A stretch of DNA of 49,955 nucleotides from Planctomycetota bacterium. GTDB lineage: Bacteria > Planctomycetota > UBA1135. The DNA lies in the NCBI GenBank assembly GCA_022447335.1, contig JAKVCF010000001.1, positions 1 through 49,955 of the forward strand, read 5' to 3'. The translations under genes and the position numbers were made by a program. Under the pieces are notes generated by a model. That model was not told the DNA's origin. It did no database searches and saw only the letters and a list, made by a program, of their open reading frames with translations. This document shows positions 1-49,955 of this stretch, piece by piece. Position 1 is the first letter of the stretch. Each line of letters begins with the position of its first letter.

Positions 1-122
1 ACGAAGTATCCGCTGGCGAGGATGACAACCTCTTCAGACCACGGGGGTAGCCCCAGCCCACACAGCAAGAGCAGGCCAAAGGTCGCCAGCGCTGGAGCGC
101 TTGCTATCACTTCGAGGACCAT
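1..122 (-). CDS. DedA/SNARE-associated-like membrane protein, N-terminal fragment (gene runs off the left edge)
   Basis: My reverse-complement translation from the ATG at 122..120 reads MVLEVIASAPALATFGLLLLCGLGLPPWSEEVVILASGYF. This is a hydrophobic helix followed by a G-L-P-x-x-x-E-x(3)-L-x-x-G-like segment reminiscent of DedA N-termini. There is an in-frame stop upstream at 144..146. The fragment is too short to appear in the ORF track. Confidence 0.4.
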   Translation of the reverse strand, partial: MVLEVIASAPALATFGLLLLCGLGLPPWSEEVVILASGYF

Positions 123-145
123 TTCCAAGGCCAAGATTCTAGGTC

Positions 146-754
146 ATGGATGCACCTTGGGCAGGGATACGATGTCTCCCCGTGAAACTGCGTCGCCGCG
201 ATTCAGGAGAAGAGACCGAACTCACGCCAGGTTTAGTGGTCGGCAGGCTCGCCGAATGCGGGCTGAAAATCCAGGATGGCAGCGTTTCGCGTCGGCATGC
301 CAAGCTCGAGCGACGCGGCGAGCAATGGTGGGTGGTCGACTTGGGCTCGTCGAATGGGACCTTGCGTAATGGAGAGCGCGGCCAGGAGTTTGAGCTGCGT
401 GGTGGCGACCTAGTCACATTTGGTGCGGTGGCCTTTGAGTTTGTCGTTACGCCGCCGACATCTGATTTTGGCGATGAAATCTCGATCGAAGACGATTCAG
501 CCCCGGAAGTGCACGCGTCTGAGTCCGCGGTTGAATCTGTCAGAGAGGCAGCCCCTGCGATCTCACATGCTGATCAGGAGCGTGCGCGTTTGCGTCAGGA
601 GCTCAAGCAGTCGAAGCGATCGAGTGGGCTTGGTGATTTGAGCCAGCTCAGTTTCGGCATGCAACTGCTGGTTGGTTTGTTAGCGATCGCTGTAGTTGCG
701 GTGGTTGTTCTTGGCGTCCGCTACTTGTCGGGTGCTATTACTTCGACTGCTTAG
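146..754 (+). CDS. FHA-domain protein with C-terminal transmembrane anchor
   Basis: FHA core is present: GLVVGRLAECGLKIQDGSVSRRHAKLERRGEQWWVVDLGSSNGTLRNGERG...GDLVTFG. The C-terminal hydrophobic helix is LLVGLLAIAVVAVVVLGV. ATG start at 146. Confidence 0.8.
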   Translation: MDAPWAGIRCLPVKLRRRDSGEETELTPGLVVGRLAECGLKIQDGSVSRRHAKLERRGEQWWVVDLGSSNGTLRNGERGQEFELRGGDLVTFGAVAFEFVVTPPTSDFGDEISIEDDSAPEVHASESAVESVREAAPAISHADQERARLRQELKQSKRSSGLGDLSQLSFGMQLLVGLLAIAVVAVVVLGVRYLSGAITSTA

Positions 755-2661
755 TCACGCCGAGTTGATAGCGCGGATTCGAATTCTCGCAGTAGCTTGT
801 CCTTGAGGCGTGGGATGTAGTTGCGGAAGGCACCGTCTAGCTTCGGGTGGTCGGTGCTCATGGCTCGCACGCGGTCGCGGTAGCCTCGCATAGTTTTTTC
901 GTTAAAGGTATTGCGCGATTGCTCCACCATAATCGCTTCGTCCAGTGCTTGCCAAGCAAGCAGGCGTACGAAGTAGTTGCTTTCGCTCAGGCCCGCATGT
1001 GTCAGCAGGAGGTTCCAGCACGAATGTAGTTGTTCACGCCGCTCCTGCTCTTGTTCGGCGGGCACTTGATGTGGCCAATGAATTCGGGCGATTGCCAATG
1101 CGACGCTGGTTCCTGGTTCATAGTCGCTCACGGCCGTATCGAAGAGAGGAGTTCCATGGCTACGCGCTATCTCCCAGTCGTGGAAGGCCTGCCACCAATG
1201 CACGATTGGGTCTTCATAGATTTTTGGGGCTCTATCCGGTGGGGCGTTGCCCAGCAGATAGGCTGCATGGAAGTGCGCCTGCTGAAACTTTGCTTGTCCT
1301 GCGGCAAGGGTTTTTGCGAAGAGATGTTCGGGGATGAATCCGAGATCTTGCGTTTCAATTACTTTGCGCATCAAGGCCTGGGCCAAAGATTCCATCGCCG
1401 GGACATCTTCGCCTCTCTCGTGGAGATCGTGAATCTCGTGTGGGTCATTCTGTAGGTCGAAAAGATCCGCGCGACCGCGGGGGCTGAACCAATAGTCACG
1501 AATTTCCTTCGGCGCATCAGGATTTTCGCGCGCGTACTCATACCAGGCGCGCGTGGTTGGAGTCACAAACTGGTAGTCCACGTGTGCGCCATGCGGGCGC
1601 GTAGCGTCGAGATTCCACAGATAGACGTAGCGCCCGTCCGTGATCACGCGGACTTCATCCATGCGCTCGTCCATGCGACCGCGATAGCCAAATAAATATT
1701 TTTTCTCAGGGCCATTAGCGGGGCCCATGAAGGGTATGCCGTGCATGCCTTCATCGGCGGCCACACCAGCTAGACTTAGGACAGTGGGACCTAAGTCCAC
1801 GAAAGCCACGAGGCGTTGTAGGAGCGCACCAGGTTCATAGCCCTTTGGCGCTAAGTGCTTCCATCGATCAGGAACCACCACGATTAAGGGAACGCGCTGT
1901 CCTGAGTCGCCCGGCCAGCGTTTATGGCGTGGCATGCCGGAGCCATGATCACCAAAGGCGAAGACGATTGTGTCTTTTTCTAGCCCGTCTTCACGTAGCT
2001 GTGCCAGCACCTGGCCCAAGCGCGCATCCATCTCGGTACCTTTGTCATACTCTTGCGCCCAATCCCTTCGTATCTCTGGCAAGTCGGGGTAGTAGGGGGG
2101 TAGATCGAAGGCATCCGGGTCGTGTTTTAGCTCATGGGGTCGCTTGCGGATTTGGCTCTCGTGCGAAACTGTGATGTTGAAGACGGCGAAGAAGGGCTGG
2201 CCTTCGGCGCGCTTGCGCCAATGTGCCGCGTTGCCGGACATGTCCCAAGTCCCTTTTGGTTTTGCGAGGTTGTAATCCTCTTTGCGGTTATTGGTGCAGA
2301 AGTAACCGGCTTCGCGCAGCAGCTGTGGAAAGAAGCGGACGCCTTCGGGGCACGCTAGCCGACTGCGGTGATGGTGTGCGCCTAGGCTGGTTGCGTAGCG
2401 GCCGGTAATCAGGGTTGTGCGAGCCGTCGAGCAGACGGGCGCATTGGACCAGCAACGTTCGTAGCGCACACCTCGTGCGGCCAGACTGTCAAGTACGGGA
2501 GTGTCGGCGTAGTCATCGCCGTAGCAGCCAAGTTGCGGTCCATGGTCCTCAAAGCTCAGCCAGAGGATGTTTGGGCGCTCCGGATCCGAAGTCGTGGATT
2601 CAGTTTCAGCAGGAGTCGATAGATTTTGCCAGAGCAGCAGGGCAGTGAGCAGCATCTGCAT
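751..2661 (-). CDS. Sulfatase-family (alkaline-phosphatase superfamily) protein with about 200-aa C-terminal extension
   Basis: The N-terminal region NILWLSFEDHGPQLGCYGD...NAPVCSTARTTLITGRY matches the sulfatase metal-site and nucleophile region. Downstream GDHG and a lysine/histidine-rich core are typical of the family. The N-terminus is hydrophobic. Confidence 0.85.
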   Translation of the reverse strand: MQMLLTALLLWQNLSTPAETESTTSDPERPNILWLSFEDHGPQLGCYGDDYADTPVLDSLAARGVRYERCWSNAPVCSTARTTLITGRYATSLGAHHHRSRLACPEGVRFFPQLLREAGYFCTNNRKEDYNLAKPKGTWDMSGNAAHWRKRAEGQPFFAVFNITVSHESQIRKRPHELKHDPDAFDLPPYYPDLPEIRRDWAQEYDKGTEMDARLGQVLAQLREDGLEKDTIVFAFGDHGSGMPRHKRWPGDSGQRVPLIVVVPDRWKHLAPKGYEPGALLQRLVAFVDLGPTVLSLAGVAADEGMHGIPFMGPANGPEKKYLFGYRGRMDERMDEVRVITDGRYVYLWNLDATRPHGAHVDYQFVTPTTRAWYEYARENPDAPKEIRDYWFSPRGRADLFDLQNDPHEIHDLHERGEDVPAMESLAQALMRKVIETQDLGFIPEHLFAKTLAAGQAKFQQAHFHAAYLLGNAPPDRAPKIYEDPIVHWWQAFHDWEIARSHGTPLFDTAVSDYEPGTSVALAIARIHWPHQVPAEQEQERREQLHSCWNLLLTHAGLSESNYFVRLLAWQALDEAIMVEQSRNTFNEKTMRGYRDRVRAMSTDHPKLDGAFRNYIPRLKDKLLREFESALSTRRD

Positions 2662-2690
2662 GCTGCCAGCCTAACGCGGTCGCCCTGCGG

Positions 2691-3797
2691 TTATCCGCGT
2701 CGTTCGACAGCCTTCTGATAAGCCGCATAGGTGAGTTGAGCCGCGCGTTCCCAAGTGAACTCCTTGGATCGGCGCAACAGCACGGCGGCAGCATGCTTGC
2801 GCCACCAGTCTTCGGACACGATGCGCTCGATTCCTTCGGCGATCGAATCCACGCTGCGGGTGTTAACTAGCATGCCGGCATTGCCCGCCACCCAGGCTGG
2901 TGAGGTGCCTTCGCCTACTACGACGGGTGTGCCGCATGCCATGGCTTCGAGTACGGGCAGGCCGAAGCCTTCGTGAAGCGAAGGGTGAATTAGTGCGAGC
3001 GCGCCCTGATAGAGCGAGCGTAAGCGATCTTCTGACTCAGCGTGGGAGATCCAGGTGATGCGTTCGCGGTGGCGAGATTTCTCGAGTTGCTCCAGGAAAG
3101 GTTCGTGCTCCCAGCCGGGGCGACCAAGGATGACCCAGTCTGGTGCGAGGTCGCGATCCCAGCAAATTTCCAGCGCCTTTAGGATGCGTGGGTAGTTCTT
3201 GCGCGGTTCAATTGTGCTGACTGTCAGTAGGTATTCGTGCGGCACATGCTTCTCTTCCGGTGGGCAGAAGAAGGGGCTAACGCCGTGCGGCACCACGTGC
3301 ACATGCTGTGGGTTGAGGCCGAGGAGCTCTGCGTCGTGCAGGGTCAGGGCGGTTGGCACGAGCACTACATCAGCTTGGCCCATGTGACGTCGCACGCGAT
3401 CCAACAGACGCGATGTCTCCCAGCCATGGAAGGTTGGGTCGACGGCGAAGGCGGCGTCGTGCATGGTCATGACTGTCGCGCAGGACTTTGCCGATGGAAA
3501 GGTGAAGTCGGTCCAATGAAAGACGTCGACCTTGGCCGGATGTCGGCCAGCATCCATCCCTGGGATGTGATTGATCCAGCGCATTGCGCGACCTGGCAGC
3601 CAGCCGCGGTGCAGCCGATGACGATTGGCTTTTAGGCCTTCGGGAACCTTGCGCCCGCCGCGCCAGCTGGGCGCGAACATCTCTAGGTATGGGCCGTTCT
3701 CGAGTTGGGTCAGCGCTACACCAACCTCGCGGACGTAGCGGCCGATGCCAGCGTAGTCGAACAGAGCCGGGCGAATGTCGAAGCCAACCTTGAGCAT
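2691..3797 (-). CDS. Glycosyltransferase, GT4 (GT-B fold) family
   Basis: C-terminal signature PSLHEGFGLPVLEAMACGTPVVV (E-x7-E type motif). Length of 368 aa is typical. Confidence 0.85.
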   Translation of the reverse strand: MLKVGFDIRPALFDYAGIGRYVREVGVALTQLENGPYLEMFAPSWRGGRKVPEGLKANRHRLHRGWLPGRAMRWINHIPGMDAGRHPAKVDVFHWTDFTFPSAKSCATVMTMHDAAFAVDPTFHGWETSRLLDRVRRHMGQADVVLVPTALTLHDAELLGLNPQHVHVVPHGVSPFFCPPEEKHVPHEYLLTVSTIEPRKNYPRILKALEICWDRDLAPDWVILGRPGWEHEPFLEQLEKSRHRERITWISHAESEDRLRSLYQGALALIHPSLHEGFGLPVLEAMACGTPVVVGEGTSPAWVAGNAGMLVNTRSVDSIAEGIERIVSEDWWRKHAAAVLLRRSKEFTWERAAQLTYAAYQKAVERRG

Positions 3798-3900
3798 GAT
3801 GCGCAGGGAAGACGCAGGAGCGCAGGGGATCTTGCGCTGCGTTTGCGGAAGCTTACCGGAGGGATGCCGTCTGCGTCAGGGAACCCGCTAGATTCAGGGC

Positions 3901-4737
3901 ATGCTTCACGCCCTTCTCCTACCCTGGTTCCTGCTCACCACGAACGGATGCAATGCCTTGCAAGCCAGCTCGAGCGCAGATCACGAGCTGAGTGTGATGA
4001 CTTTTAACATTCGCTATGGGACAGCGGCTGATGGCGAGCACGCCTGGCCGGCGCGTCGCGATCGGGTGGAGGAGCGCATCTTGAGCCAGATGCCAGACCT
4101 CTTGGCTATCCAGGAGGGACTCAATTTCCAGCTCAATGAACTGGCTGAAGCGCTCGCGGGATATCGCAAGTTGGGACAGCATCGGGGAGGTGGCAAAATT
4201 GGGGAGTTCTCCGGCCTTTATGTGCGTGAAGATCGCGTTGAGGTATTGAGCTGGGGCGAATTCTGGCTCTCGCCCACGCCTGGAGAGGTGGCGAGCCGCG
4301 GGTGGGACGCGGCTTTGCCGCGCATGGCGGTCTGGGCCGAAGTACAGCTTCGTTCGGGTGGCAGTGCGGTACGTGTGTATGGCACACATTTCGACCACCG
4401 AGGCGGTCAGGCTCGGTTGCAGTCGAGTGAGCTCATGCTGCGCGATGCCGCCGGGGCTCCGTGCGCCATTGCAATGGGCGACTTCAATGCCGGTGAGGAT
4501 AGTGCACCAGTGCAAGCCTTTTTCCGTGAGGGATGGAAGTCGGCAGTAGCGGTGATGTTGCCCAGCGATCCACGCGGCACTTTCAATGGCTTCCGTGATT
4601 CCACCGGTGGGCGGCGGATTGATCACATATTTTTTAGGGGCATCAAGCCGATCCAGGCCGACATTCTGGGCGGCCGTATGGGCGATCTATTCCCTAGCGA
4701 TCACGACGCAGTGGTCGCGCGTTTTTCGCTGGACTGA
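3901..4737 (+). CDS. Endonuclease/exonuclease/phosphatase (EEP) family protein, secreted
   Basis: Contains MTFNIRYG...LLAIQE...THFDH...GDFN...SDHDAVVARF, the canonical EEP catalytic motif order. N-terminal signal-like segment LLLPWFLLTTNGC. Confidence 0.8.
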   Translation: MLHALLLPWFLLTTNGCNALQASSSADHELSVMTFNIRYGTAADGEHAWPARRDRVEERILSQMPDLLAIQEGLNFQLNELAEALAGYRKLGQHRGGGKIGEFSGLYVREDRVEVLSWGEFWLSPTPGEVASRGWDAALPRMAVWAEVQLRSGGSAVRVYGTHFDHRGGQARLQSSELMLRDAAGAPCAIAMGDFNAGEDSAPVQAFFREGWKSAVAVMLPSDPRGTFNGFRDSTGGRRIDHIFFRGIKPIQADILGGRMGDLFPSDHDAVVARFSLD

Positions 4738-5610
4738 TTACAGTGGATCGGCGTGCACAGTCACATGCGAGCGTGGCACTGCGCGCTTGATTGCTTCGCC
4801 GACATTTTCCGCTAGGTTGTGAGCTGCGACGAAGCTGGCGTTGCGCGGGATGTCGAGGTGGAGTTCGATGAAAAGCTCTGCTCCGGAACGTCGGGCACGC
4901 AGATCGTGGAAACCAGCAACCGCGGGAGCGAAGCCAAGAATCGTACTCAGTACAGCGGCTTCTTCAGTGGGATTCATACCCTTATCCATTAGCCCTTCAG
5001 TCGCTCCGGTGAAAACATTGCGTGCGGTGTTCAGAATTACCAGAGCGATGCCAAGGCCGACGACAAGGTCGGGCCAAGTCCATCCTGTCCAGGCAAAGAG
5101 CCCAAGGGCCAAGGCGGCGGCTAGGTGGGTGGCAAGATCGCTTGCGTAATGCGCGCTGTCCGCGTAGAGGGCTGGCGAGCCGGTTTCGTGGGCGACCTGG
5201 CGCAGTTGGCGGACCAGCCAGAGTGTGACCACTGAACTGCCGACCATGACGACGATGCCAATCGTGCTGGCCTGCAAGGTGTGCTCGGCTTCGATCGCAC
5301 GGTGGATGGTGTGATAAGCCAGCCCTAAGCCCGAAGTCAGGATCAGAATTGACTGTAGCAGGCTGGCCAGTGATTCCGCTTTACCGTGGCCAAAAGGGTG
5401 ATCGGCGTCAGCCGGGCGGGCTGCGGCGGTGACGGCCCAGAGCACCACCAATGAAGCTACGAGGTCCAGTAGAGAATCCACTGCCGAGCCCAGCACGCCC
5501 GAGCTGCCGCTAATCGCGAAAGTGGCTAGTTTGACCAGGCAGAGGCCGCTGGCCACCTTGACGGTGGTGCGGGCCATGCGGGTCTGGGCTGCGTCAGAAA
5601 CTTGTGACAT
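4738..5610 (-). CDS. Cation diffusion facilitator (CDF) family metal efflux transporter
   Basis: Six predicted TM segments. TM2 and TM5 carry H/D-containing motifs (SAVDSLLDL, HYASDLATH). C-terminal cytoplasmic domain is (ELFIELHLDIP...HVTVHADP). Confidence 0.85.
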   Translation of the reverse strand: MSQVSDAAQTRMARTTVKVASGLCLVKLATFAISGSSGVLGSAVDSLLDLVASLVVLWAVTAAARPADADHPFGHGKAESLASLLQSILILTSGLGLAYHTIHRAIEAEHTLQASTIGIVVMVGSSVVTLWLVRQLRQVAHETGSPALYADSAHYASDLATHLAAALALGLFAWTGWTWPDLVVGLGIALVILNTARNVFTGATEGLMDKGMNPTEEAAVLSTILGFAPAVAGFHDLRARRSGAELFIELHLDIPRNASFVAAHNLAENVGEAIKRAVPRSHVTVHADPL

Positions 5611-5660
5611 GCGGAACGGCGCGGTAACCGATTGACGCGAACAGGATACTCTGAGCGGGA

Positions 5661-7310
5661 ATGGCGCCGCTCACCTCCTCCGATCCGCGCCTTCCGCTCT
5701 GGGGCTGGCTGGTCCTGATCGGCGCACTGCTGGCGGTGTTCGCCGTAGTGCTTGACCCAGGGGAAGAGCCAAATCCCGAACCTTTCGGTTCGGGAGAGGA
5801 GGAGATTGCATCGATTTCTGAAGTCGGAGAAATCGACCGCCCCTTTGCCGATCCGGGTGAGATCCCGGCTCAGCCATGGGTGACCGATGTGCTGACGGTT
5901 GAGTTGCGCAGCCTCGGTGGCATTGAGTCCGAGCGTATCGCTCCCAAACGCGCAGGTTCGATGGAAGGGGCTATTCTCAACGAGAAGAAAGAGGGGATCG
6001 AAGGCGTGCGCATGACCATTGTGGGTGGGCCGCAGGATGGCTGGTCGACGGTATCGCGATCCGAAGGGCACTACCTCTTTCCCGAGTTGCTTCCGGGTAC
6101 GCACTTCGTGCGTCTTGAGGTGCCAGGATATGGCACGACGGTGCGTAGTCACCGCGTGCGTGGGAATGGTCGTAGTTGGCGAGACTTCCGGGTTGCGCCG
6201 GCGGTTGGGGTGGAGCTTGCGCTGCGTAATCACGAGAACGACCCGTTAGTCGGTGCGCGGATTTCTTACGGTCTCGACGATGGCGAAGTGTTGAGTGACG
6301 ATGATGGCATTGTGCGCATACCGCCGATGGTGGGCGGCGAGCGCGTGTTACTGACGGTTCGTGCCGAAGGCCATGTGCCAGTGCGGCAGGAGCTCAACCT
6401 ATTACTGCGTCCGGCGAATGCGCCGCCGATTGAAGTGCCGGCTTTGCCGAAGGGCTCGCGCGTGCTCGGCAAAGTTAGCTCTTGGCCAGGTGGCTCTTTC
6501 CCCGAGATCAGTGTGGTGCCGCGCAGCAATGCGATTGGAGCACACAAGGTGGCGTGGGAAACCTGGCAGGGAATCCGTGTCGAACCTGATGGCAGCTTTG
6601 TGCTCGAAAATCTACCAAGTTCACATCTGGTCGATATTCGAGCTTTTCATCCATCGGGGGTAACCGAACCACGGCTGCGTTCAGTGCGGCCGATGACACA
6701 CACGCCCACTCGTGTGCAATTTGTAATTAAGCGCGGACAAGGGCGTGTCGCTGGCAAAGTGACTGATCCACAAGGGAGGCCTTTGCCGCAGGCCACATTA
6801 GTTCTCGAGGCTTCTGACCCAGCGGCGATGCTCGGCGTGCTCTACCCGGGGCTAGACGAGGTGCCGTCGACTGCAATGCTGCCGGTACCGGCAGCATTGC
6901 GTCGCGAGCTTCGCGCACGAAGTGATGGTGGCTTTGACTTTGCGGTAGGGGATCACCCAGATGGAACTGGGGCGTTGGTTCTGACCGCCTCGGCGCCGGG
7001 CTATCAGGATCGAAGGATGCCGATTCGCCGTAGCTACACTGATTTGCACATTAAACTTTCGAGCGAAGATCGCTTGGCCAGTTTGCGGATTGATCCGGGT
7101 ACGCGCCCGCGGCTGCCACGAATAGAGTGGTATCTGGACGGCCGGCCGGTCGATGATATGGGCGGATTACAGGTGCAGCGTGCAGGAAAAGTGGAGACCT
7201 TGATTGGCCTTTCGACTGGGCTCTATGACGTGCTCGTGCGAGCTGGCACCGAGGTCTTGCGACATGATCGTGAATACCGCCTGGCGGGCTCCGCTGAGAT
7301 TGTTTTGTGA
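5661..7310 (+). CDS. Membrane-anchored protein with repeated carboxypeptidase-regulatory-like (CarboxypepD_reg/Ig-like) domains
   Basis: N-terminal TM helix WGWLVLIGALLAVFAVVL. Repeated segments of the type G.V.D..G.P...A.V (for example GRVAGKVTDPQGRPLPQATLVL and SEGHYLFPELLPGTHFVRLEVPGYG). Confidence 0.5.
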   Translation: MAPLTSSDPRLPLWGWLVLIGALLAVFAVVLDPGEEPNPEPFGSGEEEIASISEVGEIDRPFADPGEIPAQPWVTDVLTVELRSLGGIESERIAPKRAGSMEGAILNEKKEGIEGVRMTIVGGPQDGWSTVSRSEGHYLFPELLPGTHFVRLEVPGYGTTVRSHRVRGNGRSWRDFRVAPAVGVELALRNHENDPLVGARISYGLDDGEVLSDDDGIVRIPPMVGGERVLLTVRAEGHVPVRQELNLLLRPANAPPIEVPALPKGSRVLGKVSSWPGGSFPEISVVPRSNAIGAHKVAWETWQGIRVEPDGSFVLENLPSSHLVDIRAFHPSGVTEPRLRSVRPMTHTPTRVQFVIKRGQGRVAGKVTDPQGRPLPQATLVLEASDPAAMLGVLYPGLDEVPSTAMLPVPAALRRELRARSDGGFDFAVGDHPDGTGALVLTASAPGYQDRRMPIRRSYTDLHIKLSSEDRLASLRIDPGTRPRLPRIEWYLDGRPVDDMGGLQVQRAGKVETLIGLSTGLYDVLVRAGTEVLRHDREYRLAGSAEIVL

Positions 7311-7385
7311 GTCATTGAGCCTTAACTACTCTTTCTTTCGCATTCCTCGGCGGGCCTCCGCGAGGAGATACCTAGAATCCTCGTT

Positions 7386-8921
7386 ATGGCCCAACTGACC
7401 CTCGGGAATTTCCTGTCTGAGGAAACTCTGCTTGCCGTTGCCGACGGCCAAGCGCTGCGACTCAGATTTGGCCGCGAGGCCCAGGTGCGAGTGCGTGCGG
7501 CACGCGCGACAGTGGAGTCGATTGTGAAGAGCGGTCGGCCGGTTTACGGAGTGAATACGGGATTTGGCGCACTCGCTAATCATTCGATTGACGCAGCCAA
7601 TACGGGCGTTCTGCAGCGGAATTTGCTGCTCTCACACGCAGTGGGCTGCGGCGATGATATGCGGCCCGAAGAGAAGCGATTAGCCTTGCTTTTGCGCATC
7701 CAGTCCATGTGCCAGGGAGTTAGTGGCGTGCGCCCGGAAGTCGTTCGCTGGCTCATGCGCTTGTATGAATCGGGGTGGTTGCCGCGCGTTCCTGAACAAG
7801 GCTCAGTAGGAGCGTGCGGTGATTTAGCGCCGCTTGCGCACTTGGCCCTACCGCTGGTTGGCGCCGGCGAGATGGTTTCGCCTGAGGGTAAGCAGATGTC
7901 CGCAGCTCGTGCACTCAAAAAAATCGGGCTTGAGCCGATGGGACTTACTGCGAAGGAGGGGTTGGCATTAATTAATGGAGTGCAGATCTCGAATGCGATC
8001 GGTATTGGTGCGCTCGCACGCCTGCGCAAGCTTTCGGCAAGTGCCGACGTTGCGGGCGCACTGTCGGTTGAAGGTTTGATGGGTAGTCATCGCCCATTTG
8101 ATTCCCGCGTGGTTAAGGTTCGCCCGCACCCAGGTGCAGGCGCGACAGCATCCAATCTTCGCAAGCTGTTGCGCGGTTCGCAGGTCGCCAAGTCGCATGC
8201 GCAATGTGAGCGTGTGCAAGATCCATATAGTTTTCGCTGCATGCCGCAGGTACACGGTGCGGCCAAAGATGTAGTCGCTCATTTGGCAGACGTTCTCGTG
8301 CGTGAAGCCAACGCGGCGACGGATAATCCACTCATCTTCCCAGACCGTGGCGACACTATTTCAGCAGGGAATTTCCATGGCCAGCCAATCGCTTTGCCCT
8401 TGGATTACGCAGCGAATGCCTGCTGCAGTTGGGGTAACATTAGTGAGCGGCGTACGAGCGAGTTGATTCATCCCGCGATGTCAGGGTTGCCAGCCTTTCT
8501 TACTCCGGAGCCTGGATTGAATTCAGGTCTTATGATTCCACAGGTCGTTGCAGCGGCGCTGATTAGCGAAAATAAGGTCCTTGCTCATCCCGCGAGCGCT
8601 GATTCAGTGACGACTTCAGCTGACCAAGAGGATCACGTGTCTATGGCGAATCACGCCGCGCGCAAGCTGCGCCAGGCGGCGCAAAATACCGAGCGAGTTA
8701 TTGCTATCGAGTTTTACACCGCGGCGCAGGCGCGAGAGTTCCACCTTGAATTGCGTGCTGGCAAGGGGGCGCAGGCGGCTTACGATCGATTGCGTGCCGA
8801 CATTCCGGCGTTGCGCCAGGACCGTTATATGGGCGCTGAGATCGACCATGTGCACGACTTGGTCGCGCAAGGGGAGTTAGTGTCAGCGGCGGAAGCAGTC
8901 GTTGGCAAGCTAGAACGCTAA
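7386..8921 (+). CDS. hutH: Histidine ammonia-lyase
   Basis: Full-length match to the HAL pattern: YGVNTGFGALA, LQRNLLLSHAVG (the Ser-His pair typical of HAL rather than PAL/TAL), GSVGACGDLAPLAHL (MIO region), NFHG and QEDHVSM. Confidence 0.9.
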   Translation: MAQLTLGNFLSEETLLAVADGQALRLRFGREAQVRVRAARATVESIVKSGRPVYGVNTGFGALANHSIDAANTGVLQRNLLLSHAVGCGDDMRPEEKRLALLLRIQSMCQGVSGVRPEVVRWLMRLYESGWLPRVPEQGSVGACGDLAPLAHLALPLVGAGEMVSPEGKQMSAARALKKIGLEPMGLTAKEGLALINGVQISNAIGIGALARLRKLSASADVAGALSVEGLMGSHRPFDSRVVKVRPHPGAGATASNLRKLLRGSQVAKSHAQCERVQDPYSFRCMPQVHGAAKDVVAHLADVLVREANAATDNPLIFPDRGDTISAGNFHGQPIALPLDYAANACCSWGNISERRTSELIHPAMSGLPAFLTPEPGLNSGLMIPQVVAAALISENKVLAHPASADSVTTSADQEDHVSMANHAARKLRQAAQNTERVIAIEFYTAAQAREFHLELRAGKGAQAAYDRLRADIPALRQDRYMGAEIDHVHDLVAQGELVSAAEAVVGKLER

Positions 8922-8963
8922 GTCGGGATCGTCGACGGTAGGCAGCTTTCGTAGGCTAAAGGA

Positions 8964-9878
8964 GTGCTCGCCTTACTAGCCGCTACGCTGATCTGGTCTT
9001 TCAGTTTTGGGATTATTAAGCAGGTGCTTGCCGGAGTTCCTGGCGAGTGGATTGCATTCCTCCGACTAGCCCTAGCGGCGAGTTTTTTCCTGTTAATCGC
9101 CGCGCGCCTTGGACAAGGTGGACCGCGATTGCGACTCGGGGCAATCGGCGGTGTGCAGTTTGGCCTGATGTACGTGCTCTACCTCAAGAGTTACGAGTGG
9201 CTTATGGCTTGGGAAGTCGCGCTCTTCACTGCGTTCACGCCAATCTGGGTGTTGCTATTTGAGGCAAGATGGCGCAAGGGTAGCGCGCCACAGGTGGCAC
9301 ATATCGCTTGGCTGGCGGTGGCTATTTGCGTCTTAGGGGCGTGGCTGATTCGGGCGGATGAAGTCGATCTGCCGCGCTTTGGAGAGGGCTTTTTTTGGGT
9401 CCAAGCAGCCAACCTTTGCTTTGCTTTTGGTCAGGTGGCCTATCGGCGCATACTTGTCGATCGACCCGATGTGCAGGACGCGAGTGCGCATGCTTGGATG
9501 TTCCTTGGGGGCACCTTGGTCGCGGGCATCTTTGCCGGATGGCGGTTCCTTGTCGGATTTTTAAACAGTCCGATTCATGCCATCGAGTCGTTTGCCATCG
9601 ATCTGCAGCAGATGGCCGCTCTGGTCTATCTCGGTCTGGTTGCAGCAGGTTTCGGGTTCCTCCTTTGGAACGCTGGCGCGCGGCAGGTTTCGGCTGGCGT
9701 GCTTGCGACGATGAACAATCTCAAGGTTCCAGGGGCAGTATTGATATCGCTACTGTTTTTTGGCGAGTCTCTCAGTGTGAGCGGTTCTAGCGGCGAAGTT
9801 GCGCGGAAGTGGATCGGGATGGCGTTAGTGCTCGCGGCCGTGCTCGTAGCCGGCTTCGCTGCACGCTCTCGCAGATGA
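8964..9878 (+). CDS. DMT-superfamily (EamA-like) transporter
   Basis: About 10 hydrophobic segments with the two-EamA-repeat layout (LIWSFSFGIIK... at the N-terminus). GTG start taken from the ORF track, so the exact start is uncertain. Confidence 0.7.
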   Translation: MLALLAATLIWSFSFGIIKQVLAGVPGEWIAFLRLALAASFFLLIAARLGQGGPRLRLGAIGGVQFGLMYVLYLKSYEWLMAWEVALFTAFTPIWVLLFEARWRKGSAPQVAHIAWLAVAICVLGAWLIRADEVDLPRFGEGFFWVQAANLCFAFGQVAYRRILVDRPDVQDASAHAWMFLGGTLVAGIFAGWRFLVGFLNSPIHAIESFAIDLQQMAALVYLGLVAAGFGFLLWNAGARQVSAGVLATMNNLKVPGAVLISLLFFGESLSVSGSSGEVARKWIGMALVLAAVLVAGFAARSRR

Positions 9879-9917
9879 ATCAATGTCGCTCTTAGCGTTA
9901 GTGTTGCGATTGAGCAG

Positions 9918-10577
9918 CTACATGCGGACTTCGTGGAGGTCTGTCATGACGTGATGTGCTTCAGCGAACTGCTTGGCAGGCAGCGGGAGCGATGGCACGG
10001 CAATCGTGTAGCATCCCGCAGCAAAAGCAGAGCGCGTTCCGGTCGGCGAGTCTTCAATTGCTAGGCACTCTTCTGCCGCAAAGCCTAGGCGGAAAGCTCC
10101 TTCGAGATAGGGGTCTGGGTGCGGTTTGCTGCGTTCTGAATCAGTCTCGCCCGAGAGCCAAGTCTTGAACCAGCGGCCGAAGTCACCTCGGTCGGCAATG
10201 ATGTCTAACTGCTGGCGCGGCGCCGCAGTGACTACTGCCATCGGCAGCCCAATTTGGTGCAGAGTTTCGAGCAAAGGCACTGCTCCAGGCATCCACTGTG
10301 GCCCATCTTCCTCAAACATACGGATAAAGATCCGACTGCGAATTTTGGTCAGCTCTTCGTTGGTTGGCTCGAGATTGAAGTCAGCTCGCATCGAATTCCA
10401 AAATTCCGATTCATTCCAGCCAATCCAATCGTGAATATGCGGCGCAGCTGCTTGACGGCGACGGTATTTTGCGATGACTTCCATCGCGGAGTTCCAGTGC
10501 AGATGCTCGGAGTCGAGCAGGGTGCCGTCCATGTCAAAGAGGACAGCCGAAGGGAGGGACCAGCTGGGGTGGCTCAT
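9918..10577 (-). CDS. HAD-superfamily hydrolase (beta-phosphoglucomutase/phosphatase-like, subfamily IA)
   Basis: Motif I is VLFDMDGTLLDSE. Later motifs are VVTAAPR, SKPHPDPYL and IEDSPTG. Confidence 0.8.
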   Translation of the reverse strand: MSHPSWSLPSAVLFDMDGTLLDSEHLHWNSAMEVIAKYRRRQAAAPHIHDWIGWNESEFWNSMRADFNLEPTNEELTKIRSRIFIRMFEEDGPQWMPGAVPLLETLHQIGLPMAVVTAAPRQQLDIIADRGDFGRWFKTWLSGETDSERSKPHPDPYLEGAFRLGFAAEECLAIEDSPTGTRSAFAAGCYTIAVPSLPLPAKQFAEAHHVMTDLHEVRM

Positions 10578-10628
10578 CGTGCTGACGGTTGGGGGCGTCC
10601 TAGGTAAGACTTGCCGCCTGGGTTTAGT

Positions 10629-11141
10629 CTAGACCTGATCGGTTTTGTGCGATGGCAACTGCTTTGGTGGAAGTAGCAGGCGCAACTCGCCCTCATTTTC
10701 GTCCAATGCACGCCAGCTTTCGTGTGGCATGTCAATCTGCGCGAGCGCCGCTGTCGGATAGCGAAGTCGCGCGCCGGTCAGCAGCTGCACTAGGCCTGAG
10801 CAGCCCGGTTCGTGCGCGATGACTAGCAGCGTCGTAGTTTTCGCTTCCATCTGTTGGATGCGTCGCAGTAGGCCTTTCGCGTCAGCTAGGTAGAGCTCCG
10901 GAAGTAGTTCGCAATGCGGCGCCTCAGCACCCCAGCCTGCGTCAGACAGAATTTCCCAGGTTTCAATGGTTCGGCGGGCATCCGCGCACAGCGCGCGATG
11001 TGGTTGCGGGCCGGTTTTCGCCGAATACTTGCCCATCGCCTTTACTGCTTTGCGACCACGCTTGGAAAGCGGCCGCTGATGATCAGGCAGGTCGTGGTCC
11101 CAGTCTGACTTGCCGTGGCGGAGGAGTAAGAGGGTGCGCAT
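10629..11141 (-). CDS. Histidine phosphatase family protein (SixA-like phosphohistidine phosphatase)
   Basis: N-terminal LLLLRHGKS catalytic RHG motif. The size (170 aa) and the downstream HEPG motif are typical of SixA-type members. Confidence 0.7.
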   Translation of the reverse strand: MRTLLLLRHGKSDWDHDLPDHQRPLSKRGRKAVKAMGKYSAKTGPQPHRALCADARRTIETWEILSDAGWGAEAPHCELLPELYLADAKGLLRRIQQMEAKTTTLLVIAHEPGCSGLVQLLTGARLRYPTAALAQIDMPHESWRALDENEGELRLLLPPKQLPSHKTDQV

Positions 11142-11163
11142 AGCGGGAAGGCTTCGGATCAGC

Positions 11164-11577
11164 CTACGTGCGCGCTCGTTGGAGCAGGGTGAGGCCAGTA
11201 AGGAGCGTGACGACCATTACGACTTCGGCGAGCAGAAAAGCGATGGTCGGACCACCCTCAGTACCTTGCATCACTGCGCCTAATCCGCGACCGAGTGGAA
11301 GGCCGAGCCAGCACAGCCCGATGGTGCGTACGCGTTCGGTGTGGGGGCTATGTGGTTGAGTTGCTAGTGGTCTTAAGCTACCGAGCAGTAATAGACCCAT
11401 TGCTGCCCACATGCCGCCGTAAAGCGCGCGGATCTCTCCGAAGCCAAAGGCATTCTGCGGTTCGAGGGAGACGCTTTCGGCGGTTTCCTGCGGATAGGCG
11501 AGCCCAAGCAATCCAAATCCGAGCGCAATCAGTCCGTTGAGTGCGATGAGTACGAAGGCGATGCGAGAGGTGTTCAT
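11164..11577 (-). CDS. Small integral membrane protein (DUF4345-like), function unknown
   Basis: Four hydrophobic helices. I prefer the internal ATG at 11577 (MNTSRIAFVLIALNGL...) over the non-ATG ORF-track start at 11649. Confidence 0.45.
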   Translation of the reverse strand: MNTSRIAFVLIALNGLIALGFGLLGLAYPQETAESVSLEPQNAFGFGEIRALYGGMWAAMGLLLLGSLRPLATQPHSPHTERVRTIGLCWLGLPLGRGLGAVMQGTEGGPTIAFLLAEVVMVVTLLTGLTLLQRART

Positions 11578-11697
11578 GGAAAAAATCAGCCTCTTTCCAC
11601 GACTAGTCCGGAAGCAAGTGCTGAACAAGAGTGTGGCACTGAGGTTCAACGTAGTTTAGACGTGGAAGAATGGCGCCGTCTTTTGGTCTATGCAAAA

Positions 11698-11723
11698 CTT
11701 TGAGCTTAGACTTTGAGCTTAGA
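11698..11723. repeat. Perfect tandem direct repeat, 2 x 13 nt (CTTTGAGCTTAGA)
   Basis: Read directly: 11698..11710 and 11711..11723 are identical. The repeat lies in the 185-257 nt divergent intergenic region upstream of hutU. Confidence 0.9.
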
Positions 11724-11834
11724 ATGATCTTTTGAAGACTAGGTATAGGTGATCGTTTTGGTGCGAGTGCACGGGGCGTCATCCTTAGGTGAGGACTACT
11801 TAGTTCGCTGCGGGCTTCCCCGTAGAATGGGGAG

Positions 11835-13520
11835 ATGCCAGTGACCGAACAGGATCTTCTGAAGATTACCCCTGGCGCTCAACAGGCGCCGCATGGCAGC
11901 GAATTGCACTGCAAAGACTGGCACGCCGAAGCGGCCTTGCGCATGTTCCTGAATAACCTCGATGCCGAGGTGGCGGAGCGACCGGAGGATCTCGTTGTGT
12001 ACGGCGGCACCGGTAAAGCAGCGCGTGACTGGGAGTCGGCGCAGAAGATTGTGCACACACTGCAGCGGCTCGAGAGCGACGAGACCATGCTGGTGCAATC
12101 GGGCAAGCCGGTTGCCGTGTTTCGCACGCGCCCTGGAGCGCCCAAGGTGCTGATCGCGAACAGCAACCTAGTCGGCAAATGGGCGACCTGGGAGCATTTC
12201 CGCGAGCTCGAGCGCCAAGGGTTGATGATGTACGGCCAGATGACAGCCGGCTCATGGATCTACATCGGCACGCAGGGCATTCTGCAAGGCACCTACGAGA
12301 CCTTTGCGTCCGCAGCGACCAAGAGTTTTGGCGGAACCTTGAAAGGCACGCTCTCGGTGACGGCGGGTTGCGGCGGCATGGGGGGCGCGCAGCCGCTGGC
12401 CGTGACGATGAATGAGGGCACTTGTCTGATCGCTGACGTTGAGCAGGCGCGCTTGGACTTTCGCCTGCGCACCAAGTATCTCGATGAAGTGCAACCCAGT
12501 ATCGACGCCGCGATTGCGCGCGCACTGCAGGCCAAAGGGGCAGGAGAAGCCGTCAGCATCGGCGTTTGCTGCAATGCGACCGAGCTCCTGCAGACGCTGA
12601 TCGATCGTGACATCACGCCCGAGCTGCTGACCGACCAAACTAGCGCACACGATCCGCTCGGGGGTTATGTGCCGAACAGAATGAGCTTCGACGAGGCCAC
12701 GGCGCTGCGCAAGCGCGACGCCGAGGCTTATCAGGATCACAGCTTTCGCACCATGGGTGAGCACGTGAAGCTGATGCTCGAGCTGCAGAAGCGCGGCTCG
12801 GAGACCTTTGACTACGGCAACAACCTGCGCGGCTTTGCGCAGGAGCGCGCTGGTGTCGAGAACGCCTTCGACTTCCCCGGCTTTGTGCCCGCGTACATTC
12901 GTCCGCTGTTCTGCGAGGGCATGGGGCCCTTCCGCTGGGCGGCGCTGTCGGGTGATCCGGAAGACATTCGCAAGACCGACGAAGCCATCCTGCGGTTGTT
13001 TCCGCACAAGGAATCACTCTGCCGCTGGATCAAGATGGCCGGCGAGCGCGTGGCTTTCCAGGGCCTACCTTCGCGGATCTGCTGGCTGGGTTACGGCGAG
13101 CGTCATATCGCCGGTCTTGAGTTCAACCGCATGGTGCGAGATGGCGAACTGAGCGCGCCGGTTGCACTAGGTCGTGATCACCTGGACTGCGGTTCTGTGG
13201 CCAGTCCCAACCGCGAAACCGAAGCCATGAAGGATGGCACCGACGCCGTGGCCGACTGGCCGTTGCTCAACGCCATGTTGGCGGTAGCCGGCGGTGCAAG
13301 CTGGGTCAGCCTGCACCACGGGGGTGGAGTGGGCATCGGCTACAGTCAGCACTCGGGCCAAGTCATTTGCTGCGACGGCTCAGCTGAGACCGACGAGCGC
13401 ATTCGCGCCGTGTTGACCAACGACCCCGGCATGGGTGTCGTACGTCACGTCGACGCCGGATACGACGAGGCTTTCACCGCCATGCGCGAGCGCGGCGTGG
13501 ACGTGCCAGGCGTGGAATAG
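11835..13520 (+). CDS. hutU: Urocanate hydratase (urocanase)
   Basis: 561 aa with full-length urocanase pattern: [49 protein letters not shown]-like ([12 protein letters not shown]) and [13 protein letters not shown]. Confidence 0.92.
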
Positions 13521-13577
13521 GCAGATTCAGATCTGCGGTCGGTTTCGTCATTCGAGCGCGTCGCCGACCGAAAGGGA

Positions 13578-14534
13578 TCAGTAGGCAGCGGGAGCGGGCA
13601 GCGGCTTCGTGCCGGCGCTGGTGGTGCGGATTGAGAACACGCGGCTGCGCGCCGTGATGTAAAGCGTCTTGCCGTCCGCGCCTCCAAAGGCGCAGTTCGT
13701 CGGCGCTTCCTCAAGCGGAAGTCGGGCAATCTCAATGCCGTCGGGGTCGAAGACCACGACCCCTTCGCGGGCGGTTGTGTAGAGCCGACCTTCTCGATCG
13801 ACTGCCATGCCATCGCTGAGACCGGGTGTCTGCCACTTGACGCTCATGTTGATGTCATTCACGCCACGGCGGTCGATGTTGTAGGCGGTAATCTGAGCCG
13901 GGGCCGAACGCATGTGCTCCTCCGGGTGTGAGTCGTGCCCGCCGGTGTCCGAGACGTAGAGAGTCTTGAAGTCGGGCGCAAAGGCAATGCCATTCGGCAT
14001 CGCGTGCAGGATGGAAACTTGGACTACCGTTCCCGCGTGCGGGTCAACGCGGTACACGCAGTTGCGGTCGACCTCGCGGCCCTCGCGTTGACGCGGCAGT
14101 CCCCACGGCGGATCGGTAAACCAGACCAGGCCCTCCTCATCGATGGCGAGGTCATTGGGGGAGTTGAGTCGCTTCTCGTTCCAGTGGCTCGCGACCGTTG
14201 TTAACGAACCGTCTTCCTCGGTACACACAATGTCGCGCGCTCCATGACGGCAGGTCATGAGGCGCCCGTTTCCATCGAGCAGGTTACCATTCGGATTTGC
14301 TTCCTCGCGAAAGACGTTCACGCCATCGACTTCGGTCCAGGACATCAGCTTGGCGTTCGGGATGTCGCTGAAGACCAACCTGGACTCGTTTGGAATCCAC
14401 ACCGGGCCTTCGGTAAAGCCCAAGTCCGACGCGATGGTCTGCACCGTCGCTCCTTCTTCAAAAACGGGAAGTTCGCTGAGGGCCGGCGAGCAGCTCGCGA
14501 GAAGGCCAAGGGGGAGGGTGCGCGCAAATCGCAT
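13578..14534 (-). CDS. SMP-30/gluconolactonase/LRE-family beta-propeller protein, lipoprotein-type signal
   Basis: Contains GFTEGPVW, NSPNDLAID, PNGIAFAP and SDGMAVD propeller-blade motifs. N-terminal LGLLASC lipobox. Confidence 0.8.
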   Translation of the reverse strand: MRFARTLPLGLLASCSPALSELPVFEEGATVQTIASDLGFTEGPVWIPNESRLVFSDIPNAKLMSWTEVDGVNVFREEANPNGNLLDGNGRLMTCRHGARDIVCTEEDGSLTTVASHWNEKRLNSPNDLAIDEEGLVWFTDPPWGLPRQREGREVDRNCVYRVDPHAGTVVQVSILHAMPNGIAFAPDFKTLYVSDTGGHDSHPEEHMRSAPAQITAYNIDRRGVNDINMSVKWQTPGLSDGMAVDREGRLYTTAREGVVVFDPDGIEIARLPLEEAPTNCAFGGADGKTLYITARSRVFSIRTTSAGTKPLPAPAAY

Positions 14535-14706
14535 GGGCGGGTAGAATACGGAGTGCGAAGCAACTCATCCTGCTTTGTCAGCGCACAACAGAGTCGAATC
14601 GTTCGCCGTGGCGAATGGCAAACGACTGCGCTGATTTCCCTGCCACGTCCGTCGCTGTTGTACGGGCCGGCGCGCAGCTACGGCTGCCACCGACCTCACC
14701 ACGACG

Positions 14707-16074
14707 ATGACTTCCGCCACTCAAGGTGCGGCGCAGGGCTTTATTGAGCTCGGCCTCAGCGACACCATTCTGAAGGGGATCGACTTTGCCGGCTTCGACA
14801 AGCCGCGGCCGATCCAGGTCCAGACCATTCCCGCTGCGGTCGAGGGCCGCGATGTCCTGGGCCTCGCTCAGACGGGCACGGGCAAGACGGCTGCCTTTGC
14901 TTTGCCAATCCTGGAACGCCTGCGCGAGCACCGCAAGATGCACCCGCGTGCGCTGATCATCGCGCCGACCCGCGAGCTAGCCACGCAGATTGCCGAGCAG
15001 ACCCGCGCACTGGCGCGCCACACCGGTCTCAAGGTCATCACGATCTTTGGTGGTGTCTCGCAGCGTATGCAGACCAGCGCACTGCGCCGCCACCCGGACG
15101 TGATTGTGGGTTGTCCTGGTCGTCTTTACGACCTGTACGAACAGGGCTTCCTGCATCTTGACCAGGTTGAAACGCTGGTGCTCGATGAAGCGGATCACAT
15201 GTTCGACATGGGCTTCCTGCCGACGATCCGCCGGATTTTGAAGCAGTTGCCTAATAATCGGCAGAATCTTCTTTTCTCAGCGACTATGCCCTTGGACATT
15301 CGCGGGCTGGCAAGTGAGATCTTGCATGATCCGCATCAGGTTGAGTTGACAATTCGCCAGCCAGCCCAGACTATCGATCACGCGTTGATAGCGGTTTCAG
15401 AGGATCGTAAGCGCGATCTATTAGACCGCGTGCTGCGCCGCGAAGATTGTCACTCTGCGATTGTGTTCTGTAGGACTAAGCACCGTGCGCGACGTTTGGC
15501 CGACCAACTTTGGAAGAACGGTCACAAGGCCATCGCACTGCAGGGGAATATGTCCCAGAACGCACGTGACCGTGCGATGCGCGGTTTCCGCGAGGGCAAG
15601 TTCCGCGTGCTTGTGGCAACTGACATTGTCGCGCGAGGTATTGATGTGCAGGGCGTGTCCTACGTCCTTAACTTCGATGTTCCCATGACGTCCGAGGCCT
15701 ACACGCACCGTATCGGTCGCACTGGCCGATCCGAGTTGGCTGGTAAGGCGCTGACCTTCTTGACCCAAGCCGATAAACGCTGGCTGAAGGCGACCCAGAA
15801 GATGCTTGGGCGTGAGATTAGGCGCCACAAGGAGAAGGGCTTTGACTCGGGTTACAACGAGCGCAACGCACCGCAGGAGCGAGTCTCTGGAGCCTTTGGC
15901 AAGAAGGCCCAGGGCAAGCAGGGCCCACCAAAGAAAAGGCGCGGCCCTGAGCCTGGTCGTAAGCGTGACAGTCGTCGCGGAGGTGCGCGTGGCAGTGTTC
16001 GCGGCTCGGCCCACGATCCGGCGAATAGTGCCTCTAAGAAAGGTGGGGGGGCACGTCGTGATGGGCGTCGCTAA
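14707..16074 (+). CDS. DEAD-box ATP-dependent RNA helicase with Arg/Gly/Lys-rich C-terminal tail
   Basis: Q motif GFDKPRPIQ, AQTGTGKT, PTRELA, DEAD (LVLDEADHMFD), SAT and HRIGRTGR are all present. Confidence 0.92.
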   Translation: MTSATQGAAQGFIELGLSDTILKGIDFAGFDKPRPIQVQTIPAAVEGRDVLGLAQTGTGKTAAFALPILERLREHRKMHPRALIIAPTRELATQIAEQTRALARHTGLKVITIFGGVSQRMQTSALRRHPDVIVGCPGRLYDLYEQGFLHLDQVETLVLDEADHMFDMGFLPTIRRILKQLPNNRQNLLFSATMPLDIRGLASEILHDPHQVELTIRQPAQTIDHALIAVSEDRKRDLLDRVLRREDCHSAIVFCRTKHRARRLADQLWKNGHKAIALQGNMSQNARDRAMRGFREGKFRVLVATDIVARGIDVQGVSYVLNFDVPMTSEAYTHRIGRTGRSELAGKALTFLTQADKRWLKATQKMLGREIRRHKEKGFDSGYNERNAPQERVSGAFGKKAQGKQGPPKKRRGPEPGRKRDSRRGGARGSVRGSAHDPANSASKKGGGARRDGRR

Positions 16075-16153
16075 CGATCTGTGACAGAGAGCGTATGAGC
16101 GATAGCATTCATGAGTGCCACGCAGCCTTGTCAGCCCAATCTAGTTTATTCAC

Positions 16154-17563
16154 ATGAAGTTTCTCACACTTGCTGCCTTCCTTCTACTGGCCTGCCCTCT
16201 GCTTGCGCAGAACAAGTTAAGGTGGGTGCCCGATGCCGACGTGGCTTTTGAGGCGGCCACCGAAGAAGGGTCTGTCATCTTTGTATCGATCGGATTTGTC
16301 GGCGAGGCGCGTAGCGAGGAGATTCGAAAGAGAGTTTTCGCAGATAAAGCAGTCATAGCTCAGGCTGCGCGAACGATCAACGTGCCCGCTTGGACTTGGG
16401 CGATTGGTGACGAGAGGAGGCTGCCTGACTTCGGGAAGGCGGAGGCGCTCGATCATTCGGCAAATCTCGCGCGTGCGACCAGTGAGTGGATCTCGGTGAA
16501 CGCTCTTGGTACTTTTGCGGCTCCTCAACACCTTTGGTTGAATGGGGCAGGAGAAGTTTTATTGTCGGTGCCGTGGGAGTTAGATGCCGACGAAATGAGT
16601 TGGTGCTTTGATGAGGCGTTGCGCCTGGCAGCCGTGGAGGATCGTCCGGCGCCAACTAAAAAATCTCATCCTCCACGCCGATTACTTTTTGGGGCAGTCA
16701 CCAGCGTGCTTGATGACGATGATCTCGGGCGCGGTCTTACGGATGATGAACTCGAGCCCACGATGAAGCGACTGAAGAGAGGGTACGTGACTGCGCGCAA
16801 TCGTGATGACATCGGCCGCATTATGTTCACAGCAAACGAGGATGGGGCCGAGTTCCTCGGCCAGCAAATAGATATTTGGGCTCTTGGCGGTTCATCGACC
16901 TCCGGGATTATCGACTTTGTCTATGGCCTGATTGGTCTAGTGGCTCCAGTCGAGTTTCTCGAATTGCTGGAGAGCAAAGTTGGTTCACCGCGAGCGAGTT
17001 TGCGTGCGATCATTGCGGTCGGATACGAGCAAATAGGTCATCCGGATGGTTTAAAGGCAGTTAAGAAGGCGCTCAAGAGCGAGAAGGATGAGGTTGTCCG
17101 GCCCGAGTGGGTGCGTGCTTTGGGCGCATGTGCCTCGCGCGACAAGTCAGTTGCGAAGCAGCTGATCAAGTTTGCCGAGAGGGATGACAACTCATTGGTG
17201 CAACTGAATGCAGTACTTGCCCTGGGGCACGTACTACCGCAGCCGGATGCGCGTGATTGGCTAATCGAGATGGCCGAAACGGCTATCGGGGAAAGGCAAT
17301 GTGCTGCGGCGTTAGCGCTCGCTTTGGGCCGTGAGCGCAGTGCAATCGATACACTTAAGAAGCTTCGCGGGGAAGTCAAGCTTGAGGCGAGCATTGCGGC
17401 TTTCGATTCCGCAATCAAAGTGCTTGAAGGCGCCAATCTCTTTGAGCTTGAAGATGCTGTACGCGCGATCGATGGAAGCGACTTACCGCGCCCCCGTCTC
17501 TTTTACCGGCCGAAGTTTGACATACCGGAGAGTGGTGAGGAGAGCGGCGAGGGGGAAGGCTAG
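16154..17563 (+). CDS. Secreted protein: thioredoxin-fold-like N-terminus lacking CxxC, plus C-terminal HEAT/armadillo-like repeats
   Basis: Signal peptide MKFLTLAAFLLLACPLLAQ. C-terminal repeated helical units (RAIIAVGYEQIGHPDGLKAVKKAL..., VQLNAVLALGHVLPQPDARDWL..., RQCAAALALALGRERSAIDTL). The domain calls are tentative. Confidence 0.45.
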   Translation: MKFLTLAAFLLLACPLLAQNKLRWVPDADVAFEAATEEGSVIFVSIGFVGEARSEEIRKRVFADKAVIAQAARTINVPAWTWAIGDERRLPDFGKAEALDHSANLARATSEWISVNALGTFAAPQHLWLNGAGEVLLSVPWELDADEMSWCFDEALRLAAVEDRPAPTKKSHPPRRLLFGAVTSVLDDDDLGRGLTDDELEPTMKRLKRGYVTARNRDDIGRIMFTANEDGAEFLGQQIDIWALGGSSTSGIIDFVYGLIGLVAPVEFLELLESKVGSPRASLRAIIAVGYEQIGHPDGLKAVKKALKSEKDEVVRPEWVRALGACASRDKSVAKQLIKFAERDDNSLVQLNAVLALGHVLPQPDARDWLIEMAETAIGERQCAAALALALGRERSAIDTLKKLRGEVKLEASIAAFDSAIKVLEGANLFELEDAVRAIDGSDLPRPRLFYRPKFDIPESGEESGEGEG

Positions 17564-19188
17564 CCGTCGTTTTCGGTTTCGAGCTTCGCTAAGAACTTGG
17601 CGGGGTTGGCTTGAAAGGTTTTCGGGCAGTTTGGGCAGCAGAAGCCGATGACCTTTCCATCGTGCAGCAGGTTGAATTGTGGATCAATCACATTGCCGCT
17701 GACGAGGCAGATGCTGTTGACGGGATTTTGTGTAGTGAGCGAGTTGGTTTCCGGGTCGAGGGCCGGGTCGACTTGCGAGGCATCATTGGTGAGCTTTGGT
17801 GTTTCTTCAGTCTCGAGTGCGACTGATATGCCGACGTCGCCGGCATCGATGTGCACCTCTGGCATAGCTTTGCGTAGAGTGGCCAGGCCCTCGGTGGTTA
17901 TGCCAGCATCCCAAATCCAAAGTCGCTCGAGCGCGGGCAGTTGCCCGAGCGTTTCGATCACAGCGTCGTTCAGATGCGTGCGACTAACGATCAGTTCACG
18001 TAGATGATCATGGCCGGCGAGGTAGGCCAGGCCAGAGGTAGTCACTCGCGTTTCGCGCAGGTCGAGGCGTACCAGGGCGGGTATAGTCGAAATTATTTCA
18101 ACGCTTGCATCGGTGATCTGCGTGCGCGCAAGCGAGAGATCGCTAATCCATTTGATGGTCGGGGTGATTAGCTCAAGCACTATGGCGTCATCAGTTGTAT
18201 TTGCGGGGGCGGCAAAGTCGACCCAAAGCATTTTGGATCCAACTTCGACGGGCTGTACGTGCACCAGATGCTTACGCATGGCCGACAGCGCGGCTTCAGG
18301 GGCGGCGTGCGCGGCACTCTCTTCTTCTGGATCAGTTGCGCCTTCACTTTCATTTGCCGGGTTAGTCGGCAGTGGCAATTTGGCGCCTTCAGCGAGCTCG
18401 AACTCGTTTTCGAAGGGTGCGCCGGCAGCAAGCCAGGCGCGTATCAGTTGAATTTCTAGCTCGCTCGGCTGGGCCTTGTGGTCCGGCGGCATGTGATCGT
18501 CGTCATCGATCGGGAGTAGTATGCGATGAAGCAGTTCCTGATCTTCCGGTGAGATGCCGGTTTCGATGGCTGGGCCGCCATCGCCGCCCGCAAGCAATGC
18601 CTCCGGAGAGTCCGTCCGTAGGCCGCCTTTGACTTTGCGATCACCGTGGCACATGTTGCATTTCGCCTCAAAGAAGTGCTGAATGTGCAACTCGTAGCTG
18701 GCCAGGATCAGGCTGCCTCCCTCTGGGGTAGTCTGATTGGCCGACATCGATTCCTTAGGTTCGACCAGTGGCTTGAACAGGAAGCCTTTGCCGTGAGTCA
18801 TTTCGGCGCCGAAGTGACCTGTCGGAATCATGACGATCACCGTCAGGGCCAAAGCCCAACGGTACATCGTTCGTGCGCCAAATATGCGCAGTAGGAAGAC
18901 TACGATGCTACATGCTGCAGTAGCTATGCCGAGCTGCTCATGTAGTTTGAGTACTTCACTCGCGCTGTAGCTGGGATCGTTGTGTAGCACAACTCCGCTC
19001 GCTGCAGCCAGGCATGCAGAAACGCTTGCGAAAAAGACGAGGAATGCCGGCGCCACTGGCTGGCGCCGTAACGTGTTGACGCACTCCAGCATCACCAGGC
19101 CAATCAGTATGCCGATGGGTAGGTGCAGAATCAGCGGGTGCATTCGGCCAAAGACCGAAAGTAGTTCAGAAGCGGAATCGATTGGCAT
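17560..19188 (-). CDS. Membrane-anchored c-type cytochrome domain (PSCyt-type) / leucine-rich-repeat / C-terminal YHS-like domain protein
   Basis: N-terminal multi-TM region. CNMCH heme-c motif at 18646..18660 within FFEAKCNMCHGDRKVKGGLRTDS. LRR units (LSLARTQITDASVE..., LDLRETRVTTSGLAYL..., LIVSRTHLNDAVIETL...). C-terminal ICLVSGNVIDPQFNLLHDGKVIGFCCPNCPKTFQANPAKF resembles YHS/TRASH metal-binding domains. Confidence 0.65.
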   Translation of the reverse strand: MPIDSASELLSVFGRMHPLILHLPIGILIGLVMLECVNTLRRQPVAPAFLVFFASVSACLAAASGVVLHNDPSYSASEVLKLHEQLGIATAACSIVVFLLRIFGARTMYRWALALTVIVMIPTGHFGAEMTHGKGFLFKPLVEPKESMSANQTTPEGGSLILASYELHIQHFFEAKCNMCHGDRKVKGGLRTDSPEALLAGGDGGPAIETGISPEDQELLHRILLPIDDDDHMPPDHKAQPSELEIQLIRAWLAAGAPFENEFELAEGAKLPLPTNPANESEGATDPEEESAAHAAPEAALSAMRKHLVHVQPVEVGSKMLWVDFAAPANTTDDAIVLELITPTIKWISDLSLARTQITDASVEIISTIPALVRLDLRETRVTTSGLAYLAGHDHLRELIVSRTHLNDAVIETLGQLPALERLWIWDAGITTEGLATLRKAMPEVHIDAGDVGISVALETEETPKLTNDASQVDPALDPETNSLTTQNPVNSICLVSGNVIDPQFNLLHDGKVIGFCCPNCPKTFQANPAKFLAKLETENDG

Positions 19189-19193
19189 TGGGA

Positions 19194-20711
19194 CTAAGCG
19201 AGCAGTTCCTTGCGCACGTCACCAAAGACATCGGTCAGTCGCATGTCGCGGCCCTGATGGCGATAGCCTAGCCGCTCATGGTCGAATCCAAGGCAATGCA
19301 GGAGCGTCGCGTGTAAATCATGAACACTGACTGGGTTCTCGACGATGTTGTATCCGAAGTCGTCAGTCTTGCCAAAGCTGATGCCCGGATTCATGCCACC
19401 CCCGGCGGCCCATACGCTGAAGGCGCGGGGGTGGTGATCGCGACCATAGTTAGTCTTAGTTAACTGGCCTTGGCTGTATACGGTGCGTCCAAATTCACCG
19501 GCCCATAGCACCAATGTGTCATCTAGTAGGCCGCGACGCTTGAGGTCCTTGATTAGAGCTGCTTGCGGTTGGTCGACCGTTCCGGCCTGTGCGCGCAGTT
19601 CATTGGGCAAGTTGCCCAGCTGGTCCCATCCCCGCATGTACAGTTGAATGAAGCGCACTCCGCGTTCGGCGAGGCGGCGCGCCATCAGACAGTTCGAAGC
19701 GTAACTTCCCGGCTTTTTAACATCGGGACCATACATTTCTAGTGTGGCCTCATCTTCGTCTGAGAAGTCGGTCAATTCGGGCACTGACATTTGCATGCGG
19801 TATGCCATCTCGTATTGTGAGATCCGGGCTTGCACCTCAGGGTCGAGGCTCCGCTCATACTCGCGCTCATTGAGCTCACCAACTAGGTCGAGCATGCGGC
19901 GGCGGTCTTCGCGCGTCACGCCGTCCGGGTCGCTTAGATATAGCACTGGGTCTCCGCCCGCTCGCATCTTGCATCCCTGGTGCTCGCTGGGTAGGAATCC
20001 CGAACCCCAGAAGCGTGCCGATAGCGCCTGCATGTTGCCGGTGCCTTGCGTGATCATGACTACAAAAGTAGGCAGATTGGCATTGGCGCTACCTAGCCCA
20101 TAGGACATCCATGAGCCGAAGCTCGGTCGGCCAGGCTGCTGGTTTCCGGTCTGGAAGAAAGTAATTGCAGGTTCGTGGTTAATCGCCTCGGTGTGCATCG
20201 AGTTGATCATGCAGATCTCCTTCGCCACCGATCCGGTGTGGGGTAACAGCTCCGATAGCCACAGGCCGTTCTGATTGTTCTCGTAGCGCGAGAACTGAAA
20301 GATAGAGGGGGCAACTGGGAAGCGTGCCTGGCCACTAGTCATGCCAGTCAAGCGTTGGCCGTCGCGAATCGAATCCGGAAGATCCTGGTCAAAGCGTTGG
20401 CGCAGTCCTGGCTTGTAGTCATACAGGTCAAGGTGGCTCGGCGCGCCCTCCATGTGCATGTAGATGACGCGCTTGGCCTTTGGCTTGAAATGTGGGCCCA
20501 GTGGCAGAGCGCTGCTACCCATGGCACCTGCTTTGTTGGGAAGGCCGGCCAAGGTGGCCGGATTGGCGCCTAGCTCGCGGCCAAGCAGCGACTGCATGGC
20601 CAGGGCGCCGAGGCCAGTACTGAGCGTCGCACCGGCCTTGCGGAAAAAGCGGCGGCGGGTGAGCAGTAGTTCGCGCTCGCGCAGAGGGTCGTTCGTATGA
20701 GGATCGGTCAT
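19194..20711 (-). CDS. DUF1501-family protein (sulfatase-like fold) with twin-arginine signal
   Basis: Tat motif TRRRFFRKAGATL. Conserved blocks SMHTEAINHEPAITFFQTG, WAGEFGRT and YGRDHHPRAFS. Paralogous to 44704..46107. Confidence 0.85.
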   Translation of the reverse strand: MTDPHTNDPLRERELLLTRRRFFRKAGATLSTGLGALAMQSLLGRELGANPATLAGLPNKAGAMGSSALPLGPHFKPKAKRVIYMHMEGAPSHLDLYDYKPGLRQRFDQDLPDSIRDGQRLTGMTSGQARFPVAPSIFQFSRYENNQNGLWLSELLPHTGSVAKEICMINSMHTEAINHEPAITFFQTGNQQPGRPSFGSWMSYGLGSANANLPTFVVMITQGTGNMQALSARFWGSGFLPSEHQGCKMRAGGDPVLYLSDPDGVTREDRRRMLDLVGELNEREYERSLDPEVQARISQYEMAYRMQMSVPELTDFSDEDEATLEMYGPDVKKPGSYASNCLMARRLAERGVRFIQLYMRGWDQLGNLPNELRAQAGTVDQPQAALIKDLKRRGLLDDTLVLWAGEFGRTVYSQGQLTKTNYGRDHHPRAFSVWAAGGGMNPGISFGKTDDFGYNIVENPVSVHDLHATLLHCLGFDHERLGYRHQGRDMRLTDVFGDVRKELLA

Positions 20712-20725
20712 TTGAACTTCAGCAC

Positions 20726-23700
20726 TTACTTGCGGGAGATGGTCTCGTCGAGGGCTAGGAGAGCATTGCCGAGCATGGTCCAGGCGGCCAGTTCGGCAGG
20801 GTCGTACTCTGCAGGAAGCATGGCTTCACCGACGGAGATCAGCTTTCTGGCGTCTTCAATGGCATTCGTATAACGTTCTTGGAAGGCTTCGAGTACTTCA
20901 CGCAGGCGGACAAGTTCTGCGGTTTCCGGCATTCGGCTGGTACAGCGGCGGAACATGCGCGCGATGCGCCAGTCAGTGGCGTCATTCAGAAGCTCTCCCA
21001 TGTTGGCAGGCGGTTCCTCAGCGAGTATGCGCTGAGAGAGTAGGCGTGCTGATTCGACAAACTGTTCGTCGTTCCAAAGTACTAGCGCCTGCAGTGGCGT
21101 GTTAGTTACGCCACGGCGAATGGTGCAGAACTCACGGGTTGGTGCATCGAAGGTTAGTAGTGATGGCGGTGGAACAGCGCGTTTCCAGTAGGTGTAGATG
21201 CTGCGCCGCCAGAGGTCATCGCCTTCCCCTTGCTCGAAATTGCGTGTATTGGATTGTGGCATCGCGACTTCGCGCCAGAGGCCAGAGGGTTGATATGGCT
21301 TTACTGATGGGCCGCCCATTTGTTCAACCAGCAAGCCCGATACATAGAGGGCTTGGTCGCGTATCTCTTCGGCTCCCAATCGACGGCGGGGGTAGTTCCC
21401 CAGCAGGCGACCTCCCGGGTCGGCAGCAGAGACTTCGGGGCGTAGGCGTGAGTCTTGGCGGTAGGTTGAGCTGGTCACTATGCGGCGCAGAATCGCGCGC
21501 GTATCCCAACCGCTTTCTCGAAACTCAACGGCGAGCCAGTCAAGTAGTTCGGGGTGACTAGGCCAGGATCCTTGCAGCCCAAAGTCTTCACTAGTTTCAA
21601 CAATGCCCGAGCCAAAGACCATTTCCCAGTAACGGTTGATAGTTACGCGCGCGAGTAGCGGGTTATTGGCATCGGTCAGCCACATCGCCAGACCACGCCG
21701 GTCATTTGGTGCGCCTTCAGGCAGTGAACCTAGTGAGGCGGGAATGCCCCGCTCAACCGGGCGATCCTTGTCTGGGTGGTCATAGGCGCCGCGCATCAGA
21801 ACAAAAGTTTCACGCGGACTTTCCAGTTCTTGCATGACCATTGTCAGTGGGATGGAAGATTCGATTGTGTCCAGCTCAGTCGCGAGTTCCTCGATCTTGG
21901 TCAGCTTGGCAAGGAATGCTGGTGAGTGCTGTGTACGCCAAGTTGCCGACATACGCTGGGCTAGGTTGTTGGCGCCCAGTTCGCGGGAGGATTCCGGCGT
22001 CAGTGCAAAGACTAATGATCCCCCTAATTCATCTTGCGGCGGACGCGCTTCGTAGTACAGGCCGCCAGCGCCGCCTGTGTTGATGATTTTCATGACGAAG
22101 GTGTGTACGCCTGGCGTAAGCTTGATCACGACCTTTTCCTGATCCGGAGCGACGCCGCGGTTAACTCGGTTCTCGTGGATCATTTTTCCATTCAGATAAA
22201 CCTGAATGCCATCATCGGACCCTAGCGAGAGTTCTAGTTCGCGTTCGCTCGGTACAAATAGTCGCTTACCAGCGAAGCTGATTGCCTGGCCGGATGGTAA
22301 TGAAGTAACTCGCTCGCCATCCTTGACTTGTGCGACGAAGACCCAGCTGTAGTTGTCGGGCGCATATTTTTTGGCGAAGTCGATAGTCGAATCGGCCTCT
22401 GGGCCAAACACGGTGTCGTAACCCGGATCACCTTCGCTTTGTGGTTTGTATGGCCAGGTTCCATACCAGCGTGAATCGGCAATAGGGAGCGCAGCTAGGC
22501 CATCGGCGCCGATGTTTCCCGGAGTCAAGCGTACGCGCCCAAAAGAATGTTCACTGTAGATCGATTGGTAGTGAAGCGTGATCTTCAGGTCGGTGCCACC
22601 TGGGTATCCGAAAGGTTTGTCGGTTAGGAATATTGCGTTGCGGCCACCGGGGGTATTGTGAGCGTCTACGGCCCAGACTTTGTTGTGGTCCGGGTCCAGG
22701 ACATTTACCACGTCGAAGTCGGCATCTGCTTGTTCGAAGTCTGCCCAGGCCCAGGTGAATTTCAATGGCTCACGAATAGTCGAGTCGGCCAGTGAAATAG
22801 CCTCAGCTTCGATATGTGAAAGTACGGCGTTGCCATTTGAGGCACGACCGACGCGCCCCTCGGTATGACTAGGGTCGCCGATCGCTTCCAGTAGCAATGT
22901 GCGCAGATTTGTGTCCATTGTGCGCAACACGATCGTGTGACTTTCTTTGGCCGGGCTTTCTCCGCTTGCCAAGATTGAGCCATCGTTCTGCGGGGTCAAG
23001 GTCGAGCCGGCGCTCGCTTCGGCCGAGATGAACTCGTTCTCCGACCACATGACGCTATATCTTTGCGCGGCGCTGCTGAGAAAAGTTTCATAAGCGATTG
23101 CGTCTTCACTCGATGGTTTTGCCATCTCTGTTTGCAGCTGCTCAATCTGCTTCTTTAAGTCAGCCTGTGCGATCGTCTGCTTTTCGCTTGGCACCTGCAT
23201 GAAAGGCTCAAAGGCGCGTTGCGAATTGGGGAGTTGGCTGTAAAGGCCCGGCTCCTGGTTCGAGTTGAAGTACGCGAAGAGCGAGAAGTACTCCTCCTGT
23301 GATATTGGGTCGAACTTATGGTCGTGACAGCGGCTGCATTCGACGGTGAGGCCGAGGAAGACAGCGCCTGTCGTTGCCGTGCGGTCTGCAGCGTATTCGA
23401 CCAGATATTCCTCATTGATTGCGCCACCTTCGTCGGTAATGACATGGTTGCGGTGGAATCCACTCGCTACCTTCTGCGCAATTGTGGCGTTGGGGATCAG
23501 GTCGCCCGCGAGTTGTTCGTAAACGAACTCATCAAAGGGCTTGTTGTTGCGAATCGATTCGAGCACCCAGTCACGCCAAGCCCACATTTGGCGCCCAGCA
23601 TCCATATGGATGCCATTGGTGTCGGCGTAGCGTGCAGCATCAAGCCACGGAGTCGCCATGCGTTCGGCATAGCGGGTTCTGTATGGCTCTTTAGTAAGAA

Positions 23701-24412
23701 TCTTGTCAACTAGCGCTTCATAAGCCTCCGGATCACGCGCTGCTTGTTTGAGGTAGGAGTCAAGTTCTTCAGGGGTCGGTGGCAGCCCGGTAAGGTCTAG
23801 GAAGACTCGGCGAGCTAAAGTCGCTTGATCTGCTTCGGCTGATGGAGTTAGGCCGGCGCGTTCCAGGCCTTGCAGTACGAAGGCATCCATTGGGTCGCGT
23901 ACCCACTCCAGTTGTTTCGGCGTCGGTACTTCTGGACGTTCTGGGGGGATGAATGCCCAGTGATCTTCATAGACCGCTCCCTGTTCGATCCACTTGTGGA
24001 TGAGCTCCTTCTCATCGCGCGTTAGCGGCCGCACTTTGCTGTCAGTTGGCGGCATGATTTCCGAGTCGCCGTGATCCAGGCTGATGCGATACCAAAGTTC
24101 GCTTTCGTCTGGGTTGCCTGGCACGATCGCCCTGTAACCGCCAAGGTCCGCCGTGGCAAAGGTGTGTGAGTCGAGGCGCAGGTCGGCTTTGAGCGTAGCT
24201 TCGTCTGGTCCGTGGCAGACAAAGCAGCGGTCACTCAGTAGAGGTCGAATGTCACGGCCGTAGCGAACTTGTTCCTGGGTGACTGGATCTTGCGCAGTGG
24301 CCAAATCGGCGGTGCCCTCAGGGGAGGGGGACAGCCAGCCCGGGGTCGCGGCGGCAAGGCCTGCGAGGCCTAGGCAAGAAAGAGCGCGAAGTGGGAGAGT
24401 GGGGGTCGGCAT
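20726..24412 (-). CDS. Giant secreted PSCyt(cytochrome c)/DUF1549/PA14-like/DUF1553 (PSD1) protein
   Basis: Signal peptide present. DRCFVCHGPDEA heme-c motif, WLDAARYADTNGIHMD, ECSRCHDHKFDPISQEEYF, a PA14-like block SLGSDDGIQVYLNGKMIHEN...HTFVMKIINTGGAGGLYYE, and a C-terminal TFDAPTREFCTIRRGVTNTPLQAL block. Confidence 0.85.
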   Translation of the reverse strand: MPTPTLPLRALSCLGLAGLAAATPGWLSPSPEGTADLATAQDPVTQEQVRYGRDIRPLLSDRCFVCHGPDEATLKADLRLDSHTFATADLGGYRAIVPGNPDESELWYRISLDHGDSEIMPPTDSKVRPLTRDEKELIHKWIEQGAVYEDHWAFIPPERPEVPTPKQLEWVRDPMDAFVLQGLERAGLTPSAEADQATLARRVFLDLTGLPPTPEELDSYLKQAARDPEAYEALVDKILTKEPYRTRYAERMATPWLDAARYADTNGIHMDAGRQMWAWRDWVLESIRNNKPFDEFVYEQLAGDLIPNATIAQKVASGFHRNHVITDEGGAINEEYLVEYAADRTATTGAVFLGLTVECSRCHDHKFDPISQEEYFSLFAYFNSNQEPGLYSQLPNSQRAFEPFMQVPSEKQTIAQADLKKQIEQLQTEMAKPSSEDAIAYETFLSSAAQRYSVMWSENEFISAEASAGSTLTPQNDGSILASGESPAKESHTIVLRTMDTNLRTLLLEAIGDPSHTEGRVGRASNGNAVLSHIEAEAISLADSTIREPLKFTWAWADFEQADADFDVVNVLDPDHNKVWAVDAHNTPGGRNAIFLTDKPFGYPGGTDLKITLHYQSIYSEHSFGRVRLTPGNIGADGLAALPIADSRWYGTWPYKPQSEGDPGYDTVFGPEADSTIDFAKKYAPDNYSWVFVAQVKDGERVTSLPSGQAISFAGKRLFVPSERELELSLGSDDGIQVYLNGKMIHENRVNRGVAPDQEKVVIKLTPGVHTFVMKIINTGGAGGLYYEARPPQDELGGSLVFALTPESSRELGANNLAQRMSATWRTQHSPAFLAKLTKIEELATELDTIESSIPLTMVMQELESPRETFVLMRGAYDHPDKDRPVERGIPASLGSLPEGAPNDRRGLAMWLTDANNPLLARVTINRYWEMVFGSGIVETSEDFGLQGSWPSHPELLDWLAVEFRESGWDTRAILRRIVTSSTYRQDSRLRPEVSAADPGGRLLGNYPRRRLGAEEIRDQALYVSGLLVEQMGGPSVKPYQPSGLWREVAMPQSNTRNFEQGEGDDLWRRSIYTYWKRAVPPPSLLTFDAPTREFCTIRRGVTNTPLQALVLWNDEQFVESARLLSQRILAEEPPANMGELLNDATDWRIARMFRRCTSRMPETAELVRLREVLEAFQERYTNAIEDARKLISVGEAMLPAEYDPAELAAWTMLGNALLALDETISRK

Positions 24413-24516
24413 CGATCCAAATGGGAGTCACCATCCTATTCCGGAATCTACTGCTAGGTGGTGCTGGCGAGCGCGAATCGGCCGCCGATTTTTCGCTGTT
24501 TCGCGGGTGAATCAGG

Positions 24517-25596
24517 TCATTCTCGAGTGGCACTGCCAGCTGTCACTCTTTTCGCCCAGGGCGATCCTTGGCGGTAGTCCTCAGGCCTGTATCCGGTGCG
24601 CGCGCCGTTGAAGCCGAAGGGGGTTGGGTGCCAGTTCTCGGTCAGGGTGGCGGGGAACCCCTCGCGTGGGATCACATCGGCCTCGCCTAGGCACCACAGG
24701 CTGGCGTTGAGTAAGAGGCGGCGGAGGTCGACATCAGTCCAATCATCGGCTGTGCCCATAGTCGTTGTGAACACTCGCTGAGACGGCCGTCCATCATCGC
24801 GAAGGATCTCACGGACCCAAGCGACCGGCATCATCGGTGAGTTCTTTTTACCTTCCAGTGCCGGATCATCTGGCGACATGCCAGATACGACCTGGCCTTC
24901 GAGTAGCACGGTCGCGTCGCCTGGCAATTCTCGTACACCGTATACATCGCTTGGACCGAATGCTGGGCCGACACCGCGTAGCGCCGGATGATGAGCCTGC
25001 ATCGGATGTGGTAGTGCGCGCGTGGCTTGGCTGCCGTGGTTGCCATGGTGACTAATCCAAGTTTCGCCGAGTATCTGGCGGCCGAAGCCATCCTTCCAAT
25101 CTTGTGCGCGGAAGTCCCAGTGCGCATAGCGATCCTTGCGATTTTTCTTGTAGTGGAAAGCGTGCGTCGAGGTGCGGATTCCGATTACCGGTTTACCTGC
25201 TTCGATGTAATCAACGATCGGCTTCATCTGCGCCTCTGGTAACTCACGAAAACGAAGCTGAATCACTAGCAAGTCAGCATTAGCAATCAGTTCTGTGCCT
25301 GGAATATGGTGCAGTTGGTTTGGGTCAACTTCTCCAGTTTCAGGATTTTGGCTGAATAGCACGTAGCATTCGAAGCCTAGTGCATGCAGTTGGCGTGCCA
25401 GCATCGGTTGCACTTCTTCTGAACGATACTCTTCGTCGCCTGCAATCAATACAACGCGACGGCCCTTCCCGGGCGCCTGGCCGGCATTGTTTGGGTAGTG
25501 CAGCCAAGGAGTTTCCAGTCCTCCTGGAGGCGCGTTGCCTTCGAGTTGGGCGGGAAGCGCAGTGGTCGCAAGGAGTAGGGGGGCCAAGGCGAACAT
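24517..25596 (-). CDS. ThuA-like / class-I glutamine-amidotransferase-like fold secreted protein (tentative)
   Basis: Signal peptide MFALAPLLLATTALPAQ. The RRVVLIAGDEEYRSEEVQPMLARQL...LLVIQLRF...GKPVIGIRTSTHAF layout resembles ThuA-domain proteins common in PVC genomes. Catalytic assignment not possible. Confidence 0.4.
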   Translation of the reverse strand: MFALAPLLLATTALPAQLEGNAPPGGLETPWLHYPNNAGQAPGKGRRVVLIAGDEEYRSEEVQPMLARQLHALGFECYVLFSQNPETGEVDPNQLHHIPGTELIANADLLVIQLRFRELPEAQMKPIVDYIEAGKPVIGIRTSTHAFHYKKNRKDRYAHWDFRAQDWKDGFGRQILGETWISHHGNHGSQATRALPHPMQAHHPALRGVGPAFGPSDVYGVRELPGDATVLLEGQVVSGMSPDDPALEGKKNSPMMPVAWVREILRDDGRPSQRVFTTTMGTADDWTDVDLRRLLLNASLWCLGEADVIPREGFPATLTENWHPTPFGFNGARTGYRPEDYRQGSPWAKRVTAGSATRE

Positions 25597-25653
25597 GAGC
25601 TGAGCCTAGCCGAGTTGGACAGTGGCGGTAGTGGGCGGCAGGATAGTGCCGTC

Positions 25654-27531
25654 ATGCGCAGTCGTCCCTCCTGGATTCTGGCCTTCGCTCCTCTGGCCCT
25701 CGGTTTGGGAGCGCTCCGCTCGACTGAGTTGGCATCTAACGAGTGGCAATGGTTATTTTTGACGGACGACCGTCAGCCGGGTTACTCCGCTTCGCAAGGT
25801 GCGCCACCGGCAACGCGTGGCAGCGCTGATAGCTATGCGCCGAGCGAAAATGGGCACGGTCTTATCTTTAACCAAAAGGAGGATGTGCTGGTTGTGGCCG
25901 CTCCCTTAGGTGACCGATTTAGCCAGATGCCGCGTGCGGCGATGAGTGTCGAGGCTTGGGTCGCGATCGAGCGGCCGCAGCGCTGGGGTGGGGTCGTGAG
26001 CTGCCTACAAGACAATGCTAATTACGAGAAGGGATTCGTCCTGGGTTATGACGATCAGCACTTCACTTTCGGTCTGGCGACTACGGGCATGGATGATGGC
26101 GACGGCCGCATGAGTTACTTCACGGGGCGCACGCCCTTTGAAGTGGGGCGTTGGCATCATGTAGTTGCGACATTCGATGGCGAGGTTTCATGCATCTATG
26201 TCGATGGAGCGCTTGACTTCGAGTCGAAGTTACAGCATGGAGAAGTGCTGTACGACCCTAGTGCGCCTTTAGTGATTGGCGCTTACCGCGATGATAACGA
26301 AGACAATGTTCTTGATGGCCGCATGGCCTCTGTGACTATCAGCGACAAAGCCTGGTCACCGCGAGAGATTGCAAAGCGTTACGCCGAGCATCGTGAGCGG
26401 AGCAAGCTCCCGATATGGACTGATACAGAGTTTGGTTTTTCGGTAGACCCCTTCTTGACTTGGCCGCGTGTCGATGGAGTCAGCTTGCAATGTGAGACTA
26501 CCTTTCCAGCGCGTGCCGAGCTGCGCTTACGGCGTGACGATCAGGGCGAGATAGAGGTTGCTGCACATCGTTCGGAAGATATGCGCACACTTCATACTTT
26601 TCGTTTACGCGATCTGACTGCGAATCAGAAGTACTTCTACTCGGTATACGTTGAGAGTGCGAGCGGTGAATCGGTCGAGTCTCCGGTGCGTTCTTTCCGC
26701 ACCGCTTCAACGGAGGATCGTTCGTATACCTTCGCTGTGATTGGGGATACACAGACGAACGGAGCGGTGGCTGGGCGCGTGGCTCAACTGGCTTTCGAGC
26801 ATCGCCCAAATTTTGTTGTGCACTGTGGCGATCTAGTCGATACAGGTGGCAACAAGCGCGATTGGACCGATACTTTTTTCCCAGCTATGCAGCCGCTTCT
26901 CGCGCACGCACCGATGATGCCGGTCCTTGGCAATCATGAGCAGGATGCGCGACTCTATTACGACTACATGGATTTGCCCGACCCGGAACGCTGGTACAGT
27001 TTCGAATACGGCAACGCCGAGTTCTTCATGATCGATGGCAATCGTTCATTGGAAGATCAGTCGGAGCAGCTGGAATGGCTGAAGTCCGCACTACGGAATT
27101 CGAGGGCGACTTGGCGATTTGCCGTACTTCATCAGCCGCCTTATACCAGCGACTCCAATGATTATGGCAATACGGCGACGACTAGCTCGACGCGTGGAGA
27201 TATGAATGTGCGCAATATCGTGGCTTTGCTTGAGCGCTATGGAGTAGACCTATGCTTTTCAGGTCACGTACATGACTACGAGCGCACCTTTCCTATCTTT
27301 GGAGGGGAGGTGCAGCCCTATAGCAAGGGTGGAGTGATCTACGTCACCGCTGCCGGGGGAGGGGGGTCACTCGAAGATTTCGATGCAACTAACACGTGGT
27401 TTGGGCATAAGAAGGCGCGCCGCCACCATTTCGTCTATCTTGCGATTCATGGCGAACAGCTCGAATTGCATGCCGTAGATGAAGAAGGTCGACTTTTCGA
27501 CGTGCTGACGCTGCAGCAGCGCGGCCGCTAA
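25654..27531 (+). CDS. LamG-like domain + purple-acid-phosphatase-type metallophosphoesterase, secreted
   Basis: All five metallophosphoesterase motifs are present in order: VIGDTQ, HCGDLVD, GNHE, VLHQPP and GHVHDYER. N-terminal LamG-like block (MSVEAWVAIE...WHHVVATFDG...IYVDG). I prefer the ATG at 25654 (MRSRPSWILAFAPLALGLGA signal) over the TTG at 25615, which lies only 18 nt from the divergent gene. Confidence 0.8.
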   Translation: MRSRPSWILAFAPLALGLGALRSTELASNEWQWLFLTDDRQPGYSASQGAPPATRGSADSYAPSENGHGLIFNQKEDVLVVAAPLGDRFSQMPRAAMSVEAWVAIERPQRWGGVVSCLQDNANYEKGFVLGYDDQHFTFGLATTGMDDGDGRMSYFTGRTPFEVGRWHHVVATFDGEVSCIYVDGALDFESKLQHGEVLYDPSAPLVIGAYRDDNEDNVLDGRMASVTISDKAWSPREIAKRYAEHRERSKLPIWTDTEFGFSVDPFLTWPRVDGVSLQCETTFPARAELRLRRDDQGEIEVAAHRSEDMRTLHTFRLRDLTANQKYFYSVYVESASGESVESPVRSFRTASTEDRSYTFAVIGDTQTNGAVAGRVAQLAFEHRPNFVVHCGDLVDTGGNKRDWTDTFFPAMQPLLAHAPMMPVLGNHEQDARLYYDYMDLPDPERWYSFEYGNAEFFMIDGNRSLEDQSEQLEWLKSALRNSRATWRFAVLHQPPYTSDSNDYGNTATTSSTRGDMNVRNIVALLERYGVDLCFSGHVHDYERTFPIFGGEVQPYSKGGVIYVTAAGGGGSLEDFDATNTWFGHKKARRHHFVYLAIHGEQLELHAVDEEGRLFDVLTLQQRGR

Positions 27532-27587
27532 ATCGCAATTGAGGGCGGTGCGCCCAAGGTAGACGCGCTGGAAGGAGAGGGGTTCGG

Positions 27588-28010
27588 TCATTCGCCGACC
27601 AGAGTCAAGCTGACGTGTCGCGTATGCGGGGCCGCGCGATGTTCATAGAGGTAGAGGCCTTGCCACGTGCCGGCGGAGATGCGGCCGTGTGTTACTGGCA
27701 GACTCAAGCTGGTGGCAGTGAGTACCGAGCGTATATGCGCAGGCATGTCATCAGGGCCCTCTGCAGTGTGGCCAAACATCGGGTCACCGTCCGGGATGGC
27801 GCGCTGCATCCACTCTTCAAGATCGGATAGAACTTGCGGGTCAGCATTCTCGCAGATGATGAGCGAGGCCGAAGTGTGATGGATAAATACAGTGAGCACG
27901 CCGGTTTGCGCCGGAGTGCCTGCAACGAAGTGCTGCGCAGGTTCACTGATTTCGAGAAAGCCGCGCCCCGAGGTGCGGACTTGCAGCGTGTCCTGGAAGA
28001 TCGATGCCAT
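27588..28010 (-). CDS. yjbQ: YjbQ/UPF0047 family protein (secondary thiamine-phosphate synthase-like)
   Basis: 140 aa with VFIHHTSASLIICENADPQVLSDLE and the HIRS...GRISAGTWQGLYLYEH pattern characteristic of UPF0047. Confidence 0.85.
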   Translation of the reverse strand: MASIFQDTLQVRTSGRGFLEISEPAQHFVAGTPAQTGVLTVFIHHTSASLIICENADPQVLSDLEEWMQRAIPDGDPMFGHTAEGPDDMPAHIRSVLTATSLSLPVTHGRISAGTWQGLYLYEHRAAPHTRHVSLTLVGE

Positions 28011-28081
28011 CGTGTCGTTTCTATCATCGGGGACGCGCCGAGTCGCGTCCAGCTGAAGTGGCGCGGGCCTAAGATGGTCGG

Positions 28082-29104
28082 GTGATCAAGTACTTGGGCT
28101 CGAAGCGTACGCTGCTCCCTTGGATTCTCGAGACAATCGAGGAATGCGCGCAAGGTGAAAAGCTTCATGTGCTCGATCTCTTTTCAGGGACTTCGCGGGT
28201 GGGTCATGCGTTGAAGGCCGCGGGTCATCGTGTAACGGCTAATGATTGGAATACATATGCGGCGACTTTAGCGCGCTGCTATGTGCAGTCAGATGTCACA
28301 CGTGCGGCCGAAGCAGAAGCGCTTCTGCTCGAGCTCGCATCTCTTCCAGGGCGATCCGGGTATTTCACCGAGACTTTTTGCGAGCGAGCGCGATTTTTTC
28401 AGCCACGCAACGGTGCGCGAGTTGATGCCATCCGTGATCAGATTGCCGCATGGGATTGCGACCCTGAACTCGAGTCAATACTTCTAACCTCTCTGATGGA
28501 GGCTGCTGATCGTGTGGACTCTACTACCGGAGTGCAGATGGCTTACCTGAAGGATTGGGCGCCGCGCGCCCGAGGCGAGCTCGAATTGCGCATGCCCCAG
28601 TTGTTGTCGCAGCCGGCGGTGGGGCCGTGTCGCGCTATGCAGGCGGAAGCGCGTGAGGCCGCGGCAATGATCGAAGCCGACTTGGTGTATCTCGATCCGC
28701 CATACAATCAGCACAAATACGAGGGCAACTACCATGTCTGGGAGACTTTGGTGCGTTGGGATGCTCCCGAACACTACGGTGTGGCCCGTAAGCGTGTGGA
28801 TGTCCGCGAACGGCGCAGCGGATTCAACTCCAAGCCGGGAATCGCGGCCGCGCTGACTGAGGTTGTTGACGCGCTGCGCGCAAGATGGGCTCTAGTGTCT
28901 TTCAGCGACGAAGGCTTTCTCTCTCGCGAAGAGCTCGAATTGATCTTGGCGCGACGTGGCAATGTTCATGTATTAGAGCGGCCGCACAAGCGTTATGTCG
29001 GAGCGAAAATCGGTATCCACAATCCTGCGGGCGAGAAAGTGGGTACAGCCTCACACGCGAGCAACCGCGAATATCTTTTCGTGGTAGATCTCAGCTCTTC
29101 GTGA
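28082..29104 (+). CDS. N6-adenine DNA methyltransferase, D12/Dam-like class (alpha motif order)
   Basis: N-terminal IKYLGSKR, AdoMet motif DLFSGTSRVG, and catalytic DPPY at 28694..28705 (VYLDPPYNQ). GTG start from the ORF track. Confidence 0.8.
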   Translation: MIKYLGSKRTLLPWILETIEECAQGEKLHVLDLFSGTSRVGHALKAAGHRVTANDWNTYAATLARCYVQSDVTRAAEAEALLLELASLPGRSGYFTETFCERARFFQPRNGARVDAIRDQIAAWDCDPELESILLTSLMEAADRVDSTTGVQMAYLKDWAPRARGELELRMPQLLSQPAVGPCRAMQAEAREAAAMIEADLVYLDPPYNQHKYEGNYHVWETLVRWDAPEHYGVARKRVDVRERRSGFNSKPGIAAALTEVVDALRARWALVSFSDEGFLSREELELILARRGNVHVLERPHKRYVGAKIGIHNPAGEKVGTASHASNREYLFVVDLSSS

Positions 29105-29126
29105 GGGGCTTCATGCGCGAAAATCG

Positions 29127-29975
29127 CTACTTGACTGCGAGAACGTTGGTAGTCAAGCAGTTTGAGGTGTCGACTGCTTGGCCCCAGACAGCTCCGCAGA
29201 CTGCGGAAGGCACGAAAAAGGACAGGCTCGCGTTGCCGTTCGCATCGGCTGACGCGAAGCCTCCAACGCGTGCCGTTGAGTTCAGCCCGAGTTGAATCCC
29301 GGCGCAACGCCCACCGGGCACGACGTAGTTTCCGATTCCTCGCGCCCAAGCGAATGCGACTAGCTCGCCCGGTGTCATGCCGCTGACCAAGAAAGTCATC
29401 GAGCTCCCACAGTCCCCAACTTTGGTTAGCGATGGGCCGGTGAGCATATAGGTGTGAAATCCGATTCGCCACTCGGGCGGGAACGCGCCGCCATTGAGGA
29501 AGAGTGGGGGGTCATATTGCGTGTTTACTGGCGACTCATAACTGCCCGTTCCATTCATGCCGGTGTCAGTGCCGATTACTTGGATGACATAGGGTTCGCC
29601 CGCTCGCATCTGGATGTTTGCCGAGGTCACGTTGATCCAGGCGATCTCCGTGTTGCTCGTGCTCTTGGAATAGTTTCCGGTCCATACAGGAGTACTGGTC
29701 TGCCACGCGCTTCCAAGAAGAATGGCAAGCTTGATGGTGGATCCCGCCGATCCAGTCAGTTCAAGCTCAAATCCTTCGAGCTGACCATCAAAGCCAGCAA
29801 GAGTTTCGGCTTGCCAAGTGAGGCTGCTCGTACTGAAGTTGTAGGACGCACCCTGTGCACTGGTGCCTGCAGTCTCGCTGGAGAAGGGAGAAAGTTGGTC
29901 CAGGGAGCCAGTCTGAGCTTCCAGGGAAGGGGCGAGGATTAGCGCGAAGAGGGAGAGGAGGGTAGGGAGGCGCAT
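29127..29975 (-). CDS. Secreted hypothetical protein (Cys-containing C-terminal beta-rich module)
   Basis: Clear signal peptide MRLPTLLSLFALILAPSLEAQ. No recognisable catalytic motif. Ser/Thr/Gly-rich composition. Confidence 0.5.
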   Translation of the reverse strand: MRLPTLLSLFALILAPSLEAQTGSLDQLSPFSSETAGTSAQGASYNFSTSSLTWQAETLAGFDGQLEGFELELTGSAGSTIKLAILLGSAWQTSTPVWTGNYSKSTSNTEIAWINVTSANIQMRAGEPYVIQVIGTDTGMNGTGSYESPVNTQYDPPLFLNGGAFPPEWRIGFHTYMLTGPSLTKVGDCGSSMTFLVSGMTPGELVAFAWARGIGNYVVPGGRCAGIQLGLNSTARVGGFASADANGNASLSFFVPSAVCGAVWGQAVDTSNCLTTNVLAVK

Positions 29976-30021
29976 TGCTCCAGCCTACGCGAGGTTGGGA
30001 AATCCTGCCTCGCTGCCGCGA

Positions 30022-30732
30022 TCACCAAGGCAGGCTTTTGCCTGACCAGTTCACGAAGCTGCCCGAATCAGATAAGGACAAGTTGTCGATGCGTGCCAGC
30101 ATGCCGGCGACCGATTCGCCAATCTCAAGCGGTGCCGCGATACCTCCCATGTCAGTCTGTACCCAGCCTGGGTGAAGTAGCAGTACCGAGATTTCGTCGG
30201 GCGCAAGGTCGATGGCGAGGGATCGAGCGGCCGCATTCAATCCTGCTTTTGCAGAACGATAAAGGTACGAGCCGCCGGAACTGTTGTCCGTAATGCTGCC
30301 CATTAAGCTGGTCAGGAAGGCCACCTTCGCACCACCTTTGGTGGCGCCAGCGCGAAGCTGTGGGAGTAAGGCCTGCGCGGTCAAGATTGGGGCAATGGTG
30401 TTTACATGCAGTACTCGCTTCCAATCAGTTTCTGGCAATTCCCCCATGCAAATTCCTTTGGGTCCGTAGATCCCCGCATTGTGAATCAGCGTGTGGATTG
30501 CGCGCCCGTCGAGGGCTTCGGCGAGGGCGGAGCGGGAATCTGCGATGGCGACATCACAGCTAAGGGTTTCCAGTCGATTGTTGGCACCAAGGGAACTCGC
30601 GATCGTATGCAGAACATCAGCATCTGCTTCATTGCGAGTGGTTGCTATGACTTGGTCGCCACGCGTGAGTAGTCGCTCGACGAATCCTCGGCCTAGCCCA
30701 CGGCTGGCGCCCACGACAAGGGTAGAGGTCAT
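30022..30732 (-). CDS. Short-chain dehydrogenase/reductase (SDR) family oxidoreductase
   Basis: TLVVGASRGLGRG cofactor motif, NAG, and YRSAKAGLN (YxxxK). I prefer the ATG at 30732 (MTSTLVVGAS...) over the upstream ATG at 30771. Confidence 0.85.
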   Translation of the reverse strand: MTSTLVVGASRGLGRGFVERLLTRGDQVIATTRNEADADVLHTIASSLGANNRLETLSCDVAIADSRSALAEALDGRAIHTLIHNAGIYGPKGICMGELPETDWKRVLHVNTIAPILTAQALLPQLRAGATKGGAKVAFLTSLMGSITDNSSGGSYLYRSAKAGLNAAARSLAIDLAPDEISVLLLHPGWVQTDMGGIAAPLEIGESVAGMLARIDNLSLSDSGSFVNWSGKSLPW

Positions 30733-30786
30733 GGCAGCAGGATACGATGAGCGGAGGTGTGTGTTTTGCACACCGCAGTTTCCGAG

Positions 30787-32244
30787 CTATTCGGAGTGCC
30801 GATTCAGTAGCCACTGAATCCAGTCGAAGGCCTCGTCTAGAGCGACTTGCACAATGGTGAGGTGCTCGGTGTCCGGCACGATGCGGCCGACCAGGGTTGG
30901 GTGGCTGGACTCTTCCAGCTGCGCAATCAGCGCCTCGGCGCCTGGGCGGGCAAAGTCCTTTTCTCCGGCTTGTACCAAGATTGGGATCTTGCCGAGTGCA
31001 ACTAGCGTGGCCGCATCATTCGCTGGGCGGCCTCCGCCGATCAATACCATGCCAGCAATGCGAATGCCGGCCTCTTCAAGTAGGGCGGCTGCCGACAAGG
31101 CGGTTTGTGCTCCCATGGAATGGCCCAGTACAAAAATACGCTTTGGGTCTGCGTTTAGCATTTCCACTAACTGCTGCGTCACTGACGCGAGCTTAAAGCC
31201 AGCGTCCACACGTGGGGCGGCCAAGAATCCGCGCAGTGTATTGGCTTTCCGAGCCGCTTTACCGAAGCCATATCCCTCGAAGAATAGGTTCTCGCTACCG
31301 CCCATACCGTGGAGGGCGATCACCAAGGGTGGTTGTTCTTCCTTGGACTCTGGCCATTGCAGTCGGACGACGTCGCGACCTCGTTCACGCGGGAGTGCAA
31401 TCCACTCCTGACGAGCGATAGATCCACTGCGCTTACGCACCTGTTCTTCGTCGCCCTGTTGCCGTAACCATCGCATGTATCCTCCAGGGACTTGCAGCGC
31501 TTTTTGGTCAGCGACAAGGAGTTGTTCGGAACGATGAAGCAGAAACTCCCCCGGTAGTTTTGTCTCGAAGGAATCGCCTCGGAGCATGCCGCTGAGAATT
31601 TCAAGATGGAGTCGCGTCGTTGCGGTGACCCAGGGGGCGAGAGTGTCTATGGATGCTGAGCGAGTGTTTTGCACCGTGCGAGCTCGTTTGCGTGCGTTGG
31701 GCACTACTTCTGGATTGGCCGAGTAAATCGCAGGGAGTTCTCCATACGAGAAGCCATAGAGCTCCGAAGATGTGCCATACGGCCCTTCGGGCGAGGTAAT
31801 TGGGCCGTAGTCATACGTGAAAGGAAGCGACTTCACTTCGAATGACTTCTTCGCCTTCGGTACGTGAATCGTGATTGGATGTGGAAGATCGGCTGGGTAA
31901 ATCTGCGCGACTGTCAGGCGAAAAGAGTCGCCGGGTTCGAGCATCCACATATTTGGGGCGACGGAGAGGCAGTCGTAGGCGTTCAGATCTTTCCCAGCGA
32001 GCTGCGCACGCGCCTCGTCCAGCGCTCGTGCCGCGCCCGGAAGGTCGAGGCTGAAGAAGGCATTGACAGACTTTTCAATCACGGGCAGTGCATCGCGCCG
32101 CAACTGTGGTTGTTCTTGGGCGTGCTCAAAGGCGCGTTCCATTTCCTGCACACGCAGGCCCAACTCGTAGCGAAGGTCTGGGCTGGCATGCTCGGGTCCC
32201 TGCAAGAGAAGAGGCGCGAGCAGTGTTCCGTACAAGGGCAGCAT
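30787..32244 (-). CDS. Alpha/beta-hydrolase-fold protein with about 280-aa N-terminal domain of unknown function
   Basis: C-terminal half contains LHGMGGSEN, nucleophile elbow GHSMGA, and a distal D/H (GEKDF, PDTEH). Confidence 0.65.
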   Translation of the reverse strand: MLPLYGTLLAPLLLQGPEHASPDLRYELGLRVQEMERAFEHAQEQPQLRRDALPVIEKSVNAFFSLDLPGAARALDEARAQLAGKDLNAYDCLSVAPNMWMLEPGDSFRLTVAQIYPADLPHPITIHVPKAKKSFEVKSLPFTYDYGPITSPEGPYGTSSELYGFSYGELPAIYSANPEVVPNARKRARTVQNTRSASIDTLAPWVTATTRLHLEILSGMLRGDSFETKLPGEFLLHRSEQLLVADQKALQVPGGYMRWLRQQGDEEQVRKRSGSIARQEWIALPRERGRDVVRLQWPESKEEQPPLVIALHGMGGSENLFFEGYGFGKAARKANTLRGFLAAPRVDAGFKLASVTQQLVEMLNADPKRIFVLGHSMGAQTALSAAALLEEAGIRIAGMVLIGGGRPANDAATLVALGKIPILVQAGEKDFARPGAEALIAQLEESSHPTLVGRIVPDTEHLTIVQVALDEAFDWIQWLLNRHSE

Positions 32245-32481
32245 CAGTTCAGCTTATAGGGCAGAGCTTGGAAATAGTTGTGGCCGGCCTTGCAAAGCGA
32301 GATCCTGAAAAACTGTGTGGGCAGGAAGATTTTTGAGAGCACAAGGAAATCGTTTGCACAAGGGCTGAGGGTTTGATGTCTATGGAGTCCTTTTGGGCAA
32401 GCTGGGAGGCCGTGTTACGATGAGGGTTCGCGCTGGACAGATCAGGTCCAAAAATCCGAGTAAGAGAGTGAGTCGCAAGTG

Positions 32482-33816
32482 ATGATCGAGCCAAAGACTT
32501 TTCAGCCCATTTCGGGTCAGAAGCTGCTTGATCTTCCGCAAGTCCGTGCTCTGCCAGCGGATACCCAGTTTGCGATGCGCGTCGTGGCTACAGTTCTCCC
32601 TTTCCGGGTGAACAACCACGTGCTTGAGGAGCTGATTGACTGGTCTAGGGTGCCGGATGATCCGATGTTCCGGTTGGTTTTCCCGCAGCCTGGACAGCTG
32701 GAGCCCCAAGTTTTTGATCGCGTTGCAGAGTTGATCAAAGCTGGGGCCGATGAGGATACGGTCCAGCGCGAGGCCCGAGCGATCCAGACCCAGGATTTGA
32801 ATCCGCACCCGGCAGGGCAGCTGGAGCACAATGTGCCGCTGGTCGACGGGGTCCGCATGGATGGGATTCAGCACAAGTACCGCGAAACGGTGCTGTTTTT
32901 CCCTTCGCAGGGCCAGACCTGCCACGCTTACTGCGGCTATTGTTTCCGCTGGGCGCAGTTCGTCGGCATCGACGAACTTAAGTTCGCGTCGCGCGAGGCC
33001 GAAGGGCTGGCCTCCTATCTACGGGAGCATCCTGAGGTCACCGATGTCCTGTTGACAGGTGGCGACCCCATGGTCATGCGGACGAGGGTGCTTGAGCGTT
33101 ACATTGAGCCCTTGCTAACCCTTGATCATGTGCAGAGCATCCGAATTGGCACGAAAGCACTGGCGTGGTGGCCTTATCGCTTCGTCACCGACAAGGATTC
33201 CGACGATTTAATGCGTCTTTTCGAGCGGGTGCGTGGTGCTGGCAAGCGCATGGCGTTGATGGCTCATGCTAGTCATCCGGTCGAGCTCGAGCCGAAAGTG
33301 GCGCGCGAAGCTGTGCGTCGTATTCAGGACACGGGTGCAGTTATTCGCTGCCAGGCCCCTTTGGTGCGTCATGTTAATGACGACCCAGAAGTTTGGGCAG
33401 ACTTGTGGCGGGAAGAAGTGCGCCTCGGCATGGTGCCGTACTACATGTTCGTCGAGCGTGATACTGGTGCCCGGGCCTACTACCATCTGCCGTTGACGCG
33501 TGCGTTGGAGATCTACCGCGAGGCGCTGCGGCGTACTTCGGGTCTGGCGCGCACGGTGCGCGGGCCGTCGATGTCAGCGGACCCTGGTAAGGTTTGCTTG
33601 GATTCGATTGAGCGTATCGCGGGCGAAGAAGTCTTCGTTCTTCGCTTCTTGCAGAGCCGTAATCCGGATTGGTCGGGACGCACCTTCTTTGCGCGTTACG
33701 ACCCAAGTGCCGCTTGGCTCAATGAGTTGCAGCCGGCCTTTGGCGAGTCGAAGTTTTTCTTCGAAGAATCGGCTAGTGCCGTACAGGCCCAGTCGCGCAT
33801 CGCAGAATCGGTCTAG
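32482..33816 (+). CDS. KamA-family (lysine 2,3-aminomutase-like) radical SAM protein
   Basis: CHAYCGYCFRW (Cx3Cx2C) preceded by RETVLFFPS and followed by the LLTGGDPMV pattern typical of KamA/EpmB-type aminomutases. 444 aa. ATG at 32482, one codon inside the GTG ORF-track start. Confidence 0.8.
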   Translation: MIEPKTFQPISGQKLLDLPQVRALPADTQFAMRVVATVLPFRVNNHVLEELIDWSRVPDDPMFRLVFPQPGQLEPQVFDRVAELIKAGADEDTVQREARAIQTQDLNPHPAGQLEHNVPLVDGVRMDGIQHKYRETVLFFPSQGQTCHAYCGYCFRWAQFVGIDELKFASREAEGLASYLREHPEVTDVLLTGGDPMVMRTRVLERYIEPLLTLDHVQSIRIGTKALAWWPYRFVTDKDSDDLMRLFERVRGAGKRMALMAHASHPVELEPKVAREAVRRIQDTGAVIRCQAPLVRHVNDDPEVWADLWREEVRLGMVPYYMFVERDTGARAYYHLPLTRALEIYREALRRTSGLARTVRGPSMSADPGKVCLDSIERIAGEEVFVLRFLQSRNPDWSGRTFFARYDPSAAWLNELQPAFGESKFFFEESASAVQAQSRIAESV

Positions 33817-33964
33817 ATCGGGTTTATTGCAAGCTTCGCGCGGTAATCGTGCGAAGAGCTACTTGAGTCCAGCGCTTGGTCAGGTTAGAGAAGGTAGAGC
33901 CACAATGGTGGTCACCCCCATGCTCCGCACCTTTCTCTGCCGCGTCTTTCGCGGACGACCCAAG

Positions 33965-34405
33965 ATGATTCAAGTAGGAACTACTGCGCCAGACTTTCGT
34001 GTATTTGATCACGAGGGCAAGGAGCGCACGCTCAGCGAGTTCGCTGGTAAGCGCCTTGTGCTCTGGTTCTATCCCAAAGCTGACACTCCTGGATGAACGA
34101 AGCAAGGCCAAGGATTCCGTGATCGAATCCAAGACTTTGTCGACCGCGATATCGCGGTGTGTGGCGTTTCTCTCGACTCGGTCGAGGATAATCGCGTATT
34201 TGCTGAGAAATTCAGATTTCCCTTTCCGCTCTTGTGTGACACCACGGGTGCTATGAGCATGGCTTACGGGGCTGCTGCGAGTGCTGAAGATCAGTACGCT
34301 TCGCGCTACACATTTGTGATCGACGCGCACGGCCAAGTGCAGGAATCCATAGATACGAAAGATCCTGGCGGCCAAGCTGCGGATCTACTCGATCGACTTA
34401 TTTGA
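33965..34405 (+). CDS. Bcp/AhpC-TSA-family peroxiredoxin with in-frame UGA (predicted selenocysteine) at the peroxidatic position
   Basis: MIQVGTTAPDFRVFDHEGKERTLSEFAGKRLVLWFYPKADTPG-[TGA 34094..34096]-TKQGQGFRDRIQDFVDRDIAVCGVSLDSVEDNRVFAEKFRFPFPLLCDT...IDAHGQV... The two ORF-track pieces (33500..34096 and 34157..34405) are in the same frame, with no other stop between them. The joined length of 146 aa and the position of U (residue 44) match Bcp. The start is uncertain, with in-frame ATGs also at 33905 and 33920. Confidence 0.7.
34103..34139 (+). promoter_or_regulatory. SECIS-like stem-loop downstream of the UGA
   Basis: The upper stem GGATTC (34112..34117) pairs with GAATCC (34125..34130) around the 7-nt loop CGTGATC, which contains GU. 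The lower imperfect stem pairs 34103..34109 with 34133..34139 (C-G, A-U, A-U, G-U, G-C, mismatch, C-G), separated from the upper stem by an AA/AA internal loop. The loop begins 21 nt after the UGA. Confidence 0.5.
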
Positions 34406-34423
34406 CCACCGGAGAGCGTAGTT

Positions 34424-35533
34424 CTACCTATTGGCTCCGGTCGCGCTGGGCTCAGTCTTTGGGGCGGCGGGGAGACGGCCACGTTGAGTAGGTAGGTCCA
34501 CCTGGGGTCGGAAGAGCGCTTCGGCGCCTCGCTTCTTATTGCCGAGTGCGGCGCGTATAGCTTCTTTCCGGCTACTTTCACTTTCCGGCACACCGTCGAG
34601 GTCAAAGCCGAATTCTTGCACGACGAGTAGGCAGATGAATTGACCGGTTTTGGTTTCGATCGGGATGAATACGTCGCGTCCGGCTAGCCAATGGAAGTCT
34701 TTGTTCTTCTTGAGATAGATCTCATTCATAAGAAGTCCGTCCGGGCGTAAAGACATGCGCACTCGGTTATCTCCGCCGTAGTTGCTGAAGGGGAAGGGGA
34801 GGTCCGACAGAATGCGAAAAATTTGAGCGCGATATCTATCCCCATTCGGTGCGGTCGCTCGCACTCGGCTCTCCGCTGGGATCTCAACAACTTCAAACCG
34901 GTTGCCTGGCTGATCGAAGTAGCTGGAGCAATCGTCTTCAGCGGCAGACCAAGATTCAAGATCGGCGAAGACTAAAGTGGCTGCGCGCAGAACTGTGTCT
35001 TCTCCGCCGCGCTTGCGCCAGAGCTCGGAGCGATCCTTATTGTCTGTGAGCTGCCAATTTGCAAGGTGAAGGATGCCATCATCGTGCATGTTGTTTTGAG
35101 GGGCCCACTTGCGGTGGAATAGGCCGGCATCGCAGAGTAGCTCGTCGAGATTGCGGCGCTCAGACTTACTGAGCCCAGGTAGTTGTTTTTCGCGTTCGTC
35201 GAGTCGCTTGAGTAGGAGTTTGGTGTCGGTGCGGAAAGGGGCTAGCTCGAGGATGAGGTCGGCGAGATAGGTTGGCTCGTGTTTAGGGCCAGGTTTTTGG
35301 CCCGGTGACAGGTTGAGGTCGCGCGTCGCGAACTCTTGGAACCAAGCCACAAGGTCAATGGGGAGGTTGCCCACTTCCTTTTGTGTTGGTATGGGTAAGG
35401 ACCAATCCGGATCGAAGTGCAGTTCGCAGAATTCTTTCCAGCTAACTTCGCGATGGAGAGTTGATGGGCTCGTGTTGTGGTCTACTGAGCCTTGAGTTGC
35501 GAGCAGAAGTAGCAAGCCGGATAGCATCATCAT
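34424..35533 (-). CDS. Secreted hypothetical protein
   Basis: Long ORF with N-terminal signal MMMLSGLLLLLATQGS. No motif recognised. Its codon composition differs by eye from the GC-rich neighbours. Confidence 0.45.
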   Translation of the reverse strand: MMMLSGLLLLLATQGSVDHNTSPSTLHREVSWKEFCELHFDPDWSLPIPTQKEVGNLPIDLVAWFQEFATRDLNLSPGQKPGPKHEPTYLADLILELAPFRTDTKLLLKRLDEREKQLPGLSKSERRNLDELLCDAGLFHRKWAPQNNMHDDGILHLANWQLTDNKDRSELWRKRGGEDTVLRAATLVFADLESWSAAEDDCSSYFDQPGNRFEVVEIPAESRVRATAPNGDRYRAQIFRILSDLPFPFSNYGGDNRVRMSLRPDGLLMNEIYLKKNKDFHWLAGRDVFIPIETKTGQFICLLVVQEFGFDLDGVPESESSRKEAIRAALGNKKRGAEALFRPQVDLPTQRGRLPAAPKTEPSATGANR

Positions 35534-35580
35534 CTTTTAGTTGAAGGCGGGTGAATTCCAAAGTCCGGTTAGGATGGGGT

Positions 35581-36711
35581 ATGCACACTTGGGCAAAGGG
35601 TTTGCTGATCGTGACCAGTCTCTTCTGGTGTAGGTCGGAGTTGCAGGCTGGGAATCCTGGGTTGGCCTTGCAGGAGCCAGAAGACGCCGCTGAGGTCGAT
35701 CAGGCGGTCCGTATCCTCAAGGCCCGCAAGCTGTCTTGGGACGAAAAGGCGGAGGCTATGGACACGCTTCTTGCGGCGGGCTTGGGGGGCTGTGGAGAAC
35801 TTGCGAGCCATTTGGCGAAGTCCTGTCAGAGTTTGGATGCTTCCTTTCATAAGAGCTGGACGCGTTTAGAGCGAGATTTTGCGAAGGAGGCGAGCGAAAT
35901 CGCCGAGGGTCGTCTCAATAAGGCTGCGATGAAGCAAGTCGAAGAATTGCGGAAGACATGGCTAGCGGCCAGTCGCATGGCGTCTTTGACCAAGGGGCAG
36001 GTGCAAGAGGTATGTGACTCTGCACACGCAGAGCTTAAAACCTTACTTGATGTTTCAGTAGTTCATGTTTGGAGCGCATCCCCCAAGCTCGAAGCTCGTT
36101 GGACTGATCTGGTTCTTCGGCTCGATGATCAGATCTTTTTGTATGACTATTGGGCTGCTGCACGAGAGCAGCTGCTTGAGGCGGGGGGGGCATGGGCCCG
36201 CAAGTCCTATGTGAAGAAGGATCTTCCGGACCCACTTCTCTATGAGCGCCGTATTTTGGCCGCCCTGGATCGTGCGGCTCGCCTTGCGACAGTAATGCCC
36301 GAAAAGGACCGGAAGACGATTCTGGCGAATGAAGCCGATTTAGCGCAGCTGGAAGCTGAAGAGGCTGCAGGGATTTTGGAGCTCAATCGCATCCGGGTGC
36401 GCGCGGGGCTTTCTGCGTTGCGCGTGGACCTGAAGTTGTGCGATGCCGGGCGCGGTCATTCTAAGGACATGGTCGAACACCATTTTTTTGCGCACGAATC
36501 TCCCTTGCCCGGCAAGAAGTCACCCAGTGATCGCGCGGCGCTCGCAGGGACTAGTGGAGGGGCGGAGAATATCGCTGCTGGTCAGAGCTCGGGCCATGCG
36601 GCCATTCGCGCTTGGTGGTATAGCCCGGGTCACCACCGAAACATGATGGCCAACCATGGGCGAATTGGCCTAGGTCGGCACCAGAATCACTGGACCCAGA
36701 TGTTCGGTTAG
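35581..36711 (+). CDS. Secreted protein with C-terminal CAP/SCP (YkwD-like) domain
   Basis: The C-terminus HSKDMVEHHFFAHESP...GAENIAAGQSSGHAAIRAWWYSPGHHRNMM matches the CAP-domain pattern. I prefer the ATG at 35581 (MHTWAKGLLIVTSLFWC signal) over the GTG at 35551, which would leave only 17 nt to the divergent gene. Confidence 0.6.
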   Translation: MHTWAKGLLIVTSLFWCRSELQAGNPGLALQEPEDAAEVDQAVRILKARKLSWDEKAEAMDTLLAAGLGGCGELASHLAKSCQSLDASFHKSWTRLERDFAKEASEIAEGRLNKAAMKQVEELRKTWLAASRMASLTKGQVQEVCDSAHAELKTLLDVSVVHVWSASPKLEARWTDLVLRLDDQIFLYDYWAAAREQLLEAGGAWARKSYVKKDLPDPLLYERRILAALDRAARLATVMPEKDRKTILANEADLAQLEAEEAAGILELNRIRVRAGLSALRVDLKLCDAGRGHSKDMVEHHFFAHESPLPGKKSPSDRAALAGTSGGAENIAAGQSSGHAAIRAWWYSPGHHRNMMANHGRIGLGRHQNHWTQMFG

Positions 36712-37880
36712 AAGGTGTCGAGCAAGGCGTCGCGCTCACGCAGCCGCTCGACTAGTCGTTCGCCCAGCGCATGTGCAGGGGTCAAGAGGCCGGCGTCGCG
36801 CGCCTCGCCTGCGCAGAGGGCAAGTCCGATTTGCGCTAGACATCGCACCGTCACGGTATTGCCTGGATCCCCGGGGAAGAACCAATCGACTCGGGCGTCG
36901 GGCTGAGCAAGATTCCCAGCGAGCACAGTAAGTTCGACAAAGCCATTGGTGCGAGTTTGCTCAGAAGGGCCTGTGCCAGGTGTGGGTCCAAACCGCTGCA
37001 TGATTTTGCGCCCGAGTGGCTTGCGCAGCGCCCAATCGCCGACCTTCATGCCGAATGCAATTTGCTTCGCTTTGTTGAGGTCGGAGGTGCGCATGAATTC
37101 GGAGTAACTGAAATCATTGCCGTAGCTGCGGCCTGCAGCGTCTGAGAGAGCGGCGGATCGTCGTATGACGCGCTCGTTGACGGGAGCCATGATGAAGGGG
37201 GCCGCGTAGCCATTAAGTGCCGGGATGGAGAAGGTTTCCTTCCTCGAGGGGGGCTGCGCTCGGTATTCCCAGGATTGTTGGGGGTCTGGGTCGAGTAAGA
37301 ATGGGTGAGCGAGATCTTCGGGTTCGTAGCGAGTGGACTGAGCGATGCCAGTCGCCAGCGTTCCGCCGTTAAGCCCACCTTTCAAGCGATAGAAGCCAGC
37401 CAAGTCGTTGACCGGGAGGTTCTTTTGTTGGAGTTCGCGTACCAAGGTGAGCACGGCCAGATCGGAGGGGACGGAGTCAAAGCCCGAGGCGGGAAGAAGC
37501 GCTGCCCCCGTGCGGCGTGCAATGGCATCGTGGGATTGAATCATTTCCCACATCCAGCCGAGTTCGCCAGATAGGTCGGCGTAGTGCGTGCCCGAGGCGG
37601 CGCATGCCGCCAAGAGCGGGGTGCCATACAGCTGATATGGGCCAGCACAGCTGAGCACAACACGGGTTCGCGCGACCAGTCGTTCGCATGCAGCCGGGTC
37701 AGTGCTGTCGGTGACGATGGAGGTTGCTCCCAGTTGTCCGCCGAGCGCTTGAAGCTTGGGTTCGGAGCGGCCACTAATGGCCCACCGCAGCCCTGAGTCG
37801 GCAGTCCGTGCGATCTCCTTTGCGGCGAGCTGGCCGGTGAAGCCAGTCGCTCCGTGCAGGACGAGGTCGAATTCGGTCAT
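36708..37880 (-). CDS. Saccharopine-dehydrogenase-like NAD(P)-binding protein (trans-acting enoyl-reductase-like)
   Basis: N-terminal LVLHGATGFTGQLAAKE Rossmann motif. The 390-aa length and overall layout are typical of the family. Confidence 0.75.
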   Translation of the reverse strand: MTEFDLVLHGATGFTGQLAAKEIARTADSGLRWAISGRSEPKLQALGGQLGATSIVTDSTDPAACERLVARTRVVLSCAGPYQLYGTPLLAACAASGTHYADLSGELGWMWEMIQSHDAIARRTGAALLPASGFDSVPSDLAVLTLVRELQQKNLPVNDLAGFYRLKGGLNGGTLATGIAQSTRYEPEDLAHPFLLDPDPQQSWEYRAQPPSRKETFSIPALNGYAAPFIMAPVNERVIRRSAALSDAAGRSYGNDFSYSEFMRTSDLNKAKQIAFGMKVGDWALRKPLGRKIMQRFGPTPGTGPSEQTRTNGFVELTVLAGNLAQPDARVDWFFPGDPGNTVTVRCLAQIGLALCAGEARDAGLLTPAHALGERLVERLRERDALLDTF

Positions 37881-38025
37881 GATGCGAGGTGCTTAGGTGA
37901 AGATAGAGACCCTCTGATAGGCTGATCCTATGAGTAATCCCGCCGGGTATTGGGAAATCTGAACTTTTCAACTACAAGAAGTTCCAGAGTTCGCTCAGAG
38001 AGTCTTTGGCGGCACCTGATGTGAC

Positions 38026-39267
38026 ATGACTTGTGTGAGTAGCGTGCGTTTCCTCAGTCTGATGATTTGGGTCCTTGGTTTTACGGCCGAGGCCTGGTCG
38101 CAACAGGGCGCGGATTCCGTAGTCCATACGAACGATAATCTTGTTGTTCAAGAAGGGGGTATCCCTCTGATTTTGAGCGCGCCTCATGGAGGCGCTAGAT
38201 TTCCGAATGAGTGGCAGGTCCGTGCGACGGGGGTCAAGGTTCGCGACACGAACACCTTCGAGATAGCCCTTGCCTTGCGTGATGCAATTCGTCGGCGAGT
38301 TGGCACGCCTCCGCATCTGATTGCCAGTCGGGTGCATCGGCGCCATTTGGACCTTAATAGAGATCGGCAGGATTCGGGAGCTGAACTTGGCAAGGAACAA
38401 CTTCGCCTCTGGCAGGGCTATCACGAGGAGATTGAAAATGCGACACAGGCTGCACTTAAACAAGGAGGGGGTCATGCTCTGCTAATCGATCTTCATGGTC
38501 ATGGTCATGATCATGGTCTGATAGAGCTCGGTTTCGCGATATCTGCGGAGGAGCTTCGGCGCGAGCCCTCTCAGTTAAATGACGAGGATTGGGTGCGGGG
38601 ATCGATGAGTTTAGGGGCGCGCTTAGATGCTTTAGGTTGGAAGTCAGTGCCCAGTCCGGCTCGTCCTGCGCCGAAGATCGGCCAAGCCTATTTCACCGGA
38701 GGTTACACGGTGCGTAGGCACCGTGGGGATGGCCTACGGTCGATTCAGATTGAGCTTCCACCAAAGCCACGCAGGTCAGGGGCAGAAGTTAGGCAGCCTT
38801 TGGTTGAAGGTCTGGCCGACGCCCTCTTGGGGTTGCTAGTGAAGGAGTTCGCTCTCCCTCCTATTCCTTTGGATCCCATGTCTACTCAGGGAGGTGCCCT
38901 TTGGGGGCCAGGTCAGCACCCCTGGTCAGAGCCGAAGTCGCAAAGCTTGAGCCGAGTTGCAAAGGATCTGCCGTGGTTTGTGGGCGTATATGGCATTCCG
39001 ATCTTGGCTGGGCCCGACCTTGTTCAAGAGGAGTTGAGGCAAGGGGCGAGCAAAATCGTGAAGTACCTAGATCAGAACTCCGACCGTTTATTGGACGACG
39101 TGCGATTGGTGGACCGATTGCGCAGTTCTGGTTTTGGGATAGTCCTTTATCGTCGTCATGCTCCTGTGCTCGCTGATACTCGGCCGTGGAATCAGTTGGA
39201 GTTGATCCAGGTGGAGGATCTCGACGCGTGGCTCAGTCGAGGTGCTCTCAATGAGCGACATTATTAA
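38026..39267 (+). CDS. Secreted N-formylglutamate-amidohydrolase (FGase, PF05013-like) family domain protein with about 160-aa C-terminal extension
   Basis: Signal peptide FLSLMIWVLGFTAEAWSQ. LILSAPHGG, SRVHRRHLDLNRD (compare the family S-R-x-x-x-D-x-N-R motif) and ALLIDLHGHG. The assignment is tentative. Confidence 0.45.
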   Translation: MTCVSSVRFLSLMIWVLGFTAEAWSQQGADSVVHTNDNLVVQEGGIPLILSAPHGGARFPNEWQVRATGVKVRDTNTFEIALALRDAIRRRVGTPPHLIASRVHRRHLDLNRDRQDSGAELGKEQLRLWQGYHEEIENATQAALKQGGGHALLIDLHGHGHDHGLIELGFAISAEELRREPSQLNDEDWVRGSMSLGARLDALGWKSVPSPARPAPKIGQAYFTGGYTVRRHRGDGLRSIQIELPPKPRRSGAEVRQPLVEGLADALLGLLVKEFALPPIPLDPMSTQGGALWGPGQHPWSEPKSQSLSRVAKDLPWFVGVYGIPILAGPDLVQEELRQGASKIVKYLDQNSDRLLDDVRLVDRLRSSGFGIVLYRRHAPVLADTRPWNQLELIQVEDLDAWLSRGALNERHY

Positions 39268-39320
39268 GTGGTGGCTGCGCGGTCATCATTTACGACGAGT
39301 TCAAGCTAGAATCTTCGACG

Positions 39321-40691
39321 ATGCAAGTGCGCGATGCGATGAACTCAGGGTTCTTGGTGGCCATGTTTGGTTTGGTGACCCCTTCACTTATTGCTCAAGA
39401 TCCGGCTCCGGTTGTCAAGGAGCCGTCGTCTAAAGATTGGAGGCCCGCTGCTCGCACGGAAGTCGTTGAGCCGCATCGAACGCGAAATCTTGACTTAGAT
39501 GGCAAGGCCCGTGAGCGCAGGCAAGGGGGAAGCCCACGGACAAAGTCTGGGCTGCTCGTATTCGATGGGGCAAACGACGGATATCGTCAGGTCGACCCAC
39601 AGGTTGCAGTCGGTGGTGGGTACGTTTTTACCGGGACTAACTCCGGATTTATTGTCTACTCCAAGGAAGGAGAATATGTCCGGGGCGTGAGGCAGAATGT
39701 TTTCCGAGGAGGAATCGATCCGAAAATATTCTTTGACCCTAACAACCGCGTCTTTGGCTTTGATCTTTGGGTGTACTGGGATGATGCCAAGCAGAAGCCA
39801 GTGCAGATTTCGATGTCTGAGACAGAGGATCCTCGCGCGGCTTGGAATACCTATTCCGTCCCTGCTCCAGGCGGTGTAGACGGCGGTGCGATTGGATGTA
39901 GCAGGGCTTGGGTGGGATATAGCTTCCCAGGGGGAAAGGAGCGCACCTTTGTTTTGCGAAGCGCGGAACTCAAGTCTGGCAAGCCCGCTAAGGTCTGGCA
40001 TTTTGACGGCAGCTTGGGCCATCCAGTGTTGGGGCAGGATCCCGAAGACGCGCTCTATTTCCTGCAGGTGACAGACAAGTCCTTTGTAGTGCGACGCGTT
40101 GTCGAGCGCGATGGGGAGGCTGTTGCCGAAGAGGTGGGGAGTGCCGATCACGGCCTAACCTCGATCGGATTCCCGCCCCCTTCGCCACAGAAGGGGACCG
40201 ATCAACTTACGGCATCGGGAGACCGGAACCCCAAGAACGTTGTCCTGCAAGGGGGCTATCTATGGTTTTCACAGACGGTCCGCCATCAAGGTCGGGCCGC
40301 AGTTCAATGGCATCAAATCCGCAAGGACGGGAGCATCGTTCAGACGGGTCTTCTATCCAGTGAATCCTCTAGTTACATTCAAACTAGTTTGGCAGTGAAT
40401 CGCAATTTGGATGTACTAGTTGGCTTTCAAGAGACAAGTTCGGACATGTTTATTAGCCCTCGCTGCGCCTGGCGCCGCGCTTCGGATTCTCCAGGCACGC
40501 TGCGCGAGATTGTTTCTTTGGGGGAGGGAAAGGGGCCGACGGACGGGAGGTCTTGGGGCGACTACAGCGGAAGCTGCATGGATGGCGACGATGGTCGAAC
40601 CTTATGGACAGTTCAGTCGATTACCTCTAGCGAAGGTAAGGGGCATACGGTGGTTGCACGCGTCGAGTTCCCCGAGGCAGGGGGCGAATAA
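39321..40691 (+). CDS. Secreted hypothetical protein (beta-propeller-like, sialidase-fold-like guess)
   Basis: Signal peptide FLVAMFGLVTPSLIAQ. Beta-rich sequence ending with a RSWGDYSG...DG.TLW motif often seen at propeller blade closures. No catalytic call possible. Confidence 0.4.
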   Translation: MQVRDAMNSGFLVAMFGLVTPSLIAQDPAPVVKEPSSKDWRPAARTEVVEPHRTRNLDLDGKARERRQGGSPRTKSGLLVFDGANDGYRQVDPQVAVGGGYVFTGTNSGFIVYSKEGEYVRGVRQNVFRGGIDPKIFFDPNNRVFGFDLWVYWDDAKQKPVQISMSETEDPRAAWNTYSVPAPGGVDGGAIGCSRAWVGYSFPGGKERTFVLRSAELKSGKPAKVWHFDGSLGHPVLGQDPEDALYFLQVTDKSFVVRRVVERDGEAVAEEVGSADHGLTSIGFPPPSPQKGTDQLTASGDRNPKNVVLQGGYLWFSQTVRHQGRAAVQWHQIRKDGSIVQTGLLSSESSSYIQTSLAVNRNLDVLVGFQETSSDMFISPRCAWRRASDSPGTLREIVSLGEGKGPTDGRSWGDYSGSCMDGDDGRTLWTVQSITSSEGKGHTVVARVEFPEAGGE

Positions 40692-40692
40692 G

Positions 40693-41697
40693 GTGCGGGA
40701 GGCGTGCCTTCTGTGCCGCGGGCTTCTGCTTGCCGCCCTCGCTTCTTGCGTTCATATTCCCCAGGAGCTCGAGGCGCAAATTTCAATCGTAGTTGAAGGG
40801 GTCTCGCCGACTACCTGCGAGCAAGAGTTACGTTCGTTTCAAGGGCTGGGCTTGCGAATGGCTCGGGATGCGGGGCAGTCGGAAAAGGCCCTGCGCTATC
40901 TTGAGCAGCGCATGCAGGGCATGGGATACGCGACCTATCGCGAGTCTGCTGGATCTTTTTTGAATGTCGAACAGTGGAACCTTTTTGCGGAGATTTCTGG
41001 CACGGTCGATCCCAAAGTGATCTGTGAGATTGGAGCTCACTACGACACCGTTGAGGAATCACCAGGCGCAGATGACAACGGTTCGGGTGTAGCTGGAATT
41101 TTGCAGGTTGCAAAGGCGCTGCAAGGGTATTCCCCGGAGCGCACAATTCGTTTCTGCTTTTTTGCCGCGGAAGAGGTTGGGATTCTTGGAAGTGCGGCAC
41201 ATGTTGCTTTGGTGTTGGAGCGTGAGCAAGAGGAGGTTGATGGCCTCCTTAATCTCGAGATGATTGGATACATGTCAAAAGCCCCGGATAGCCAGGGTGC
41301 CCCCATTCGCATTCCGATCCTTGCATCGCTTCCGAGCACGGGGGATTTTATTTTAGTTGCAGGTAACTTCTTTTCAGGAAGGCTTGGCAATATCTTCGAA
41401 ACCTGTGTCGATCGCTTCGTTCCCGATCTCAAGTACTACAGCGCTAATCGCATCGCGGGGTGCTTTTCTGATGCCGCACGGAGTGATCACTCAAGTTATT
41501 GGCAGGCTGGTCTGCGCGGCGTCATGGTTTCAGATACGGCAAACTTTCGAAATCCAAACTACCATCAGAGCACAGACACTATCGAGACCATCGATTTTGA
41601 GTTCATGGCCAAGGTCAGTCGTGCTGCTGTGGCGACCATGATGGTGTGGGCGGGGTGGGCTGGCACGCCGGCTTTAGAGGTCGGTCAAGAGCCATAG
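40693..41697 (+). CDS. M28-family zinc aminopeptidase, lipoprotein
   Basis: Contains HYDTVEESPGADDNGSGVAGILQVAKAL, FCFFAAEEVGILGSAAH and SDHSSYW. The GTG at 40693 gives the lipobox LLLAALASC. The longer ORF-track N-terminus (40420..) overlaps the preceding gene and is discarded. Confidence 0.8.
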   Translation: MREACLLCRGLLLAALASCVHIPQELEAQISIVVEGVSPTTCEQELRSFQGLGLRMARDAGQSEKALRYLEQRMQGMGYATYRESAGSFLNVEQWNLFAEISGTVDPKVICEIGAHYDTVEESPGADDNGSGVAGILQVAKALQGYSPERTIRFCFFAAEEVGILGSAAHVALVLEREQEEVDGLLNLEMIGYMSKAPDSQGAPIRIPILASLPSTGDFILVAGNFFSGRLGNIFETCVDRFVPDLKYYSANRIAGCFSDAARSDHSSYWQAGLRGVMVSDTANFRNPNYHQSTDTIETIDFEFMAKVSRAAVATMMVWAGWAGTPALEVGQEP

Positions 41698-41734
41698 CTG
41701 CAGAATGGTCGCCAGATCTGCCTAGAATGGCCTC

Positions 41735-44703
41735 ATGCTTGTATCGGACTTCGTCTTCGTGTGCGCGGCTCTAACGCAAGAGCCCTTGCAGTCGATCGAT
41801 TTCCAGCGTGATGTGCGACCGATTTTGTCAGATAAGTGCTTTGCTTGTCACGGCCCTGATGCGGCGGCGCGCAAAGCTGATTTGCGACTCGACACACGCG
41901 AAGGTGCGTTGGCAGATCTTGGTGGCTACGTCGCGGTTGTGCCGGGCGGCGCCGAAGAGTCGGAATTGATCTATCGCATTACGAGCGAAGATAGGCGTGA
42001 GTTGATGCCCCCGCCCGAGTCCGGCCATAGTCTTACAGATGAAGAGCGGGCTACCCTGCGGGCTTGGGTTGATCAGGGCGCGGAGTACGCGCCCCATTGG
42101 TCTTTCGTTCCCGTTGATTCAGTCTTGTCACCGGCGGTCACCGAGGAGTGGGCGCGTGACGAGATTGACTCCTATGTGCTGCATCGCATGAAGATGGCGG
42201 GGTTGGACCCTCAGCGCGATGCAGTTGACGAAGACTGGCTTCGCCGAGTCAGTTTTGTGTTGACCGGCTTGCCGCCGACAATGGAGTTGATCACAGGATT
42301 TCCCTCTGAACTAACGCGGGGGCAGGTAGTTGATCAATTACTTGGCTCACCACACTTCGGCGAACACTTTGCAGCGCAGTGGATGGACATCGCACGATAT
42401 GCGGACACCTATGGATATCAGAACGACCGCGAGCGGCGCGTCTGGCCTTATCGCGACTGGGTTATTCGGGCTTACAACGAGAATCTTCCCTATGACGACT
42501 TTGTGCGTTGGCAGTTGGCAGGTGACATGCTGCCCGATCCGACGCTTGAGCAGCGAATTGCAACGGCCTTCCAGCGGCTGCACCGGCAGACTAACGAGGG
42601 CGGCTCTGTCGAAGAGGAGTTTCGCGTCGAATACGTTAGCGATCGTGTGCACACAATGGGCACAGCCTTCCTTGGCCTGACTTTTGAGTGCGCGCGTTGC
42701 CACGACCATCGTTATGACCCGATCTCGCAGGTCGAGTATTATCAACTCAGCGACTACTTTGATGACATAAAAGAAAGTGGGCTGTATTCGCACTTCACCA
42801 ATGCGACACCTACACCTGCGATGGAGTTGCCTAGTGAGCGGCAATCCATCGCCATGGCCGACGCCGAGGCAGCTGTCGCTGCGGCTGAGGCTAAGCTGTC
42901 CGAAGTTTTGCAGGACCAGCATGGCCTTGCCAGGGTTGTGCCCAGCGACGACGTGGAGGTGCTCTTCGACTTCGATACCTGGAGCGAAGACCAGGTTTCT
43001 CTCGGAGTCGGTGCTGAGAACGCCGCGGCGCGCATGGAAGGGTTCTTTAAGAAAGTCGATGGCGTGCGCGGCAGTGGAATCCGCCTCAATGGCGATGAGG
43101 GCATTCGCTTTAGTGGCGTCGGCGCCTGGCGACGCTCCGATCCGTTTACGGTTAGCATGTGGCTTAAACTTGACGGCCCAATCGAGCGCGCCGTGCTGCT
43201 GCATCGTTCACGTGCCTGGCACGACGCTGCTAGCCAGGGCTGGCAGCTATTGATCGAAGATGGCCGGCTGACCGCTGCGCTTGTGCATTTCTGGCCTGGC
43301 GACATGGCGATGGTCCGGACTTTCGACCCCTTGCCGATTGGCGAATGGATCGAAGTACAGTTGGCTTATGACGGATCTTCTAATGCTTACGGCATGGCGC
43401 TTTCTGTCAATGGAGAGTCCGCGCGAGTTACGGTCGGTGAGAACTCGCTAACTCGAGCTATAGTCGGAGGTGGTCCGGGCGATCCTAGTTTTGGCGCGCG
43501 CTTCCGTGACCGCGGATTCAGCCAAGGCGTGCTGGATGAGGTGCGTTTCATTTCAGGTTGGCCGGGTCCCAGTTGGGATCCTGCAGTTGATTTGGCGCGC
43601 GCCGATCTTCGTAATGCCCGTCGCAATCGCGATGAACTGCGCGACGAGATTCCGCAGCTCATGGTCATGCGCGAGCGCGCGCAGCCGCGCGCATCACGCT
43701 TTCTTGATCGTGGGCTTTACGATTCGCCAAAGGGGCCCGTCGGGCGTGCAGTTCCTACGGCTTTACTGGGCGATGTGGATCAACCGAAGAACCGCCTCGA
43801 ACTTGCTAATTGGATGCTCAATCGCGATCATCCGCTGACCGCTCGGGTGGAAGTCGATCGCTTATGGCGCGCCGTTTTCGGCAAAGGCCTGATGCGTACG
43901 CCTGAGAATTGGGGCAGTCAGGGCGAGCTTCCGACTCATCCGAAGTTGCTAGACCGCCTTGCGCTGGACTTAATGGAGTCTGGCTGGGATCGCAAAGCGA
44001 TGCTGCGCCGTATTGTGCTCAGCCGTACCTTTGCGCAGGCCCGCGTTGCGTTCGATGATCCGAGTCGCGCAGTTGACCCGGAGTCGCGCTACTGGTCCTA
44101 CTACCCTGATCGCCGACTCACCGCCGAGATGGTGCGCGACGGCGCGCTCGCTCATTCCGGTCTGCTGGTACGCAAGATTGGCGGCGCCAGCGTCAAGCCG
44201 TATCAGCCCGCCGGCCTTTGGCAGGAGAAGTCGGGTCAGGTCTACCACCCGAGCAAGGGAGAGGGTCTTTACCGTCGCAGCCTCTACACCTTCTGGAAGC
44301 GCACTTCGCCGCCGCCGTCGATGATGATCTTCGATGCGGCCAAGCGCGACGTCTGCGTAGTTAAGCGCCAGGAAACTCAGACCCCACTCCAAGTGCTGGT
44401 CAGCTGGAATGACCCGCAACTAGTTGAGGCCTCGCGCATGCTCGCAACGCGCATGCTGCGCGACTCAATCAGCCTGGAGAAGCTCGGCATCGAGCTAGGC
44501 TTCGGTCCGGATCACATTCTGTCCAGCCTGAGTGCCTTCTTTGAGAGCGAACGCGAGGCCTTTGCCGCCGACCTCGAGTCGGCAAGCGCACTACTGGGCG
44601 TGGGTGACACGCCGATGCCCGAGGACATCGATCTTGCCGAGCTCGCTGCGATGACGATTGTCTGCTCGACCATCCTCTCCTCCGACCTCTACCTGCTGCT
44701 GCC

Positions 44704-44707
<4 letters not shown>
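41735..44707 (+). CDS. PSCyt(cytochrome c)/DUF1549/LamG-like/DUF1553 (PSD1) protein
   Basis: DKCFACHGPDAA heme-c motif, WMDIARYADTYGYQND, FECARCHDHRYDPISQVEYY, a LamG-like block (FTVSMWLKLDG...GWQLLIEDGRLTAALVHF...LAYDGSSNAYGMALSVNGE) and IFDAAKRDVCVVKRQETQTPLQVL. Paralogue of 20726..24412. Confidence 0.85.
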
Positions 44708-46107
<1,400 letters not shown>

Positions 46108-46215
46108 CCAGGGTACGCGGCACGCATCCTTGACGGAGCTGTTGGCCTCGGTCCGTTGAGGATCTTCTGCGAGGGTTGGGTTTAGATTTTCCGAGGCGCT
46201 GATAGGCTCTCTGGC

Positions 46216-47100
46216 GTGTTTCGTATAGCTACCCTTTTTGCTTTAGTTCTAACTACTTCGTGCGGCAGTGCAGATCCCGAGACTGCAAGTAATGAGCCAG
46301 CTGTCCTACGCTTCTCGGCGATTCCGGATGAGAACACGACCGAACTACAGCAGAAGTTCAACCGTGTGGCTGACTATCTTTCCGCTGAACTCGGTGTCGA
46401 GGTCGAGTATGTGCCGACTGCGAACTATGGCGCCTCCGTTCAGACATTCAAGAATGGCGACATTCACCTCGCGTGGTTCGGCGGTCTCACCGGCGTTCAG
46501 GCTCGCGCTGCCGTCGAAGGCTCGCGTGCGATTGCGCAAGGTAAGGTTGATCCGGCGTACAAGAGCTACTTCATCGCCAATAAGGATTCCGGGCTCGAGC
46601 CCAGCGACGATTTCCCGATGGGAATCGCTGACAAGAAGTTCACCTTCGGTTCCGACCGCAGCACTTCAGGTCGCCTGATGCCGGAGTTCTTCATCCGCCA
46701 ATTTACCGGTAAGGCGCCCTCCGACTTCCTCGGTGGAGAAATGCAGTTCTCGGGCAGCCATGACAAGACGGCCAAGCTCGTGGAAGCGGGCACCTTCGAT
46801 GCTGGCGTGCTCAGCTACAAGACCTACGACGGTCTGGTCGAAGAGGGCAAGATTGATCCCGCTGTCTGCCGCATCATCTGGACGACCCCGACTTACCCGG
46901 ACTACAACTGGACGGCGCACCCAGCGCTCGACGAAATGTTTGGTGAAGGCACGATCGATCGCCTGCAGTCCGCTCTGGTAGGAATGGAAGATGCCGAGTT
47001 GCTGAACGCCGTGCGTCGTCCCGAGGGCATCATTCCGGCAACCAACGATGACTTCGCTAGCATCGCTGAGCTGGCAGAAAGCTTGGGCTTCCTGCAATAG
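46216..47100 (+). CDS. phnD: Phosphonate/phosphite/phosphate-type ABC transporter substrate-binding lipoprotein (PhnD family)
   Basis: LRFSAIPDEN, WFGGLTGVQA and STSGRLMPEFF are PhnD-family blocks. N-terminal FALVLTTSC signal. GTG start from the ORF track. Confidence 0.8.
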   Translation: MFRIATLFALVLTTSCGSADPETASNEPAVLRFSAIPDENTTELQQKFNRVADYLSAELGVEVEYVPTANYGASVQTFKNGDIHLAWFGGLTGVQARAAVEGSRAIAQGKVDPAYKSYFIANKDSGLEPSDDFPMGIADKKFTFGSDRSTSGRLMPEFFIRQFTGKAPSDFLGGEMQFSGSHDKTAKLVEAGTFDAGVLSYKTYDGLVEEGKIDPAVCRIIWTTPTYPDYNWTAHPALDEMFGEGTIDRLQSALVGMEDAELLNAVRRPEGIIPATNDDFASIAELAESLGFLQ

Positions 47101-47116
47101 ACCTCGAAATCTCCAA

Positions 47117-47153
47117 CCCGGCCAGATGAAATTCTGGCCGGGTCTTTTGTTTT
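47117..47153 (+). terminator. Rho-independent terminator/attenuator hairpin between phnD and phnC
   Basis: A 10-bp perfect stem pairs CCCGGCCAGA (47117..47126) with TCTGGCCGGG (47133..47142). The loop is TGAAAT and the stem is followed by TCTTTTGTTTT. Confidence 0.65.
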
Positions 47154-47919
47154 GATCGTTCCAGCGCAATACCGAATCGATCGAGTCTCCCTTTCCTACG
47201 GAGAGACGAGTGTCTTGAGCGATATCAGCCTCGCCATCGAGGCGGAGCAATCGGTAGCCTTCGTCGGGCCGAGTGGAGCCGGCAAGACGACCTTGTTGCG
47301 CTTGATGGCGGGCTCGGTCTTTCCTGACTCGGGCACAATCGAGCTGGATGGCCGCAGCTTTGCTGCGGTTTGCGATCGCGGGTCCGAGCTGCGGCGGATG
47401 CGCGCCGAAGTCGGCTTTGTCCATCAGGACTATGCGCTGGTACCGAACTTGCGTGTAGTGCAGAACGTCGTCTCGGGAGGCTTCTCGCGACGTGGCTTCT
47501 GGAGTGCGCTTGCCGATCTGGTCATGCCCAAGCGTCCACTTCAGCAGGAAGTCCTCAGCTTGCTCGACCGCCTTGGTATCGGTGAGAAGATCTTCCAGCG
47601 AGTTGACACTCTGTCAGGCGGGCAACAGCAGCGCGTGGCTCTGGCGCGCGCGCTCTTTCAACAGCCCCGTGTGTTGTTGGCCGACGAGCCCGTCTCTTCG
47701 GTCGATCCCACGCGCGCCCGCGCGTTGCTCGAACTGATGCACGCGGTCGCAGCCGAACGCGAGTTGCCTCTGGTCGTCAGTTTGCACGATGCTGAACTCG
47801 CGCGCGCGTTGTTTGGGCGTATGGTGGGACTGCGTGAGGGTCGTATTGAGTTTGACCTGCCTGCTGACCAGGTTGATTCGGAGCGCCTGCAAGCGCTGTA
47901 CGCGCTCCCGAACGCATGA
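47152..47919 (+). CDS. phnC: Phosphonate-type ABC transporter ATP-binding protein
   Basis: Walker A GPSGAGKTT, signature LSGGQQQRVALARA and Walker B VLLADEPVSSVD. The TTG start at 47152 is taken from the ORF track and sits in the terminator T-tract, so the start is uncertain. Confidence 0.8.
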   Translation: MIVPAQYRIDRVSLSYGETSVLSDISLAIEAEQSVAFVGPSGAGKTTLLRLMAGSVFPDSGTIELDGRSFAAVCDRGSELRRMRAEVGFVHQDYALVPNLRVVQNVVSGGFSRRGFWSALADLVMPKRPLQQEVLSLLDRLGIGEKIFQRVDTLSGGQQQRVALARALFQQPRVLLADEPVSSVDPTRARALLELMHAVAAERELPLVVSLHDAELARALFGRMVGLREGRIEFDLPADQVDSERLQALYALPNA

Positions 47920-48704
47920 GGCAGGGCCTGGTCCTGATCGCCTTGCTGGTGGTAGGCATGATCGCCTACCTCGCGCTCGATCTGGATCTGGGTGGGCTTT
48001 CCCCGACGCGCGGCGGAGGGGATCTCCTGCTCGAGTTTCTCGGCGCGGCCTTCAAGCCAGCCTTCGACTACGAATCCGGCGCGGTTCCGACCGACTGGAA
48101 CCCCTTTTTCTATCAGGTCTTTGCAGGCCTTTGGCGCACCGTGGTATTTGCTGCGGCGGCCATTGGACTTTCACTCGTCATCGGGTTTCCGCTTGGGCTG
48201 CTCGCTTCTTCGCTGGCCCCGATGCCAGTTCGCGTCTCGGTGCGCGCGATGATTGCTCTGATGCGCTCGGTGCATGAACTGCTCTGGGCAGTCGTCTTGC
48301 TCGCGGCGGTGGGGCTGAACACAGCGGGCGCGGTCCTGGCACTCACCATTCCCTATGCAGGAACCCTGGCGAAGATCTTCAGCGAGATGCTCGACGAGGC
48401 GCCGCCGCAGGCATTCCGTGCGCTGCAACTCGCGGGTGCCACGCGGCTACAGGCTTTCTTCGCCGGATTGCTGCCGCGCGCCGCGCCGGATATGGCGGCT
48501 TATGCCTTTTATCGATTTGAATGCGCTTTGCGCAGTTCGGCGGTGCTGGGCTTCTTCGGGTATCCGACGATTGGCTACTACCTCAAGCTGTCCTTTGAGA
48601 ACTTGCACTTCCGCGAAGTCTGGACCTGGCTTTACGTGCTGATCATCGTCGTGATCCTGCTGGAGGCTTGGAGCAGCGCGTTGCGGCGGAGGTTCGTGGC
48701 ATGA
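47916..48704 (+). CDS. phnE: Phosphonate-type ABC transporter permease (PhnE family)
   Basis: Six-TM permease with a PhnE-like conserved loop (YAGTLAKIFSEMLDEAP...LAGATRLQAFFAGLLP). ATGA overlap with phnC at 47916..47919. Confidence 0.8.
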   Translation: MRQGLVLIALLVVGMIAYLALDLDLGGLSPTRGGGDLLLEFLGAAFKPAFDYESGAVPTDWNPFFYQVFAGLWRTVVFAAAAIGLSLVIGFPLGLLASSLAPMPVRVSVRAMIALMRSVHELLWAVVLLAAVGLNTAGAVLALTIPYAGTLAKIFSEMLDEAPPQAFRALQLAGATRLQAFFAGLLPRAAPDMAAYAFYRFECALRSSAVLGFFGYPTIGYYLKLSFENLHFREVWTWLYVLIIVVILLEAWSSALRRRFVA

Positions 48705-49681
48705 CTGCGGGCTGCCTCGATCAGTTGCGGCGTGAGCGTCCGCGGAGCTGCTTCCTGCGTTTGAGTCTGCTTGCGCTGGCAGGGCTGGCGATTGGAGTTT
48801 GGTTTACCGGAGAGATCGCGGTTTCGGACCTATTCAGCGATCGGCGTGGGGATAACTTGAAGCGCTTCCTCGGCGACGAGGCCAAGCCCTATCCGCTGCG
48901 TGTCGAGGATGCCGAGCAGTCGTTGGGAGAGTGGTTTGCTGCGATCTGGTATTCGCGCGGTCGCGATGGTGTACTCGCGACATTCTGGATCTCGTGGCTG
49001 GCGATGACGATGGCCGGCGCCTACGCGCTGCTGATCGCGCCGCTCTGCACGCGCACGCTCATGGCGCGCGATCCCTATCTGCAGGAGGACCGTGGCCGGG
49101 GCTGGCGCGCCGTGACCGCGAGTCTGCGTTTCTTCAACGTGCTGTTGCGTGCGGTGCCCGAGTACATCTGGGCATTCCTGATCCTTGCGGTCGTGGGGCC
49201 ATCCGCCTGGCCGGCGGTGCTTGCTTTAGCGATTCACAACGCAGGCATCGTGGCCCGACTTGGTGCGGACGTCACCGAGAATCTCGGGCCGCGCCCTGGC
49301 CAGGCGCTGCGCCAGTTGGGAGCCTCACGGTCGCAGGCAGCCTTGGCTTTCCTGTTCCCACAGGCCTTTGGCCGCTTCTTGCTGTTCTGGTTCTACCGCT
49401 ACGAGACCTGCGTGCGCGAAGCCACCGTGCTTGGCATGCTCGGTGTGGTTTCACTTGGCTACTGGATTAACGACGCCAACGCGCGCGATCGTTATGACGA
49501 GATGATCGCGTTGATCGGCCTTGGCGCGGTGCTCGTGCTCGCCGTTGACGCGCTGTCTTGGGTTGCACGCGGCTGGGTGCGCCGCGCAGGTTTGGTTGAC
49601 GGGGCGGCAAGCCAGGCTTCGTTCCTGCGTGACCGAGCGGCTGCCGATAGCGCCAAGACCGGCGGGCGCGCGCCGCACTAG
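48701..49681 (+). CDS. phnE: Second PhnE-family ABC permease
   Basis: Permease with a NAGIVARLGADVTENL...LGASRSQAALAFLFPQ loop homologous to the preceding gene. I prefer the ATG at 48701, which overlaps the upstream stop (ATGA), over the ORF-track start at 48668. Confidence 0.75.
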   Translation: MTAGCLDQLRRERPRSCFLRLSLLALAGLAIGVWFTGEIAVSDLFSDRRGDNLKRFLGDEAKPYPLRVEDAEQSLGEWFAAIWYSRGRDGVLATFWISWLAMTMAGAYALLIAPLCTRTLMARDPYLQEDRGRGWRAVTASLRFFNVLLRAVPEYIWAFLILAVVGPSAWPAVLALAIHNAGIVARLGADVTENLGPRPGQALRQLGASRSQAALAFLFPQAFGRFLLFWFYRYETCVREATVLGMLGVVSLGYWINDANARDRYDEMIALIGLGAVLVLAVDALSWVARGWVRRAGLVDGAASQASFLRDRAAADSAKTGGRAPH

Positions 49682-49698
49682 ACTCAGGTTATTCCGAG

Positions 49699-49896
49699 AT
49701 GAATCGGCTCACCCCTATGTTGAAGGTCCCTGATCTGCCGGTCTCGCTGGCGTTCTCGCAAGGATGGCTTGGTTTTGAGTTCAGGGGAACGGTGCTCGTG
49801 CCGCGGCGTGAGGCTTTCTATGGTGCTGATGAAATCGGCGTGCGCACTCCAGATGGAGCGACGCTTGTGCTTGTCTCGTTTGCGAGTTCTGATTGA
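49699..49896 (+). CDS. Short VOC/glyoxalase-like ORF, possibly a remnant
   Basis: The 65-aa ORF has an N-terminus LTPMLKVPDLPVSLAF..GWLGFEF that resembles the first beta-alpha unit of a VOC domain. Its C-terminus FYGADEIGVRTPDGATLVLV resembles the last strands. The middle of a normal ~120-aa domain is absent. Confidence 0.3.
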   Translation: MNRLTPMLKVPDLPVSLAFSQGWLGFEFRGTVLVPRREAFYGADEIGVRTPDGATLVLVSFASSD

Positions 49897-49955
49897 GTGA
49901 GCGGCGTGCAGGTCGAAAGCTTTCCGCCCCTACTTGGCGACCAACCCCGGGTTTT

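Follow-up and report, generated by a model that had tools for sequence, protein, structure and literature searches.

A predicted membrane-anchored cytochrome c with an LRR domain is encoded beside conserved PSCyt/DUF1501 gene pairs in Planctomycetota and other phyla

Three closely spaced minus-strand genes of a marine Planctomycetota bacterium (GCA_022447335.1, contig JAKVCF010000001.1) raise the question of whether they encode the parts of one periplasmic assembly and, if so, what the third of them contributes. In the window, i.e. the whole stretch of 49,955 nucleotides that was analysed, the open reading frame list and Pfam matches place gene 1, an 'A-type' giant of 1228 aa, at 20726..24412 (-), and gene 2, a DUF1501 protein of 505 aa, at 19194..20711 (-); gene 3, a 542 aa membrane-anchored cytochrome c comprising a four-TM DUF2231 bundle, PSCyt1, LRR and a Cys4 YHS/TRASH-like tail, is listed at 17560..19188 (-). 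The gene 1/gene 2 junction reads TAA-14 nt-ATG and the gene 2/gene 3 junction TAG-5 nt-ATG. The original prediction had described these frames and spacers exactly, and the domains that it named are present, with corrections; one of these is that it counted two heme-c sites, whereas the trio carries three CxxCH motifs (C63FVCH and C359SRCH in the giant and C177NMCH in gene 3). Its view of the locus as an undescribed system applies to the third partner, of which we found no description in the literature, but not to the pair of giant and DUF1501, which was published in 2012 together with a four-gene variant containing a PSCyt1/WD40 gene (PMC3542564). We found no paper assigning a function to DUF1501 or to the PSCyt/DUF1549/DUF1553 proteins.

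Comparative gene order supports the view that genes 1-3 behave as a unit. The gene 3 family is large (1,587 representatives at E<=1e-30, with at least 578 relatives in species genomes), and the order giant, DUF1501, gene 3 was present between unrelated flanks in all three loci looked up first. Conserved synteny of the third gene, on which the original prediction had staked its case beforehand, is observed in at least three phyla: in 64 of the 79 informative loci (81%), which come from Planctomycetota, Verrucomicrobiota and Bacteroidota/Balneolota, gene 3 is found downstream of a giant and a DUF1501 gene that share its strand. The upstream DUF1501 gene is at most 400 nt away in 46/79 loci and 0.4-3.9 kb away in 18/79; in the adjacent set the median gap is some 20 nt. 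PVC genomes hold greatly expanded sets of such pairs (PMC3542564, PMC5615132), and two of them occur within this one 50-kb window, so it could be argued that the adjacency is a functionally meaningless by-product of that expansion. The loci hold just 3 further DUF1501 genes in about 1.37 Mb, however, or some 1 per 450 kb, yet 64 of the 79 have a same-orientation copy directly upstream of gene 3; the flanks differ completely from locus to locus, and the arrangement is kept across phyla. Cross-phylum synteny effectively refutes this explanation, to which we attach almost no probability.

The trio also occurs in cultured strains, i.e. of Fodinibius, Aquirufa, Pseudozobellia and Xanthocytophaga (L052, L065, L066, L074, L075, L081). 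In Bacteroidota, extra genes often sit between DUF1501 and gene 3, those inserted including xylose-isomerase-like TIM barrels and DRL/Gfo-type oxidoreductases. Of 91 related loci, 18 carry an additional NHL beta-propeller gene, an optional element that the window lacks. The gene immediately upstream of the giant is ThuA-like in the window and in L001 and belongs to the 3keto-disac_hyd family in L087.

The original prediction had also raised the possibility that gene 3 is tied to a specific DUF1553-DUF1501 subclade, and for Planctomycetota this stands. The giants beside gene 3 align there from end to end, the central 500 aa included, with full-length identities of 53-87% across more than 120 clusters of the orthogroup, and the neighbouring DUF1501 proteins share 64-92% identity, compared with 55-62% to the other pair in the window; judged by these alignments, the Planctomycetota partner of gene 3 is one highly conserved subclade ('A'). 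In addition, 17 homologs of the giant agree with homologs of gene 3 in the length of their longest contig. The reverse link is partial, with three of seven independently picked A-type giants having gene 3, three lacking it and one having a B pair downstream at the edge of its locus. The window's own B-type pair, as defined by Pfam matches, spans 41735..46107 (+) and consists of a PSCyt1/DUF1549/Laminin_G_3/DUF1553 giant (41735..44707) and a DUF1501 gene (44704..46107). It is orthologous (DUF1501 identity 69-77%) to pairs in L006, L010, L007 and L008, of which the first two carry the B pair in tandem with an A pair and gene 3, in the order A-B or B-A, and the last two carry gene 3 directly after a B-type pair; in L089 an A pair is followed by a LamG-bearing pair. 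The B-type pair may thus be a second client for gene 3, whose occurrence after either type is more in keeping with a shared adaptor than with a subunit specific to one substrate.

The position of gene 3 after A- and B-type pairs alike also agrees with a rival reading, in which it is an all-purpose periplasmic cytochrome c with a membrane anchor that carries electrons to or from the respiratory chain for many client enzymes. It would then be co-regulated with the pair without being a dedicated subunit, and its LRR domain would bind something else, e.g. an envelope component. The three independently picked A-type giants without gene 3 are in line with such a carrier, as are the 15 of 79 loci in which no pair is found near the gene 3 relative, and the ThuA and 3-keto-disaccharide hydrolase neighbours, since the periplasmic dehydrogenases of those pathways are cytochrome-c dependent (PMC8121099). 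Against this, a linkage of 81%, in which order and strand are fixed and only a few nucleotides separate the genes in several phyla, is far tighter than would be expected of a shared electron carrier, the Planctomycetota partner belongs to one specific, highly conserved subclade, and a general carrier would have no need for an LRR solenoid and a Cys4 domain co-conserved with the heme domain. We regard the general carrier as a serious but rather improbable alternative to a dedicated adaptor. The pairless gene 3 relatives adjoin SusC/SusD genes (Emticicia), a sugar-type ABC transporter (Opitutales) and a DUF4198 gene (Phycisphaerae MAG).

The giant begins with a hydrophobic, signal-like segment and has Pfam matches above the gathering scores to PSCyt1 (aa 63-124, 56.7 bits), PSCyt2/DUF1549 (aa 174-386, 257.9 bits) and PSD1/DUF1553 (aa 905-1173, 319.6 bits). 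Its first heme-c motif, C63FVCH in PSCyt1 (24212..24226, -), lies in columns at least 90% conserved in alignment A3, and the second, heme-c-type motif, C359SRCH in PSCyt2 (23324..23338, -), is conserved in the same alignment within CxRCHDHKFDP; the counterpart of the second motif in the other giant of the window is CARCH. An AlphaFold model of aa 390-905 (m07eefae40cf9, pLDDT 92.1) predicts two beta-sandwiches. The first, at about aa 460-633 (22514..23035, -), is CBM-like according to the model and Foldseek and has no Pfam match; the second, at about aa 650-790 (22043..22465, -), contains SLGSDDGIQVYLNG and appears PA14-like on the same basis. With the fragment as query, Foldseek matched CBM-like domains of glycoside hydrolases (best 1e-6) and the PA14 domains 3ac0 and 6m8m (probability 1.0), with overall TM-scores that are low because the sub-domain alone aligns. 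Because the search used the whole fragment, without query ranges, it is on our reading of the model that the PA14 matches probably belong to the second sandwich. The PA14 domain originally predicted for the giant is thus suggested by the fold, but not by Pfam, in which PA14 (PF07691) gave no match even at E<=10.

Gene 2, which starts 14 nt downstream of the giant, matches DUF1501 with 500.4 bits and carries the twin-arginine motif RRRFF at aa 19-23 (20643..20657, -). The Pfam clan of DUF1501 is, as we take it, the alkaline-phosphatase (AP) superfamily, and it is on this clan that the earlier description of a sulfatase-fold subunit rests: the best PDB matches, to sulfatases, LtaS and ENPP4, reach only E about 0.3 over one strand-loop motif, every one of these weak matches being to an AP-superfamily member, and the C/S-x-P-x-R sulfatase signature is absent from all 27 DUF1501 sequences. 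Given the missing signature and the marginal PDB matches, a type I (formylglycine) sulfatase is ruled out. The invariant residues S92, N178-H179, D363, D425-H426 and H478 are compatible with an AP-type metal site.

For gene 3, the multi-TM anchor, the CNMCH motif at 18646..18660 and the LRR domain that had been predicted are all present. The anchor is a DUF2231 four-helix TM bundle (aa 17-132; 18793..19140, -), as assigned from the model, Pfam and conservation. The TM domain alone scores 29.3 bits against DUF2231 (PF09990), above the 26.4 cut-off, whereas the full protein falls below it at 24.6 bits; all 25 family members searched match, with a best E=6e-12. The model (pLDDT 92.5) places helices at residues 22-40, 48-69, 78-102 and 106-132, and the loops obey the positive-inside rule. 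H17, H22, H83, H125 and H132 are invariant or near-invariant and lie at helix ends predicted to face the periplasm (A1, A2, A5); among 107 family sequences H22, H83, C177, C180, H181 and M233 are invariant. Foldseek found no solved relative of the TM fold (best E~1). Faint matches of the TM domain to cytochrome b561 (6/25), DUF4405, cytochrome bd subunit I (CydA residues 19-74, E=0.037) and PepSY_TM hint at heme b, although they are sub-significant and involve TM families in which compositional matches are common. With the conserved histidines all on one side of the membrane and the profile matches far below thresholds, there is no support for a classical two-heme transmembrane wire or for a di-heme b561-type domain, which would have a His pair near each membrane face.

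The bundle is followed by a PSCyt1 heme-c domain, identified by Pfam (PF07635, 39.1 bits versus a 22-bit cut-off), at aa 177-236 (18481..18660, -), which contains C177NMCH and M233-P-P. The CxxCH and MPP motifs are kept in the gene 3 relatives of all 83 loci compared, and M233 is a candidate Met ligand. Heme attachment to a CxxCH domain requires a periplasmic location. The predicted topology likewise puts the heme-c, LRR and Cys-rich domains in the periplasm, alongside the presumably Sec-exported giant and Tat-exported DUF1501, and so fits a membrane-tethered periplasmic assembly. The LRR domain, at about aa 322-450 (17839..18225, -), has at least four 24-residue repeats, with starts at this spacing at aa 372, 396 and 420. 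It was recognised with the family profile, which matches the GALA LRR (E=2.4e-18) and ribonuclease inhibitor (3e-14) in the PDB; Pfam LRR_4 matches 15 of 18 members and falls just under its cut-off in gene 3 itself (25 versus 27 bits).

The protein ends in a Cys-rich, YHS/TRASH-like zinc-ribbon-type tail (aa 491-529; 17602..17718, -) with invariant N491, C494, C517, C518 and C521. The YHS-like metal-binding domain of the original prediction holds as a superfamily-level likeness, with YHS matches at E<0.01 in 8 of 18 aligned homologs, but not as a domain assignment: the YHS (PF04945) score in gene 3 is 18.5 bits, under the 30.3 cut-off, and the canonical C-x2-C-x19-22-C-x3-C pattern was not found in the family's tails, 101 of 103 of which have the zinc-ribbon-like Cys4 variant C-x22-CC-x2-C. 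The nearest PDB matches are the zinc domain of the ATCase regulatory chain and L24e. YHS domains are typical of copper-related proteins, and gene 3 might be a metal-handling or metal-sensing protein, with its His cluster and tail binding Cu, Zn or Fe and delivering it to, or gating, the giant, and its heme c being an accessory, e.g. for metal reduction. The clustering of the five conserved histidines at the outer face, the invariant Cys pattern with its YHS/TRASH-type matches, the tandem double tail of some homologs (P0005), and the DUF4198 gene upstream in L012 and faint DUF4198 match downstream in L085 would all suit such a role. The tail, however, is absent from Bacteroidota/Balneolota relatives that keep the synteny and is replaced in those of Saprospiraceae by lectin-like CHB_HEX/F5-8C domains, which makes it dispensable for the conserved core; moreover, a Tat-exported DUF1501 should already hold its metals, and the conserved neighbourhood is without metal transporters or chaperones. 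A metal-handling role consequently appears distinctly unlikely, well behind that of a general carrier.

The explanation that we prefer, and put at about an even chance, is that the trio is a conserved operon-like module for a membrane-tethered periplasmic assembly in which gene 3 is the electron-relaying adaptor. The giant would be a secreted protein that has two carbohydrate-binding-like beta-sandwiches besides its two CxxCH motifs, and would bind a substrate, presumably glycan-like. DUF1501, as a folded AP-superfamily metalloenzyme exported by the Tat route, would be the catalytic subunit, cleaving or transferring esters. As a dedicated adaptor, gene 3 would sit with its 4-TM DUF2231 bundle in the cytoplasmic membrane, where the His cluster at the periplasmic face might bind a b-type heme or a metal, and would hold its PSCyt1 c-heme domain just outside the membrane, followed by the LRR and the Cys4 zinc-ribbon-like tail. 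The LRR solenoid may dock the soluble partner or partners, so that gene 3 keeps the A pair, plus the B pair if present, at the membrane and relays electrons between the quinone pool or a c-type respiratory branch and the hemes of the giant; this relay would link a redox reaction to the processing that the bound substrate undergoes. A wider and considerably more speculative proposal, which we advance as possible but improbable, is that DUF2231-PSCyt1-LRR proteins are the missing membrane link of the PSCyt/DUF1501 systems, as b/c-type membrane cytochromes that join the quinone pool or respiratory chain to one or more pairs of A or B type and an optional NHL propeller. Planctomycetota, Verrucomicrobiota and Bacteroidota would then have a new class of periplasmic machines, coupled to respiration, that process phosphate or sulfate esters bound to glycans or some comparable substrate of the core envelope.

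The proposed role of gene 3 resembles that of NapC, NrfH and CymA, i.e. small membrane-anchored quinol-dehydrogenase cytochromes of c type that are encoded next to their periplasmic client and relay electrons between it and the membrane. These, however, have one TM helix, four hemes and no LRR, whereas gene 3 combines four TM helices with a single CxxCH, possibly a His-ligated cofactor in the bundle, an LRR and a Cys4 tail, and is unrelated to them in sequence and fold. With cytochrome b561 and Ni_hydr_CYTB, gene 3 shares a four-helix TM bundle with conserved His and the faint matches in 6 of 25 members, but its His residues are at the periplasmic face only, a cytoplasmic-side heme is unsupported, and Foldseek gave no match. 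The 3-keto-glycoside pathway (LacABC/ThuAB, 3-keto-disaccharide hydrolase) also uses periplasmic c-type cytochromes (PMC8121099), and the variable neighbours of the trio include ThuA-like and 3keto-disac_hyd genes; such neighbours, however, belong to expanded families outside the conserved core, and the trio encodes no dehydrogenase of the pathway.

The closest precedent is the two-gene locus of PVC bacteria described by Kamneva et al. 2012 (PMC3542564), in which a PSCyt1/PSCyt2/PSD1 giant with optional carbohydrate-binding inserts is paired with a twin-arginine DUF1501, and for which electron transport and membrane targeting were proposed; that paper cites Studholme et al. 2004 for the domains themselves. 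Genes 1 and 2 conform to this locus, with all three giant domains and an adjacent DUF1501, but differ in belonging to an unusually conserved subclade, in the two-beta-sandwich insert and in the third gene, which is not in that paper. The four-gene cluster of the same study (DUF1501 / PPC-like / PSCyt1-Big_2-PSCyt2-PSD1 / PSCyt1-WD40; PMC3542564) likewise has, beside the DUF1501/giant pair, a further PSCyt1 cytochrome that is smaller than the giant and carries a protein-interaction repeat as a fusion, and its PSCyt1/WD40 gene is thus a precedent for a second PSCyt1 plus repeat protein in DUF1501 clusters; the partner here, however, is DUF2231(4 TM)-PSCyt1-LRR-YHS-like, and Big_2, WD40 and PPC have no match in the trio or its neighbours. 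DUF1501 and PSCyt/DUF1549/DUF1553 are among the most expanded families of Planctomycetota and Verrucomicrobia and are common in Bacteroidota (PMC3542564, PMC5615132). The trio, as an unusually conserved version of the pair system with its own membrane-anchored cytochrome, offers a concrete entry point to these proteins and, if the electron relay proves true, would tie a large block of 'dark' periplasmic proteins to respiration.

The three minus-strand ORFs have the same coordinates as in the original prediction, i.e. a PSCyt1/DUF1549/DUF1553 protein (the giant; 20726..24412, 1228 aa), a DUF1501 protein (19194..20711, 505 aa) and a membrane cytochrome c (gene 3; 17560..19188, 542 aa). The giant and DUF1501 genes are separated by 14 nt (TAA-gtgctgaagttcaa-ATG), and the DUF1501 gene and gene 3 by 5 nt (TAG-tccca-ATG); the ATG at 19188 is the true gene 3 start, because the N terminus that it defines aligns with those of homologs. 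The gene 3 stop overlaps that of a convergent HEAT-repeat gene (16154..17563, plus strand) by 4 nt (17560..17563), leaving no space between them for an intrinsic terminator. Consensus scans of 16.5-25.8 kb, which are uninformative for Planctomycetota, gave promoter and terminator matches not above shuffled expectation, with no convincing internal promoter or terminator on the minus strand. A ThuA-like gene (24517..25596) lies on the giant's (minus) strand, 104 nt upstream of it, and beyond it is a divergent Laminin_G_3/calcineurin-like metallophosphoesterase gene (25615..27531, plus). These two neighbours, the HEAT-repeat gene and an SGL gene are kept only in the closest relative, L001, and were rejected as core members. 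The window has no Rfam families and no tRNAs. It does hold a urocanase (11835..13520, plus) and an N-formylglutamate-amidohydrolase-like gene (38026..39267, plus), histidine utilisation genes lying 25 kb apart and unclustered, as well as a D12-class N6-adenine DNA methyltransferase (28082..29104, plus) with no obvious restriction partner among its Pfam-annotated neighbours.

Gene 3 belongs to a large family, with more than 249 full-length homologs (35-74% identity), 1,587 matches at E<=1e-30 among the representatives of a 50%-clustered library and at least 578 relatives in species genomes. The first three contexts viewed, at 64%, 47% and 37% identity, all have the giant, DUF1501 and gene 3 in this order on a single strand; in the second and third the flanks are unrelated to those of the window. 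When 83 loci were searched by tblastn with the window's giant and DUF1501, 79 had sufficient upstream sequence; the DUF1501 gene ends within 400 nt of the gene 3 start in 46/79 (median gap about 20 nt, with several overlaps), lies farther upstream (0.4-3.9 kb) but still on the gene 3 strand in 18/79 and is absent upstream in 15/79. The expectation that gene 3 is syntenic with such pairs in other genomes is thus borne out. Adjacency by chance is excluded with only a very small residual probability, because the approximately 1.37 Mb of fetched DNA contains only three other DUF1501 genes. Gene 3 loci occur in Planctomycetota (Phycisphaerae and others), Verrucomicrobiota (Limisphaerales, Opitutales), Bacteroidota (Saprospiraceae, Cytophagales, Flavobacteriaceae) and Balneolota (Fodinibius). 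On one metagenomic contig (L002) the trio is followed by one E1_dh gene (11859..13007) and then by an alternative-complex-III-like operon with SCO1/SenC (13217..21593), including a multiheme cytochrome, Fer4, NrfD and an ActD/cbb3-type cytochrome c, a respiratory neighbourhood seen in this one locus only.

In Planctomycetota, the association also holds at the level of subclade. There the giant beside gene 3 aligns full-length with that of the window, including its central 500 aa, and the adjacent DUF1501 shares 64-92% identity with the trio copy of the window vs 55-62% with the other DUF1501 of the window. We refer to this pair subclade as A type. Its giant forms an orthogroup (53-87% identity over 1,200 aa, more than 120 clusters) that is far more conserved than gene 3. 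Expanded PSCyt/DUF1501 paralogs are usually assumed to have a diversified nutrient-scavenging role; the conservation of the A type suggests instead a fixed, core substrate. The window's second pair, the B type (41735..46107, plus), comprises a PSCyt1/DUF1549/Laminin_G_3/DUF1553 giant and a DUF1501 whose start overlaps the giant stop by 4 nt, and is followed by a phosphonate-type periplasmic binding protein gene (PF12974; 46216..47100, plus). Its orthologs elsewhere (DUF1501 69-77% identical) occur in the orders B-A-gene 3 (L006) and A-B-gene 3 (L010), or directly before gene 3 (L007 and L008, gaps 7 and 2 nt), and in L089 the A pair is followed by a LamG-bearing pair that is probably a B-type ortholog. 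Because B pairs also precede gene 3, the latter is not confined to giants with the A-specific insert, and may serve both pair types.

Viewed from the giant, the link is frequent, not obligatory. Seven informative A-type giants were picked without regard to gene 3: three (L087, L088, L091) have DUF1501 and gene 3 after them, two (L085, L090) have DUF1501 without gene 3 and then ECF-type sigma-factor genes, one (L086) stands alone and one (L089) precedes a B pair at the edge of the locus. The sigma-70/ECF-type genes after the gene-3-less pairs (L085 13227..16343, L090 10355..12072) include a 1038-aa fusion in one genome and a gene after YCII in the other. In addition, 17 giant homologs show the same 'longest contig' value as gene 3 homologs. 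Gene 3 relatives without a pair are found after SusC/SusD (Emticicia), a sugar-type ABC transporter (Opitutales) or DUF4198. Such loci are consistent with gene 3 being a general periplasmic electron carrier, merely co-regulated with the pair; set beside the short gaps and the subclade association, we consider this the lesser possibility, though one of some substance.

With respect to the giant, Pfam assigns PSCyt1 (aa 63-124), PSCyt2/DUF1549 (aa 174-386) and PSD1/DUF1553 (aa 905-1173). The original prediction counted two heme-c sites in the trio; there are three heme-c-type motifs, since the giant has a second conserved CxxCH (C359SRCH, within the CxRCHDHKFDP motif of PSCyt2). The predicted PA14 domain gave no Pfam match even at E<=10, and a sequence search of the PDB with the giant returned nothing significant, but AlphaFold modelling of aa 390-905 from 72 orthologs (pLDDT 92.1, very confident) gives two beta-sandwiches between long helices. 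Foldseek relates this model to carbohydrate-binding-type domains of glycoside hydrolases (best 1e-6) and to the PA14 domains of 3ac0 and the RTX adhesin 6m8m (24% identity), both with probability 1.0; the PA14 call is therefore to be read as a fold-level resemblance, not as a family match.

The DUF1501 protein has a twin-arginine motif (RRRFF) at its N terminus and a DUF1501 domain over aa 79-503 (Pfam). A classical sulfatase identity was rejected, because the C/S-x-P-x-R signature is present in 0/27 DUF1501 sequences, and a sequence search of the PDB gave no significant match, with sulfatases, LtaS and ENPP4 appearing only at E about 0.3. It should rather be named an alkaline-phosphatase-superfamily-type enzyme, that being the clan to which we take DUF1501 to belong.

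Gene 3 has a PSCyt1 domain (Pfam, aa 177-236), the CNMCH of which lies at 18646..18660, as first located. With the full-length protein, DUF2231 and LRR matches are below the Pfam threshold; the transmembrane (TM) domain scanned alone passes for DUF2231 (29.3 bits), which 25/25 family members match. A model of aa 1-265 from 107 sequences (pLDDT 92.5, very confident) has four TM helices (22-40, 48-69, 78-102, 106-132) ahead of the cytochrome domain. Loops 1-2 and 3-4 are positive and the N terminus and loop 2-3 acidic, which together with the modelled helices indicates an N-out/C-out topology, predicted to place the CxxCH domain, LRR and tail in the periplasm. Heme-c attachment needs a periplasmic CxxCH domain. 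A sensor/anti-sigma role was rejected, because the cytoplasmic loops are just 3-8 residues and there is no cytoplasmic domain. The LRR is confirmed by a family profile match to GALA and ribonuclease-inhibitor LRR structures (E=2e-18).

H22, H83, G65 and G127 are invariant in gene 3, and H17, H125, H132 and E35 at least 90% conserved, the conserved TM-domain histidines all being at periplasm-facing helix ends. Foldseek found no solved relative of the TM-heme model in the PDB, its matches being generic helical bundles with E about 1 at best. There are faint but recurrent profile matches to cytochrome b561 (6/25 members, best E=7e-5), to other heme-b families (DUF4405, cytochrome bd subunit I, PepSY_TM) and to CydA residues 19-74 (E=0.037), and equally faint ones to the non-heme TM families TgpA_N (9/25) and DUF998 (7/25) and to proteorhodopsin (E=0.026). 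As a lead, the heme-b matches may point to a single cofactor with His ligands, either heme b or a metal, on the outer side and beside the c heme. The YHS-like tail holds at the family level (8/18 aligned homologs match), but in the window's own protein it is sub-threshold (18.5 bits vs a 30.3-bit cut-off). A variant Cys motif, N-x2-C-x22-CC-x2-C, occurs in 101/103 tails, the nearest solved relatives of which are Cys-ligated zinc domains (ATCase regulatory chain, E=0.005; ribosomal L24e, E=0.02). The closest homologs (P0002-P0005, 600-602 aa) have two tandem Cys-rich YHS-like tails and the window's protein one (alignment columns 601-721). The His cluster and Cys4 tail could together serve metal handling; we regard this as improbable.

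The genes around the trio vary. Of the Bacteroidota loci with an insertion between DUF1501 and gene 3, seven encode an NHL beta-propeller (accompanied or not by a CHB_HEX/F5-8C gene), four a xylose-isomerase-like TIM barrel, three a DRL/Gfo-type oxidoreductase and one a GHL6 protein, a variability that led us to reject a fixed fourth subunit. NHL homologs, of six-bladed beta-propeller type, occur in 18/91 loci across all three phyla (L004, L028, L032, L033, L039, L040, L043, L050, L058, L059, L061, L062, L064, L066, L079, L081, L088 and L091), where they follow gene 3, separate it from DUF1501, or lie upstream of the giant in divergent orientation; they are a possible optional fourth component, and the window has none. 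In Saprospiraceae gene 3 relatives without a pair, CHB_HEX_C/Fn3_assoc and F5/8-type-C lectin-like domains replace the YHS tail (L047 10001..12055, L038 9755..12013), and in other Bacteroidota CHB_HEX_C plus F5/8-type-C is encoded by a gene of its own, located between DUF1501 and gene 3 (L050 8988..9773, L062 9132..9992), a difference suggestive of domain fusion or fission. Immediately upstream of the giant are ThuA (window, L001) or a 3-keto-disaccharide hydrolase (L087). Since periplasmic 3-keto-glycoside dehydrogenases are cytochrome-c dependent (PMC8121099), these accessories hint, loosely, at periplasmic, cytochrome-linked sugar chemistry; the accessory families are themselves expanded and none is in the conserved core.

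Overall, the observation is confirmed with four corrections. The earlier interpretation is partly supported, as to a gene module with periplasmic tethering; the complex and its chemistry are putative. We give about an even chance to a reading in which gene 3 serves the pair specifically, as its membrane tether and electron relay. Its LRR would dock the giant and/or DUF1501, and its putative b- and c-type cofactors would connect both hemes of the giant with the quinone pool or a c-type respiratory branch, while the beta-sandwiches of the giant would hold a glycan-like substrate on which DUF1501 would do ester chemistry.

NapC/NrfH-type proteins are membrane-anchored cytochromes encoded next to their periplasmic clients; gene 3 would resemble them in its proposed function but is unrelated. 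In the literature on DUF1501, DUF1553, DUF2231, PSCyt and YHS/LRR/cytochrome proteins, including Kamneva et al. 2012 and He et al., we found neither a functional study nor any account of a DUF2231-PSCyt1-LRR-YHS partner, gene 3 synteny or the A/B tandem. The pair itself was described by Kamneva et al. 2012 (PMC3542564) as a 'conserved genetic module', a description that the pair within the trio fits. That study also describes a four-gene variant with a PSCyt1/WD40 partner, which the trio is not, the domains being different. The trio, which also occurs in cultured strains (Fodinibius, Aquirufa and Pseudozobellia among them), offers a clearly delimited entry point, of unusual conservation, to a problem of long standing; the present evidence makes it a variant, with a new third partner, of a known uncharacterised pair rather than a new kind of biology.

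Follow-up and report, generated by a model that had tools for sequence, protein, structure and literature searches.

The window considered here, a stretch of 49,955 nucleotides from a planctomycete contig (JAKVCF010000001.1), contains on its forward strand a peroxiredoxin (Prx) gene whose reading frame is interrupted by a single internal stop codon. Positions 33965–34405 translate as one frame of the form MIQVGTTAPDFRVFDHEGKERTLSEFAGKRLVLWFYPKADTPG-stop-TKQGQGFRDRIQDF…LDRLI, in which the stop, flanked by LVLWFYPKADTPG and TKQGQGFRDRIQDF, corresponds to a TGA read directly from the sequence at 34094–34096. Past this codon, the frame remains open until a second TGA at 34403–34405 (+ strand), which translation identifies as the true terminator of the gene. 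The program-made list of open reading frames (ORFs) presents the locus as two pieces, one ending at 34096 and one spanning 34157–34405, both with starts congruent to 2 mod 3. Translation and ORF list thus confirm the original prediction insofar as one common frame runs on to 34405. Judged from the sequence, the locus very probably specifies a single polypeptide of 161 aa (or 146 aa, should translation begin at 33965) with selenocysteine (Sec) at the peroxidatic position, and we are highly confident that it represents a genuine planctomycete selenoprotein gene that has been mis-split into two fragments by automatic annotation. The full coding sequence of this predicted Sec-containing Bcp/PrxQ-like Prx would span 33920–34405 on the forward strand and comprise 161 codons, including Sec codon 59, plus the stop.

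If Cys is assumed at the stop, residues 4–127 of the 146-aa product align to profile positions 1–123 of 124 of the Pfam family AhpC-TSA (PF00578, E 6.2e-33). When the joined protein is aligned with Cys-containing homologues, the column of the stop, located inside the block PKADTPG-C-T, holds Cys in 18 of 18 sequences. Moreover, solved Bcp/PrxQ structures (3drn, 5epf, 5enu, 5iiz) align over the full length with E values down to 5e-22 and have their catalytic position opposite the stop; the Ser that 3drn shows at this position in the alignment is taken to be an engineered mutation. The earlier assignment of the TGA to the codon of the peroxidatic Cys is thereby confirmed. With the UGA at 34094–34096 (+ strand) read as Sec, the motif would be P-K-A-D-T-P-G-U, in line with P-x-x-x-T-x-x-U, the published signature of Sec-peroxiredoxins (PMC13188914).

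The premise that Sec-for-Cys peroxiredoxins are established in bacteria is well borne out by the literature. Such enzymes have been catalogued under COG1225 since 2005, with 43 sequences in the Sargasso Sea, followed by 12 sequences of a Prx selenoprotein family with TxxU in the 2006 census, 253 sequences in GOS, and 91 sequences in 78 organisms in the 2016 genome survey, and a 2022 review defines the Prx selenoprotein family as COG1225 (Bcp). Repeated exchange of Cys and Sec has likewise been published for Prx (2006 census). The window gene therefore adds to an already catalogued selenoprotein family (COG1225/PF00578, TxxU), with which it shares the domain, the motif, the peroxidatic U, the widespread Cys homologues and a hairpin of the Sec insertion sequence (SECIS) type immediately downstream, inside the coding sequence. 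Nothing essential sets it apart, except that its subclade lacks the Cys at position +5 after Sec and has a conserved N-terminal extension of 15 residues.

Regarding the subfamily, the top NCBIfam matches are Bcp (NF006960, 88 bits, cutoff 140) and PrxQ (NF053650, 86 bits, cutoff 260), both below the equivalog cutoffs. On the grounds of sequence comparison, the protein is probably best placed in a Bcp/PrxQ-like subfamily and not with the experimentally proven PrxU type. E. coli Bcp and Deinococcus PrxQ provide the best curated models and structures and share the PKxDTPG-C/U-T block, whereas the window protein has a predicted Sec in place of the catalytic Cys and Gln at +5, besides scoring below these cutoffs. 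PrxU from Eubacterium acidaminophilum is alike in that it carries an experimentally proven Sec at the peroxidatic position, is thioredoxin-dependent and is encoded by a gene with a UGA followed by a SECIS, but it belongs to another Prx subfamily (model NF040737 with a profile of 233 residues; 48.2 bits for the window protein versus a cutoff of 270). A Cys at +5 (U-x4-C, the CxxxxC spacing of Bcp) occurs in 74 of 100 Sec-family members. The window reads U-TKQG-Q, and its subclade has Gln or His at this site, i.e. it is devoid of the usual resolving Cys. This Cys is typical of Bcp/PrxQ enzymes but not universal among them, and since 1-Cys Bcp enzymes exist, its lack is compatible with Bcp/PrxQ membership.

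The original prediction had put the joined product at 146 aa. The single frame and the full AhpC-TSA domain stand, while the length is likely 161 aa, because translation probably starts at ATG 33920, 15 codons upstream of 33965, which would turn ATG 33965 into an internal Met and most likely make Sec residue 59. This shift is based on three observations. Among members of the window's subclade, the 45 nt that precede 33965 are conserved and differ at third positions only, and similarity collapses 5' of ATG 33920. The encoded extension MLRTFLCRVFRGRPK (33920–33964, + strand), which is basic and 15 residues long, is conserved in the subclade DNA alignment, and its motif M-L-R-T/Y-F-L-R-R-L-F…P recurs family-wide as well as in 161-aa Cys homologues (e.g. 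P0009). Finally, some members (L040, L041, L092, L113) have Leu at the site of the 'internal Met'. Basic, MLRTFLRRVFRGRPK-like extensions of 15–17 residues ahead of the canonical Bcp start are found in the window, L001, L003, L004, L027, L047, L079, L098 and most family members; as they have no hydrophobic core, they do not constitute Sec or Tat signal peptides. In another subgroup (L005, L023, L037, L042, L043, L066, L067, L094, L102), the basic extension is replaced by a lipoprotein-type signal peptide with a lipobox Cys upstream of the Sec-Prx core, for example …FLAFLCFAACGAPS… or …LLAVGCGTS…, and these proteins are therefore predicted to be exported, lipid-anchored selenoproteins.

The closest database relatives retrieved by protein search (70–83% identity) are annotated as C-terminal fragments of 82–88 aa. 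On the contigs of the four closest ones, which were found by protein similarity and not by pattern, a 43-aa AhpC-TSA piece lies directly upstream of each fragment, and translation together with DNA alignment shows that all four have TGA at the corresponding codon. A scan with the codon-degenerate pattern T-P-G-TGA-T-K-Q-G-x-G-F-R-D, which has 25 fixed bases and an estimated ~0.001 chance matches in 596 Gb, matched 45 species-representative genomes and 78 metagenome contigs. The genome carriers are mostly metagenome-assembled genomes (MAGs) of Planctomycetota, one of them an Isosphaeraceae MAG (L035), besides which three MAGs are actinobacterial and one belongs to the Thermoanaerobaculia; at least 38 species-level genomes with Sec-Bcp are labelled as planctomycetes. 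The recurrence of the TGA in independent assemblies shows that it is genuine and not a read error.

This distribution bears directly on the possibility of a nonsense pseudogene, in which conversion of TGC or TGT into TGA would have killed a Cys-type Bcp gene and left the downstream frame as a decaying remnant. A single substitution (TGC to TGA) would indeed suffice, every public gene caller splits the Prx gene, and no sel genes are present in the window. Against this stands the occurrence of the same TGA in more than 120 independent assemblies at ~45% protein divergence, with neither a second stop nor a frameshift. After the TGA, the frame is open for 99–120 codons in 116 of 116 copies complete at their 3' end, and decayed relatives with frameshifts or extra stops were not encountered among these. 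Furthermore, dN/dS values in the window's subclade lie at 0.05–0.18 on either side of the TGA, the downstream part being represented by codons +16 to +50, and dS ranges from 0.5 to saturation. The downstream part is thus translated, which speaks decisively against a pseudogene, as does the conserved, covarying hairpin after the TGA described below; we consider this explanation exceedingly improbable.

Another alternative would be a naturally split enzyme: an N-terminal peptide of 58 aa (or 43 aa) and an 82-aa protein started at GTG 34157 would assemble non-covalently, and gene callers predict exactly both products in all relatives. This arrangement would leave the 20 codons from the TGA to GTG 34157 without translation, although it is these codons that specify the conserved active-site helix, in which T, R and D are invariant and F is nearly so in the 18 Cys homologues, and their pN is very low. 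In addition, such an assembly would lack the catalytic residue altogether, and the internal start is not conserved, given that the C-terminal piece has 88 aa in L004 and 82 aa in the others. The probability of a split enzyme is therefore practically negligible in comparison with that of a single Sec-containing polypeptide.

The same holds for a reassignment of UGA to a sense codon throughout the genome, as in genetic codes 4 or 25, for which nothing but the in-frame TGA itself could be adduced. Read with the standard code, the window is packed with long ORFs, which reach 1228 aa, and an in-frame TGA scan of the window found no other protein-like frame interrupted by TGA. Because the Prx gene itself terminates in TGA, UGA functions as an ordinary stop outside the SECIS context; in the family, TGA is the terminator in 63 of 116 copies, next to TAG (38) and TAA (15). 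Recoding of the TGA is accordingly local and not a change of the genetic code, TGA being otherwise a stop in the window, and a reassigned code retains next to no probability. GC3 as a measure of coding potential does not tell the frames of this genome apart.

Immediately downstream of the UGA, the RNA can form a bacterial SECIS-like stem-loop inside the coding sequence (34102–34140, + strand), which is supported by the fold, by pairing across the family and by covariation. In the fold of 34094–34160 (MFE -22.2 kcal/mol, z -2.7), the hairpin starts at a distance of 9 nt from the U of the UGA and consists of a lower stem (34102–34107 with 34135–34140), a single pair (34109 with 34133) and an upper stem (34112–34117 with 34125–34130) that is closed by the 7-nt apical loop CGUGAUC (34118–34124), whose first base lies 21 nt after the UGA. 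In numbering from the U of the UGA, the family stem comprises 9 bp (positions 16–24 with 32–40) and the loop occupies positions 25–31, with 80 of the 101 unique sequences of the family sharing the loop exactly; the G at loop position 2, followed by U, is presumed to be the SelB contact. According to the model of bacterial SECIS elements, the loop has to measure 3–9 nt and to carry a G at its first or second position, in most cases with G or U as the next base; the upper stem has to comprise 4–16 bp, and the loop has to lie 16–37 nt after the UGA (PMC13188914). The SECIS check proposed for the region around 34094–34160 thus yielded a hairpin that agrees with this model in every respect, i.e. 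a 7-nt loop beginning with C-G-U, 6 bp (9 bp in most relatives) and a spacing of 21 nt. In the window's subclade, A-A mismatches at 17–39 and 18–38 interrupt the 9-bp family stem and leave the 6-bp upper stem, which is within the published range; these two base pairs were lost because the +5 Cys codon was replaced.

Scored as an explicit structure across 95 distinct sequences, the family hairpin has 89.6% of cells paired, compared to at most 50% in slid controls, a value reached by none of 500 shuffles. Compensatory double changes were observed in 33 cells versus 9.4 ± 2.6 in shuffles (0/500 reach 33), and the covariation score of 0.220 versus 0.135 was likewise unmatched in 500 shuffles. Pair 18–38, for instance, occurs as C-G (52), U-A (17) and G-C (7). 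RNAalifold at default settings returned only a trivial 4-bp hairpin from 101 sequences. Constraint at the nucleotide level is also apparent from codon usage in the 111 unique family sequences, where third positions are near-frozen only at codons +7 to +11 (TTC 111/111, CGT 107/111, GAT 97/111, CGA 106/111, ATC 110/111), with third-position entropies of ~1.3–1.7 bits elsewhere, and from pS, which is 0–0.31 in codons +1 to +15 versus 0.35–1.0 in the flanking gene parts. The peptide does not dictate this conservation, since, of four orthologues that encode Cys and share the GFRDR(I) peptide, three spell it with different synonymous codons (CGC, GAC, CGG, ATT) and have lost the hairpin. The fourth (Cys orthologue P0004, L129:723–1160) carries TGC beside the exact hairpin sequence TTC CGT GAT CGA ATC with 9/9 stem pairs, which suggests a very recent switch from Sec to Cys or from Cys to Sec.

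The hairpin resembles the SECIS of E. coli fdhF, which serves as reference for bacterial SECIS elements, in that both are stem-loops within the coding region, directly 3' of the UGA, that present an apical-loop G-U at a fixed distance. In fdhF, the GU is located at positions 23–24 from the U of the UGA, whereas that of the window hairpin is found at 26–27, 3 nt further; beyond that, there is no sequence similarity, and the 7-nt loop of the window hairpin is accompanied by no evident bulged U. No Rfam SECIS family matched the region, and Rfam is without a general model for bacterial SECIS elements; a snoRNA suggested by a permissive Rfam scan of the region is spurious (E 6.2). Directly 3' of the SECIS, the perfect palindrome CCGCGATATCGCGG at ~34143–34158 forms another hairpin, which is not conserved in relatives and is probably incidental. 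As to carriers outside the Planctomycetota, these comprise L008, L032, L038 and L096 (Acidimicrobiaceae and Actinomycetes MAGs and one related contig) as well as L029 (Thermoanaerobaculia). In the actinobacterial carriers, the same hairpin recurs with compensatory changes (GGGGUUC/GAACCCC), a pattern suggestive of joint transfer of the Sec-Prx gene and its SECIS; L029 carries a different hairpin after the UGA.

Genes for Sec decoding were sought in the window and in the flanking DNA of other carriers. The earlier statement that no sel genes are visible in the window holds, as neither a tRNA nor an Rfam family was detected in it, and Pfam domains of SelA, SelB and SelD are absent from its 39 ORFs. 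ARAGORN found 6 ordinary tRNAs and no tRNA-Sec on 128 carrier sequences, and SelA, SelB or SelD motifs were absent from ~800 kb of flanking DNA of other carriers, where matches to the G1 motif correspond to IF2 (infB). Likewise, the in-frame TGA scan of the window gave no second selenoprotein gene, and clustering of conserved TGA contexts across the ~800 kb returned only the Prx family and off-frame artefacts. Among planctomycetes, Sec users are listed in the supplement of Peng et al. 2016, namely Gemmata obscuriglobus (3 selenoproteins), Isosphaera pallida (1) and the planctomycete KSU-1 (6).

A further conceivable scenario is SelB-independent read-through, in which the hairpin would stimulate near-cognate or suppressor decoding of the UGA as Cys, Trp or another residue, thus giving an enzyme without selenium. 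The inserted residue cannot be told from sequence alone, the Sec machinery was not found in the window, and Sec and Cys forms interchange readily in the clade (at least ~15 switches when 100 Sec and 111 Cys forms are placed on a crude NJ tree). Nevertheless, the hairpin fits the consensus of SelB-type bacterial SECIS elements in loop size, G position and spacing, the recoded codon coincides exactly with the position of the redox-active Cys, which is a hallmark of Sec/Cys pairs, and Bcp-type Prx with TxxU are already an established selenoprotein family. To our knowledge, there is no comparable bacterial class in which a hairpin drives UGA read-through at catalytic Cys sites. Decoding without SelB is hence regarded as very unlikely.

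The prediction of a selenoprotein is thus supported by the position of the UGA, by its conservation in intact frames, by purifying selection on both sides and by the covarying SECIS-like hairpin, all of which, like the frame and the homology, are direct observations; each of its testable predictions at the sequence level was borne out. For SelB binding, the actual insertion of selenium and the recycling route, we infer the following mechanism. The hairpin at 34102–34140 in the mRNA would recruit SelB-GTP with Sec-tRNA(Sec) via its apical loop CGUGAUC, upon which the UGA at 34094–34096 would be decoded as Sec instead of stop. The selenolate in the PxxxTxxU pocket could then attack peroxides to give a selenenic acid. 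In most family members, the Cys located five residues after Sec (U-TKQG-C) may form an intramolecular selenenylsulfide that would be reduced by thioredoxin. For the window's subclade with Gln or His at +5, the simplest inference is that it probably works as a '1-Sec' enzyme, which would be recycled directly by an external thiol reductant.

To specialists, the window gene will come as no surprise, and it leaves the understanding of selenoproteins and recoding unchanged. Its relevance rather lies in annotation, as every annotation pipeline sampled reports the Prx gene as two meaningless fragments (43 aa and 82–88 aa), and the antioxidant capacity and selenium dependence of planctomycetes are consequently under-counted in catalogues. 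The signature TGA ACN AAR CAR GGN NNN GGN TTC CGT GAT CGA ATC would allow more than 100 public sequences to be re-annotated in a simple manner and would flag Sec-using Planctomycetota. In the selenoprotein survey literature examined, Planctomycetota are not discussed as carriers of Sec-Prx, and the 2016 survey contains only three Sec-using planctomycete genomes. We tentatively propose, as a quite possible reading that we would not yet favour, that Sec-Bcp is a signature selenoprotein of much of the uncultured Planctomycetota, that gene and SECIS moved as a unit into Acidimicrobiia/Actinomycetes, and that the window's subclade represents a '1-Sec' variant that has lost the resolving Cys along with two SECIS pairs. 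If true, selenium use in Planctomycetota would be much more widespread than recorded.

The genomic neighbourhood offers several additional observations. The window contains two pairs of PSCyt1-PSCyt2-PSD1 and DUF1501 genes (20726–24412/19194–20711 on the reverse strand and 41735–44707/44704–46107 on the forward strand), as well as an extra PSCyt1 protein (17560–19188, reverse strand), all of them hallmarks of planctomycetes that fix the taxonomic origin of the window. Immediately upstream of the Sec-Prx gene, 32479–33816 (+) encodes a divergent, KamA-family radical-SAM aminomutase-like protein with a CHAYCGYC motif (TIGR00238, 136 bits, cutoff 199; no Pfam match at 1e-5). L001 and L002 share the synteny of this gene, with an inserted response-regulator gene separating it from the Prx gene there. 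The ORFs 34424–35533 (-), 39321–40691 (+) and 29127–29975 (-), with 282–456 aa, match neither Pfam nor NCBIfam; the 369-aa one of these three, convergent with the Prx gene, has a conserved counterpart of 366 aa in both L001 and L002. Histidine-utilisation genes are scattered over 7386–8921 (+), 11835–13520 (+) and 38026–39267 (+), their products being an aromatic amino-acid (histidine) ammonia-lyase, a urocanase and an N-formylglutamate amidohydrolase-like protein. The neighbourhood of the window's subclade differs from that of 17 other loci (L009, L010, L011, L017–L019, L022, L026, L045, L053, L075, L080, L083, L091, L107, L122, L123), in which infB (IF2) is located ~2 kb from the Sec-Prx gene.
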